Positions 1 through 37,800 of a stretch of DNA of 37,800 bases are shown here, piece by piece. The position numbers and the translations under genes were made by a program. The stretch's first letter is position 1; the number at the start of each line of letters is the position of its first letter. The notes under the pieces were generated by a model, which was not told the DNA's origin, searched no databases, and saw only the letters and a list, made by a program, of their open reading frames with translations. Location of the stretch: contig DAHVFK010000001.1 of NCBI GenBank assembly GCA_027317055.1, forward strand, positions 1 through 37,800. Reading direction: 5' to 3'. Source of the stretch: Betaproteobacteria bacterium (GTDB lineage: Bacteria > Pseudomonadota > Gammaproteobacteria > Burkholderiales > SG8-39).

Positions 1-127
1 CGGCGGTATTGGCCGAGCCCGCCCGCGCGGTGTGCGCCGAGACGGTCGCGGTGTGGGCAAAGCACGCCACGTCGCCGACCGCCGCAGTGCCGCCCGGATT
101 GGCGAGCGGGAACGAGCCCGCGACCGC
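1..127. repeat. Terminal direct repeat, copy 1 (identical to 37674-37800); implies a circular or terminally redundant 37,673-bp unit
   Basis: Base-by-base comparison of both window ends gives an identical 127-mer. It lies inside a coding frame, not at an att site. Confidence 0.95.
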
Positions 128-427
128 GCCGGTGATGATGCCGTACAGCAGCCGCTCGAACGTCTGCGATCCGGTCACCGGGGTCTGCCCGTTCAGAGTG
201 ATCGCGGCCGGGGTCTGGATCACGCCCGAAGCGTCGCGGCCGGCGATCTGCGCCTTGGTCGCGGTGTCCGAGGCCGAGCTCGAGACCCAATCGACAAAGC
301 CCGAGGGCGTGATGTCGTTGAATGCGACATTGATCGTGAAATCGACCGCGCCGCCGACCGCGGCGCTGTCAGCCTCCGGCATGTCGGCCGAGCCATAGGC
401 GACGAGGTTGTTTGGAACGACGCTCAT
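1..427 (-). CDS. 5' part (first ~142 codons) of a ~289-aa virion-module protein that runs off the left edge and continues at 37673 (junction-spanning gene)
   Basis: ATG at 425-427 forms an ATGA overlap with the stop of ORF 424-606. The minus frame is open to base 2 (hand-translated MSVVPNNLVAYGSADMPEADSAAVGG...). It is in phase with ORF 37222-37743 after adding 37,673. Confidence 0.6.
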   Translation of the reverse strand, partial: MSVVPNNLVAYGSADMPEADSAAVGGAVDFTINVAFNDITPSGFVDWVSSSASDTATKAQIAGRDASGVIQTPAAITLNGQTPVTGSQTFERLLYGIITGAVAGSFPLANPGGTAAVGDVACFAHTATVSAHTARAGSANTA

Positions 428-606
428 CGCGGCACCCGAACCTTCGGCGCCGCTACGATCGGCTGACCACGGCCGCCGGCCCAGATCTGCCCGGCGTTCC
501 AGAAGCCGGGCGGCAGATCGCCGATGGCGATGTCCGGCTCAATATGTTCGAGCGATTTCGGGCAAGCGCCCGCGACCGCGGCGACGTGTGCAATCACCTT
601 CGGCAT
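424..606 (-). CDS. small hypothetical protein (60 aa)
   Basis: ATG 604-606 is preceded by GAGGAA. The stop overlaps the next ATG (ATGA). It sits between the gpF-like gene and the junction-spanning gene. Confidence 0.5.
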   Translation of the reverse strand: MPKVIAHVAAVAGACPKSLEHIEPDIAIGDLPPGFWNAGQIWAGGRGQPIVAAPKVRVPR

Positions 607-628
607 TGTCGTTCCTCTTCGCGAAACG

Positions 629-1414
629 TCAGAGCGGCGTGGTCACCGGCAAGAGCGCGCAGCGGCAGTTCGGGTGCGCCGGCGGGCAGTCGTCGCCGGA
701 CGGGAAGTCGGCATCGAGGCCGATCGGCCCGGCGTCCTCGTTGTCCTGGCAAAGCTCTTCGACCAAGGCGTCGCCGGCGGTCAGCCATTCCTTTCCGGTC
801 GCGACACCCGAGGCCTTGTAGCCGTCGAGATTGCCGCGGTTGTTCGCGGCGATGATCTCAGTGCGAGCGATCGTGGCTGCACGCGCCTTGGAGAAGCCGG
901 CCGATGCCGCAATCTCAGTCGAGAGCGTTCTCGCGCCCCAGCCTTCGTCGATCGCCCGCGTCACCGTCGCGCGCAGCATGGCGCGCGTGTTCCCTTCGAT
1001 CAGCGTCACCAGCGCGGCGGCGCGGTCCTGCGCCCATGCGACCGAGCGCTCGTTGACCTGATCGAGCATGTCCGGCACGCGGTCGCCGTCCGGCGTCGGC
1101 GGCAAGCCGAACTCGGCCCGCGCCTGGTTGATCGTGATCCCTTGCTCGAGCGCGAGGATCTTCAACGCGCGCTTGACGGCATCGGCATAGAGCGGGCCGA
1201 TCGCGCCCGAAGCGGCGTCTTGCGCCTCGCTCCAATCGCCGAGATCGATCGCGGCGAGGATCTGTTCGACGCGCGACCCGGTCGGATCGTAGTCGCCACC
1301 CGTCGGCGCCGCGCTCTTACCGAGCCGCGCGCTGATCTCCGCCGCTACCTGGGCCGCGCGCCGCGCGAAGAAGGCTGACAGCTTCCGCCGCAATAAGGCT
1401 TCGCTCCGCGCCAT
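629..1414 (-). CDS. head morphogenesis protein, SPP1 gp7 / Mu gpF-like
   Basis: 261 aa. The C-terminal PPAHPNCRCALLPV motif is typical of this family. It lies immediately downstream of the portal gene. ATG at 1412-1414 (the track starts 3 nt earlier at TTG). Confidence 0.8.
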   Translation of the reverse strand: MARSEALLRRKLSAFFARRAAQVAAEISARLGKSAAPTGGDYDPTGSRVEQILAAIDLGDWSEAQDAASGAIGPLYADAVKRALKILALEQGITINQARAEFGLPPTPDGDRVPDMLDQVNERSVAWAQDRAAALVTLIEGNTRAMLRATVTRAIDEGWGARTLSTEIAASAGFSKARAATIARTEIIAANNRGNLDGYKASGVATGKEWLTAGDALVEELCQDNEDAGPIGLDADFPSGDDCPPAHPNCRCALLPVTTPL

Positions 1415-2924
1415 CAAGGCGAGATTGCGGCCTGGCCCGGCGGCGAGGCGTGAAGCCTTGGCGAAAGGTGGCGATGGCCTTGCCGGCCGCGCCCTCCTCG
1501 TTATCGGGTGCGGCGGAAGGCGCTGCCGGGTCGCCCTCCGCCGCGCCGCCCGCGTCCGGCGAGGGAGTCGCGACGGGCTCGGGCGGGTTGATGATGTCTT
1601 TGAGCAGCACCGGGCCTTGCGTGGTGTCGACCATCAGTAGATCGGCGTCGGCCTCGGGGTTCATGCCGCGCTCGTCGCGCGCCTCGTTGCGGGTGATGAT
1701 CCCTTCCTTGACGAGGCCGATCAGCATCGTCGCCTGGTCTTCGGCGTCGAGCGGCTGATCGGTCTGCCACACGAATTCGAGGTCGGTATTGCCCTTGTGG
1801 CGCTGCTCGATGCGGTCGACGAGGCGCTTTACCCAGGCGAGCGCCGCCTGGTTGCCTTCGTTCTCGGCCGCCTCCTGCATCGTGGCGCCGGTCGCGCGGT
1901 TGACCTGGTTGACGAGCTGCGTGGGCGAGAGCGCGAAGGTGTAGCAGACGATCCGCGCCAGCCATTCCTCGAACGCGACCTCGATCGGCGAGGTCTTGAA
2001 CGCCTGGTACTTCGACCCGGCCGGCGCCCAGATCAGCTTGTTGCGCTCGTGCAGATTGCCGGCGAGGATCGAGTCGAACCACTCCTGGAACTGGCGGATC
2101 TGCTCCGCGTTCCAATCGGCCGGCGCCGACAGGATGCCCTCGGGAACGTTGCCCGAGGTGTAGTAGCCGAGCTGGGTGATCGCCCGGCGCAGCCCGATGT
2201 TGATGTAGAGCAGGATCTGCTCGACCGGGCTGAAGCCATAGACCTTGCCGGGTCGCGGGTTGCGCGGCAGGTAGAGCAATTCGTCGCTGGTCAGCAATCG
2301 CCACGGGCGGCCGCGGATCACCTGTTCATAGGCGGGCGCCGGTGGTGCTGGCTTGCGCCCGGTGTCGTCAAGCAACAGCTTGATCGTGGCCCCGTCGACC
2401 ACATCGATCCCGCTCACGTCGCCGCCGCGCGTCTTCCTGATCTCGAACGCCGGCGCGTCGGTGGTCAGCATTTCGTGGAGCGCCATGCGCAGCCAGGTCG
2501 CGAAATCAACGTCGCCGTCCGGGTGCTCCCAGAATTCGGTGGCGGCCTTGATGCGGCGCTCGGCGTCGGATTTCGGGTTCTCGGGGTCGCGGCTGACGAG
2601 CTGCCAGTCGAAGCGCCCGACCTGGTCCTTGCGGGTCTCGATCGCGATGGCGACGAGGTAGTATTCGGCCAGCATGCGCAGCTCGGCGAAGCCGACATCG
2701 GTCCAACTGCGCGGCGTGTAGTCGAGGTTATAGCCGGGCGGGAAGTCGCGAACCCGCACCCGCTCGGGATCGGTCGGGACCAGCGGCAGGCCGGGCGAGA
2801 AGATCCCGCTCGGGGTGAAGGCGCTGGCGGCGGCGCCGCTCAGCACGCCACCGCCGGTCATGCGTGCGGGCGCGCCCCAGCTATAGCCGACGAGCGGCGT
2901 GCGCACTCCCCCCGAAGGCGGCAT
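1317..2924 (-). CDS. portal protein
   Basis: 535 aa from ATG 2922-2924, preceded by AAGGA. Size and position (upstream of the gpF-like gene) fit a portal. The first 36 aa of the track ORF are judged spurious. The last ~100 nt overlap the next gene. Confidence 0.75.
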   Translation of the reverse strand: MPPSGGVRTPLVGYSWGAPARMTGGGVLSGAAASAFTPSGIFSPGLPLVPTDPERVRVRDFPPGYNLDYTPRSWTDVGFAELRMLAEYYLVAIAIETRKDQVGRFDWQLVSRDPENPKSDAERRIKAATEFWEHPDGDVDFATWLRMALHEMLTTDAPAFEIRKTRGGDVSGIDVVDGATIKLLLDDTGRKPAPPAPAYEQVIRGRPWRLLTSDELLYLPRNPRPGKVYGFSPVEQILLYINIGLRRAITQLGYYTSGNVPEGILSAPADWNAEQIRQFQEWFDSILAGNLHERNKLIWAPAGSKYQAFKTSPIEVAFEEWLARIVCYTFALSPTQLVNQVNRATGATMQEAAENEGNQAALAWVKRLVDRIEQRHKGNTDLEFVWQTDQPLDAEDQATMLIGLVKEGIITRNEARDERGMNPEADADLLMVDTTQGPVLLKDIINPPEPVATPSPDAGGAAEGDPAAPSAAPDNEEGAAGKAIATFRQGFTPRRRARPQSRLDGAERSLIAAEAVSLLRAARGPGSGGDQRAAR

Positions 2925-2938
2925 GGGCAGTCCTTTGG

Positions 2939-4469
2939 TCAGTTCGGGCGCAAGAAGCGGCGGCGGCCGGGCGATCGCAGCAGGCGGCCCACACCGAGCG
3001 CCAAAAGCTGCGGCGGCGCGATCGCCAGCCATTCGATCGGCGCGAAACTGTCACCAGCGATGGCGGTATCGCCGGTCCACTCGGCCAGCGCCTGCGGGTC
3101 GATGCTGGCCCGCGCCAGGAATTCGAGTGCGGCCGCCGCATCGGCGGTGACCGAGACACTGACCGCGCCGGTGCTCTCGACGGGTGCATTCGTGTCGCGA
3201 GCAGCGCGGACCAGCGCCTCGGCGCCGAGCACCGGATCGCCGCGCGCGCTCGCCAGAATGCCGGCCAGCAACAATAGATCGACCTTGGCGAGGCCGAGCG
3301 CTTCGGCTGTGACGGCCGCGTCGCGCAACAGCCGCCCGGTCGTTTCGAGCGGCACGACGCTATCGAGGCTCACCCCGAGCGCGCCGGTCCATTCGGCGGG
3401 CGAAATCGCGTCGCGCTTCTGTCCGGCGCCGCTTTCGGCGGGGCTGCTCGCATCCGACAATGCGCGGCGCAGCGCCTCGGCCGGGACCGCGCCATCGGCG
3501 CGCTGTGTCGCGAGCCCCGCGAAAATCACCGTTCCATCGGCGCGTTGCAGCGCCTGGCTTTCTATGGGCGCCATCTGGTTTTCGATGACGGCGACGGCGC
3601 CCAGGTTCTCGGCCGGCACGGCGGGATCGCCGCGCACGGCAGCCGCGCTCTCGAATGCGAGCCAGCGATCGGCAAGCGCGGCGGCCAAATCCTCGAGCTC
3701 GGCGCTGGCGTCGCCGCGCTGCGCGGCCGTGCTCTCGGCGGGCAGCCCGCTATCTTTGGCGAGGCCGGCAAGGATGCCGATCGCCATCAGCGCGTCGGCC
3801 GTAACCGCCGTCCCGCTGCTGGGCGTCGTCAGCGCCGCGGCGACCATGATCCATGATGCGGTCGAGAGCGTGACCCCGACCGCGATGCTGGATTGGGCGC
3901 TGCTGACGTTCTGGTATTCGGCAGCGCAGACCGGCGCCGTCTTGTAGCCGGTCAGCACGGTAAAGCCGGTCCCGGCGGTGACCGTGCCCGCGCCCGCGCC
4001 GACCACAAAGCCCAGCAGCAAATCCACGGCGCTGGTGGTCGAGACGCCCGAGACCGAGGGGTTGCCGCTGGTGCCATTGGCGTGCGCCGGCAGCGAGCTG
4101 TTGGCGTCCCACCCGATCGCCGAACCGCCGTTGTAAACCCCGAAGGCGTAGCTCGATATTTCCAGTGCCGCGGTCGAGATGCCGCCGGCCGTGATCGTGA
4201 TCGCCGCCGCGCTCAGCGCCGAGGTGGCGTCGGCGTACCACACCGATAGGCCGCGCGTGCCGCCCGGATCGAGCTGGCGCGAGCCGAGCTGCGTCCAGGT
4301 CAGGCTCGCGCCCGCTACACTCTCGGTCAGCCCAGACAGCCCGCTCGCGTCGTACCACGCGATTTCGAGGATGATGCGATCGGCGGTATTGGTCGTCGTC
4401 AGATTTGGTGGTGAGCGTCGCGGCGCCGTTGCCGGTGTTGGTCGCCGTGCCGTCGATCGTGAATGCCAT
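2939..4469 (-). CDS. fibre-like structural protein (~509 aa): jelly-roll/lectin-like N-terminal half plus ~15 short D-x3-P-x-E repeats; reading frame disrupted near 4398-4404
   Basis: ATG 4467-4469 opens MAFTIDGTATNTGNGAATLTTKS in one frame. The protein-like sequence TTTNTADRIILEIAWYDASG...VWYADATS continues in the frame of ORF 2939-4243, which has no start codon upstream of 4243. The 1531-nt span equals 3n+1. Confidence 0.6.
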
Positions 4470-4489
4470 CGGTTAGCCCGGGGCGCCCC

Positions 4490-5755
4490 TCACCCCGGAG
4501 GGGTTGCGGTCGGGATCGGCGGCAGCGCGTTCGCGTCGGTGCGCGGCACGATCGCCCATTTGGGCGCGGTCGGGATCGTGGTCGCGGCGTTCTCGACGTT
4601 GGTCTTCATCCACGCCCACGCCGCGGCGGCACCGGGCGCGCCGGCATCGTCGAGCATCGCCACACCGCCGAGCAGATAGAGCGGGTAGCCCTCGACGCTG
4701 AGGTTGTTCAGAAACCCCTTATAGACGTTGTTGAGCCCGCTCGGCCAGAAGGTCGCCTCGAAGCGCGGGCGGAACGGCTGGAAGCCGTCGCCATTGCCGA
4801 TGTCATAGGCCGCAACGGCGCTGTCGTCGGCGCACACCATCGTCTGGGCGATCGGGCCGCTAGTCCAGGGCTGGCAGTTGCCGGCGGCCAGCATCGCCCG
4901 CGCGCTGGCAGAGCCACTCACGCCTGTTAGGTTATCGTTGAACTTCGTGGTGCTAGTCCAACCCAGCATCGCCGAAATGTCGGTTCCGGTCGAGGGCGCG
5001 CTCGCATAGCTGAGGCTCGCACCGGCGCCGGTTGCGCTGGTCTGGATCTCCATCACCGTCGCCGAGCCATTGTTGGTCAGCGCCGGTGAGATAATCACCG
5101 GGATACCGGCTGAACTGATCGCCGTCTTCAACAGCGACGTGACCGAGACCACACCGGCGACGGGATAAAATTGCGTCGCAGTGCTGAAGTTCAGCCCGGT
5201 CACCTGATAGGCCGTGCCGTTGACGGTGATCGCGAAGCCGCCATTGGTGATCGCCTGGAAAGTGGCGAGCTTGCCGGCGAGCGCCGGGCCGGTGATCCGC
5301 GCCGGGAAGGCGAGGCTCGTCACCGCGTCGAAATCGTAGTTCGAGCCGAGCATCTGCGCGCTGGTCAGCGGCGTGTTGGAATTCGCGGTCGTGTCGACGA
5401 ACGAAAGCGTTACCGAGCCGCCCGCGGGTACGCTCGGGAGGACCGCCGCCACGACCGCAAACTCGACCGAGCCATCCGGGTAGCGGGTTTTGACGTCCGC
5501 CTGGCTCGGCACCGGCGCACCATTCACCAGGATCATCGGCGCGTGCGGGATCGCCCCGTCGATGAATGGCCGGCCGAATTGCATCGGGTAGTTGGTTTCG
5601 CCGGCCCCGCTCGCATCGGAGACGGTGATCGTGTTGCCCGCCGGCGGAGGCGAGGCGCCGATCGTCACCACGACGGGGGTCGATGCCGTGGCGAATGCCG
5701 GCCCGGCCGCGAGCGCGAGCCCGCCGGCGAGGAGCAGCGCGCGCCGGATCATCAT
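4490..5755 (-). CDS. secreted protein (421 aa) with Sec-type signal peptide, unknown function
   Basis: True start is MMIRRALLLAGGLALAAGPAFA-TAS at 5753-5755, 2 nt after the upstream stop (TGAGGATGATG). The track N-terminal extension is Arg-rich junk. Confidence 0.7.
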   Translation of the reverse strand: MMIRRALLLAGGLALAAGPAFATASTPVVVTIGASPPPAGNTITVSDASGAGETNYPMQFGRPFIDGAIPHAPMILVNGAPVPSQADVKTRYPDGSVEFAVVAAVLPSVPAGGSVTLSFVDTTANSNTPLTSAQMLGSNYDFDAVTSLAFPARITGPALAGKLATFQAITNGGFAITVNGTAYQVTGLNFSTATQFYPVAGVVSVTSLLKTAISSAGIPVIISPALTNNGSATVMEIQTSATGAGASLSYASAPSTGTDISAMLGWTSTTKFNDNLTGVSGSASARAMLAAGNCQPWTSGPIAQTMVCADDSAVAAYDIGNGDGFQPFRPRFEATFWPSGLNNVYKGFLNNLSVEGYPLYLLGGVAMLDDAGAPGAAAAWAWMKTNVENAATTIPTAPKWAIVPRTDANALPPIPTATPPG

Positions 5756-5757
5756 CC

Positions 5758-6117
5758 TCACGGCGTCGCGGTCAGGGTGACGTTGCACTGCCCGTTGCCG
5801 CCGGCGCAGCTGGTGTTGCTGAGCGCCGTCCCGCCGACCTGCAATTGCAGCGGGGTCGCGCCGATCGAGAACAGCGCCGCATCGGGGCCGCTCAGCGCCA
5901 CGCTGCCGGTCCAATTGGAGGGTGTGACCGTGATCGGGCAGACGACGGCGCCGGCCGGCGCGCTGCCGGTGAAGGAGGCGACCGGCGCGCAGCTGACGGC
6001 GGTCGAAGCCGGCGAGCCGACGGTGACCACGACATTGACGCTGGCGGCCGAAGCCGGGAGCGCCAAGCCGCCGGTCGCGGCGATCAGAAGAGCGGCGAGC
6101 GTGAGCCTGCGGTGCAT
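5758..6117 (-). CDS. small secreted protein (119 aa) with Sec-type signal peptide
   Basis: MHRRLTLAALLIAATGGLALPASA-AS from ATG 6115-6117, with AAGGA upstream. The mature part is beta-rich with 4 Cys. Confidence 0.7.
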   Translation of the reverse strand: MHRRLTLAALLIAATGGLALPASAASVNVVVTVGSPASTAVSCAPVASFTGSAPAGAVVCPITVTPSNWTGSVALSGPDAALFSIGATPLQLQVGGTALSNTSCAGGNGQCNVTLTATP

Positions 6118-6122
6118 GATTT

Positions 6123-6338
6123 TCAGTCCTTTGGTTCGTTGTCCCAAACGCATGGCCAGCCCGCGGCCTCCTCGGCCGAGGCCCATTGCCTCAGCGCGGC
6201 GGCGGCGTACATCTGGCATTCGAGCACCGCGATCGTGCGCGGCGAACCGGTCAATCCGTGCGCGTGCTGCATCGCAGCAAACGCGCGGCTCATCAGCCGC
6301 TCGCGGTCGGTCCTGTCCGCCATGTCCATTCTCGCCAA
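6123..6338 (-). CDS. small hypothetical protein (start uncertain: TTG 6338, ATG 6329 or ATG 6323)
   Basis: ORF directly downstream of terL. The stop lies 5 nt before the next gene's start. Confidence 0.4.
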   Translation of the reverse strand: MARMDMADRTDRERLMSRAFAAMQHAHGLTGSPRTIAVLECQMYAAAALRQWASAEEAAGWPCVWDNEPKD

Positions 6339-6351
6339 TAGAAACGGCCGC

Positions 6352-7776
6352 CTATTGGGCGGTTCGCGGCGCGACGTGTTCCGGATGGGCGGCGGCTTTC
6401 GCGGCCTCAGCGGCCGTCTGCGCGGCCCGCCGGCGGTAGGTGTCGAAAATGCCCTCGCTCGAAATCGGCGCGACCAGCAAATCGGTCAGCGCCCACACCA
6501 GCGCATCGACCCGATCGGGCGACTGCCCGCGCTTGCGTTCGTCATCATCGGTCGTGAACGCGACCATCTGGTCCTCGAGCTGCGGGAACGCGCCCATGTG
6601 GTGCATCCGGCCCTGCTCATAGAGCGCCGCGACGGGCTCGGCCCGCACCGCCTTGCCGCGCGTCGCACGCACGGCGCGGTAGCTGACGTCGGGGTCGATC
6701 ACCCTGAGCGTCGCCTCGACCATCTCGCCGCCGTTGTTGACCTCGGCCACAACCCGGTCGGCGCGGTGCTCGCGGTACGCGGAAATCGCCAGCCGCGCCC
6801 ACTCCGCCGGCGCGTAATGGCCGCTGAGATCGGCGAGCACATAGCCGTGGCCGCGCGCATCCTTGCCGGCCACGATCAGCCCGGTTTCGTCGGCGTCCTC
6901 GCCCGACGTCGCCGCCGGGTCGATCGCCACAACGACCCGGGTCAAGGTCGGGTGCATCCCGTGCCGCAGCCGGCCGCGCTCGACGAGATCGCGGGTCCAC
7001 AACGCGCCCGGCACGTCATCGAGCAGCTCGGCGAGCAATTCCTGCCGTCCGAGCCGGGTGCCTTCGTACTTGCGCAGCAACTGCGCGAGGAACGGCGCCG
7101 GCAGGTTCGCCCGGTTCGCGTAGGTCGCCCCGCGCCGCACCGCCGTTGTCGGGTCCGCCAAGAGGCCGCGCACGATCGCCGTGGGCCGCGGCGTGGTGGT
7201 CACCATCGCCCGCGGATCGGCCCCGTGCCGCAGCCCGAACATCGCCTGATCCCAGGCTTCGGGATAGCGCCAGGCCGCGAGCTCATCAGCCCAGATCGTG
7301 TCGTGCTGCGGCCCGCGCAGCTGGTCCGGCCGCTCGGCCGAATAGGTCGCGGCCTGCGCCCCGTTGGGCCACACCAGCCGCTGTTTGCCTGGCTCATAGG
7401 TCGGGCGCAGCCAGGGCGCCGAGATTGCCAGGATGCCGGCCGGCCCCTCGATCATCACCTTGCGCACGTCCGCGCCGGTGCGCCCGATCAGCCCGATCCG
7501 GCGCCCTTTCCCGCTTTCGACGCGCTCGCGAACCCACTCGGCGCCCGAGCGCGACTTGCCGAATCCGCGCCCAGCCAGCAGCAGAAAGACGAACCACTCG
7601 CCATCGGGCGCGAGCTGGTCAGCCCTCGCCCACCAGCTCCGCCACGCCCACGGGAAGCTGCGCTGCTGTGCCGGGGTCAGCCGGCACAACACCGCCCGCC
7701 GCTGACCCGGCGTCAGTTGCGCCAGCCGTTCGACCGGCGACATCGTCGATGAGTTCGAGATTGCGCTGTCGGGCAT
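6352..7776 (-). CDS. terL: terminase large subunit
   Basis: Walker A-like LLLAGRGFGKS, Walker B-like TIWADELAAW and a C-terminal nuclease-like region. 474 aa. Alternative start is ATG 7743 (MSPVERL). Confidence 0.9.
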   Translation of the reverse strand: MPDSAISNSSTMSPVERLAQLTPGQRRAVLCRLTPAQQRSFPWAWRSWWARADQLAPDGEWFVFLLLAGRGFGKSRSGAEWVRERVESGKGRRIGLIGRTGADVRKVMIEGPAGILAISAPWLRPTYEPGKQRLVWPNGAQAATYSAERPDQLRGPQHDTIWADELAAWRYPEAWDQAMFGLRHGADPRAMVTTTPRPTAIVRGLLADPTTAVRRGATYANRANLPAPFLAQLLRKYEGTRLGRQELLAELLDDVPGALWTRDLVERGRLRHGMHPTLTRVVVAIDPAATSGEDADETGLIVAGKDARGHGYVLADLSGHYAPAEWARLAISAYREHRADRVVAEVNNGGEMVEATLRVIDPDVSYRAVRATRGKAVRAEPVAALYEQGRMHHMGAFPQLEDQMVAFTTDDDERKRGQSPDRVDALVWALTDLLVAPISSEGIFDTYRRRAAQTAAEAAKAAAHPEHVAPRTAQ

Positions 7777-7999
7777 CGTCCACTTGCAGAGGGCCGCCCT
7801 CGGGGCCGGTCAGGGTCACGTGCCGCAGGTCGGGAAGCGTCTTGCGGATCAGCCCGAGCGCCGCGGTCACCTGCGCCCCGCTCAGCAGCACCGTGCCGTC
7901 GACGAATGCGATCAGGCGGTTGATGAGCTGACTGGACCGGATCTTGTCACGCGCCCGCTCGTCGTGATTAGGCTGCCGGGTGCGCGCCGCCATGGTCAA
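7619..7999 (-). CDS. probable terminase small subunit
   Basis: Lies immediately upstream of terL and overlaps it. The N-terminal helical segment DKIRSSQLINRLIAFVDG..AQVTAALGLIRKTLPDL resembles small-terminase N-termini (recalled, not searched). The low-complexity tail overlaps terL. Confidence 0.5.
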   Translation of the reverse strand: MTMAARTRQPNHDERARDKIRSSQLINRLIAFVDGTVLLSGAQVTAALGLIRKTLPDLRHVTLTGPEGGPLQVDDARQRNLELIDDVAGRTAGATDAGSAAGGVVPADPGTAAQLPVGVAELVGEG

Positions 8000-8165
8000 A
8001 CTCCGGTAGCAGGATCGCGGCGAGGCCGGCCGCCGCCATCAGCACTTGGATCGCCGCCTGCAGCACCGCGCTATCGACGTGAACGCCACTGGCCGCCAAG
8101 AGCGCGCCGAGGCCGGCATAGGTCGAGGGCTCGCGCAACCGCGCCAAGAGGAACATCAAAATCAT
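7968..8165 (-). CDS. small hydrophobic membrane protein (65 aa)
   Basis: ATGA overlap with the upstream gene at 8162-8165. Largely hydrophobic sequence. Confidence 0.5.
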   Translation of the reverse strand: MILMFLLARLREPSTYAGLGALLAASGVHVDSAVLQAAIQVLMAAAGLAAILLPEFDHGGAHPAA

Positions 8166-8428
8166 TTCTTCGCCTCATCGATGCGCGGCGGGACTTGCCG
8201 GCTCCAATCGTGCTCCGCGCCCCACTCGGTTTCCCGCGCCCGCATGTCGTCGAGCGCCTCGTCGGGCTCATCGGGCTCGGGTTCGGCGTCGCCGTTGTCC
8301 TCGTCGTCACAATCGACCGCGGCTGAGGAATTGAGGCAGTTCTCGCACCAAAATCCGGGATAAAACAGCAGGCCGCCGCAGCCGTGGCATTCGCAGACCA
8401 GCACCTCGACAAAGCCCGGAAATTTCAT
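8162..8428 (-). CDS. zinc-ribbon protein with acidic C-terminal half (88 aa)
   Basis: Starts at ATG 8426-8428, which overlaps the recombinase stop (ATGA). Contains CECHGC...CENC motifs. The track N-terminal extension overlaps the recombinase gene and is rejected. Confidence 0.6.
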   Translation of the reverse strand: MKFPGFVEVLVCECHGCGGLLFYPGFWCENCLNSSAAVDCDDEDNGDAEPEPDEPDEALDDMRARETEWGAEHDWSRQVPPRIDEAKK

Positions 8429-9210
8429 CGATCGCAGCCGCCGGCCGCGCTGCGCGCCATCGCCCGGCTTACCTGCGTCGCTGTCCATTCGCCCCCCCAA
8501 GGTGCTGGGATCCCGCGCGCATTCAGTGCGCGGGCGAGTTCCCTTAACGAATTGCAACCCGCCATCAAAGCAGCGTCCAGATACGGACGCACGTCATTGG
8601 CGCGCTCGTCGGCGATCTTGCTCTTCGCCCGCCGCGCGCGATAGGCGCCGGCGCGGTTCGCGTTCAGCACGCCGCCGAGCCTGGTGATCGCCCGGCCTGA
8701 GCGGCGCGCAACCCATGCGCCGTCGCGCTCGATCGCCGCCTTGACCACAGCCAGCGCCGCCTTGGTGCGCTGCGAGGTCATACCGGCCTCGAATTCGGCG
8801 ATCAGCGCCAGCACGCCGATGATCAGCTTGCCGATCGGCCCCGGCGGAATATCCGGCAAATCGCAAAAGACCACGCCGCCGTCGCCGAGACCTTCGACCA
8901 GCGCCAGCAGAAACCGCGCGTTGCGGGCCAGCCGATCGAGCTTGGCGACGATCAGCACGCACCGGCGCAGCCGACATTCGGCCAGCGCCTTGGCCAACTC
9001 CGGCCGCTCGTTGCGCTTGCCGCTCTCGACCTCGGTATAGGTGGTGATGATCTTGCCGCCGACCGCCGCGATGTGGGCCGCCACCCGTTCCCGCTGGGCT
9101 TCCAGCCCGAGCCCGGAGGCGCCCTGCTTGTCGGTCGAGACCCGGTAGTAGGCGACGAACCGTGGCGAGCCAGGCGCACCACGCGCTCGCGCTGCCGCCG
9201 GCGCTGCCAT
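8425..9210 (-). CDS. small serine recombinase (resolvase/invertase family) with C-terminal HTH
   Basis: FVAYYRVSTDKQG catalytic-serine motif, then VLIVAKLDRLARN and a helix-rich C-terminus. 261 aa. Confidence 0.9.
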   Translation of the reverse strand: MAAPAAARARGAPGSPRFVAYYRVSTDKQGASGLGLEAQRERVAAHIAAVGGKIITTYTEVESGKRNERPELAKALAECRLRRCVLIVAKLDRLARNARFLLALVEGLGDGGVVFCDLPDIPPGPIGKLIIGVLALIAEFEAGMTSQRTKAALAVVKAAIERDGAWVARRSGRAITRLGGVLNANRAGAYRARRAKSKIADERANDVRPYLDAALMAGCNSLRELARALNARGIPAPWGGEWTATQVSRAMARSAAGGCDR

Positions 9211-9224
9211 CCTCGCCCCGTCAC

Positions 9225-9308
9225 ATTATCGGTGGTCCGTTCGGCAGAAAGAGACAGAGCGCCGGTTTGTTTAATGCCGATCTTTACGGTGCGCGCGTCT
9301 TTTTCTGC
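9225..9308 (-). promoter_or_regulatory. candidate promoter/operator upstream of the recombinase-terminase chain: -10-like GATAAT plus a 12-bp inverted repeat pair
   Basis: On the minus strand, GATAAT (9225-9230) lies 14 nt before ATG 9210 with no good -35. GCAGAAAGAGAC (9244-9255) and its near-perfect inverse (9297-9308) flank 41 bp in the only AT-richer gap of this arm. Confidence 0.35.
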
Positions 9309-9341
9309 GATCCTGCCGTGTAGTATGCCCGACGACCCCGA

Positions 9342-9749
9342 TCACTCTAAGGCGCAGCACCCTGGATCTATTCGCTCCGGGCTCAGCTCCGGCCAGTTGC
9401 ACACGACCAGGTCCTCGCCCGGCGTCGCGATCGGCTGCCGCCAGCACAGCGCGCCGAGCCCGACGCGGAACAACCACTCGCCCCGCTGGCTCGGGGTCAT
9501 CACCTCCCACGCGGTGATCACCAGGCGGATGCGCGGCGCCGGGACCGGCCGCCCCAGGCTCGCCGAGATCCACCGCTCGCTGCAACCGAGCATCGCCGCG
9601 ATCGAGCGCTGCCGCAGCCCGATCGCGCGCGCCCGCTGCCGCCAGCTCAGCTGATCGGGAACCACGGGAGCGCGGTCATCCAGGGCATACTGCCACCGCT
9701 CTCGGCCGGCGCGGGCTCGACCCTCACCTCGATCCGCGGCGGAGGACAT
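9342..9749 (-). CDS. HTH DNA-binding protein (start uncertain)
   Basis: LSWRQRARAIGLRQRSIAAMLGCSERWISASL looks like a helix-turn-helix. ATG 9747-9749 was chosen. It overlaps the 3' end of the upstream ORF. Confidence 0.45.
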   Translation of the reverse strand: MSSAADRGEGRARAGRERWQYALDDRAPVVPDQLSWRQRARAIGLRQRSIAAMLGCSERWISASLGRPVPAPRIRLVITAWEVMTPSQRGEWLFRVGLGALCWRQPIATPGEDLVVCNWPELSPERIDPGCCALE

Positions 9750-9907
9750 GGCAAGATCAGGCCGCCCGGGCCGGCGCCATAGCACCAGCACTCGGCCATC
9801 GGCCGCAGCAGCCGAGCGTGACAGGGGCGCCCGGCCCCGGCCTCGCTGCGCAGCTGGCAGATCCGCAGCCGGATCGCATCGAAATCGTCCACCACCGGCT
9901 CAGCCAT
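9647..9907 (-). CDS. small Cys-containing hypothetical protein
   Basis: ATG 9905-9907 overlaps the upstream stop by 8 nt (ATGGCTGA). The 3' third overlaps the next gene, so the true end is unclear. Confidence 0.4.
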   Translation of the reverse strand: MAEPVVDDFDAIRLRICQLRSEAGAGRPCHARLLRPMAECWCYGAGPGGLILPCPPPRIEVRVEPAPAESGGSMPWMTALPWFPIS

Positions 9908-10364
9908 CGGCCGCCTCCCGCTCCACCGCCTGCTCGCTCACCGAGACGCCCAGCTCGTCGCGCACCCGCTTGACCGGATCGCCCCGGCGCGGTGCCGCAA
10001 ACGCCGCCGCGTTCCGCTCGCCCCACGCCGCGATGTTGGCTCTCGCCTCGCGGCACGCCGCCTCGACATAGGCGATTTCCGCAGGCGTCGGCGCCGGCCG
10101 GCGTGCCGCTGGCGGCGGCTTGCCGAAGTGTCGCCGCCACATCGCCTCGGCCTGCCCGGCAAGCCGCGCAGCGAACCACAGACGGTCCGGGTCGATCGGG
10201 CTGCGATCTTCGAACGCACCAAGCATAACGCGCCGCCATCCGTAATCGTAGGCATGCGCAAACCACCGCTCCTCAGTAGTACGCTCTGCATTCGACTGTT
10301 GGAGGAGGAGCGTCCGGTGCCCGATAGCTGGAAATTCCGGCGCCGCCATTGGCAGTACGAACAT
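9900..10364 (-). CDS. hypothetical protein (154 aa, start uncertain)
   Basis: ORF in the operon direction with high third-position GC. It overlaps the 3' end of the replication gene by ~90 nt. Confidence 0.45.
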   Translation of the reverse strand: MFVLPMAAPEFPAIGHRTLLLQQSNAERTTEERWFAHAYDYGWRRVMLGAFEDRSPIDPDRLWFAARLAGQAEAMWRRHFGKPPPAARRPAPTPAEIAYVEAACREARANIAAWGERNAAAFAAPRRGDPVKRVRDELGVSVSEQAVEREAADG

Positions 10365-11229
10365 TTACCTCTCCAGGCTGATCGAGCCAGCGGTCCTCGG
10401 TGAGCCAGCGGGCCGGGTTGCACCACTGCCGGTCGGCCGGTTTGGTGGCGATGTACCGGGCGGCGCCCGCCAGCAATGCGGCGGGTGTGGCCCCGCGAGC
10501 GATGGCGCGGCGGTAGGCCTGCGCGGCAGCCGGCCTCGCGACCTTGTGCGGCCAGGCGGCCCACCACTCGGCGAAGCCTGGTGGGCTCAGCGGGGTCGGT
10601 GCGTGCTGACCTTCTTCCCCGAGATTGTTTTCAACCTCGCGCGCGCGATTCGAGCGAAGCGAGATATCTACTCTTCTCTTATCTAAGAGGGGGCGCGTTT
10701 CATCGTTGATATCATGGGCGTTTTCGGCCGATGAAACGCTCGATGAAACGCATGAAACACCGACCCTAAATGTTTCATCGTTATCGGGTGCTGACCTAGT
10801 TTCGGGGTGCTGCGAGCCGTCGATCGGCAGCATCATCGACAGTTGACGGGGTCGTGCCCGGTGAGCCCTCACCCGCTCGGTGCTTTTGGCGACAGAGCGC
10901 ACCGCTGCCTGCGCCGCCGCATAGCCGGCCTTGACCGCGCCGGCGCCTTGATGCTGAGCCCAATTGCGGAGCGTCGTGCCGACGACGATCGCCTTTTCGA
11001 TAAAGACATCCCAGATGCGCCGCAGCAGGTCGAGCGGATAGTCGGTGCCAGCGGCGACCTCCTCGAGGTCGAACCCGGCGAGCGATCCATCATGCTGCCC
11101 GGCGAAATCGAGCGCCCAACTGTAGAGTGCCCACACATGTCCGGCCGGGCAGCCGGCCTTTGCGGCGACGGCGCGCCACTTCGGGTTAGCTGGTGCGCCA
11201 TGCTTTAGCTTCAGCCAAAATCCGCTCAT
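10273..11229 (-). CDS. replication initiation / replisome-organiser-like protein
   Basis: The C-terminal W-rich motif FAEWWAAWPHK...AARYIATKP..RQWCNPARWLTEDRWLD is common in phage replication proteins (recalled). Iterons are embedded mid-gene. ATGA-coupled to the upstream 52-aa ORF. Confidence 0.55.
   Translation of the reverse strand: MSGFWLKLKHGAPANPKWRAVAAKAGCPAGHVWALYSWALDFAGQHDGSLAGFDLEEVAAGTDYPLDLLRRIWDVFIEKAIVVGTTLRNWAQHQGAGAVKAGYAAAQAAVRSVAKSTERVRAHRARPRQLSMMLPIDGSQHPETRSAPDNDETFRVGVSCVSSSVSSAENAHDINDETRPLLDKRRVDISLRSNRAREVENNLGEEGQHAPTPLSPPGFAEWWAAWPHKVARPAAAQAYRRAIARGATPAALLAGAARYIATKPADRQWCNPARWLTEDRWLDQPGEVNVRTANGGAGISSYRAPDAPPPTVECRAYY
10655..10779. repeat. candidate replication origin: AT-richer dyads plus five GATGAAAC iterons inside the replication gene
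   Basis: GTTTCATC at 10697-10704 and 10772-10779. GATGAAAC at 10730-10737 and 10742-10749. CATGAAAC at 10751-10758. Palindromes AGATATCT (10662-10669) and CTCTTA-TC-TAAGAG (10676-10689). Confidence 0.6.
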
Positions 11230-11384
11230 GGCTCGCCCCCGACGAAACTAGTTTCGAGAGCGCAGACCGCGGTCATCGTGCTGCGGAAAGCAATCGCCAG
11301 CCGAAAACCAAGTTCCCGGCTTAGCCAATAGCCGTTGACCCCGTAAGTCGCATACGCACGCTGGCGCGGCGTCAGTTTGCTCAT
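11226..11384 (-). CDS. small ORF (52 aa, below the ORF-track cutoff)
   Basis: ATG 11382-11384 is preceded by GGGGAG at good spacing. The stop overlaps the replication-gene ATG (ATGA). Hand-translated MSKLTPRQRAYATYGVNGYWLSRELGF... Confidence 0.45.
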   Translation of the reverse strand: MSKLTPRQRAYATYGVNGYWLSRELGFRLAIAFRSTMTAVCALETSFVGGEP

Positions 11385-11420
11385 TTCTGATCTCCCCTTC
11401 CCCGAGAGCAGTGCGGCCGG

Positions 11421-11648
11421 CTAGCTCCACCAGCCGGTGATCGTGAACCCAGTGTTGGCGGTGACCGCGACGATGCGCGGCCCGACATAGAGGCCGGGCG
11501 GGACGGCGCCGAGCGCCACGGTTTCGCCGCCGGCGGTAACGACGGTCAGCACCGTGCCGCTGGCGCCGGCGACGAGCAGCGCCTCGACGGCGGTCGGAAA
11601 CGTCCCGGTGCCGGCGCCGAGCGAGAAGGCGTGGTTGAAGCTGCGCAT
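11421..11648 (-). CDS. small beta-rich hypothetical protein (75 aa)
   Basis: ATG 11646-11648 lies 5 nt after the upstream stop. MRSFNHAFSLGAGTGTFPTAVEALLV... The track N-terminal extension is rejected. Confidence 0.5.
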   Translation of the reverse strand: MRSFNHAFSLGAGTGTFPTAVEALLVAGASGTVLTVVTAGGETVALGAVPPGLYVGPRIVAVTANTGFTITGWWS

Positions 11649-11653
11649 CGCGC

Positions 11654-12094
11654 TCACCAGCGCCGGGCGGCGAAGGCCTGCCCGGTGGTGCCGCCGTAAA
11701 GACTGACCGCACCCGCCGGGTGGTAGCCGTCCGGTGTGACGAAGATCGCGCCGGCGGCAACCGGGATAGACGCGCCGCCGGCGGTCGCCACCCCGACATC
11801 GCACACATAGAGCGGGTGCGTGAGGTCGAGATTGGCGACGAGATAGCCGTTGGTCGGGACGGCCCCGCCGAACAGTGTCTGCGCGCTGCCGCCGGCCGTG
11901 ATCGTGCCCGAGCCGTCCGATGCGGGCGCCGCGGCGGCGTTGATCACCGGCATCGGCGCACTCGAGCTGACCGGCGTGGCGACCCCGCCGACGAGCGCCG
12001 CCTCGACATGCTCCGGCACCAAATTGGACTGCGCGTCGCTCTGTGTGGCGATCGTCTGCACGGCGGAATTGGCGTCCTTGATTAGCAGGGCCAT
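11654..12094 (-). CDS. hypothetical protein (146 aa)
   Basis: ATG 12092-12094 is preceded by GAGGAG. It is the first gene after the intrinsic terminator. Confidence 0.6.
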   Translation of the reverse strand: MALLIKDANSAVQTIATQSDAQSNLVPEHVEAALVGGVATPVSSSAPMPVINAAAAPASDGSGTITAGGSAQTLFGGAVPTNGYLVANLDLTHPLYVCDVGVATAGGASIPVAAGAIFVTPDGYHPAGAVSLYGGTTGQAFAARRW

Positions 12095-12105
12095 ACGCTC
12101 TCCTC

Positions 12106-12144
12106 AGAGAAAAAAGAGGCCGGGAGGGAGCGTCCCGCCCGGCC
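12106..12144 (-). terminator. Rho-independent terminator closing the secreted-protein moron
   Basis: Minus strand reads GGCCGGGCGGGA-CGC-TCCCTCCCGGCC (11 bp with one mismatch) followed by TCTTTTTTCT. Confidence 0.75.
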
Positions 12145-12152
12145 GCGTTAAC

Positions 12153-12557
12153 CTAAAAGCTGCGGGCTTCGACCCAGACGGAGGCCTGGCCGGTGCAATA
12201 GACCGAGACGCCGCCGATCGGGATGTAGCCTGGCGGCGTGGTGTAGGCGACGTTGGCTCCGGTCACCGGATCATGGCCGAACGGGAAGCCATGATTTGGG
12301 CCGGCATTGCCCATCGCCGCGTAGTCGTCCTCGGCCCAGCATTGATTGAGCCCGTTTTGTGCGGCCGGAACGGCGAGCGTGAAGCCGTGCTGCGGTTTGA
12401 AGTTCCAGGTGATGACGGTCGGAACATTGGCGGTCACGTACTCCGACCAGTCGCAGACGTAGACGTAGCCGGGGGTGCACGGCACGGCATAGGCCGCGCC
12501 GGCGAACGCGGTGGCCGAGAGGCCAAAGAGGGCGGCCGAAAGCAACAAGCGTTTCAT
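12153..12557 (-). CDS. small secreted Cys-containing protein (134 aa)
   Basis: MKRLLLSAALFGLSATAFAGAAYA-VP signal peptide from ATG 12555-12557. The mature part has 4 Cys. Confidence 0.7.
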   Translation of the reverse strand: MKRLLLSAALFGLSATAFAGAAYAVPCTPGYVYVCDWSEYVTANVPTVITWNFKPQHGFTLAVPAAQNGLNQCWAEDDYAAMGNAGPNHGFPFGHDPVTGANVAYTTPPGYIPIGGVSVYCTGQASVWVEARSF

Positions 12558-12761
12558 CGTGGGTAACCTTGCCAGGAAGGGGCGGATCGGGAATGTGCGG
12601 CGCGCTTGCCCCGGCGGCGCGCCGAACCTGATTGAAAGCGAGAGCGTCGGCGGCATAGGCTCGGGCGTTCCTTGCCAGGAACCGCCCGTCCCGGAGAGGC
12701 GTAAAAGCTCCGGGAGCCGGCGGCGGCCGGAAATGCGCGCCAAGCCCGGCCGCCGTCGCGC

Positions 12762-13406
12762 TCATGCGGCGAGCGCGCCCGCCGGTCTGCGCAGCCACCA
12801 GGCAAGCCCGAGGAGCGACACGCCGAGTAGCGCCAGCGTGCTTGGTTCGGGCACGGCCGCCCGGCGGCCCACGATCTCGCCCGAGGAGATCACCGCCGTC
12901 TCGCTGCCGGTGGTGTGCGACAGCGCCGACAGAAAGACCCCGCGCGACAGGTTTTCGAGGGCGATGTCGATCGCCGCGGCAGCGCCGGCGAAGGTCGAGA
13001 GGAACGTGGCGTCGCCGCTGCGGGCGCTGATCGTCAGCGTGCCGATCAGATCGGGGTTCGGCGAATCGTCCTTGAGCAGCGACCAGCCGACCGTGCCGGC
13101 GAGGCTGTCGCCATCGACGCCATGATAGGCGAGCGCCTGGCTGCCATGGATCGCAAAGTTGCCGCCGGAGATCGTTCCGCTGGTGAGCCAGGCGAGCGGC
13201 CCCAGCGTGTAGCCGCCGAGGTCGGAACCAAAGAGCGCGGTTCCGTGCGCGGCTGCGCCGGCGACGTTCAGCGCGCCGCCCCCGGTGCCGGAAAAGCTGT
13301 AGTAGCCGGCGGCGCTGTTGGCGATGGTGATTTGCGCGGCGTGCGCGGCGCCGGCGGCGAGGCCAATGGCGCAACCGAGCGCCAGGGCTGGAATCCTTGT
13401 CTTCAT
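12762..13406 (-). CDS. PEP-CTERM sorting-domain protein (214 aa) with Sec signal peptide
   Basis: N-terminus is MKTRIPALALGCAIGLAAGAAHA-AQ. C-terminus is VPEPSTLALLGVSLLGLAWWLRRP, i.e. PEP motif, TM helix and basic cluster. AAGGAGA RBS upstream of ATG 13404-13406. Confidence 0.85.
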   Translation of the reverse strand: MKTRIPALALGCAIGLAAGAAHAAQITIANSAAGYYSFSGTGGGALNVAGAAAHGTALFGSDLGGYTLGPLAWLTSGTISGGNFAIHGSQALAYHGVDGDSLAGTVGWSLLKDDSPNPDLIGTLTISARSGDATFLSTFAGAAAAIDIALENLSRGVFLSALSHTTGSETAVISSGEIVGRRAAVPEPSTLALLGVSLLGLAWWLRRPAGALAA

Positions 13407-13473
13407 GGCCAGGTCGTCTCCTTGCCAGGGGTGTGCCGCGGAACCGCCGCGGCGCGGATCTGGGCTGTCGCGC

Positions 13474-13938
13474 TCACTGCGCGGCATCGGCGAACAGAGT
13501 GGCGAGATCGCTGGCCCGGTGCGGCCACACGCTGATCCGCAGCAGCGGCTTGTCGCTGTAGCGCTTGATGACCTGGCCCTCGACGATCTGCTTGTCGTCG
13601 GCCCAGAGCATCCCGTTGCACGCGTCGCAGATTTTGCCGAGGTTGTCCCAATCGGGCTTGACGGTCGGCGCGACCATGCCGAGCAGCGCCTCGCGCCGTT
13701 TTTTGCCAGAGAAGGAAGTCGGGATCGGGAAATCCGCCTCGATCAGGACGCGAAGCGCGCAGGTAAAGAGCGGGCGGCCGTCCATCGCCTTTTGCGCGGC
13801 GAGCCGTAAATTTCCCTCGTACTGCGCGGTCTTCTCGTCGGGGTGGGTGACGAAGTAACCATTCGGCAGGCGGTCGCGACGCACCGCGCCCTTGCCTCGG
13901 GGATGCCCGATCATCTCGACGACAAGCGGCCAGGTCAT
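13474..13938 (-). CDS. rusA: RusA-family Holliday junction resolvase
   Basis: 154 aa from ATG 13936-13938. KPDWDNLGKICDACNGMLWADDKQIV matches the RusA catalytic-region pattern. Confidence 0.85.
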   Translation of the reverse strand: MTWPLVVEMIGHPRGKGAVRRDRLPNGYFVTHPDEKTAQYEGNLRLAAQKAMDGRPLFTCALRVLIEADFPIPTSFSGKKRREALLGMVAPTVKPDWDNLGKICDACNGMLWADDKQIVEGQVIKRYSDKPLLRISVWPHRASDLATLFADAAQ

Positions 13939-14171
13939 GCCGCGGCACCTGCGCAGCGCGAGCACAGGCCCGGCGCTACCCAGTGACAGCCGCCCGCGCA
14001 GGTGCGCTCGTCGGTGCAGCCGCAGATGCGGCATTGCCGGTCATCGACCGCCGCCCGCTCTGGGGTCGGTTTGCGCGGGGCGAAGAGATCGGCCGCCGCG
14101 CGCAGCTGTTGCGCCGTGGGCCGCGTCTTCTTCCAGCGATTCGTTCCGCGCAGGAAGCCGAGCGACCTCAT
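13935..14171 (-). CDS. Cys-rich putative zinc-binding protein (78 aa)
   Basis: CRICGCTDERTCAGGCHWVAPGLCSRC. ATGA overlaps at both ends. Confidence 0.6.
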   Translation of the reverse strand: MRSLGFLRGTNRWKKTRPTAQQLRAAADLFAPRKPTPERAAVDDRQCRICGCTDERTCAGGCHWVAPGLCSRCAGAAA

Positions 14172-14620
14172 TGGACCAGCTCCTCGGTCTTGCGCGGCCG
14201 GCCGCGGCGCTTCGGCGCATCGGGCTCGGCGCTCAGCGGGGCGGCCTCGCTATGTTGTCCGCGCCGCTCTGACACCAGCTGGCCGAGCCGGTAGCCCGGT
14301 TCGACCGGTTCCTCGCGCCGGGGTTTCGGCGTCTTTGGCTGATGGTCGAACAGGTCGCCCTGATCCCACACGCCGAGCTCGTCGCAATAGGCGGCAAGCG
14401 CGCTCAGGAAGTCGTTGCGCTTGTCGTCTTCCATGTTCCTGAGCTTCAGCGCCATCTTCAGCGCGGCGCGGTTGAAGCCGTAATCCTCGGCCTCCTGATA
14501 GAGGTTTCCGAGGTCGCTGCGGGCTAGATCGGCGAGCGCCTTCTTGCTATCGATGCGCCGCACCAAGCCCTTGAGCTTGCTGATATTGATCCGCGCGCCG
14601 TCGCTACTATCTTCCGCCAT
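14168..14620 (-). CDS. GapR/DUF2312-like DNA-binding protein with C-terminal AT-hook-like KRRGRPRK
   Basis: LKGLVRRIDS...LGNLYQEAEDYGFNRAALKMALKLRNMEDDKRNDFLSALAAYCDELGV follows the GapR (UPF0335) pattern recalled from Caulobacter. GGAGT RBS. Confidence 0.6.
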   Translation of the reverse strand: MAEDSSDGARINISKLKGLVRRIDSKKALADLARSDLGNLYQEAEDYGFNRAALKMALKLRNMEDDKRNDFLSALAAYCDELGVWDQGDLFDHQPKTPKPRREEPVEPGYRLGQLVSERRGQHSEAAPLSAEPDAPKRRGRPRKTEELVQ

Positions 14621-14646
14621 GACGGAACTCCCCTTCCGTTGTTGAC

Positions 14647-14720
14647 CGCCCGGTTACCCCGCCGGGCGACTTTCGGGTCCCGGCCCGGAGCGTGATCCCC
14701 CGACTGGTCCGCTCCGGGCC
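14647..14720 (-). other. two GC-rich hairpins in the 279-nt non-coding gap downstream of cro
   Basis: CGCCCGG(14647-14653)/CCGGGCG(14662-14668). GGCCCGGAGCG(14682-14692)/CGCTCCGGGCC(14710-14720), a perfect 11-bp stem with a 17-nt loop. No U-tract follows either. Confidence 0.5.
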
Positions 14721-14899
14721 GGCCCGCGCCGCACGCCGGGGGGCGGTGGCGCATCTCGGTCCATGTCGCCGATTCGTTCTCTGCTGCCGGTCTGGGCCGG
14801 TCCAGCGAGCCGCTAAGCTGCAACCCACGATGGGCGTAAGGATTGCGCTCAGGCGCAGTGCGTGTGCGCATGCTATGGCGCGGGGATGCAGAAGCACGT

Positions 14900-15109
14900 T
14901 CACGCCCTGCGCGCGTCGTCAGCCGCTCGCAGGAAATCGTCCGGCGTCACTTCGCCAGCGGTCGCCTCTTTAATTCGGGCGGCAACGTCGCGGCCGGGCC
15001 AAGTGCGCCCCTCGCAAAGGTCCGTTAGATGCGAGGGGGAGATCCCCACGCGCCCAGCGAACACGAAACGTTTGGTGCGCTCCCGGCGGAGCCAATCGGC
15101 AAGCTGCAT
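14900..15109 (-). CDS. Cro-like HTH regulator (69 aa)
   Basis: FAGRVGISPSHLTDLCEGRTWPGRDVAARI helix-turn-helix. Divergent from the XRE repressor across a 59-bp gap. Confidence 0.7.
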   Translation of the reverse strand: MQLADWLRRERTKRFVFAGRVGISPSHLTDLCEGRTWPGRDVAARIKEATAGEVTPDDFLRAADDARRA

Positions 15110-15160
15110 TGGACGAATATCGGTGACACCGAATATTCGGTCAAGATGTAATTTTTCGGT
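15109..15160. promoter_or_regulatory. genetic switch: face-to-face overlapping promoters and palindromic operators
   Basis: Plus strand: TTGGAC(15109-15114)-N17-AATATT(15132-15137). Minus strand: TTGACC(15139-15144)-N17-GATATT(15116-15121)-N6-ATG. Operators: CGAATATCGG (15114-15123), CCGAATATTCGG (15129-15140) and half-site TTTTCGG (15153-15159). Confidence 0.55.
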
Positions 15161-15168
15161 CCCCGCGA

Positions 15169-15552
15169 ATGGCGTCCGCTGGCCTGCCGAGGCAGGCTTC
15201 GGCGATGGCTAGGAAGCGGATCAAGAGCGCCGACCGGCCGCCAGCGCTGCCGCATTTTCTGAAGCAATGGCGGAAATTTCGGAAGCTGACGCAAGAAGAG
15301 CTGGCATCGCGGGCGGGAACCACGGCGTCAACAATCTCTGAGCTGGAACACGGAAACCAGCGCTATACGCAGCAGCTTCTTGAAGCGCTTGCGCGGGAGC
15401 TGCAAACGCACCCCGGTCTCATCCTGTTGCGGGCGCCAGACATAGAGGCCGAAGCGTGGCTCATTCTTGAGGGCCTCCCGGCGCTCGAGCGCAAACGCGC
15501 GATGGACCTGCTTCGCGTGCTCGCCGACCGACCGCAACAAGCCGCCGAGTGA
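15169..15552 (+). CDS. XRE-family repressor (cI-like), no peptidase domain; alternative start ATG 15205
   Basis: LKQWRKFRKLTQEELASRAGTTASTISELEHGNQ is a classic XRE HTH. Divergent from the cro-like gene. Confidence 0.8.
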   Translation: MASAGLPRQASAMARKRIKSADRPPALPHFLKQWRKFRKLTQEELASRAGTTASTISELEHGNQRYTQQLLEALARELQTHPGLILLRAPDIEAEAWLILEGLPALERKRAMDLLRVLADRPQQAAE

Positions 15553-15776
15553 GCGCACCGCCCGCCGCCGACCGCGCGGTGCGCTACGCTCTGATCGCCG
15601 TCCTTCTTCCTCTGCTTCTCACGCGAGGCGCAGCGATACCGCCTGTGTCGGCACGCGAGCACGCCGCTATCTGCTGCAAAACCTGCTCGGCCGGGAAGGC
15701 ATGCGGGGACTCGTGCATTAGTCGGGATAAGGCCTGCCATCGCCGAGCCGGCTGCGCCTGCGATCGCCGGAAATAA
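15549..15776 (+). CDS. small exported/membrane-anchored Cys-rich peptide (75 aa, 8 Cys)
   Basis: GTG start overlaps the repressor stop (GTGA). Hydrophobic IAVLLPLLL segment followed by CCKTCSAGKACGDSCISRDKACHRRAGCAC. Confidence 0.5.
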   Translation: MSAPPAADRAVRYALIAVLLPLLLTRGAAIPPVSAREHAAICCKTCSAGKACGDSCISRDKACHRRAGCACDRRK

Positions 15777-15829
15777 TTTCGGCAGGAGCGAAGTTTTCGG
15801 TTGCAGTGAATTTCGGTCTCACCTAAATT
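15777..15829 (+). promoter_or_regulatory. early-right promoter candidate overlapped by three TTTCGG direct repeats
   Basis: TTTCGG at 15777-15782, 15795-15800 and 15811-15816. TTGCAG(15801-15806)-N17-TAAATT(15824-15829). AT-richer intergenic gap. Confidence 0.45.
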
Positions 15830-15856
15830 CCCTCTGTCAACGCGACGGAGGGGAAG

Positions 15857-16171
15857 ATGGCGTCATTTGCGGGATTGAGCCTCAGATCGGCCGGCGAGCG
15901 CGCTTACGACCGGCGCAGCGCCGAGGCCGAGCTGGCGGATATCGAGCGGGGCGAGGAGGCGTTTCTGCGCGCCGTCGATGTGTGGGCGCGGAAGCACCAT
16001 GGCGATCGGGACGCGATCTTCAATTATCTCGGCGATTTTCTCTGCGACTACTTTCACGGTCGCCGGCGCGACGCGGCAGAGGAACTCGGCCTCGATGCCG
16101 ACGAGGCCGATAATTTCGGCGCAACCCGTGATCGCATGATCGCCACGTTGGTGGCGGGAGGCCGGCTGTGA
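15857..16171 (+). CDS. hypothetical early protein (104 aa)
   Basis: GGAGGGG RBS. First gene after the candidate promoter. Confidence 0.6.
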   Translation: MASFAGLSLRSAGERAYDRRSAEAELADIERGEEAFLRAVDVWARKHHGDRDAIFNYLGDFLCDYFHGRRRDAAEELGLDADEADNFGATRDRMIATLVAGGRL

Positions 16172-16479
16172 GCGCCGGGTTTCCGCGCCTGTCGCCGGTC
16201 GAGGCCGCGATCTACGGCACGCCCGAAGCCAGGGCGCGCGACCGCGCGCCGATCATGCGCAAGCCGAGCTACGGCATGGCGCTGCTGTTTACGCTGCTGC
16301 GATCCGTCCGCCGCGCCGGCCCCGACGCGCTCGAAATCGACAAGTTGCGCTTTGTCATGGTCGACGGCGGCGACACCTCGAACGGTCTGACCCTCCGCCA
16401 CACGCGCCTCTTCCGGCTGGACGGGACCGGGCAGACCTACCGGCTGATCGTCGAGCCGGTGCCGGAGACGCACCGATGA
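16168..16479 (+). CDS. hypothetical early protein (103 aa)
   Basis: GTGA overlap with the upstream gene. In the operon direction. Confidence 0.5.
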   Translation: MSAGFPRLSPVEAAIYGTPEARARDRAPIMRKPSYGMALLFTLLRSVRRAGPDALEIDKLRFVMVDGGDTSNGLTLRHTRLFRLDGTGQTYRLIVEPVPETHR

Positions 16480-16670
16480 GCGCCGCCCGCCCGTTCAACA
16501 GCAAGCGGCAGGCGCATTGCGAGGGCAAGGCCAGGTTCGCCAGCCCGGCGCTCGCCCGCCGCCGCGCCGTGGCCTTTTGCCGGCCGACCCGGCGCCACGC
16601 CCGGCGGACGGCCGTGGCCTACCGCTGCGAATATTGCGGCGGCTGGTATCTGGCGGAGCGCGGACCATGA
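16476..16670 (+). CDS. small basic protein with C-terminal CxxC (64 aa)
   Basis: ATGA overlaps at both ends. YRCEYCGGWYL motif. Confidence 0.5.
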   Translation: MSAARPFNSKRQAHCEGKARFASPALARRRAVAFCRPTRRHARRTAVAYRCEYCGGWYLAERGP

Positions 16671-16990
16671 GCGCCGACCCGGCCGAGGCGCGGGTCTACG
16701 GCTTCACCCGTGGGACGATGCGCGACTGCCTGATGGTGATCGAGGAGCTGACCGCGGCCAACGGGATCAGCCCGAGCTTTGCCGAGATCCGGCGCGAGCT
16801 GGACCTGGCGAGCATGTCGCAGGTGGCGCGCCTGATCGCCGCGCTCGAATTCCGTGGCCATCTGGCCCGGCGCCCCGGCCGCGCGCGCACCCTGACCGTG
16901 CTGCGCTCGATCCCGCTGCCCGAGGAGCCGGAGATCGAGCTGACCGCGAGCGGCTGGCTCGCGGCGCAATCGCTGGAGAGGTCGCCATGA
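16667..16990 (+). CDS. LexA-N-terminal-like winged-helix DNA-binding protein lacking a peptidase domain (107 aa)
   Basis: GISPSFAEIRRELDLASMSQVARLIAALEFRGHLARRPGRARTLTV matches the LexA DNA-binding domain pattern. Start ATG 16667 overlaps the upstream stop. Confidence 0.6.
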   Translation: MSADPAEARVYGFTRGTMRDCLMVIEELTAANGISPSFAEIRRELDLASMSQVARLIAALEFRGHLARRPGRARTLTVLRSIPLPEEPEIELTASGWLAAQSLERSP

Positions 16991-17166
16991 AGCCGCAGAC
17001 GCTGTCCGCGCCGGATCGGCGACCCGGGCGCGACGGGCGGACCCCGGCCGAGAAAGCGCTCGACCAGGGCGGCAACCTGCTGTGGTGGTCGGTGATCGGG
17101 GTCATCGGCAGCATCGGGTTCTGCTTTTACCTGATCTGGGCGATCGCCCTGGCGGGCTCGCCATGA
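16987..17166 (+). CDS. small single-TM membrane protein (59 aa, below the ORF-track cutoff)
   Basis: ATGA overlaps at both ends. LLWWSVIGVIGSIGFCFYLIWAIALAG. Confidence 0.5.
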   Translation: MKPQTLSAPDRRPGRDGRTPAEKALDQGGNLLWWSVIGVIGSIGFCFYLIWAIALAGSP

Positions 17167-17315
17167 AGGGCCGGCTGAGGCGGCTCTTCGATCTTGCCTG
17201 TATTGCGGTGGTGTCGCTGTGGCTGCTGCTGCTGCTGGCGGTGTGCACCGTGGTGCTGCTGGTCGCCTGGGTGCTGCGCCCGCTGTTGCATCCCTGTCGA
17301 GCGTGGAGGCCGTGA
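17163..17315 (+). CDS. small single-TM membrane protein (50 aa)
   Basis: ATG 17163 overlaps the upstream stop. ACIAVVSLWLLLLLAVCTVVLLVAWVL. Confidence 0.5.
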   Translation: MKGRLRRLFDLACIAVVSLWLLLLLAVCTVVLLVAWVLRPLLHPCRAWRP

Positions 17316-17641
17316 TGGACCAAATTCCCCAGCGATCCGCGATGGCGGTGGACGCCGGAAATCAGCAGAAACGCCGCCATGCGACCGGACGCCAACCAGG
17401 AGGCGACCATGTAACCGAACCCCACGTTCCGATACGCCGCCGTGCGGAGGGCGATTTGGCTCCCGGCTCGGGCGGACGGCCGGGGGAGGAAATGCCCCCG
17501 GCACCGTCGCTCGCCGCCGCAATCGCCGAGCTTGAACGGGTATTGCCCGTCACCGGCGGGAAGCGCCAGGCGGCGATCACCGAGAAGCTGCGGCGGCTGC
17601 GCGCGGTGCAGGCCTGGCGCAACGAGGGGCCCGCGCCATGA
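17316..17641 (+). CDS. hypothetical protein, start uncertain (ATG 17316 or ATG 17492)
   Basis: Only the last ~50 codons show high third-position GC and helical sequence. The stop overlaps the next ATG. Confidence 0.35.
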
Positions 17642-17841
17642 GCGCGCGCATTCAGGCGGCGTGCCGGCGCTGCGGCGGCGGCGATCTCGGAGCCGAGGTG
17701 ACCGTGTGGGGCGTGTTCGAAGTTGGCGCGCTCGTCAACGTCGACCTCAGTCAGTCGATTGAGGTCAAGCGGCGCGGCTGGGCCATTTGCCTTGACTGCG
17801 GCGAGGCCCAGCCGATCCAGGCCGAGGAGAGCACCACATGA
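17638..17841 (+). CDS. zinc-ribbon protein (67 aa)
   Basis: CRRCGGG ... CLDCGE. ATGA overlaps at both ends. Confidence 0.55.
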   Translation: MSARIQAACRRCGGGDLGAEVTVWGVFEVGALVNVDLSQSIEVKRRGWAICLDCGEAQPIQAEESTT

Positions 17842-18056
17842 CGAGCATCTCGCCCAAAGGCCCGGCCGATTGCCTGGCGCACTGCCGAATATGGTTGCCG
17901 GATACGGAGTACGACATGGCCGTCCTCCTGATCTCCCTCCTCGTCGAGACCCAGAAGCACGCTGCCACGGTGGCGGCGATCGAGGAAAGTCACCGTCGCG
18001 CGATGGCGATCATCGATCGGCATCTCTCGGCCGAAAAGGAACCGTCCGATGGCTGA
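17838..18056 (+). CDS. hypothetical protein (72 aa)
   Basis: Coupled ORF in the operon direction. Confidence 0.5.
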   Translation: MTSISPKGPADCLAHCRIWLPDTEYDMAVLLISLLVETQKHAATVAAIEESHRRAMAIIDRHLSAEKEPSDG

Positions 18057-18246
18057 CTGGATCGTCTGGTCGGAGGAGCACGAGGCGTGGTTGGGGCCGA
18101 ACCACCAAGGCTACAGGGGCTCGATCGTCGCCGCCGGCCGCTATGACGAGGACATCGCCAAGCGGATCGAGCGCAACGCGAACTACCGCGCGGCCTTGCC
18201 GCAAGCGGTGGCGATGCCCGACCCGCTGCCCCGGCTGACGCTGTGA
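18049..18246 (+). CDS. hypothetical protein (65 aa)
   Basis: Coupled ORF in the operon direction. Confidence 0.5.
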   Translation: MADWIVWSEEHEAWLGPNHQGYRGSIVAAGRYDEDIAKRIERNANYRAALPQAVAMPDPLPRLTL

Positions 18247-18446
18247 GGTTCACCGAGCACGCGATCCTGCGCCGCCTCGCCCAGCAGGCTGCCGCTTTTT
18301 ACGAGGCGATGACGCCGCAGAAGCAGGCGAGCCCCGAGGGTCGCGAGCTGATGCGCTGGCTGACTGTGCTCGGCGCCTGGGACGCCGAACACCCTGCGGC
18401 GGCCGAGCCGCGGCTGCCGCTCCTGGAAGGACCGAAAGATGCCTGA
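18243..18446 (+). CDS. hypothetical protein (67 aa)
   Basis: GTGA overlap with the upstream gene. Confidence 0.5.
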   Translation: MRFTEHAILRRLAQQAAAFYEAMTPQKQASPEGRELMRWLTVLGAWDAEHPAAAEPRLPLLEGPKDA

Positions 18447-19356
18447 TCCGACCTTACGGACGGTCAGCGCCAGCCAGGCGGCGGCGCTGTTCGACCAGAG
18501 CCCCTACTGCACGCGCTGGATGCTATGGCAGCATTTTGCGCGAGGCCTGCCGCTCGGTGCCGAACCGGACGAGCGGATCGAATGGGGCACCCTGTTGCAG
18601 GACGACATCTTGCGGGCGACGGCGCGGCGTTACCGCTTCGAGGTCGAGGAAAACTCCGAGAGCATCTACCTGCGCCGCGGCCCACTCGGGGCGACGATCG
18701 ATGGCCGCATGCGTGTCCCCGATCAGGGCGACGTCATCATTGAGGCGAAAAACATAGACTGGCAGCGCTGGCGCGACACCTGGTCGGAGAGCGCCGCGGC
18801 GCCGCACGTCGAGATCCAGATGCAGGTCCAGCTCTTTTCCGCAACGGCCGATCGGGGGGTCATCGCGGCCTTGGTCGGCGGCAACGAGCTGAAATGCTAT
18901 GAACGCGAGACCAACCGCGCGCTGCAACGGGAATTGCAGGATGCCGCCGGCGATTTCCTCGCCAGCGTCGTCGCCGGCAAGGAGCCCGACCCGCTCGGCT
19001 CGCCGATCGAACTGCCGCTGCTGGCGGCGCTCTATCCGGCGACCGAAGCGGGCGCCGTTGTCGAGGCGCATGGCGACGAGGAGCTTGCGCTGGCGGTCCG
19101 GCAATATGCTTGGGCGGCCGAACAGGAAGCATTCGCCGGCAAGCTCAAAAATCAGCTGAGGGCAAAATTGCTGGGCCGTCTCGGCGCCGCCGCGGAGCTG
19201 CATGTCGATGGCGGTCGGGTCTATGCCAAGCGCTCGCCGATCGCGCCGCTGATCTGCGCGCCGCATGCCGAGCCGCGCGAGCTGCGCCACGCCTCGGTGC
19301 AGGTCCGGCTCAAACCGGTGATCATCGATCCCGCCGTCGAGGAGATGTTTGCATGA
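18439..19356 (+). CDS. YqaJ-like viral recombinase exonuclease (lambda Exo functional analogue)
   Basis: The N-terminal TVSASQAAALFDQSPYCTRWMLW pattern and VIIEAKN PD-(D/E)xK-like motif. Immediately upstream of recT. Confidence 0.8.
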   Translation: MPDPTLRTVSASQAAALFDQSPYCTRWMLWQHFARGLPLGAEPDERIEWGTLLQDDILRATARRYRFEVEENSESIYLRRGPLGATIDGRMRVPDQGDVIIEAKNIDWQRWRDTWSESAAAPHVEIQMQVQLFSATADRGVIAALVGGNELKCYERETNRALQRELQDAAGDFLASVVAGKEPDPLGSPIELPLLAALYPATEAGAVVEAHGDEELALAVRQYAWAAEQEAFAGKLKNQLRAKLLGRLGAAAELHVDGGRVYAKRSPIAPLICAPHAEPRELRHASVQVRLKPVIIDPAVEEMFA

Positions 19357-20414
19357 GCAGCGCGCAGCTCGCGGTGATCGAGCGCCAGCTGAAACCGCTG
19401 GAGCCGATGTTTGCGGATCTGTTGCGCCCGACCGGAGTGCCGGCGGCGCGGCTGATCCGCAGCGTCATCATCTCGTGCGACCGCACTCCGAAGCTCCTGG
19501 AGTGTACGCCCTTATCGGTGATCCAGGCGGCGACCACCGGCGCCGTCCTCGGCCTCGAAGCCGATGGGCATACCGGGCAGGGGTTCCTTGTGCCGTTCCG
19601 GCAAAAGGGCGTGCAGAAGGCGCAATGGCTGACCGGCTACAAGGGTTTCAACACGCTGGGCGCGCGGGTCGGGCTGACGATCGCCGGCGCTGTTGTGCGT
19701 GAGGGCGACGCCTTTGATTACGAGCTCGGCTCGGCCGCCTTCGTGCGGCACAAGCCGCAGCTCGGCGCGGGCTGGACCCGCCGCATCGTCGCAGCCTGGG
19801 CGTGCGCGGCCGCACCCGGCCGCGACCCGATCGTGGTCGTGATGGATCTCGACGAGCTGCTCGCTATCAAGGCGCGCAGCGCCGCGGCGAAGCGCCCCGG
19901 CGCCGACGCTGACGGCGAGGCGTTCTCGCCCTGGAACGAGCCGCTGATCGGCTTTCCGGCGATGTGCGCGAAGACGGCAAAGCGCCGCCTGGCGCGCTCG
20001 CTGCCGCTCTCGGCTTACATCGGGGCCGCCCGCGTCGACGAAGCCCATGAGGAGCAGGGGCGGCACGCCTTTCTGCATCCCGATAGGGGCGTCGTTATCG
20101 ATGGCGAGGCCGCGCCGTTGGCGGAAGGCCAGCCGCCGCCGGAGCCGGCGCCGCTGGCGCGACCGGTGTTCTTGATCCGCAACAACAAAGGCGAGCGGCG
20201 CGTCAATTCGATCGAGCAGTGGCGCGGCGAGATGCTGCGCATCATCGCTTCCCTGCGCGATGACAGCAGCGTCGAGCGCTGCCGCGACATGAATGCGGTG
20301 CTGTTCGACCAGTACGCCGAGCGCCACCCGCGCGAGGTGAGGGCGGTCATCGATGCAATCGAGGCGAGGCTGCGAGGAGATCGCGGCCCGATGCAGCCGG
20401 GAGAGATGGGGTGA
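19353..20414 (+). CDS. recT: RecT-family single-strand annealing protein with ~110-aa C-terminal extension
   Basis: CTPLSVIQAATTGAVLGLEADGHTGQGFLVPF...WLTGYKGFNTLGARVG is a RecT-type core. ATG 19353 overlaps the exonuclease stop. Confidence 0.85.
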   Translation: MSSAQLAVIERQLKPLEPMFADLLRPTGVPAARLIRSVIISCDRTPKLLECTPLSVIQAATTGAVLGLEADGHTGQGFLVPFRQKGVQKAQWLTGYKGFNTLGARVGLTIAGAVVREGDAFDYELGSAAFVRHKPQLGAGWTRRIVAAWACAAAPGRDPIVVVMDLDELLAIKARSAAAKRPGADADGEAFSPWNEPLIGFPAMCAKTAKRRLARSLPLSAYIGAARVDEAHEEQGRHAFLHPDRGVVIDGEAAPLAEGQPPPEPAPLARPVFLIRNNKGERRVNSIEQWRGEMLRIIASLRDDSSVERCRDMNAVLFDQYAERHPREVRAVIDAIEARLRGDRGPMQPGEMG

Positions 20415-20680
20415 GCAACGCGAAGCCAATCCTCGGCTACCCGACCAAGCTCGGCGTCAAGCACGCCACAGTGACCGCGCTCGAACGCTCCGCCGGACGC
20501 CGGCGAGCGCAGCGGCCATCGGAGGCCATGGGCCGCACCGTGCTGTTCGCCGTCGATATCCTCGAGGCCCTCGGCCCGCACGCAGCCAAACGCGGGATGC
20601 ACCCGAACCATCTGGCGCGGCTGATCGTCGAGACGGTGGTCGACGAAGGCATGATCGACGCGGTGCTCGACGATGGCTGA
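20411..20680 (+). CDS. hypothetical protein (89 aa)
   Basis: GTGA overlap. In the operon direction. Confidence 0.5.
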   Translation: MSNAKPILGYPTKLGVKHATVTALERSAGRRRAQRPSEAMGRTVLFAVDILEALGPHAAKRGMHPNHLARLIVETVVDEGMIDAVLDDG

Positions 20681-20870
20681 CCTTCCCGCGCAAATCGCCT
20701 GCATCCGACGCGAGATCGCGCTGCGCGAACGGGTCTATCCGAAGTGGGTTGCCGCCGGCCGGATGAAGCAAGAGGCGGCCGATCGCGAGCTGGCGACGAT
20801 GACGGCCGTGCTGGTGTCGCTGGAAGCGCTGAAGGCCGCCGACAACCTGCTGCGAGGGACAGATGCCTGA
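20673..20870 (+). CDS. hypothetical protein (65 aa)
   Basis: 8-nt overlap with the upstream gene. Helical sequence. Confidence 0.5.
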   Translation: MADLPAQIACIRREIALRERVYPKWVAAGRMKQEAADRELATMTAVLVSLEALKAADNLLRGTDA

Positions 20871-21453
20871 GTACCGCTCACTCGACCAGGTGAGCGAGTT
20901 CCCGCTGTGCTGGCCGCAGGGGAAGCTGCGCGCGGCTTCGCGCCAGCGCTCGCCGTTCAGAACCTCGATGGCCAAAGCGCACCAGGAAATCGCCGAGGAA
21001 ATGCACAGGTGGCGCGCCCGCGGGCACGTGATCTCGATGGCTCCCGCATATCGCCAAGGCCGGATTGACCCGGGCGTCGCGCTATGGTGGGCGATGCCGC
21101 GGCGCAACCAGCCGACGGACCTGCGGGTGCTGGCCTGCGATAGCTATGATGATCGGCCGGACAATCTGCACGCGATTGCGCTGACCTTGACCGGGCTGCG
21201 GGCCTTCGAGCGCTACGGCACCTATACCCGCGAGCAGGCGATCGAGGGCGCGCGCCCGATGCTGCCGCCGCCGGCGAGCGACGAACTTCCGTGGTGGACC
21301 ATCCTCGGCGTCGAACAGAGCTGGCCGCTCGCCGCGATCGAGGCGGTGTGGCGCACCAAGCTCGAAAAGGCGCACCCGGATCGCGGCGGCGATCCCGCCG
21401 AGGCGGGGCGGCTCAACGCGGCGATGGACCAGGCCAGGAAGGAGCGCGGGTGA
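20863..21453 (+). CDS. J-domain (DnaJ-like) protein
   Basis: C-terminal WWTILGVEQSWPLAAIEAVWRTKLEKAHPDRGGD contains the HPD motif. Confidence 0.75.
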   Translation: MPEYRSLDQVSEFPLCWPQGKLRAASRQRSPFRTSMAKAHQEIAEEMHRWRARGHVISMAPAYRQGRIDPGVALWWAMPRRNQPTDLRVLACDSYDDRPDNLHAIALTLTGLRAFERYGTYTREQAIEGARPMLPPPASDELPWWTILGVEQSWPLAAIEAVWRTKLEKAHPDRGGDPAEAGRLNAAMDQARKERG

Positions 21454-21668
21454 TGACGGAGGAGGACCGCGAAGATAGCTTAGCCCTCGCGCAGCAAATC
21501 GGCGCTCTCGTCTTCGGCCACTCCGCGGTCGCGGCGGTCGCTGCTATCACCGCGGCGCTCCTCGGCGGATTAGCGGAGTTGCCCGAAGAGGTCGCGATCG
21601 GGCTTTGGAACGGCCATTCGGAGACGGCGCGGGCAGCGTTCAGCCGGCGCCTGGACCGCAGTGGCTGA
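21454..21668 (+). CDS. hypothetical protein (71 aa)
   Basis: ATG directly after the upstream TGA. Hydrophobic central segment. Confidence 0.45.
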
Positions 21669-22029
21669 CGGCTATCGCACCCTGGCCGAGATCGCCGCCG
21701 AGCTCGATGTCACCCCGCGCTGGCTGCGCGAGATGGTGCGCGACGAGAAAATTCCGGTGTTGCGCCGGGGCCGGGTGATCCGCTTCGATAACCTCGCCAT
21801 CCGCGCCATCGAGGAGAGCCTGCGATCGCCCTCAAAATCATCCGCCGGCGCGACACCGGCGCGCTCACCATCGTTGGCACTGTCGCCGGAACGCGCGTTA
21901 GACGCCGCGCTCAAAGCGACGACCCGGCCCTCGCCCGCGAGGAAGCGGCGACCCTCGAAGCGCAGCTCCTGCGCGACGCCTGGCACGGGCAACGTCGTGG
22001 CGCTAAGAGCTTCGCCGAGGCCGCCTTGA
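21661..22029 (+). CDS. excisionase-like HTH protein; only the first ~55 codons look genuine, the rest overlaps int
   Basis: TLAEIAAELDVTPRWLREMVRDEKIPVLRRGRVIRFD is an excisionase/MerR-type HTH. GTG start. No stop in this frame until 22029. Confidence 0.55.
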   Translation: MADGYRTLAEIAAELDVTPRWLREMVRDEKIPVLRRGRVIRFDNLAIRAIEESLRSPSKSSAGATPARSPSLALSPERALDAALKATTRPSPARKRRPSKRSSCATPGTGNVVALRASPRPP

Positions 22030-22883
22030 GCTATCTGGCCACAGCCCCGCGCAGCGCCGGCGACAAGGCGCGGCTCAACCGCATCCTGCGCGCGCTCGGC
22101 ACCGCACGCCTCGCCGACATCGACCAGGGCATGATCGACCGGGTGCGCGCCAAGGTGCTGCGGCCGGACGCCGCCCCGGCGACGGCGGCGCGCGGCGTGG
22201 TGATCCCGATCCGCGCGGTGCTGCGCCATGCGGCGCGCCGCGGCTGGTGCGATCTGCCCTTTGTCGAGACGCCGCGGCAGCCGCAGGGGCGCACCCGGTT
22301 CCTGTTGCCGGCCGAGGCCGAGCAGCTTGTAAAGGCTGCGGCTCCGCATTTGAAAGGCTTGCTGATCTTCCTCTTGTGCACCGGGGCGCGGCTTTCCGAG
22401 GCTTTGGGATTGGAGTGGCGCGATGTCGATCTACAAGGTGCGCGTGCCATCTTCTGGGCCGACCAGACGAAGTCTCGCCGCCGGCGCACGGCTCGGCTGC
22501 CCGCGCGAGCCCTTGTGTCTCTGGCCGCGTTGCCGGGACGCGACGGGCATGTGTTCCGTACACCCCTCGGCGAGCCCTACCGCACCAGCCGCGAGCGCGG
22601 CTACGGCGGCCAGATCAAAACCGCCTGGCGCGGCGCGCTGAGGCGCGCCGACAAATCGGTACAAATCGGTACATTCACCCCGCACGACCTGCGCCACACC
22701 TGGGCGAGCTGGCACTACGCGCTGCACCACGACATCCTCGCGCTGAAGGCCGAGGGCGGCTGGTCATCGGTCGAGCTGGTCGAGCGCTATGCCCATCTTT
22801 TGCCCGCCGGCCACGAAGCCGAGATCCGGGCGTTTTGGCACGTGGCTGACACGGACGCCGGGAGTGATCGCGCAAGCGCATGA
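21825..22883 (+). CDS. int: tyrosine integrase; the conserved coding frame starts upstream of the first canonical start (TTG 22026)
   Basis: HDLRHTWASW ... VERYAH catalytic motifs. Upstream in-frame sequence IALKIIRRRDTGALTIVGTVAGTRVRRRAQSDDPALAREEAATLEAQLLRDAWHG is clearly protein-like. There is no ATG/GTG/TTG between the in-frame TAA (21789-21791) and 22026. Confidence 0.8.
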   Translation: MALKIIRRRDTGALTIVGTVAGTRVRRRAQSDDPALAREEAATLEAQLLRDAWHGQRRGAKSFAEAALSYLATAPRSAGDKARLNRILRALGTARLADIDQGMIDRVRAKVLRPDAAPATAARGVVIPIRAVLRHAARRGWCDLPFVETPRQPQGRTRFLLPAEAEQLVKAAAPHLKGLLIFLLCTGARLSEALGLEWRDVDLQGARAIFWADQTKSRRRRTARLPARALVSLAALPGRDGHVFRTPLGEPYRTSRERGYGGQIKTAWRGALRRADKSVQIGTFTPHDLRHTWASWHYALHHDILALKAEGGWSSVELVERYAHLLPAGHEAEIRAFWHVADTDAGSDRASA

Positions 22884-22933
22884 TGTTTCACGTGAAATCG
22901 CCGCCCGGGCACGCCTTTCGGGAGGCAGGGGCC

Positions 22934-22961
22934 GGAGGTTCAAATCCTCTCACTCCGACCA
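22934..22961 (+). other. tRNA 3'-end-like segment (T-arm, acceptor 3' strand, ACCA): candidate attP core
   Basis: GGAGG-TTCAAAT-CCTCT-CACTCCG-A-CCA lies 51 nt downstream of int. No convincing D or anticodon arm lies upstream. Confidence 0.55.
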
Positions 22962-23016
22962 TCTAAGCTATTGAAACTGGCCGCACGGCGCTATCTGGAA
23001 ACTGGGATTTGCCGCT

Positions 23017-23505
23017 GTGACGCGACGCAACGAGACGCGAACGCACCGGAGGCGCTGGCACGTGGCGGGCACGGCGGTTGCCGCGCTGTTCCTGATCGCC
23101 GCGTCGCCGAGCGCGGTGCTGACGCCGGGAGCGGTCGCGACGAGCGACCCGGACGTGATCTGCCATCGGGGCTACAGCAGCACGCAGCGCCTCTATAGGA
23201 CCGATCGAGCGGCCTATTGGCGGCTGCGCCGCGAGGTGTTCGCCGAATATCGGGTGCCGGCAAGCGAGGGGCGGCAGTTCGAAGTCGATGACCGCATTCC
23301 GCTCTGCCTCGGCGGCGAGCAGGTGCTGGCGAATTTGTGGGCTCAGCCCCGGTTCGGCCCGGACAACGCCGAGGAGAAGGACCGGATCGAGGCGCTGGCC
23401 TGCCGAGCCGCTTGCCGGGAGCACACGCGCGCGGCGATCCTGCGCTGGCAGAACGCCTTTCGCGGCGACTGGCGGCGCATCGACATACCGCCGAACGGAT
23501 GGTAA
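23017..23505 (+). CDS. exported HNH-nuclease-like protein (162 aa) with His-to-Asp change in the DH motif
   Basis: GTG start. N-terminal signal/anchor VAGTAVAALFLIAASPSA. C..GYS...FEVDDRIPLCLGGEQVLANLWAQP...AEEKDRIE follows the secreted HNH-family pattern (recalled). Confidence 0.55.
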   Translation: MTRRNETRTHRRRWHVAGTAVAALFLIAASPSAVLTPGAVATSDPDVICHRGYSSTQRLYRTDRAAYWRLRREVFAEYRVPASEGRQFEVDDRIPLCLGGEQVLANLWAQPRFGPDNAEEKDRIEALACRAACREHTRAAILRWQNAFRGDWRRIDIPPNGW

Positions 23506-23536
23506 ACGACGCCCGTTCAAAGAGCGGAGGTGTCGA

Positions 23537-23920
23537 ATGACGGGAATTATCGGGTTGCTGAAGGATTGCCGTGCGCGGCTCACGGCGGCGACCAAAGGGA
23601 CGCTCGGGGAGGCTGGCGCGCACATTGCGGCGGCTGACGAGCTGATCGCCGCGGCGGAGGCGCAGATCATCGGCGGCGCGGCCGCCCCGCCGCCGCGCGC
23701 GGAAAAGCGCGGCGATCTGTTGGGGGTGTTGCGCCGGCATCGAGCGGGGATGGGCCGCGAGGCGCTGGTTGCCGCGCTGGGCTGGCCGCCCGGCCTCGTC
23801 GTCGCCCAGCTCAACCGGCAGGTCAAGAGCGGGCGGGTGACGATCGCGGATGGGATCTATCGGGTGGCGGAGCAGCCGTCGCAGAGGAACGGCGGCGAGC
23901 AAGCCGCGGCGGCGGCCTGA
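23537..23920 (+). CDS. winged-helix protein (127 aa)
   Basis: ATG 23537 with GGAGG 6 nt upstream. C-terminal LLGVLRRHRAGMGREALVAALGWPPGLVVAQLNRQVKSGRV. Confidence 0.55.
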   Translation: MTGIIGLLKDCRARLTAATKGTLGEAGAHIAAADELIAAAEAQIIGGAAAPPPRAEKRGDLLGVLRRHRAGMGREALVAALGWPPGLVVAQLNRQVKSGRVTIADGIYRVAEQPSQRNGGEQAAAAA

Positions 23921-24112
23921 TCAGCGCCCGAGGAGGTCGAGGACGCCGATCGCGGCCAGCAGCAGGATAGCGAGCTGGCCGCTGATCGCGAGCAGTTGGC
24001 CGAGGGCGCGCAGGATCAGGATCGCGATGGCGACGCTCGGCGCGCCGGCGGCCGGGCCGCGCGAGCCGGGGAAGCGAACCACCTCGGCGTCTTCGGGCAG
24101 ATCGCCCATCAT
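23921..24112 (-). CDS. small membrane protein, holin candidate (63 aa)
   Basis: Long hydrophobic stretch SVAIAILILRALGQLLAISGQLAILLLAAIGVL. Last gene of the late arm. The start overlaps the upstream stop. Confidence 0.45.
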   Translation of the reverse strand: MMGDLPEDAEVVRFPGSRGPAAGAPSVAIAILILRALGQLLAISGQLAILLLAAIGVLDLLGR

Positions 24113-24387
24113 CTGATAAACCAGTGCGGCATTAGGCTGCCGAGGAGGCTGATGCCGCTGGCGATTGCGGCTGCGACGAAGCCCGAGCGGCGGGAGGAAC
24201 CCTGCAGCTCGCCTTCGACGACGCCGAGCCGCTGCCCGACGAGGAAGATGCGGTCATCCTGGCGCGCCTGGCCGCTCTCGACCAGATCGGAGAGCCGCCG
24301 CGCCTCGACGCCGTGCGCCTCGACGGTGGCGCGGATCGCCCGCAGCTCGCCATAGATGACGGTGGGGGAAATAGCGTCTTCGGGCAT
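24109..24387 (-). CDS. C-terminally TM-anchored coiled-coil protein (92 aa), lysis or fibre accessory candidate
   Basis: ATG 24385-24387 overlaps the depolymerase-like gene's stop (TGATG). C-terminal FVAAAIASGISLLGSLM. Confidence 0.5.
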   Translation of the reverse strand: MPEDAISPTVIYGELRAIRATVEAHGVEARRLSDLVESGQARQDDRIFLVGQRLGVVEGELQGSSRRSGFVAAAIASGISLLGSLMPHWFIR

Positions 24388-26870
24388 CACGGGCACACAT
24401 TGACGACGTTGGCGTTGTTCCAGAGCGTGCCGGTCACCATGCCGGTGCAGCTGGTCGGCAATTTGAAGGTGCCGTAATTGTTGCCGGTCGCCGGGGTGAG
24501 CGAGACGATCCGATAATTCGAGCCATCCCAGAGCAGCTGCATGAACTCGTAATTGCTGCTGGCGAGGGTGACCGAGCCGAGCGCGTTGCCGCCGCTGCCC
24601 TCGGGCATCAGGATCTTCTCGCCGGCGCCGCCATTGACCGCGATTACCATGGATTTGCCGTTGTCGCGCGAGAACCCCATGGTCCAGCCAGGATAGATCG
24701 TGCCGACCGGCGGCAGCGTGACCGAGAGGCCGGCCGAGGTGTTGTACGAACTGAGCGCGTTGCCGCCATCGGAGATCGCCGCGACATAGGTGGCGGCGGT
24801 CGGGAAATGCCAGCGGTTGATCGAGAAATTGGCCCCGGTCATGCCCATCAGGGTCGCGGTCGCCGGGGTGATATTGGTCACCCGGAAGCCGGTCCCGTCA
24901 TAGCGGAGCGCCATGAACTCGTAATTCCCGGCGGCGAGCGCTTCGCTGGTGACGGTGGCACCGGATCCGGGGAACAGGATATGCCCGCCGGCGGTGCCGT
25001 TGACCTGGACGTTGGCGATCTTGCCGTTGTCGTTGGTCAAGCCGATGGTCCAGCCCATCGGCAGGCCCGTGGTGGTCGGCAAGGTGACGGTGAGGGTTCC
25101 GGCGGTCGAATTGTAGGCGCTGATCACATTGCCGTTGTCGGCGATGGTCGCGGCATAGGTGCTGGCGCCGGTCGGGAAAGACCAGCGCGAGATTCCAGCC
25201 GAGCCAAGCGCGCCCAGCGCCTGCCACGTCGCCGGGGTCGCATCGATGACGCGGAAGTTTGAGCCCGATCCCGAATTGTCATATTGCAGCACCAGAAATT
25301 CGTAAGCGCCCTGGGCGGTGTTCGCGAGGCTGACCGAAGTGGCCGTCGCCCCGGATCCTGGCCAGACGATATGCCCGTCGGCGACGTTGATGGTCATGCC
25401 CTTGGTGTTGTCGGTCGCGAAGCCCATCGACCATCCGTTCGGGATGGTGCTGGTCGCCGGCAAGGTCACCGTCAGCCCGGCCGCAGTGTTGTAGGGCGAC
25501 AGCACCGCGCCATCGTCGCCGAGCTGGGCGGTGTATCCCGAGGTCGACGGGTAGAGCCAGTTCGACGGCCAGGGCGGCGGCTGGAAGCCGTTGAAGAGCG
25601 CGGTGTTGCGGCTCATCGACAGCACTCGCCAATTATTGCCGTCGGCTTCGAGGCGGACATACTCGTAATTGCCGGCGCCCAGGGAGATCGAGGCGAGGCT
25701 CTTGTTGCCATAGACGATGCGGGCGCTGTCCGGGACCGCGATCGTCATGCCCTTGCCGTTGTCCGAGGCGAACCCCATCGACCACCCGGTGTTGATCGAG
25801 GCCATCGCCGGCAGGGTGACCGCGAGCGAGGCGCCGGTCGCGTTGTAGGAGCTCAGCGCCTCGCGATCATCGACCGGGGCCGCGGTGTACGTGCTGGCGG
25901 TCGGGAACAGCCATTTGAGCCGCGAACCCTGGCCCATCACCGAGAAGCCGGTCGAGAGCGGCCCGTAATTGGTGACGCTCGCATATTGCGGGTTCACCAG
26001 GACATTGTTCGTCGACCCCGTGCCGTTGATCGCGGTCGTGCAATTGAAATAGGGCGAGATCCAGGTGTTGTTGCCGTTGTGCGAATTGGTCACCGAGAGG
26101 CAGATCGGCGAGGCCTCGAAGTCGAAGCCGAAGATCGTGTCCGAGAAGCTGTAGCCGTTTTCGAGCACCATCGCCCGGCCGCCGGTGCCGTTGGCGCTGC
26201 CGGCGCCGGAGATCCGCGAGAACTGCACCTGCTCGAGCGCGATGCCGGCCGCACCCCCGGAGGCGTCGCACACGGCGAAGATATCGCTGTCATAGACCGC
26301 GTTGAATTGGCAGCCGCCCGACGCGGCGTTGGTGCTCGAATTGTTGACCAGCAGGTGGTCGATCTTGAAGGAATTGTGCTGGTCGGCGAAGTTGGCGAGC
26401 CCGAGGACGAAGGCATAAGCCGGGGTGTCGGCGAGGACGAAGAGCGAGCCCTCTTCGTGAAAATAGAAGCACGTGGTCGGGCTCGACGGGGTGCCTCCCG
26501 AGCACTCGACTTGGAGCACCGGCCCGCTGGCGACCGTGCGCCCGTCGAGGGTCGCGCCGTCGCTGATCAGCCGGAACCCGAGCCCGGCCTGGCCGGCATA
26601 GTCGATCGTCAGCAGCGAGCTGACCTTGTATTTGCCGGAGGGGAAATAGAGCGGGTAGTTGCCGGTGACCGCCTGGCCGATGCAGGTCTGGATGGCGCTC
26701 GTCGAGTCCGTGGTGTCGGTCGGATCAGCGCCGCACGCCGCCACCACGTTGATCCATGCGGGCGAGGCCGCAGGTGTGGTCGCGTGCGCGACCTCGGCGA
26801 ACAGCACACCGAGGATCGCCGCGGCGAGCGCGAACGGGAGCGCCCAGAGCAACAGCCGGCGGATGGTCAT
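24387..26870 (-). CDS. signal-peptide-bearing pectate-lyase-fold (depolymerase/tailspike-like) protein with four ~100-aa tandem C-terminal modules (827 aa)
   Basis: MTIRRLLLWALPFALAAAILGVLFAEVAHA-TT signal. DPTDTTDSTSAIQTCIGQAV..YPLYFPSGKYKVS is the pectate_lyase_3-type N-terminal signature. Repeats begin W(L/S/H)FPT..TY.A...D.G..LS.YN. Confidence 0.8.
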   Translation of the reverse strand: MTIRRLLLWALPFALAAAILGVLFAEVAHATTPAASPAWINVVAACGADPTDTTDSTSAIQTCIGQAVTGNYPLYFPSGKYKVSSLLTIDYAGQAGLGFRLISDGATLDGRTVASGPVLQVECSGGTPSSPTTCFYFHEEGSLFVLADTPAYAFVLGLANFADQHNSFKIDHLLVNNSSTNAASGGCQFNAVYDSDIFAVCDASGGAAGIALEQVQFSRISGAGSANGTGGRAMVLENGYSFSDTIFGFDFEASPICLSVTNSHNGNNTWISPYFNCTTAINGTGSTNNVLVNPQYASVTNYGPLSTGFSVMGQGSRLKWLFPTASTYTAAPVDDREALSSYNATGASLAVTLPAMASINTGWSMGFASDNGKGMTIAVPDSARIVYGNKSLASISLGAGNYEYVRLEADGNNWRVLSMSRNTALFNGFQPPPWPSNWLYPSTSGYTAQLGDDGAVLSPYNTAAGLTVTLPATSTIPNGWSMGFATDNTKGMTINVADGHIVWPGSGATATSVSLANTAQGAYEFLVLQYDNSGSGSNFRVIDATPATWQALGALGSAGISRWSFPTGASTYAATIADNGNVISAYNSTAGTLTVTLPTTTGLPMGWTIGLTNDNGKIANVQVNGTAGGHILFPGSGATVTSEALAAGNYEFMALRYDGTGFRVTNITPATATLMGMTGANFSINRWHFPTAATYVAAISDGGNALSSYNTSAGLSVTLPPVGTIYPGWTMGFSRDNGKSMVIAVNGGAGEKILMPEGSGGNALGSVTLASSNYEFMQLLWDGSNYRIVSLTPATGNNYGTFKLPTSCTGMVTGTLWNNANVVNVCP
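24486..25916 (-). repeat. four tandem protein-level modules (aa ~319-420, 438-548, 562-672, 686-795)
   Basis: Shared pattern W.FPT..TY.A...D.G..LS.YNT.AGL.VTLP....I..GW.MGF..DNGK...I.V......PG......S.LA..NYEF..L..DG.N.RV...TPAT. Confidence 0.8.
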
Positions 26871-28232
26871 TCAGCGATAGCCTTTGCAAGACCAGGCGAG
26901 GTTGTCGCCAGCGGTGAGGGTCGCGACGCCGACGATCGCCAGCACCGTCGATGAGGGCTGCGGATAGAGCACCGCGCCGGTCGATTCATCCCAGACCGAG
27001 CAAACGGGAGCATTCGTCCAAGCCGCGGCGAAGGTCATCTGGCAATAGCCGCCGGGCGACGTTCCGAGATGCACCCGGCCGATCGCATCGTTGCCGGCGA
27101 CCGTGGCCCCGGTCCCGCAATTCGCCGCCGCGGTCGGCGCGGTCCCGGTCACCTCGAAATGATCCGGCAGCCGCAAGGTCGAGAGCGTGCCGCTCGCGAT
27201 ATTGGCGGCGTTGGTCGCGTCGGTGTTGCAGCTCGCCGCCGCATCCGACAGGTCGCCGCACGCGGGCTGCGTCGCCGCCGGGACGCCCGCAGTCGAGATC
27301 GCGTCGATCCATTTGTGCGCGACGGCCACGAGGCTCTCGACGCCGCCCAGGACGCTCGCGGTCGGCGCGGGAACAACCAGGCCGTTCAGATGGCCGCCGC
27401 TGTCGGTTTCCGGGATCGTGTTGACGCCGGTCCCGGCGACCGGATACCCGGTCGAGAGGATGAGCCCGGTAGTCCCGCTCCACCCCGGCACATAGCCGCT
27501 GGTCGACGAGCCGGGGCCGGTGACCGCGCCGAGCATCGCCAGCATCTGGGCGACCGAGCAATCGAGCGGTGTGGCGGAGGATCCGGTGTTGTTGCACTTG
27601 GTGGTGTGCGCGGCCATCGTGCCGAGCTGCGAGTTCGGCAGCCCGGAGACGAGATTGTTGTTGATGTGGCCGCCGGAGTCCGTCTCGACGACGGTGTTGA
27701 CCCCGGTTCCAGCGACCGGGAGCCCGGCCCCGAGCAAGGTGCCGAGCGTGTTGTTCCACTGCGGCAGATAGCCGGAAGTCGAGCTGCCCGGCCCCGACAC
27801 CGAGGACGATCCGACCGCGTAGGAGGCCGAGCCGGAGGTCGCCGAGAAGGTGCCGGCCTCGCCGTTCGAGCGCACGACGAGCCCGGCGAAATCGGGCGGC
27901 ATGGTCAGTGACGACGCGGGCGCCTGGCCGGCGACCAGGATCGAGCCGACCGTCGTCTGCAGCACGAGCGCATTTTGCCCGTCGGTGACGAGGCTGATCA
28001 CCCAATTCGGCCCGACCGTGCCGGGGTTCGGCAGCACCACGGCGAGGCTCGCGACCGAGCCGCCGACCGCAGTGCCGGTTCCCTTGGCCGAGCTGATCTG
28101 CTCGCCATTGTCGGCCGCACTCGTCTGATAGCTGGCGACAGCGGGCGCGATGTAGGTTTGCGCCGGCGCGCGCACCGCGAACAGAGCCGCGAGCCCGAGC
28201 GCCAGGAGCGCCGCGCGAAGCCAAATCTGCAT
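26871..28232 (-). CDS. signal-peptide-bearing fibre-like protein (453 aa) with one copy of the same module and an internal duplication
   Basis: MQIWLRAALLALGLAALFAVRAPA-QT from ATG 28230-28232, 5 nt after the tape-measure stop. The stop abuts the next ATG. The track N-terminal 85 aa are rejected. Confidence 0.75.
   Translation of the reverse strand: MQIWLRAALLALGLAALFAVRAPAQTYIAPAVASYQTSAADNGEQISSAKGTGTAVGGSVASLAVVLPNPGTVGPNWVISLVTDGQNALVLQTTVGSILVAGQAPASSLTMPPDFAGLVVRSNGEAGTFSATSGSASYAVGSSSVSGPGSSTSGYLPQWNNTLGTLLGAGLPVAGTGVNTVVETDSGGHINNNLVSGLPNSQLGTMAAHTTKCNNTGSSATPLDCSVAQMLAMLGAVTGPGSSTSGYVPGWSGTTGLILSTGYPVAGTGVNTIPETDSGGHLNGLVVPAPTASVLGGVESLVAVAHKWIDAISTAGVPAATQPACGDLSDAAASCNTDATNAANIASGTLSTLRLPDHFEVTGTAPTAAANCGTGATVAGNDAIGRVHLGTSPGGYCQMTFAAAWTNAPVCSVWDESTGAVLYPQPSSTVLAIVGVATLTAGDNLAWSCKGYR
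27387..27794 (-). repeat. internal duplication GPGSSTSGY(L/V)P.W..T.G.....G.PVAGTGVNT..ETDSGGH(I/L)N (aa 147-190 and 239-282)
   Basis: Two near-identical ~44-aa segments read directly from the translation. Confidence 0.8.
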
Positions 28233-28237
28233 GCCGG

Positions 28238-30697
28238 TCAGCCCTGGTAAAGCCGGCCGCCGTAGCGGATTGCGTTGTTGATCGCCGCGAGGATCGACGG
28301 CCCGGCATTCATGACGCTTCGCGAATCCATCGCTGAAATGTTCAGATTGAAGGTGTGCCCCATCCCGCCGCCGCCGCCGGCGCCGATCATCCCTTGCAGC
28401 CCTTGGCTGATATCGGCCGGGAGGACCATTTCCTGGGAATGCAGCATCGCCGGGATGCCGCCCGGCCCGAGGCTCGGCACCGCCCATCCGCCGGCCGCCG
28501 ACGGCACGATCCCGCCCTTCGCGAAACCGAACAGCGAGCCGATGCCGCCGAGCAGGCCGAAGACGCCGCCAAGGCCGCCGCCGGAGGTGGCGCCCCCGAC
28601 CGCGCCGGAGAAATCCTGATTGCCGCCGCCGGACAGGCTGCCGAGCAACCCGGCCCCGCCGAACAAGCCGCCGAGCAGGCTGCCTCCTCCTCCGCCGCCG
28701 CCGAGCCCGAGCAGGCCCGAGATGCCGCCAGAACCGAACAGCGCGGAGCTGATCCCGCTGCCGACATCGCTCGTGCCGAAGATCGACTTGGCGATCCCGT
28801 CATAGAGCGAGCTGTAGAGGCTCTTGGCCCCTGATTGCAGCAGGGAGCCGCCGATCTGGCCGCCCATGTCGCGGCGCGAACCGCCGCTGAACAGCACCTT
28901 CTCGCCAGCCCGCTTGAGCGAGTCGCCAGCGGTGGAGAGTGCGGCGCTGGCGGCGTCGGTGATCGAGGCTGCGGCGGTTTGGAGTTCCGCCGCGGCCGAA
29001 AGCTTGCTCGCCGCTATCGTGAGCACGGGAGCGGGCGCGCCATTTCCGCCGCTGCTCCCTGTCGATGGGGCGATCGTGACGCTGAGGCCGCCCCCGTTGT
29101 CGTCTTGCGACAAGAGGGCAAGCAGCTTGGTGCTGATCGCGGCCGGAAGGACCATCTCCTTCGCGTGCAGCTGCGCCACCTGGTCGGAATCGACGATGCC
29201 GCCGCCGGCATAGGCGGGGAGCCCCGTCGTCAAGGCTGGAGCGTTCGATACCGCAGAGCTCAACGCCGCCGCTGCTGCCTTGGCGGTCGAAATCAGGTTT
29301 TGCGCCGGCGTCGCCGAAGGGCCGGGCAACAGCAGTGGCGCCGAGGGTGGCGCCGGGACTTTCGAGGTTACGGCCTCGCCGAGCTGGCGCTGAATGTCCG
29401 GCGCGAACGGCGTAACAAAACGGTTATAGAGCGAGCCGAGGATATCGCTCGTGCCGAGCAGCCCTTGGCTCGCGCCCGGAGGCGCGGAGGTGTCGAAGCG
29501 GCGCTGCCGCAGGGCGGACAGCACGTTAGCGCCGGGCGCGAACTTGGCGACGAGTTCGGCCGCGAGTTGGTTGGGGTCGGCGGTGGTCGCGACGCCGAAC
29601 GCCTTGGCGCCGCTCGCCGGATTGGCGAAAGCCCGCGGGAAGCCCTTGAGAAACGCCTTGCTCTCGCCAGCATAGGCCACCCGGTCGATCGCCTCGGCGA
29701 CGCCGGCGAGTGCTTCGCGCGATGCGTCGGAAAGGCCTGGAATAGTGGTCAGCAGGGCCGATATCTTTGCGACCTTGCCCTCGCCGAAGATGCCGGCCCC
29801 TTGCATGATCGACGCGAGGCGCGGCTGCTCGATTTCGGCACCGATCGCGCTGCGATTTTGCAGGGCTGCGGCCGCGGCGACCTGGCCGAGCACGGCCTCC
29901 GCGTCATAGGCGTGCTTGACCAGCAGCGCCAGTTGCGCGATGGCGACCGCGACGCCCGCCGCCACGCCGCCCCCGATGGCGATGCCGGCGGTGCCGACGG
30001 CTTTGAGCGCGATCTCGCCGATGCCGGAGTCGCGCACAAGCGCGCTGGTCGAGGCGATCATCTGGCCGCGCTGGTGGCGCATGGCGCCGTCGAAGATCGC
30101 GATGATGTGGCGGAACGACTGGCCGATCCGCAGCGATCCGAGGATGCCTGCCCCGCCGGCCGCCTTCTCGGCGGCAGCCGCGATTTCCGCCTCGGCCTTG
30201 GCCTTTTCCTTGGCGATATAGGCGCCGATGCTGCGCTGCGCCGCGAGCAACCCCGGTGCGGTCTTGGGGCCGTAGGAGGCGAGTGCGCGCTGCGCCGCGA
30301 GCAGGCCAGGCGGCGACTTCAACGCGGCGCGTGCGGCGGCCTCGGCCTCGCGGCGCAACCCGATCAGGCCGCGGATCGCGTCGCGCTCGGCGCCGATCGC
30401 GCCGGTGATCTCACTGCGCGCCGCTTGCCATGAACTCGCGGTCGCGTCGCCCCATTGCTTCTGCGACTTCTCGAACGACCGCAGGTCGGCGGCGAGGTCG
30501 CGGATTTTTGTGCGGTGCGCCTCGATCGCGTTGCCGATGCCGCCGATCTTGCCGCCGAGTTGGCCGGTTGCCGTCGTTGCCGAATTGGCAGCGTGCTTGA
30601 TCGCCTCGATATCGACGACGGCCTTGGCGCTCGCCTCGTCAAGGCCAACGACGCGGCCGCCGATGACGACCTTGATCTCGTTCGGCAGGTCAGCCAT
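28238..30697 (-). CDS. tape measure protein (819 aa)
   Basis: Length, helical Ala-rich body, Gly-rich C-terminal third and position right after the G/GT chaperone. Confidence 0.85.
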   Translation of the reverse strand: MADLPNEIKVVIGGRVVGLDEASAKAVVDIEAIKHAANSATTATGQLGGKIGGIGNAIEAHRTKIRDLAADLRSFEKSQKQWGDATASSWQAARSEITGAIGAERDAIRGLIGLRREAEAAARAALKSPPGLLAAQRALASYGPKTAPGLLAAQRSIGAYIAKEKAKAEAEIAAAAEKAAGGAGILGSLRIGQSFRHIIAIFDGAMRHQRGQMIASTSALVRDSGIGEIALKAVGTAGIAIGGGVAAGVAVAIAQLALLVKHAYDAEAVLGQVAAAAALQNRSAIGAEIEQPRLASIMQGAGIFGEGKVAKISALLTTIPGLSDASREALAGVAEAIDRVAYAGESKAFLKGFPRAFANPASGAKAFGVATTADPNQLAAELVAKFAPGANVLSALRQRRFDTSAPPGASQGLLGTSDILGSLYNRFVTPFAPDIQRQLGEAVTSKVPAPPSAPLLLPGPSATPAQNLISTAKAAAAALSSAVSNAPALTTGLPAYAGGGIVDSDQVAQLHAKEMVLPAAISTKLLALLSQDDNGGGLSVTIAPSTGSSGGNGAPAPVLTIAASKLSAAAELQTAAASITDAASAALSTAGDSLKRAGEKVLFSGGSRRDMGGQIGGSLLQSGAKSLYSSLYDGIAKSIFGTSDVGSGISSALFGSGGISGLLGLGGGGGGGSLLGGLFGGAGLLGSLSGGGNQDFSGAVGGATSGGGLGGVFGLLGGIGSLFGFAKGGIVPSAAGGWAVPSLGPGGIPAMLHSQEMVLPADISQGLQGMIGAGGGGGMGHTFNLNISAMDSRSVMNAGPSILAAINNAIRYGGRLYQG

Positions 30698-31321
30698 GGA
30701 CGCGCGCCTTCAGTGCGGTGAAATCGAGGGTGAGGCCCTTCAGCCCTTCGAGCACGTCGCGCTCGGTGAAGAGGCTGGCCGCTTCGGCGCGCAGCCGATC
30801 CATGCCGGCGGCGAAGGCGCTGGCGTCGGGCCGCGCGCGGTTCCTCGGCTTGACGCCGAGATAGGCGGCGACCAGCAGGTGCACCGGCGGATGCTCGGCG
30901 AGATAGGGGAGCAGCAGCTCCTCGACCTCGGGCAGAGTCAGCTCGTCGATGTCGCGAGGTCGATAGCCGAAGCTGGCGGCGAGGAGGCCGTAAAGAGAGC
31001 CCCAGTCCCCGCCGCCTGATCTTCCCCCGGCGGCGTCGCCTTCAGGCCGCTGCCGGTCAGCACCGCATTGAGGACCGCGCCGGCATTGCCGAGGTCGAGG
31101 AGGTCGAGGAGAGCGGCATCGTCGAGATCGGGGTAGTTGCGCCGCGCCGCCGCGCCCACGACGGCAACGATGGCGTCGATCGTATCGGCGTCCATGCCGA
31201 CGCCGGGCTCGCTGATCTGGCGCAGTGTCGGGTTGAGCCGGCGCAGCTGACCGATGGTGAGCGGCGGCACAATCCAGTCGCGCCCGCCCATCGACACGGT
31301 GACGCCGGGGAGCAGCGCCAT
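30690..31321 (-). CDS. tail assembly chaperone G (30938-31321, 127 aa) and predicted -1 frameshift G-T product extending to 30690
   Basis: The G start overlaps the tube stop (TAATG). The -1 frame is open from the CCGGGGGAA run (31021-31032) and reads GGGDWGSLYGLLAASFGYRPRDIDELTLPEVEELLL, resembling the RcGTA rcc01693-type chaperone segment. The T stop overlaps the tape-measure ATG. Confidence 0.7.
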
Positions 31322-32073
31322 TATTGCACCGTCGAGAGGTAGCCGATCGTGCCGGAGGCGTCGGCGAAGGCCGAGCCGTCGAGTTCGCTGATCGCCCACT
31401 CGTCGATCTTGTTCGGCAGCATCAGCTTCGAGGCGATGCACGCATTCAGGCGCAGCGCCTGGCCGAGGCCCTGATAGGTCTCGAACAAGGTCAGCTTGAA
31501 GGTCGGCGTGGTGCCTTGGAGCTGGTTGGAAATCGTGGTTTTGAAGCCGGTCGCGCTGACGTTGTAGGTGTAGGAGATCAGCACGGCGGCGCTCTCGTCG
31601 GCGGCAGAGAATGTGTAGACGCCGGTCGCGGCATTGACCGAATACTGCCCGGCGGTGGTCGGGGTCGTCACCCGCTGGAAGGCCAGCCCGGTCGCGGCAT
31701 AGACGACGCCGAGGTCATCGTTGAAGGTCGCGGCGTTGGCCACGGTGACCGTGTAAGGCGTGGTCGCCGGAACCGCTGCGGCTTCGAGTTGCGTCACCCC
31801 GAATTGGCCGGCCGCCGGCGACGAGCCGAAGAACAGGTCGGAATAGAGGTTGCCGAGGATCTGGGCGAATTTCGCGTTGAACGTAATCTTGCCCTGGCCG
31901 CGCGCGATTGCGACCGGGAACTGGGATTGCCCGTAGAGCGGCTTGTCGGTGAAATCGAAGGTCACCGAGATATCCTGAAGCCTGCCGAACTGGCGCGGGC
32001 CGATGCCCGTACCGGTCACATCGGTGCGCTCGCCCCAGAGCGCGCCGACGCCAAAGCTCAATTCAACCGACAT
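31321..32073 (-). CDS. major tail (tube) protein candidate (250 aa)
   Basis: Beta-rich and sits immediately upstream of the G/GT chaperone and tape measure. Confidence 0.6.
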   Translation of the reverse strand: MSVELSFGVGALWGERTDVTGTGIGPRQFGRLQDISVTFDFTDKPLYGQSQFPVAIARGQGKITFNAKFAQILGNLYSDLFFGSSPAAGQFGVTQLEAAAVPATTPYTVTVANAATFNDDLGVVYAATGLAFQRVTTPTTAGQYSVNAATGVYTFSAADESAAVLISYTYNVSATGFKTTISNQLQGTTPTFKLTLFETYQGLGQALRLNACIASKLMLPNKIDEWAISELDGSAFADASGTIGYLSTVQ

Positions 32074-32245
32074 TTTCGTGATCCTGGGCTGGCGTCTCGG
32101 CGATCACCGCGGCGGGTGGCGCGAGGCGGCGTTTCAATTCTTCCTTGGCGGCGAAGGCGACGTTCCATGCGGCCGTGTCGCGCGCGACCGCCGAGCCGGG
32201 GAAGTGGTCGCTCCACCAGCGCTCGATCATCTCGTTGGTATCCAT
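32063..32245 (-). CDS. small hypothetical protein (60 aa)
   Basis: ORF between the gp10-like and tube genes. Overlaps the tube start by 11 nt. Confidence 0.4.
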   Translation of the reverse strand: MDTNEMIERWWSDHFPGSAVARDTAAWNVAFAAKEELKRRLAPPAAVIAETPAQDHENVG

Positions 32246-32248
32246 TGG

Positions 32249-32716
32249 CTATTCCTTCAGTGCGGCATCGACGGCGGCGGTCAGCCCGGCCTCGATCTGC
32301 GGGCGCATCTCGGCGAGCGCCGAGCGCAGAAACGAGCGCTCGGGCAGCGGCGGGTGCCTCACGCTGCGGCGAAAGATGGTCCGGCCGCCGATCTCGAAGC
32401 GCAGCGAGCGCGCGTTCCGGGCCTCGATCAGCCAGGCGTGCGAGACGCCGAACTCCTGGAACCGGCCGTATTTGACGTTGGTGCCGACCGTCGCGGTGAC
32501 TTCGCTCTCGCTCGTCCTCGTCTCGGTGTTGATCGACGAGCGCAGCGTCCCGGTGCGGACTTTCAGCACTTGGCCGGACAGCTTGCGCTGCACCTTGCGC
32601 TGCAATTTGAGGGCGAGCTTGGTGACCGCGCGGGCGAGCTCGTGGCGCTCCCGGGTCGGGATGGCGTCGAGCCGGGCGATCAGCGCGCGGTCGCCGATCA
32701 GCTCGACCGTGATCAT
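32249..32716 (-). CDS. HK97 gp10-family head-tail joining / tail completion protein
   Basis: VGTNVKYGRFQEFG motif and 155-aa size. ATGA overlap with the upstream gene. Confidence 0.75.
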   Translation of the reverse strand: MITVELIGDRALIARLDAIPTRERHELARAVTKLALKLQRKVQRKLSGQVLKVRTGTLRSSINTETRTSESEVTATVGTNVKYGRFQEFGVSHAWLIEARNARSLRFEIGGRTIFRRSVRHPPLPERSFLRSALAEMRPQIEAGLTAAVDAALKE

Positions 32717-33141
32717 TTGCTCTTCTCGACCTTGGTATTTGTGAGATCGACCGAGAGTCGCCCGATCAGCTCGGAAACCTGGCTGGTCAGGGTAAGAACC
32801 GACTCGTCCAGCGTGGCAATCTGTGGACGAAATTCATCGCCCAGCGCCTTGATGCGCGTGGCGTAATCCAGAAGGACGTCGCCCATCTCAGCCGCCAGGC
32901 CGGTGACGCGCGCTTCGAGCTGCTCGACCGTCGTGGTGAGGCGCTTTTCCTCTTGTGTCGGCGGTTGCTCGGGCTCCGGGTCGCCGGGGAAGCGGAAGCC
33001 ATGGCTCTCGACGAGCGCGCCAGCCTGTGCCGCCGGAACCCATACACAACCGTCGCCGGCGTCTTCCCAGGTGCTTGCGCTTGCCGCGTTGGGCGCGCGC
33101 AATTTGACCGTGCCGGCGACCGCCGGGCGGCTTTCGATCAT
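32713..33141 (-). CDS. hypothetical virion-module protein with C-terminal coiled coil (142 aa)
   Basis: First ORF after the capsid gene's 149-nt gap. Confidence 0.5.
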   Translation of the reverse strand: MIESRPAVAGTVKLRAPNAASASTWEDAGDGCVWVPAAQAGALVESHGFRFPGDPEPEQPPTQEEKRLTTTVEQLEARVTGLAAEMGDVLLDYATRIKALGDEFRPQIATLDESVLTLTSQVSELIGRLSVDLTNTKVEKSK

Positions 33142-33290
33142 GATGGTGGCCTTTCAGAAAAATGCGGCGGATGGCGCCCTTGCCCCTTGTCACCCCGGAG
33201 AGCGGGGATTGCCCCGGCCCGAACGCCAGGGAGGAGCACCTGTGCCGACGCCGCCGCGCGCCGGTCGAGTTCTGCTCTCCGGTATGCAGT

Positions 33291-34805
33291 CTATCCGTTG
33301 GCGATGTTGGTGATGACGCCCATCGCAAACGGGGCGTAAACCGCCAGCACCTCTTCGGCATAGACGCCGACTTGGCGCTGGCGGGTGACGATCGGCCAGT
33401 CGATCTGGTAATAGTCCTGCCGGGTTTTCAGCTCGGCGACGTTCGGCACTTCGTTCGACTGGTACTGAATCGGCAAATTCTCGGCCCAGCCGATGATCGT
33501 GCCGGGTGGCACCCGCGGGTGGATCTTGATCGGGATGCGCAGCCCGCCGTAGATGGCGAACGGGTTATAGTAGAAGCCGATCGTGCCGCTGGCGGTCAGC
33601 TGATATTCGCCGCCCTCGGTTCCATCGGCCGGGCGGTCGTAGCGCAGCAGCGGCCCGGAGCTGTTCGACAAGACCTTGGTGGTGATGTTCTTCAGCTCTT
33701 GCGCGTTGACATAGAGCACGGTCGGCGACAGCTCGAAATTGTTCCACATCGTCTGGAACATCGTGTCGATCTCGTTGATCGAGCCGCGCCCCGATGCGGT
33801 CAACGGCGTGCCGACGCCGGCGGTCCCGGTCGCCATGGTGTTGACATAGGCGTTCGAGCCGGGCTTCAGCGCCGTGGTCAAGAGGCCGTCATAGGCATAG
33901 GCGGCGTTGGCGCTGTTGTCGGCGCTGGCTGCCGAGGCGGCCTGCGTGCCGGTCGTGAGCGGGGCCGAGAAGGTGGCCGAGTTGAGAGTGGTGATCGCCT
34001 GCAAGAGCGGAGTGCCGGCGGTGTTGGTGGTGCCGACATACCAGGCATAGGCGACCGCGCCCTGGATCGGGGCGACCGAGGCCGCGAGCATATTGGTTCC
34101 CGCGGTGATCGCCTGGCCGGCCGATATCGCGCTGGCGATCGACGAGCCGCCTTTGAGGGTGAAGGTGTTGCCGTCGACGCCGGTGACCGTCTTGGTGGTG
34201 GCGACGCCGGTCGCGACGCTCGAATTCTGCCAGCCTTCGAGGGTCAGCGCGACGCACTGCACGTAATAGGTCGCGCTCGGCAGGGTCGAGGCGGCATTGG
34301 CGATCGCCGAGGGCGTGACAGTTCCGACAGTACCCAGCGCAAGGCTCGCGTTGCCGGCGAGGATCGCCATCTCCTCCTTCAACATCATCTTCTGCAAGAG
34401 CCGGAAGGTCATCCGCGCCTGGATGTCCTCGAAGTCGCGGCCGGCGCTGATCGCTTCAAAGGTCGCGGCGTCTTCCTCGCCGATGGTGACGAAGGTCGCC
34501 GACTTGTTCGCGGTCGAATAGCTCATCTGGCCCGAGCGCTGGCCTTCCGGAACCCAGCCCATCGCGTCGAAGCCCGACCCGATGATGGCATTGACTTGGC
34601 GCCAGTTGGTCGCGGTGCCGACGCCGCCGCCGACCCGCGGCATGACGTTGCGGATCGGGGTGACGAACGGATAGAGGTTCTTGGCCGGGGCTTGCAAATC
34701 GTAGGCGACAAGGCCGGTCGCGGTCGAAATCGACTTGGCAAGGTCGTCGTTCGGGTTTCGCAGCGACGCCTTGAGCAGATCGAGGGAGTCCTGTGTAATG
34801 CTCAT
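33291..34805 (-). CDS. major capsid protein (504 aa, probably HK97-fold with a large insertion domain)
   Basis: Position downstream of the protease-scaffold. N-terminal NLYPFVTPIRNVMPR and C-terminal pattern typical of capsid proteins (recalled). Followed by a long hairpin-rich gap. Confidence 0.75.
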   Translation of the reverse strand: MSITQDSLDLLKASLRNPNDDLAKSISTATGLVAYDLQAPAKNLYPFVTPIRNVMPRVGGGVGTATNWRQVNAIIGSGFDAMGWVPEGQRSGQMSYSTANKSATFVTIGEEDAATFEAISAGRDFEDIQARMTFRLLQKMMLKEEMAILAGNASLALGTVGTVTPSAIANAASTLPSATYYVQCVALTLEGWQNSSVATGVATTKTVTGVDGNTFTLKGGSSIASAISAGQAITAGTNMLAASVAPIQGAVAYAWYVGTTNTAGTPLLQAITTLNSATFSAPLTTGTQAASAASADNSANAAYAYDGLLTTALKPGSNAYVNTMATGTAGVGTPLTASGRGSINEIDTMFQTMWNNFELSPTVLYVNAQELKNITTKVLSNSSGPLLRYDRPADGTEGGEYQLTASGTIGFYYNPFAIYGGLRIPIKIHPRVPPGTIIGWAENLPIQYQSNEVPNVAELKTRQDYYQIDWPIVTRQRQVGVYAEEVLAVYAPFAMGVITNIANG

Positions 34806-35014
34806 GTTCCCATCCTTGGCGGGGATTGCGCTTCCGTGGCGCCGTCCCCGTCCTTTTCGGGCGCCAGCTTGAAACCTGCGTTGTGTATCAGATGCCGGGC
34901 GGCCTCGCGCGGCACGCGCACGGTGCGGTCGTTGCCGACGCGGTAGCGCTCGGTGCCGTGGTTCGCCTCGTCGGTGCCCGGCGGCGCGACGAGGGTGACG
35001 AAATCGGGCATCAC
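34802..35014 (-). CDS. small hypothetical protein (70 aa)
   Basis: ATGA-type overlaps at both ends. Confidence 0.5.
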   Translation of the reverse strand: MMPDFVTLVAPPGTDEANHGTERYRVGNDRTVRVPREAARHLIHNAGFKLAPEKDGDGATEAQSPPRMGT

Positions 35015-35268
35015 GCGCGGCCTGCGGCCGGCATCGCCTCGAACCGCTCGCGCGCTTCCCAGCCGGCGACGATGCCGGGCACCGCGTCGGCGATGTCGCG
35101 ATAGACGCTCGCCGCTCTCTCGGTTCCGTAATGGGCGACGAGGAGGGGCGTCAGCACGGTCGGCAGCGCCGCCATGACGACGCGCCAGCCGAGCTGATCG
35201 CCGATCGAGCGCACGGTCATCACCAAGAGGCGCACCGCCTCGCGCTCGGCGTCGAATTCCTCAGCCAT
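35011..35268 (-). CDS. small hypothetical protein (85 aa)
   Basis: 8-nt overlap with the protease-scaffold stop. Confidence 0.5.
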   Translation of the reverse strand: MAEEFDAEREAVRLLVMTVRSIGDQLGWRVVMAALPTVLTPLLVAHYGTERAASVYRDIADAVPGIVAGWEARERFEAMPAAGRA

Positions 35269-37156
35269 TGGCGGCGCTCGCCGTGCCGGGGATGTTGGCG
35301 ATGCGGATCGGCCGCGTCTTGGCCGCCTTGATCAAGAGCATCGCCTGCTCGTCGGGGCTCATCTTGCCGATAGCCGCGGTCAGCTCCTCGTCGGTCATGC
35401 CTTCGGCGCCGCCCTTCTCGATGCGGGTCAGGCCGGCGGCCGAGCGGGTGAGCGGCGGCAGCGGTTGCCTTGCGATCTGCTCGACGGTCTTGCCGATCGC
35501 GTCGAGCCGCGGCCCGAGGTCGAGCATGGCCTTGGCCAGCGCGTCGCGTTCGGCGGTCGCCTTGGCGAGGTCCGCGGCAACGGCAGCCTTCCCCGCCTCG
35601 AACTCGGTGCCTTGGTGCTCGCCTTCGCCGGCCGCATCGCACTTGGCGCCCGCCGCGGTGAGGTGATCGTGCGCCTCTTGCAGGTGCGTCATCATCTCTT
35701 TCGAGTGGCGCGCGCCGGCCTTCTCGGCCGCACACGTCTTGCCGTCGGTCAGTTTGCCGATGCAGCCATGCGCCACGTCCATCAGCGCCTGGTGCGCCTT
35801 GCCGCGCTTGCCGAGCGCCGCCTCGATCAGATCGAGCACCTTGGCGGTGTTGACCGTGCTGTTGTGGCCGAGCGTGTAGACGCCCGCCGGGACTGGCGGC
35901 TGCTGCGGCGCGTGCGAGGCGTTGTTCGCGGTATCCTGCGTCGCCTCTTCGCTGGCGCCGGCGGCTTTGAGGCATTTGGCGCACTCGGCCATGTGGCCTT
36001 TTTCGCCAGCGGTCAGCCCGTCCATGCCGGCCGCCTTGGTGACCGCCATATGCGCCACATCCAAGAGCGCCTGGTCGCCGGCAGAGCGGCGCGCCTTTTC
36101 CGCGCGGTCCTCAAAATGCTTGGCGCGGCCGGCAAACCCGGACTTGGTGAGGCTCGACGAAATCGCCGCCATCGCCATCTCGTCGTCGCCGTCGCCGTCC
36201 ATCAGCTCGCTCGTTTCTTCGGCGACGAGCGCATTCAACTGTTCGCAGAGATCCTTGACCGTGGCGCGGAGCTTTTCGGCGGCCGGGCTGTCGTCCTGTT
36301 CGATGAAGGCTTCGAGCGCCAGCGAGTCCGCGATTTCGTCGAGCTGCAGGATCACGCTGGCGATGCTGCCGACATTCCACAGATGCTTCTGCAGCGAGGC
36401 CTGTGTGGTTTTCGCCTCGTCGTCGGCGCTGGGCGGCCCTTTCGGGTCGATCTTGTCTTTCCATGCGGCGACGATCTTGGCCTTGATGCTCTTGACCTGC
36501 TCGGCCGAGTATTTGCCGGAATTCTTCGGCTTGTTGATGTAGGACCAGGCGGCGCGGATGTGCTTTTCGCTGTCGATCGGGTAGCGCTTCTTTTTGTCGC
36601 TCTGGTAGCCGGGGTCGGCATACTTCACGTCGCCATAGGGCTTCTCGCCGTCGCCCTTGGCGTCGCCGCCCTTGATCAGCGCCTCGGCTCGCGCGATCGC
36701 GGCGAGCAGTTGCGCGATCGGGTCGTCCGGCTCCGCCCCGCGCTTGAAGCAGTCGAACACCGCCTCTGGGTTGGCCGGGCGGTCGACCAGGCTGATCTCG
36801 TCGAGCCGCAGCCCGGTGATCGTCTTGTAGTCGGCCGGGTCGCGCGCGGTGACCTTGCCGCCGATCGAATAGCCCTTGTAGACGCCCTCGATCACTTTTT
36901 CCCAGGCGTCGTCATCGACCACCTTGGCGCCGACATAGAGGCCGCTTTCGTCGACAGCGGCTTCCTTGGCGACGCCGACCGCCGAGAGCTGGTGCATCTC
37001 GCGGATGTTGCCGAACTGCATGTAGTCGGCGAGCGCGCCCTTGATCGCGTCGCGCTTGACGACCTCGCCCTGGTCGTCGCGCGCCTCGGTCGACGCATAG
37101 CCATAGACCATGCGCTTTGCCGCATCGACCTTGGCGAACGGCAGGTAAATCTTCAT
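35261..37156 (-). CDS. prohead protease (S78/HK97-like) fused to a scaffold-like domain (631 aa)
   Basis: True start MKIYLPFAKVD at 37154-37156 with AAGGA upstream. GYASTEARDDQGEVV..., MHQLSAVG and GYSIGG motifs. The long helical C-terminus ends near the capsid gene. The track's 194-aa N-terminal extension is rejected. Confidence 0.8.
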   Translation of the reverse strand: MKIYLPFAKVDAAKRMVYGYASTEARDDQGEVVKRDAIKGALADYMQFGNIREMHQLSAVGVAKEAAVDESGLYVGAKVVDDDAWEKVIEGVYKGYSIGGKVTARDPADYKTITGLRLDEISLVDRPANPEAVFDCFKRGAEPDDPIAQLLAAIARAEALIKGGDAKGDGEKPYGDVKYADPGYQSDKKKRYPIDSEKHIRAAWSYINKPKNSGKYSAEQVKSIKAKIVAAWKDKIDPKGPPSADDEAKTTQASLQKHLWNVGSIASVILQLDEIADSLALEAFIEQDDSPAAEKLRATVKDLCEQLNALVAEETSELMDGDGDDEMAMAAISSSLTKSGFAGRAKHFEDRAEKARRSAGDQALLDVAHMAVTKAAGMDGLTAGEKGHMAECAKCLKAAGASEEATQDTANNASHAPQQPPVPAGVYTLGHNSTVNTAKVLDLIEAALGKRGKAHQALMDVAHGCIGKLTDGKTCAAEKAGARHSKEMMTHLQEAHDHLTAAGAKCDAAGEGEHQGTEFEAGKAAVAADLAKATAERDALAKAMLDLGPRLDAIGKTVEQIARQPLPPLTRSAAGLTRIEKGGAEGMTDEELTAAIGKMSPDEQAMLLIKAAKTRPIRIANIPGTASAANG

Positions 37157-37180
37157 CGGCGATCCTTTTGGGAGCGGGCA

Positions 37181-37205
37181 GCAAAAAGGCGGCCGAAGCC
37201 GCCGC
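37181..37205 (-). terminator. Rho-independent terminator between the junction-spanning gene and the protease-scaffold gene
   Basis: Minus strand reads GGCGGC-TTCG-GCCGCC followed by TTTTTGCTG. Confidence 0.65.
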
Positions 37206-37229
37206 AGCCGCGCAACATAGGTTACGCGG

Positions 37230-37800
37230 TTAGGTCGTGGTGCCTTGGATGCGCAGATCGGCGCTGCCCTTGTAGGCGGTGGTGCCGGCCGGCAAGGTGA
37301 GGCGCATCCAGACACCCTGCGCGCCGGCGCTGTTCGGCGCGGCGCCCGAGGGCAGGTTGCCCGGCGACGGCACGTTGACGAGGGCGGGCTGGGTCGAGAA
37401 CGCGCCGCAGCCGGTCGGGACGAAGCTCGAAATCTGCTGGCGCGGGTTGGCGGTGTTGGTGTCGTTGAGCGCGGCGCAAAGGCCGATGTCGAGCAACGCG
37501 CCAGAGGGTCGTCCAGTCGCGGTTGATCGCCACAACATCGGTGCCGTAGCCGGCGGTCGCGACGATCTGGCGGATTTGGTTCGGCCCGGTGCCGCCGGTG
37601 GTGCGGATGATCATCCCGGACGAGACGCTGGCGCCGTCGCCGGTCTGCAAGAAAAACAGCGGCGGAGTGGTGCCGGCGGTATTGGCCGAGCCCGCCCGCG
37701 CGGTGTGCGCCGAGACGGTCGCGGTGTGGGCAAAGCACGCCACGTCGCCGACCGCCGCAGTGCCGCCCGGATTGGCGAGCGGGAACGAGCCCGCGACCGC
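37230..37800 (-). CDS. 3' part of the junction-spanning virion-module gene; frame disrupted near 37503-37512
   Basis: Frame of ORF 37222-37743 reads ...IVATAGYGTDVVAINRDWTT and then degenerates. Protein-like sequence resumes as GALLDIGLCAALNDTNTANPRQQ...RIQGTTT in the frame of ORF 37230-37538. Confidence 0.55.
37674..37800. repeat. Terminal direct repeat, copy 2 (identical to 1-127)
   Basis: Same comparison as copy 1. Confidence 0.95.

Follow-up and report, generated by a model that had tools for sequence, protein, structure and literature searches.

Why would a temperate phage encode a secreted protein that carries the sorting signal of bacterial exosortase substrates, and when in the life of the phage would such a protein be made? 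These questions are raised by PEP214, a 214-residue protein encoded in the window, i.e. the whole 37,800-nucleotide stretch of DNA that was analysed. The window covers nearly all of a temperate phage genome (~38.5 kb in full) with genes for MuF, portal, TerL, resolvase, RusA, a CI/Cro-like pair, YqaJ, RecT, integrase and a tailspike-like protein, and in its early-right operon the PEP214 gene follows the Cro-like gene, a GapR-like gene and rusA. The original prediction had placed PEP214 and a second, 134-residue secreted protein (here sec134) in a phage-borne cassette between rusA and the replication genes, and this placement is borne out by the following features and by phage genes throughout the window.

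13474-13938: RusA (PF05866, E = 4e-22), upstream of PEP214
13407..13473, minus strand: RusA-PEP214 spacer, 67 nt, from the RusA stop to the PEP214 start, with one copy of CCTGGCAAGG 13 nt 5' of the ATG
12762..13406, minus strand: coding sequence of the PEP214 pre-protein, 214 aa, from translation, with the start backed by alignment with the homologue P0003
13338..13406, minus strand: Sec-type signal peptide, codons 1-23, MKTRIPALALGCAIGLAAGAAHA, with predicted cleavage after AHA, read from sequence
12786..12854, minus strand: PEP-CTERM sorting signal, codons 185-207, made up of VPEP, a 17-residue hydrophobic helix and RR, with 7 residues beyond
12558..12761, minus strand: structured PEP214-sec134 spacer, 204 nt, in which three strong hairpins occur along with two CCTGGCAAGG copies and an upstream ATG in frame at 12656
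12153..12557, minus strand: coding sequence of sec134, a 134-aa secreted ORFan with a predicted signal peptide ahead of a mature part that has 4 Cys
12108..12144, minus strand: intrinsic terminator, an 11-bp interrupted G+C-rich stem (12118-12144) followed by TCTTTTTTCT (12108-12117)
10273-11229: replication initiation protein (phrog_270, E = 5e-15), downstream of PEP214

Is PEP214 a PEP-CTERM protein? In such proteins a PEP motif is followed by a transmembrane helix and a basic cluster, no more than ~10 residues from the C-terminus (PMC1569441). The C-terminus of PEP214 is VPEPSTLALLGVSLLGLAWWLRRP plus 7 residues, i.e. a tail laid out as VPEP-STLALLGVSLLGLAWWL-RR-PAGALAA (sequence pattern VPEPSTLALLGVSLLGLAWWLRR) in which the HMM match stops at residue 207 of 214. 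Full-length PEP214 scores 22.5 bits on TIGR02595, above the cut-off of 16, and for the tail by itself the scores are 28-29 bits on the same model and 35.6-37.2 bits on PF07589 (cut-off 20.7), which is also the precomputed annotation of PEP214 in a public protein collection. At the other end, MKTRIPALALGCAIGLAAGAAHA followed by AQ provides, by inspection, a basic n-region, a 15-residue h-region and an AHA cleavage motif, and a Kyte-Doolittle scan finds hydrophobic windows at residues 5-24 and 189-205 alone, with no internal transmembrane segment. The mature domain (~160 residues) is acidic (pI 4.8), lacks Cys and is enriched in Gly, Ala, Ser and Thr; residues 24-184 contain 0% Cys, 0.6% Lys, 2.5% Arg, 11.8% Ser and 8.7% Thr, and the figures of Haft et al. 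for PEP-CTERM proteins are ~8.8% Ser, 8.8% Thr and 0.4% Cys. Judged by HMM score, tail layout, predicted signal peptide and passenger composition, PEP214 is a PEP-CTERM protein, and the Sec signal and complete PEP-CTERM signal that had been claimed for it both hold up. A lipoprotein reading of LALGC at residues 8-12 was rejected: the lipobox is poor, the h-region is too short before the Cys, and P0003 does not keep this Cys.

Which PEP-CTERM protein it resembles is a separate matter. PEP214 is above the cut-off of none of the curated full-length subfamilies; it scores 31.1 bits on the THxN model (cut-off 85) and lower on the remaining ones, and because it reaches only 27.6 bits on the PepA model NF033554 (cut-off 80), it is no PepA orthologue. 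The N-domain has no Pfam or PHROG match and thus yields no functional clue from these searches, and a search of PDB sequences with PEP214 and sec134 returned nothing below E = 0.1. AlphaFold2 models of PEP214 (pLDDT 40.2, from a two-sequence alignment) and sec134 (pLDDT 34.6) are, at these values, too poor for a fold search.

P0003, which is 70% identical, is the only homologue of PEP214 among the matches listed from 5.8 billion proteins; its signal peptide has the same n/h/c layout, with a cleavage motif of ARA followed by EQ, and in the alignment it keeps the VPEP, helix and basic cluster of PEP214 while the residues flanking the signal diverge. The overall dN/dS between the two is 0.36, at a dS of 0.75, and the value for the tail is 0.22. 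A scan based on the two-sequence alignment found no further homologues in IMG/VR, GTDB genomes or JGI metagenome contigs, and tblastn of PEP214 against GenBank phages was negative; distant relatives beyond the matches listed may exist. Could PEP214 then be passenger DNA, a host PEP-CTERM gene gained by illegitimate recombination and useless to the phage? The PEP-CTERM proteins are among the host genes that evolve fastest and are most often duplicated or lost (PMC1569441), and an N-domain with no recognisable function would fit such an origin, but we regard it as highly improbable: intact homologues persist in two phages at different loci with the dS and dN/dS given above, no cellular homologue was found among the matches listed from the 5.8 billion proteins or in 185,579 species genomes, and PEP-CTERM genes recur over 30 families in IMG/VR phages, as described below.

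The surroundings of the two homologues bear on how the gene moves. The phage that encodes P0003 (contig L001) has in common with the window the integrase (~74% amino acid identity) and early-left genes, and in it the P0003 gene sits alone in the early-left operon, between ERF and YqaJ, with only 6 nt and 27 nt between it and its neighbours and without a terminator. DNA similarity between the two genes ends at the borders of the coding sequence. Since a related phage carries the sole listed homologue by itself in the early-left operon, PEP214 appears to be mobile single-gene cargo, probably co-transcribed with early genes. The proposed two-gene unit, by the same token, does not stand: the P0003 gene travels without the 134-aa neighbour, and sec134 is an ORFan that finds itself alone among 5.8 billion proteins, has no relatives in IMG/VR, the 80 prophage loci described below or 120 PEP-bearing viral loci, and has no match on Pfam, NCBIfam or PHROG. 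We infer that sec134 is a separate, unrelated secreted ORFan that shares the insertion slot of PEP214 by chance. That it is a secreted, Cys-containing protein, as first proposed, agrees with its N-terminus (MKRLLLSAALFGLSATAFAGAAYA followed by VP), read as a signal peptide from the sequence, and with the four Cys of the mature part. The Logan gene call for sec134 is 167 aa long and starts at the upstream ATG; a Tat signal in this longer form (ARRTFPI) was rejected, as 16 residues separate the RR from the h-region and the motif copy of the upstream ATG is inside an 11-bp hairpin. The first 116 nt of the PEP214-sec134 spacer fold with -64.7 kcal/mol (z = -2.1).

The nearest relatives of the window phage are prophages in MAGs of Stellaceae and other soil Alphaproteobacteria, and an alphaproteobacterial host is predicted from TerL identities of 60-67% and a handful of further genes in common. 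PEP-CTERM tails are absent from 80 TerL-related prophage loci (~1.4 Mb, almost wholly phage DNA), the closest locus, L003, included, and PEP214 is therefore an accessory gene. In L003, RusA overlaps the next gene directly and there is no cassette; RusA is only 43% identical there and the early regions are mosaic, which blurs the exact gene adjacency. A look-up with the integrase for an integrated copy with host flanks returned the two known phage contigs alone.

Is the cassette instead an autonomous moron of lysogenic conversion, i.e. a unit with its own promoter that is expressed from the repressed prophage and alters the surface or biofilm behaviour of the lysogen? The strong intrinsic terminator that had been predicted is present directly 3' of the cassette, with its 11-bp stem and TCTTTTTTCT, a fold z of -2.4 and an end 13 nt ahead of the following gene's start codon (12094). 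The gaps around the cassette genes (67, 204 and 58 nt) are unusually wide against the 4-nt overlaps of the adjoining genes, the closest relative lacks the cassette, and in hosts a PEP-CTERM gene typically forms a unit by itself (PMC1569441), all of which speak for such a unit. The gaps of 67 and 204 nt together with the terminator would also suit an autonomous unit. On the upstream side, however, the RusA-PEP214 spacer contains no terminator, having a 7-bp hairpin without a T-run in an unremarkable fold (z = +0.4), so that the cassette is terminator-bounded on its 3' side alone. A consensus scan for sigma-70-like sites, which promoters of high-G+C Alphaproteobacteria can escape, found none in 12000-13600, and the sole site within 1-19000 is the Cro-side promoter at 15144-15116; because of such escapes PEP214 may still have a promoter of its own. 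The sigma-54 consensus scan gave 36 matches against 60.5 expected, none convincing in the cassette, and the TGGCA within the repeated motif CCTGGCAAGG is wrongly spaced from the GC element for sigma-54. GC (0.68) and GC3 (0.82-0.85) in the cassette are the same as in the remaining window.

A sigma-54 promoter and a PrsR site in a long upstream spacer accompany 99 of 167 proteobacterial host PEP-CTERM genes, an arrangement that is typical rather than defining. PEP214, unlike those genes, has neither the upstream sigma-54/PrsR motifs nor the spacer of >200 nt, and regulation of this type was rejected for it on the grounds that no convincing sigma-54 site was found and that the upstream spacer measures only 67 nt. 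With neither an upstream terminator nor a promoter found, the cassette departs from the classical definition of a moron as an autonomous transcription unit: as far as the sequence can be read, it has its own terminator but neither its own promoter (by consensus scan) nor a deviant base composition. Of the original description as a terminator-bounded two-gene moron, then, the position between rusA and a replication gene and the 3' terminator survive, and the two-gene unit and the upstream terminator do not. The location of the L001 homologue inside an early-left recombination operon, with its narrow gaps and no terminator, further argues for predicted expression of PEP214 in the early lytic phase or at induction, not from the prophage, and we consider the autonomous moron unlikely.

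Is PEP214 a one-off? Supply of an exosortase substrate had been put forward as an undescribed phage function, and we likewise found no paper describing phage-encoded exosortase substrates; the gene itself, however, has company, with at least 118 further phage-borne PEP-CTERM genes in IMG/VR. When IMG/VR viral contigs were searched with the DNA pattern for VPEPxxLALLG, 118 of 121 matches were true PEP-CTERM tails, a number that is a lower bound because one narrow DNA pattern was used. These tails close open reading frames of ~200-290 aa, which comprise 84 distinct proteins and 30 N-domain families, and all seven proteins tested (six IMG/VR representatives and P0003) pass TIGR02595. Their neighbours include P22 portals, terminases, capsids, tail tube, helicase-primase, RecE-like exonuclease and primosomal proteins, and such phage hallmark genes lie on both sides, for which reason host contamination was rejected as the source of the matches. 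No PEP-CTERM genes were found in GenBank phages, against which tblastn of two IMG/VR representatives was negative. PEP-CTERM genes thus recur across many unrelated environmental phage genomes. In the literature we found one passing mention, a single sentence on a PEP-CTERM domain in HOG10 of the Dehalococcoides IME1 elements, which are putative virus-like mobile elements (bioRxiv 10.64898/2026.09.15.751708); HOG10 differs from PEP214 in element type, its own being filamentous or budding-virus-like, and in host. As for habitat, an identical 12.7-kb stretch of the window phage occurs in a rock biofilm metagenome from a mine (PMC7849705), and bacteria of soil, sediment and biofilm are the typical carriers of PEP-CTERM systems (PMC1569441).

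What, then, might PEP214 do? We favor the reading, to which we give a probability of roughly 0.55, that PEP214 is mobile, non-essential cargo of a temperate phage that is transcribed early, sorted by exosortase and alters the host surface. PEP214 would have no promoter of its own and would share a transcript with early genes, and the terminator at 12108-12144 would stop or attenuate this transcript before the replication genes. The Sec pathway would export the protein, the C-terminal helix would keep it in the inner membrane, and a host exosortase would cut it at the PEP motif and release it to the cell surface or exopolysaccharide layer, where it would change the surface of the cell, whether infected or lysogenic. 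Dependence on a host exosortase and surface remodelling are plausible. The likeliest payoff would be the masking of a receptor, either for superinfection exclusion or for keeping progeny from adsorbing to debris, and this masking role is proposed by analogy; an alternative payoff would be changed aggregation or a changed biofilm matrix.

The same tail could also be read as an anchor only. PEP214 would then be an exosortase-independent type I protein of the inner membrane that faces the periplasm and blocks the entry of DNA from superinfecting phages, a function for which T4 Imm, P22 SieA and HK97 gp15 are the model. A signal peptide with a single C-terminal helix and a positive-inside cluster suits this topology, and in both phages the gene belongs to an early operon, i.e. 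it would act at the time when exclusion functions act. A plain membrane anchor, however, makes the PEP motif superfluous, whereas the tripartite signal, VPEP included, is kept in both homologues amid diverged flanking residues, the tail exceeds curated cut-offs, and the complete signal is kept by at least 118 other phage-borne proteins as well. We therefore consider an exosortase-independent role quite unlikely, and exosortase sorting of early phage cargo remains our preferred reading.

How does PEP214, so understood, compare with known systems? Among the chromosomal substrates of exosortase (EpsH, XrtA) is PepA, which acts in floc formation in Zoogloea resiniphila and Aquincola tertiaricarbonis (PMC1569441; PMC9850573; Gao et al. 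2018 via PMC12642866). Like chromosomal PEP-CTERM substrates, PEP214 has a signal peptide, a small Ser/Thr/Gly-rich domain that is poor in Cys and basic residues and has no homology elsewhere, a PEP motif, a helix and a basic cluster placed no further than 10 residues from the C-terminus, and a biofilm or soil setting; unlike them, it is phage-encoded and lies inside an early operon. SasX of Staphylococcus, from a phiSPbeta-like prophage, carries an LPXTG anchor and is attached covalently to the wall of its Gram-positive host by sortase A. PEP214, like SasX, would be a surface protein supplied by a temperate phage and dependent on a C-terminal sorting transpeptidase of the host, and SasX affects aggregation or colonisation; the host of PEP214 is, by contrast, Gram-negative, its signal is of the PEP-CTERM/exosortase type and its final destination is proposed only. 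The lambda proteins Bor and Lom, T5 Llp and Cor of phi80 and N15 are lipoproteins or outer-membrane proteins that use the Lol or Bam pathways and often block receptors, and T5 Llp is made early in infection. PEP214 is similarly small, secreted and non-essential, with a proposed use of a host export pathway to the cell surface and, as for Llp, a proposed early timing; its route would be exosortase rather than Lol or Bam, and it has no sequence similarity to these proteins.

Activated-sludge bacteria require PEP-CTERM proteins and exosortases to form flocs, and a cyanobacterium requires them for motility and biofilm formation (PMC9850573, PMC12188702); the roles of individual PEP-CTERM substrates are mostly obscure so far. 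The gain from this window alone is modest, one clear and well-placed example whose function and host are predicted only. More broadly, and tentatively, phage-encoded exosortase substrates could be a widespread, overlooked phage cargo in soil, sludge and biofilm, routinely put by phages of exosortase-bearing bacteria into the exopolysaccharide-linked surface layer of the host to exclude competitors or tune aggregation and so shaping floc and biofilm architecture. Phage PEP-CTERM genes would be a Gram-negative counterpart of prophage-borne sortase substrates. If phages commonly deliver their own substrates, they would be direct players in the surface biology of flocs and biofilms, and their small, self-contained genes would offer simple handles on the function of a single PEP-CTERM protein and on the exosortase requirement.

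Every feature that we tested makes the 214-aa pre-protein (PEP214) a typical PEP-CTERM domain protein; it is its carriage by a phage that is unusual. The observation of a Sec signal and a complete PEP-CTERM sorting signal is confirmed: the only hydrophobic windows are residues 5-24 and 189-205, and the C-terminus passes TIGR02595, with 22.5 bits for the full-length protein (cut-off 16) and 28-29 bits for the tail alone. The tail alone also scores 35.6-37.2 bits against PF07589 (cut-off 20.7), a match that is precomputed for PEP214 in a public collection. Mature PEP214 is acidic (pI 4.8), Cys-free, low in Lys/Arg and contains 11.8% Ser and 8.7% Thr, in agreement with PEP-CTERM passengers as described by Haft et al. 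2006 (PMC1569441).

The original prediction also placed this gene, a gene for a secreted Cys-containing 134-aa protein (sec134) and a strong terminator as an insertion between rusA and the replication genes, and all of these elements are found:

Cassette and flanking features
Upstream of PEP214: RusA (PF05866, E = 4e-22)
12762-13406, minus strand: PEP214 CDS; translation MKTRIPALALGCAIGLAAGAAHA, then AQ...VPEPSTLALLGVSLLGLAWWLRRPAGALAA
Between 12762-13406 and 12153-12557: PEP214-sec134 spacer, 204 nt
12153-12557, minus strand: sec134 CDS, 134 aa; typical signal peptide, four Cys in the mature part
Stem 12118-12144, T-run 12108-12117: intrinsic terminator, 3' of sec134
Downstream of the terminator: replication initiator (phrog_270, E = 5e-15)

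Past the terminator, the gene for a 146-aa protein comes first, and two small ORFs separate it from the replication initiator. The 146-aa protein (11654-12094, minus strand; phrog_22789, unknown function) has 36 homologues in related prophages that lie directly after the large terminase, and its gene is therefore displaced here. Where does sec134 begin? An in-frame ATG at 12656 would put 33 extra residues (MPPTLSLSIRFGAPPGQARRTFPIRPFLARLPT; 12558-12656, minus strand) before the signal peptide, giving the 167-aa product of one public gene call; the 134-aa start is more likely because this extension would bury the signal peptide. Among 5.8 billion proteins sec134 matched only itself, no relatives were found in IMG/VR, 80 related prophage loci or the PEP-bearing viral loci examined, and no functional link between sec134 and PEP214 was seen.

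Is the cassette a moron, in other words an autonomous, inserted unit for lysogenic conversion? Insertion is favored by the terminator at its 3' end, by gaps of 67, 204 and 58 nt versus the 4-nt overlaps of neighboring genes, and by the lack of the cassette in L003, the closest prophage, in which RusA and the next gene overlap. Autonomy, however, seems unlikely: an upstream terminator was not found, the fold of the RusA-PEP214 spacer is unremarkable (z = +0.4), and a scan that detects the Cro-side promoter (15144-15116) detects no sigma-70-like promoter for the cassette. Nor was there a sigma-54 or PrsR-type site, which precedes most proteobacterial host PEP-CTERM genes (PMC1569441), and the base composition of the cassette equals that of the remainder of the phage. 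From this arrangement, PEP214 would be co-transcribed with the genes of the early-right operon, and the terminator would end or attenuate that transcript 13 nt ahead of the next gene.

A homologue of the gene bears on the same question. Among the matches listed in a search of 5.8 billion proteins, PEP214, a low-complexity protein, has one homologue, P0003 (222 aa, 70% identical), on a 15,978-bp JGI contig of a related temperate phage that has the integrase (~74% aa) and several early-left genes in common with the window. P0003 is embedded in a tightly packed operon on the opposite arm, with ERF and YqaJ as neighbors and gaps of 6 nt on the upstream side and 27 nt on the downstream side; neither a 134-aa partner nor a terminator accompanies it. 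Of the proposed two-gene, terminator-bounded moron, then, the 3' terminator stands, but neither the upstream boundary nor the pairing is supported, leaving the original interpretation partly supported. Around this gene, the two phages resemble each other at the DNA level only within the CDS. For the whole gene dN/dS is 0.36 (dS 0.75), with values of 0.40 for the mature domain and 0.22 for the tail, and P0003 keeps the signal peptide, VPEP, helix and basic cluster. These sequence comparisons therefore indicate that the gene moved singly between operons of related phages and was kept under purifying selection. That PEP214 is a functionless passenger is highly improbable, and that it is an inner-membrane exclusion protein acting independently of exosortase is improbable. 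PEP214 is an accessory gene: two tail regexes found no PEP-CTERM tails in the 80 related prophage loci (~1.4 Mb).

The cassette also contains all three window copies of CCTGGCAAGG, each 9-13 nt ahead of an ATG; for the searched 9-mer, CTGGCAAGG, 0.22 copies are expected and three were reached in 0 of 100 shuffles. A second repeat, TGAGCGCGAC, spans the stop codons of RusA and PEP214, and both cassette spacers start with it, a weak pattern:

Repeats in the cassette
13420-13428, minus strand: CCTGGCAAGG
12670-12678, minus strand: CCTGGCAAGG, buried in an 11-bp hairpin and preceding the in-frame ATG of the 167-aa call
12567-12575, minus strand: CCTGGCAAGG
13467-13476, minus strand: TGAGCGCGAC
12755-12764, minus strand: TGAGCGCGAC

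The two may represent a duplicated junction or ribosome-binding sequence; CCTGGCAAGG was rejected as a sigma-54 promoter.

The window (68% G+C, no tRNA genes) encodes a Mu-F-like protein, portal, large terminase, a divergent CI-like/Cro-like pair, YqaJ, RecT, a tyrosine integrase and a pectate-lyase-like tailspike. With structural genes running off both ends and a source contig of 38,565 bp, the window is therefore a temperate phage genome that is essentially complete. [quoted passage not shown] The host is probably an alphaproteobacterium of the Stellaceae or uncultured soil type, since the window's large terminase is closest (60-67% identity) to those of prophages in MAGs of Stellaceae and other uncultured soil Alphaproteobacteria, and the best of these, L003, has portal, MuF, capsid-region genes, resolvase and RusA in common with the window as well. 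Two genes before RusA, the early-right operon encodes a GapR-like DNA-binding protein (14168-14620, minus strand; PF10073, 22.5 bits, just below the cut-off of 22.6), which fits an alphaproteobacterial host. Additionally, a 261-aa small serine recombinase (Resolvase plus HTH; 8425-9210, minus strand), also present in L003, separates the replication module from the packaging module and comes in addition to the tyrosine integrase at 22026-22883; it may be an invertase, a resolvase or a second integrase. Large terminase to portal spans ~3.3 kb (3033-6351, minus strand) versus ~0.7 kb in L003; this stretch, which encodes a 474-aa protein partly matching DUF3383, may be another insertion, within the packaging/head module.

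How widespread are such genes? When IMG/VR was scanned with one degenerate DNA pattern encoding V-P-E-P-x-x-L-A-L-L-G, at least 120 contigs matched. Among the matches listed, 118 of 121 have complete tails, with helix and basic cluster 22-35 residues ahead of the stop, giving at least 118 further PEP-CTERM genes in viral contigs. The ORFs are mostly 200-290 aa; the 99 of at least 150 aa reduce to 84 different proteins, which group by N-domain into 30 clusters (largest n=46), and about three-quarters pass a crude signal-peptide test. None of the listed proteins is related to the N-domain of PEP214. All seven proteins tested, six cluster representatives plus P0003, pass TIGR02595, and none of them reaches the curated full-length subfamily cut-offs.

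By phmmer, 27 of the 120 listed loci carry a portal of P22 type or a large terminase, and Pfam matches among 110 large neighbors include P22_portal (7), TerL_ATPase (4), Terminase_6N (4), Phage_portal (3), capsid families (4), tail tube, baseplate hub and methylases. Many of the listed genes lie in P22-like genomes of ~42 kb, ~3 kb or less from portal/terminase; for example, the 42-kb contigs L121 and L138 have a P22 portal and TerL within that distance. Phage genes flank the PEP-CTERM gene on both sides in L084, L108 and L116, and in L147 they precede it, with a beta-helix protein after it.

Example PEP-CTERM genes in IMG/VR contigs
L121, 2472-3107, minus strand
L138, 1223-1759, plus strand
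L108, 8317-9042, plus strand

In L108 (8317-10574), an unrelated phage (GC 0.62), the gene sits between a RecE-like exonuclease and, immediately downstream, a phrog_9327 primosomal protein. Because phrog_9327 also matches the window's replication protein, such genes may repeatedly insert at the position directly ahead of replication genes. A tblastn search with PEP214 and two IMG/VR representatives gave no matches in 50,697 GenBank phage records.

Sequence data from environmental phages thus commonly include PEP-CTERM genes, and their carriage by phages has gone virtually undescribed in print. Full-text searches on PEP-CTERM/exosortase with phage, prophage or viral terms turned up no work on exosortase substrates encoded by phages, in line with the suggestion that this function is undescribed for phages; the nearest item is a single sentence that mentions a PEP-CTERM domain encoded by a conserved gene of Dehalococcoides IME1 elements. 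In a Microcystis preprint, cyanophage resistance is linked to a mutation that lies upstream of a PEP-CTERM gene of the host, which is compatible with PEP-CTERM proteins mattering in phage adsorption and is no evidence for PEP214.

PEP214 is a Sec- and PEP-CTERM-addressed protein of a temperate phage, placed in an early operon, mobile, under purifying selection and one of many of its kind in phages. By the established model (Haft 2006), it would be exported via Sec and retained by its C-terminal helix; a presumed host exosortase would cleave it, and it would pass to the surface or exopolysaccharide layer. Exosortases cleave PEP-CTERM (bioRxiv 10.1101/2023.06.07.544157). As to the payoff, we speculate that it could be receptor masking or superinfection exclusion, which we favor over a change in aggregation or matrix because the gene is in early operons of both phages. 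This placement matches the timing of T5 Llp, which is made early in infection. PEP214 would belong to an already known kind of phage cargo, one that makes use of a surface-sorting enzyme of its host.

Follow-up and report, generated by a model that had tools for sequence, protein, structure and literature searches.

Phage tailspike depolymerases such as those of Sf6, P22, Det7, CBA120 and Klebsiella K2-2 (PF12708) are built on a pectate-lyase/GH28-related right-handed beta-helix and are encoded in the late operon. B827, a protein of 827 amino acids encoded next to one of 453 amino acids (A453) in the window, i.e. the whole 37,800-nucleotide stretch of DNA analysed here, is predicted to share both features, whereas its signal-like N-terminus, three invariant cysteine pairs and five beta-sandwich modules after the helix set it apart; B827 lacks an N-terminal anchor, and its family usually resides between terminase and portal. 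By its modelled fold B827 also belongs to the class of the secreted beta-helix proteins, among them the Vibrio cholerae RbmB lyase, pneumococcal PfbA and the alginate C5-epimerases, which are exported and act on or bind matrix polysaccharide; the likeness is at the level of the fold only, with 7-16% identity and no catalytic residues identified in B827. The tail tip of the GTA/phiJL001 type (DUF2460, a Phage_phiJL001_Gp84_N plus BR0599 hub, and a Phage-tail_3/Rcc01698_C megatron) follows the tape-measure gene (TMP) in every relative that we examined and is absent from the window in family, tblastn and profile-profile searches.

Morons of the lambda lom/bor type are exported prophage cargo encoded beside tail genes; a classic moron is expressed in the lysogen, between a promoter and a terminator of its own. 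A453 and B827 resemble such cargo as signal-bearing proteins of a prophage structural operon whose presence and position vary among relatives, but they are large receptor-binding-type mosaics whereas the lom/bor-type morons are small outer-membrane proteins. The MAT (mosaic adhesive trimer) fibres of Bdellovibrio serve outside the cytoplasm (PMC10769870). In architecture only, A453 and its orthologue P0002 are laid out like them, with a beta module of ~100 aa behind the signal, then fibre repeats, and at the end a tip that can be swapped; in contrast, MAT genes are chromosomal in a predatory bacterium while A453 lies in a phage late operon, and many MATs carry an S74 chaperone-protease domain for which A453 has no Pfam match, so that A453 may be likened to the MAT fibres rather than filed as a member. 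Our search of the literature gave no instance of tailed-phage fibres described with a Sec signal, only the MAT fibres and the figure that about 5% of soil-prophage CAZymes carry SignalP signals (PMC13507307).

Gene layout of the closed circle

The initial annotation had described a 37.7-kb unit in which genes for proteins of 453 and 827 aa follow the TMP gene, and both statements held. An exact 127-nt terminal repeat closes the window into a circle of 37,673 bp, and the two genes lie on the minus strand after TMP, with lengths equal to those in the public gene calls on the same contig. The genes and landmarks are as follows.

1-127, no strand: terminal direct repeat, identical to 37674-37800 (exact 127-nt identity); one frame of a conserved gene spans the junction
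4490-6219, minus strand: second signal-peptide cassette, sp153 (5758-6219) and sp421 (4490-5755, DUF3383 match), between terminase and portal
23921-24384, minus strand: two small membrane-protein genes downstream of B827, one of ~92 aa with a C-terminal TM helix and one of 63 aa with a hydrophobic (probable TM) stretch (public gene calls and translations)
24387-26870, minus strand: B827, 827 aa, 10 Cys; predicted signal, beta-helix and five tandem beta-sandwich modules (PF12708, AF2, Foldseek)
26871-28232, minus strand: A453, 453 aa, 8 Cys; mosaic fibre-like protein with predicted signal (sequence and AF2)
28238-30697, minus strand: TMP, 819 aa, coiled-coil and Gly-rich, 3' of the major-tail-protein-like and chaperone genes
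30938-31318, minus strand: tail-chaperone-like gene (tail block 30938-32073; the two genes of the block match phrog_8234 and phrog_7947)
31321-32073, minus strand: major-tail-protein-like (MTP) gene of the same block

Given that the repeat closes the window inside a conserved gene, we rejected the idea that a contig end had cut off a baseplate. The window holds a complete set of head genes (terminase, portal, protease, capsid) and the set of a temperate phage (integrase, excisionase-like HTH, RecT/YqaJ, repressor, RusA); neck genes are fewer than in relatives, and several late proteins have no family assignment. The gene crossing the circle junction carries a frameshift and a 486-aa gene has a frameshifted N-terminus, either of which could be an assembly error.

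The C-terminal 100 aa of TMP, a protein without any Pfam or PHROG match, are 54-62% identical to proteins preceding DUF2460 in the relatives L007 and L025, and the MTP-like and tail-chaperone-like genes share 35-69% identity with genes that precede TMP in 23 related loci. A homologue search with TMP gave the query alone, low-complexity words having probably filled the candidate list. A sibling contig of 37,569 bp (L004) is 94% identical as compared over 12.9 kb; metagenome scans with TMP and with A453 revealed no further siblings.

The TGA stop of TMP (28238-28240) is separated by 5 nt from the ATG of A453 at 28232, while the ATG of B827 abuts the A453 stop directly. A453 and B827 are packed tightly behind the TMP gene and are therefore read with the late operon. 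Unlike classic morons they are coupled to TMP: a crude scan, not built for alphaproteobacterial promoters, found no sigma-70-like promoter site in 22.8-31.5 kb, and no terminator was found 3' of TMP. The two small membrane-protein genes that follow B827 are probably of the holin or lysis type; the ~92-aa protein is 78% identical to its counterpart in the sibling.

Predicted signals and modules of A453 and B827

Both proteins had been described as starting with Sec-like signals, and their N-termini are indeed signal-peptide-like, with the features kept across homologues. That of A453 reads MQIWLRAALLALGLAALFAVRAPA, followed after the predicted cut by QT, with basic R6, a 14-residue hydrophobic core (A7-V20) and A22-P23-A24 before Q25; that of B827 reads MTIRRLLLWALPFALAAAILGVLFAEVAHA, followed by TT, with R4 and R5, a 20-residue core (L6-A25) and A28-H29-A30 before T31. 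The parts of the two proteins map to the window as follows.

28161-28232, minus strand: A453 predicted signal peptide, residues 1-24, cut between APA and Q (sequence reading, own rule, AF2 helix 2-18 at pLDDT ~90, then a disordered linker)
27858-28154, minus strand: A453 N-terminal beta-rich module, residues 27-125, a divergent version of a B827 repeat (BLASTP)
27228-27797, minus strand: A453 fibre repeats, residues 146-335, two 'GPGSSTSGY..ETDSGGH' units and one 'LGGVESL..HKWI..ATQPACGDLS' unit (sequence reading)
26874-27182, minus strand: A453 C-terminal 4-Cys beta-sandwich tip, residues 351-453 (pLDDT ~80, the sole confident domain besides the signal helix)
26781-26870, minus strand: B827 predicted signal peptide, residues 1-30, cut between AHA and T (sequence reading, own rule, AF2 helix 3-27, low-confidence linker 23-33; like signals in homologues)
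25926-26756, minus strand: B827 predicted right-handed beta-helix, residues ~39-315 (pLDDT >90, Foldseek)
24471-25919, minus strand: B827 five tandem beta-sandwich repeats of ~95-115 aa each, residues ~318-800 (seen in the sequence and in AF2 secondary structure)

The layout of a Sec-type signal for signal peptidase I (basic n-region, h-region of ~7-20 residues, small residues at -3 and -1) was read in both by inspection and by a simple home-made rule, not by SignalP or another trained predictor. This rule flagged seven proteins of the window, one PEP-CTERM protein included, and none of the 21 others, which comprise every recognised head and tail protein; the recognised structural proteins have no signal and carry no cysteine (TMP), one (MCP and MTP) or seven (protease-scaffold fusion). 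Among homologues, 47 of 60 A453 clusters and 82 of 120 B827 clusters were flagged, and those left unflagged are mostly fragments or mis-called starts in which a signal is visible further in. The feature thus recurs in well over 100 homologue clusters, low-GC ones included, and the signal sequence drifts among diverged homologues while the signal features stay. As to Tat export, B827 and many homologues carry RR (T-I-R-R-L-L-L, M-R-R-L-L-W-L), yet the core is strongly hydrophobic (mean Kyte-Doolittle 2.4), and the A453 signal has no RR; lipoproteins were rejected, since neither signal has a lipobox cysteine. From these N-termini we infer that A453 and B827 would be exported.

The pectate-lyase-type signature that had been noticed at the N-terminus of B827 is borne out by a PF12708 match to residues 39-91 (E 1e-7, 32.4 bits against a cut-off of 27) and by the AF2 model (mean pLDDT 83.3, >90 over residues 39-310), which is a beta-helix. 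Foldseek against the PDB matched this helix at E 2e-11 to 1e-3 to tailspikes (Sf6, Det7, CBA120 and the Klebsiella K2-2 tailspike), polygalacturonase, rhamnogalacturonase and the RbmB lyase; GH28 enzymes and PfbA are also among the matches, tailspikes and tail fibres dominate, and no baseplate, hub or tube fold is among them. The cysteine pairs C123/C134, C187/C201 and C257/C277 are invariant across 91 sequences of the family, and one of the repeats weakly matches phrog_11518 'tail fiber protein'. Because the modelled helix starts at about residue 39, ~9 residues past the predicted cleavage site (most homologues have ~30 residues there), B827 appears to have no N-terminal particle-binding domain. 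By its fold it probably cleaves or binds polysaccharide.

A453 has no match in Pfam (S74 included), PHROGs, NCBIfam or the PDB sequences, and its AF2 model is poor (mean pLDDT 56.5; residues 23-224 nearly all <65 and mostly <50), with no Foldseek match below E 0.04. Its alignment is too diverse for a pattern search. Residues 27-111 align with residues 320-397 of B827 (BLASTP, E 4e-5), and the counterpart of this module in the orthologue P0002, which is 63% identical to A453, also bears a signal and is located 3' of the baseplate in L002, shares 39-44% identity with the repeats of B827 (E 3e-25). The fibre repeats weakly match a protein of Bradyrhizobium phage ppBdUSDA122-1 that is annotated as a tail fiber protein, and the 'LGGVESL..HKWI..ATQPACGDLS' unit is the part of A453 most widely common to its 60 matches in the alignment consensus. 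About 16 B827-family proteins end in a tip that shares 37-48% identity with that of A453; the four cysteines of the A453 tip recur in P0002 and P0007. Modules and tips are thus common to both families, and A453 and B827 are built from modules of phage receptor-binding proteins. We propose from the sequence that A453 may be a fibre-like lectin or adhesin with a swappable 4-Cys tip.

Comparison with the sibling gave a dN/dS of 0.115 for B827 and of 0.064 for the C-terminal part of A453 (dS about 0.32 in each case), which suggests that both are functional genes under strong purifying selection. B827 has more than 500 homologues at about 60% identity; none was found in 50,697 cultured phage genomes, and no A453 relatives were found in IMG/VR viral contigs.

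The tail-tip block and the slots of the two families

No Dit, Tal or baseplate protein was recognised among the window proteins by Pfam, PHROGs or NCBIfam, in agreement with the initial annotation, and a tblastn search of the window with the tail-tip proteins of relatives returned nothing, so that hidden baseplate remnants were rejected. We then compared the late proteins of the window by hhalign with DUF2460 and hub profiles built from the lineage (12 and 10 sequences, respectively) and obtained probabilities of at most 2.4%: at most 1% for A453 and B827 against DUF2460, and at most 0.7% for every late protein against the hub. Together with the fold evidence (a beta-helix for B827; residues 25-140 of A453 are too poorly modelled to speak against a Dit-like fold), these profiles led us to reject A453 or B827 as a cryptic Dit or Tal.

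In each of the 13 relatives whose sequence extends far enough past TMP, the Dit-like DUF2460 gene and the Gp84_N/BR0599 hub lie 3' of TMP; the window lacks this block. We infer that the block was lost from the genome rather than replaced. Because it follows TMP in all 13 relatives and is absent here, the element is probably tail-tip-defective, i.e. unable to build a tail tip alone. The two frameshifts, the internal deletion in sp421 and the reduced set of neck genes are further signs of decay, and the seven signal-bearing proteins add to its load of cargo.

The A453 gene, directly downstream of TMP, occupies the position typical of Dit, and the pair had been noted where Dit and Tal are expected. 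That the two stand there as substitutes is not supported: in L025 and L079 signal-peptide genes lie between TMP and a real DUF2460/hub block. The position after TMP alone is not diagnostic of Dit, because L025 has two signal-bearing genes there ahead of its DUF2460 gene (TMP, signal protein, signal protein with B827 repeats, DUF2460, hub). A B827 relative lies between terminase/p145 and portal in 61 of 66 IMG/VR viral contigs, 3' of the megatron in two and directly before DUF2460 in one; a B827-family gene lies 3' of the tail-tip megatron in L030, homologues occupy the tail-fibre slot behind the megatron in L030, L091, L100 and L002, a slot that closes the tail operon in L002 and L030, and a signal-bearing fibre relative lies inside a Mu-like baseplate operon. 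Related prophages thus offer at least four slots to the same families (terminase-portal, post-megatron, TMP-Dit and Mu-like baseplate), showing that the A453 and B827 families are movable accessories in soil alphaproteobacterial temperate siphophages.

The second signal-peptide cassette likewise differs in slot between the window and its sibling, where the equivalent pair (115 aa and 925 aa) comes immediately 3' of the B827 gene; relative to the 925-aa protein, sp421 has an internal deletion. The small genes that precede the large signal-bearing ones were rejected as a conserved partner, as p145 (which has no signal), sp153 and a 110-aa protein of L025 are unrelated.

Proposed export and the competing accounts

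The account that we favour, at a probability of roughly 0.6, takes A453 and B827 for exported accessories rather than parts of the tail tip, with the tail-tip block lost from this genome. Export as cargo is preferred because the same families occupy at least four slots, B827 has no particle-binding domain ahead of its helix, and cysteines are conserved in pairs. Of the initial suggestion that the pair is exported cargo beside a tip of unrecognised proteins, the first half therefore survives as the favoured reading, while the second is not supported, given the 13 relatives with DUF2460 and hub and the absence of this block here. The N-terminal signals would route both proteins via Sec to the periplasm, where signal peptidase I would cut behind APA in A453 and behind AHA in B827 and the paired cysteines would form disulfides. 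The proteins would then act on the cell envelope or on exopolysaccharide, either displayed on the surface or freed at lysis, and receptor destruction, matrix degradation and adhesion are possible roles. The tip usual in the relatives, i.e. the DUF2460 Dit, the hub and the megatron, would have been lost from this circle. Several observations speak against this account: the module make-up is exactly that of phage receptor-binding proteins, homologues in L002 and L030 occupy the classic tail-fibre slot, the tight coupling to TMP with no promoter-like site in the scanned region gives the look of structural genes rather than classic morons, and a circular assembly with a 94%-identical sibling of near-equal size points to an active lineage rather than a dead remnant.

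Much of the same evidence bears on the possibility that A453 and B827 are true virion receptor-binding proteins, a fibre and a tailspike, whose signal is unused or which mature with disulfides in the periplasm and join particles when lysis mixes the compartments. The architecture and the Foldseek matches dominated by tailspikes and tail fibres agree with it, as do the slot after the megatron in four relatives, the tight coupling within the late operon, the strong purifying selection, and an exchange of C-terminal tips between the two families like that seen in receptor-binding proteins; it also counts in its favour that tailspikes, that of P22 among them, bind to completed particles in vitro. 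However, a textbook basic/hydrophobic/AxA signal kept in very divergent homologues is hard to explain unless it is used, no particle-binding domain precedes the B827 helix, the terminase-portal position in 61 of 66 contigs is no tail slot, and the window has no baseplate for attachment. A tailed phage whose fibres are assembled from the periplasm is not known to us, nor did the literature search find one, and the earlier alternative of virion tail-tip proteins with signal-like N-termini found no positive support. We regard this possibility as unlikely.

It is doubtful, too, that the phage is fully functional, with A453 and B827 still as cargo and a tip made of unrecognised proteins, e.g. the frameshifted 486-aa protein (2939-4489) or a junction-spanning protein of ~290 aa. 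The circle is closed with its junction inside a conserved gene, there is a sibling of 37,569 bp, the genes for tail tube, chaperone and TMP appear intact, and unassigned late proteins are available, but wholesale replacement would be needed where every examinable relative uses DUF2460 and hub. The candidate genes lie in the head region, two of them frameshifted, and hhalign gave no tube-like or hub-like signal in them; to our knowledge a TMP-containing tail without Dit ring and hub is without precedent.

An element that forms heads and tail tubes by itself but borrows the tail tip of a co-resident relative, i.e. a satellite-like or helper-dependent one, would fit the complete head genes, the presence of tail tube, chaperone and TMP genes and the absent tip, and related prophages with compatible DUF2460 and hub tips abound in the same kind of bacteria. 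We give this very little weight: no positive evidence points to it, the gene set is that of a normal temperate phage rather than satellite-like, and, because the tail of a siphovirus is assembled from the tip complex onward, borrowing the tip only would need close TMP compatibility. Finally, high-GC genomes do yield Ala/Leu-rich N-termini, but the reading of the signals as chance hydrophobic stretches or wrong starts, with nothing unusual about them, is close to refuted, as the starts are fixed by tight packing behind prior stops and agree with the public annotation, the feature extends to low-GC homologues, and the rule flagged none of 21 other window proteins.

Returning to export, one may go further and suppose, as a long shot, that a widespread soil alphaproteobacterial siphophage lineage routes tailspike- and fibre-like proteins via Sec as a working part of its life cycle rather than as incidental cargo, with disulfides gained in the periplasm and the proteins either joining virions at lysis or forming an exported receptor-destroying and adhesin system needed for release or spread.

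The tip-less closed circular genome is a clean test case for whether elements of this sort are defective, helper-dependent or differently built. Export would matter for annotation, where genes of this kind are routinely named 'tail fiber', 'tailspike' or 'GH28-related', their signal being overlooked, and for how many carbohydrate-active enzymes soil prophages are estimated to encode. They would be a natural counterpart to the Bdellovibrio MAT fibres. If export is true, several hundred soil prophages would encode tailspike- and fibre-like proteins destined for the envelope or the outside instead of cytoplasmic assembly, and receptor-binding proteins would no longer be sharply set apart from secreted polysaccharide enzymes or adhesins.

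The circular genome and its tail module

The first 127 nt of the window (1-127) are repeated exactly and in direct orientation as the last 127 nt (37,674-37,800), defining a circle of 37,673 bp, and a conserved gene crosses the junction in one frame. The 127-nt identity together with the gene reading through the junction indicates that the circle is real and that nothing is missing beyond the ends of the window. The length of the repeat suggests the overlap of an assembler run at k=127. The gene content is that of a temperate siphovirus. The head and packaging genes encode a large terminase, a portal, a Mu-F-like protein, a protease-scaffold fusion (S78 + DUF6582) and a capsid protein (phrog_13692); the neck and tail genes encode an HK97-gp10-like neck protein, a tail-tube-like protein (phrog_8234), a chaperone-like protein (phrog_7947) and the tape-measure protein (TMP); the lysogeny and replication genes encode a tyrosine integrase, an excisionase-like HTH protein, RecT/YqaJ, a LexA-like repressor, RusA and a serine resolvase. 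The two recombinases are:

8425-9210, minus strand: serine resolvase/invertase-type recombinase
22026-22883, plus strand: tyrosine integrase

The closest cultured relatives are Brevundimonas siphophages (capsid identity 37-40%). The contig carries the label of a Candidatus Binataceae MAG, all relatives found belong to alphaproteobacterial MAGs, and the hosts of the close relatives are Stellaceae, Methylocella and Rhizomicrobium; the contig is probably a circular phage mis-binned in the Candidatus Binataceae MAG.

The initial annotation had described a tape-measure gene followed by two signal-type proteins of 453 and 827 aa, a description borne out by the ORFs, the public annotation and the N-termini:

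28238-30697, minus strand: TMP, an 819-aa ORF in the late operon
26871-28232, minus strand: A453, a 453-aa ORF directly after TMP
24387-26870, minus strand: B827, an 827-aa ORF directly after A453

The ATG of A453 lies 5 nt downstream of the TMP stop codon (TGA, 28240-28238) and the ATG of B827 abuts the A453 stop with zero gap. The public annotation and a separate assembly of the same sample give both genes these same limits, and a crude sigma-70-type scan revealed no promoter-like signals of their own. The pair is shown to be read with the late operon.

Pfam, PHROGs and NCBIfam searches assigned no window protein to a Dit, hub or baseplate family. Among 23 loci encoding relatives of the tail-tube-like protein, all 13 with enough downstream sequence carry DUF2460 (GTA gp12-type Dit) and a Phage_phiJL001_Gp84_N/BR0599 hub after TMP, the closest relative (L007, tube identity 69%) among them. 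Profiles of 12 Dit and 10 hub sequences from relatives, compared by hhalign with all unassigned late window proteins and with the A453 and B827 family alignments, gave probabilities of 2.4% or less, and tblastn of Dit, hub, 'megatron' (Phage-tail_3) and other tip proteins of three relatives against the window gave no match except an Ig-like domain in the tube gene. The family, tblastn and hhalign searches thus agree with the earlier statement that the 37.7-kb unit holds no recognisable Dit, Tal or baseplate gene, and the absence is real at the sensitivity available.

A probable Ig-like decoration domain of ~70-100 aa inside the tail-tube-like protein (31471-31785, minus strand) recurs in head-proximal and large tail-tip proteins of relatives, e.g. 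in Polewnik gp56 at residues 677-782.

Module composition and N-termini of A453 and B827

B827 matches PF12708 at residues 39-91 above the Pfam gathering score, and its AlphaFold2 model (91 homologues as input; mean pLDDT 83) consists of an N-terminal helix, a beta-helix from residue 39 to about 310 (pLDDT above 90) and five beta-sandwich repeats. Both results support the pectate-lyase-type N-terminus proposed earlier, and the predicted fold places B827 in the PF12708 beta-helix class. Foldseek matches in the PDB were the tailspikes of Sf6, Det7, CBA120, Klebsiella K2-2 and KP1 as well as GH28 polygalacturonase, rhamnogalacturonase, the Vibrio RbmB lyase and the PfbA adhesin, with no baseplate protein among them; the predicted viral structures matched were tail fibres, tailspikes and EPS depolymerases. 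Unlike virion tailspikes, of which an N-terminal anchor domain is a defining feature, B827 has no such domain. The pairs C123/C134, C187/C201 and C257/C277 are invariant in the 91-sequence family alignment. B827 homologues form >500 clusters (~60% identity), many of them on 0.2-1.4 Mb contigs of Stellaceae and other Alphaproteobacteria, and none occurs among 50,697 cultured phage genomes.

A453 matched no family in Pfam, PHROGs or NCBIfam and no PDB sequence; its sequence reads as a mosaic. Residues 27-125 are a diverged B827 repeat (E 4e-5), and the matching module in P0002, the A453 orthologue of locus L002 (63% identical to A453), shares 39-44% identity with the B827 repeats (E 3e-25). Given this homology, a Dit-like fold in residues 25-140 appears unlikely. 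The module is followed by two 'GPGSSTSGY...ETDSGGH' units and one 'LGGVESL..HKWI..ATQPACGDLS' unit, which are found in dozens of other proteins. The tip (residues 351-453) is a 4-Cys beta-sandwich, the sole domain besides the signal helix that AlphaFold2 modelled confidently, and the C-terminal tips of about 16 B827-family proteins share 37-48% identity with it. The whole A453 model is poor (pLDDT 56.5) and gave no significant Foldseek match, so that structural comparison, envisaged in the initial annotation for both proteins, was informative for B827, a beta-helix free of baseplate matches, but not for A453. Together, A453 and B827 are shown to be mosaics of receptor-binding-protein modules. 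Bdellovibrio MAT fibres (PMC10769870) carry a signal peptide and join a conserved beta-rich domain and a fibre to chimeric tips; A453 resembles them in architecture only and is not filed as a MAT member.

Sequence inspection of the N-termini, MQIWLRAALLALGLAALFAVRAPA/QT in A453 and MTIRRLLLWALPFALAAAILGVLFAEVAHA/TT in B827 (the slash marks the putative cleavage site), revealed uncharged hydrophobic cores of 14 and 20 residues, respectively, one or two basic residues each, and small residues at -3 and -1. In the AlphaFold2 models a helix covers both stretches and is followed by a disordered linker. Simple rule-based scoring, not SignalP, flagged A453, B827 and five more window proteins, and none of the 21 others, which include all recognised head and tail proteins. 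All nine homologues examined at full length, low-GC cases and P0002 included, begin with a basic, hydrophobic, AxA-type stretch, and these stretches are mutually unrelated in sequence. The same simple rule, again not SignalP, flagged 47/60 A453 and 82/120 B827 homologue clusters; most of the unflagged ones are N-terminal fragments or have extended or mis-called starts with a signal recognisable further in. By this rule both N-termini read as signal-type, with the basic n-region, hydrophobic core and AxA site described initially, and so do those of most homologues. Real signal peptides keep their features while their sequence drifts. The conservation of these features despite drift, together with the paired cysteines, argues that proteins of both families would fold outside the cytoplasm. 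Many B827-family members carry RR, so the route of B827 may be either Sec or Tat; its core is strongly hydrophobic. We found no report in the literature of Sec signals on tailed-phage fibre or tailspike proteins.

Gene positions in relatives, selection and decay

Exploring 66 IMG/VR contigs that carry a B827 relative, we found the gene between terminase (usually with p145, a 145-aa gene) and portal in 61, with both flanks visible in 53; it follows megatron in two, directly precedes DUF2460 in one and is uninformative in two. Of four chromosomal prophages, L005/L006, L034 and L035 use the terminase-portal slot and L030 the position after megatron. DUF2460, hub and megatron are present wherever the tail module of these contigs and prophages is visible. 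L025 (tube 53% and capsid 65% identical to the window) runs from TMP through a 110-aa signal protein and a 960-aa signal protein carrying B827-type repeats to a coiled-coil protein, after which come DUF2460 and hub; in L002, P0002 lies downstream of the megatron genes. A distant fibre relative in L031 (10001-11320; 439 aa, signal-bearing, with the A453 fibre motif) sits between Baseplate_J and Mu gp48, overlapping both, in a Mu-like myophage tail operon, so signal-bearing fibre-like genes in tail operons are not confined to one phage type. Given these several different slots, A453/B827-type genes are movable, and they occur beside a canonical tail tip rather than in its place. The initial annotation placed A453 and B827 where Dit, Tal or baseplate genes are expected; that they stand in for these is not supported by the relatives, which carry such genes alongside the canonical tip.

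The terminase-portal slot of the window (4490-6219, minus strand) holds a second signal-bearing pair, sp153 and sp421, of which sp421 matches DUF3383/E217_gp31_N (E 2.4e-16). In the 94%-identical sibling contig L004 (ENA ERZ25039540 contig_64700, 37,569 bp) the equivalent pair follows B827, and its larger member is a full-length protein of 925 aa, relative to which sp421 is internally deleted. The window homologue of p145 (146 aa, 11654-12094, minus strand; 65-68% identity) has no signal peptide and no Pfam match and lies 12 kb from B827; in 52 related loci p145 lies between terminase and the B827 homologue.

Between portal and protease, as many as ten unassigned genes occur in the chromosomal prophages L005 (14100-21500), L034 and L035, and several of these genes have a signal peptide or lipobox. 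In some elements of this lineage the portal is split or truncated or the terminase is missing, which points to decaying or domesticated elements that have kept the B827 homologue.

Comparison with L004, covering 12.9 kb of that contig, gave dN/dS of 0.115 for B827 and 0.064 for the A453 C-terminus at dS of about 0.32; by this measure both genes are under purifying selection. Elsewhere the window looks worn, the deletion in sp421 included. The junction-spanning gene is homologous to a 340-aa L005 protein as far as about residue 205; the frame then shifts near 37,500 (about 37,400-37,510, minus strand), and the final 63 residues are conserved in another frame. The 486-aa gene before the portal has a body whose frame differs from that of its apparent N-terminus MAFTIDGTATNTGNGAATLTT (about 4,380-4,470, minus strand). 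These frameshifts could be pseudogenes, programmed shifts or assembly errors. Between capsid and tube the window has fewer neck genes than its relatives.

Proposed exported cargo and probable loss of the tail tip

Further genes of the window encode proteins with a signal peptide or a basic, hydrophobic N-terminus:

12762-13487 (probable start 13406), minus strand: PEP-CTERM protein (PF07589, E 2.7e-7; TIGR02595 above cut-off)
12153-12557, minus strand: small protein of about 135 aa, with a signal (MKRLLLSAALFGLSATAFAGAAYA/VP) and four Cys, adjoining the PEP-CTERM gene; no family match
23017-23505, plus strand: 162-aa protein whose long N-terminus is basic and hydrophobic; it contains an HNH-like 'DDRIPLCLGGEQVLANLWAQP' motif and has conserved counterparts in L004 (89%) and L063 (35%)

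The PEP-CTERM protein bears the signal peptide MKTRIPALALGCAIGLAAGAAHA and the C-terminal sorting motif VPEPSTLALLGVSLLGLAWWLRRP; a phage-borne protein of this kind implies an exosortase-bearing host. We know of no description of PEP-CTERM cargo in a phage. Besides it, two further small signal-bearing proteins are encoded in the window, which fits a phage loaded with envelope-directed cargo in an exopolysaccharide-making host. The 162-aa protein may be an exported nuclease or a membrane-anchored enzyme.

We favour, with a probability of roughly 0.6, that A453 and B827 are exported accessory cargo acting on envelope or matrix, and that they follow TMP through loss of the Dit-hub-megatron block. 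Both would be exported and cut by signal peptidase I, and their cysteine pairs would be oxidised to disulfides in the periplasm. B827 would then act as a depolymerase with tandem binding modules and A453 as a lectin-like fibre, both on envelope or matrix polysaccharide, either displayed at the surface or freed at lysis. An ancestor with cassette genes beside the Dit-hub-megatron block, as in L025, L079, L030 and L002, would have lost the block, and the two genes would for that reason now follow TMP. The missing baseplate is most simply that of a defective derivative. Of the two interpretations offered initially, exported cargo or virion tail-tip proteins with signal-like N-termini, exported receptor-binding-type accessories are thus preferred; Dit/Tal substitutes are not, the tip having probably been lost instead.

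The module make-up of A453 and B827, and the tail-end slot of such genes in some relatives, would also suit true virion receptor-binding proteins, which would either stay unexported or mature in the periplasm and be attached once the cell has lysed; we consider this unlikely because the signals are conserved, an anchor domain is missing and the usual position is the terminase-portal slot. That the phage works with a tail tip of unrecognised type is slightly less probable again, a helper-dependent element is improbable, and chance or artefact is very improbable.

Seen as exported prophage cargo, A453 and B827 are comparable with morons and with those carbohydrate-active enzymes of soil prophages, about 5%, that bear a signal (PMC13507307); the pair differs from morons in lacking promoter-like signals of its own. 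The recurrence of a Sec-type signal on tailspike-like proteins across hundreds of soil prophages is worth testing.
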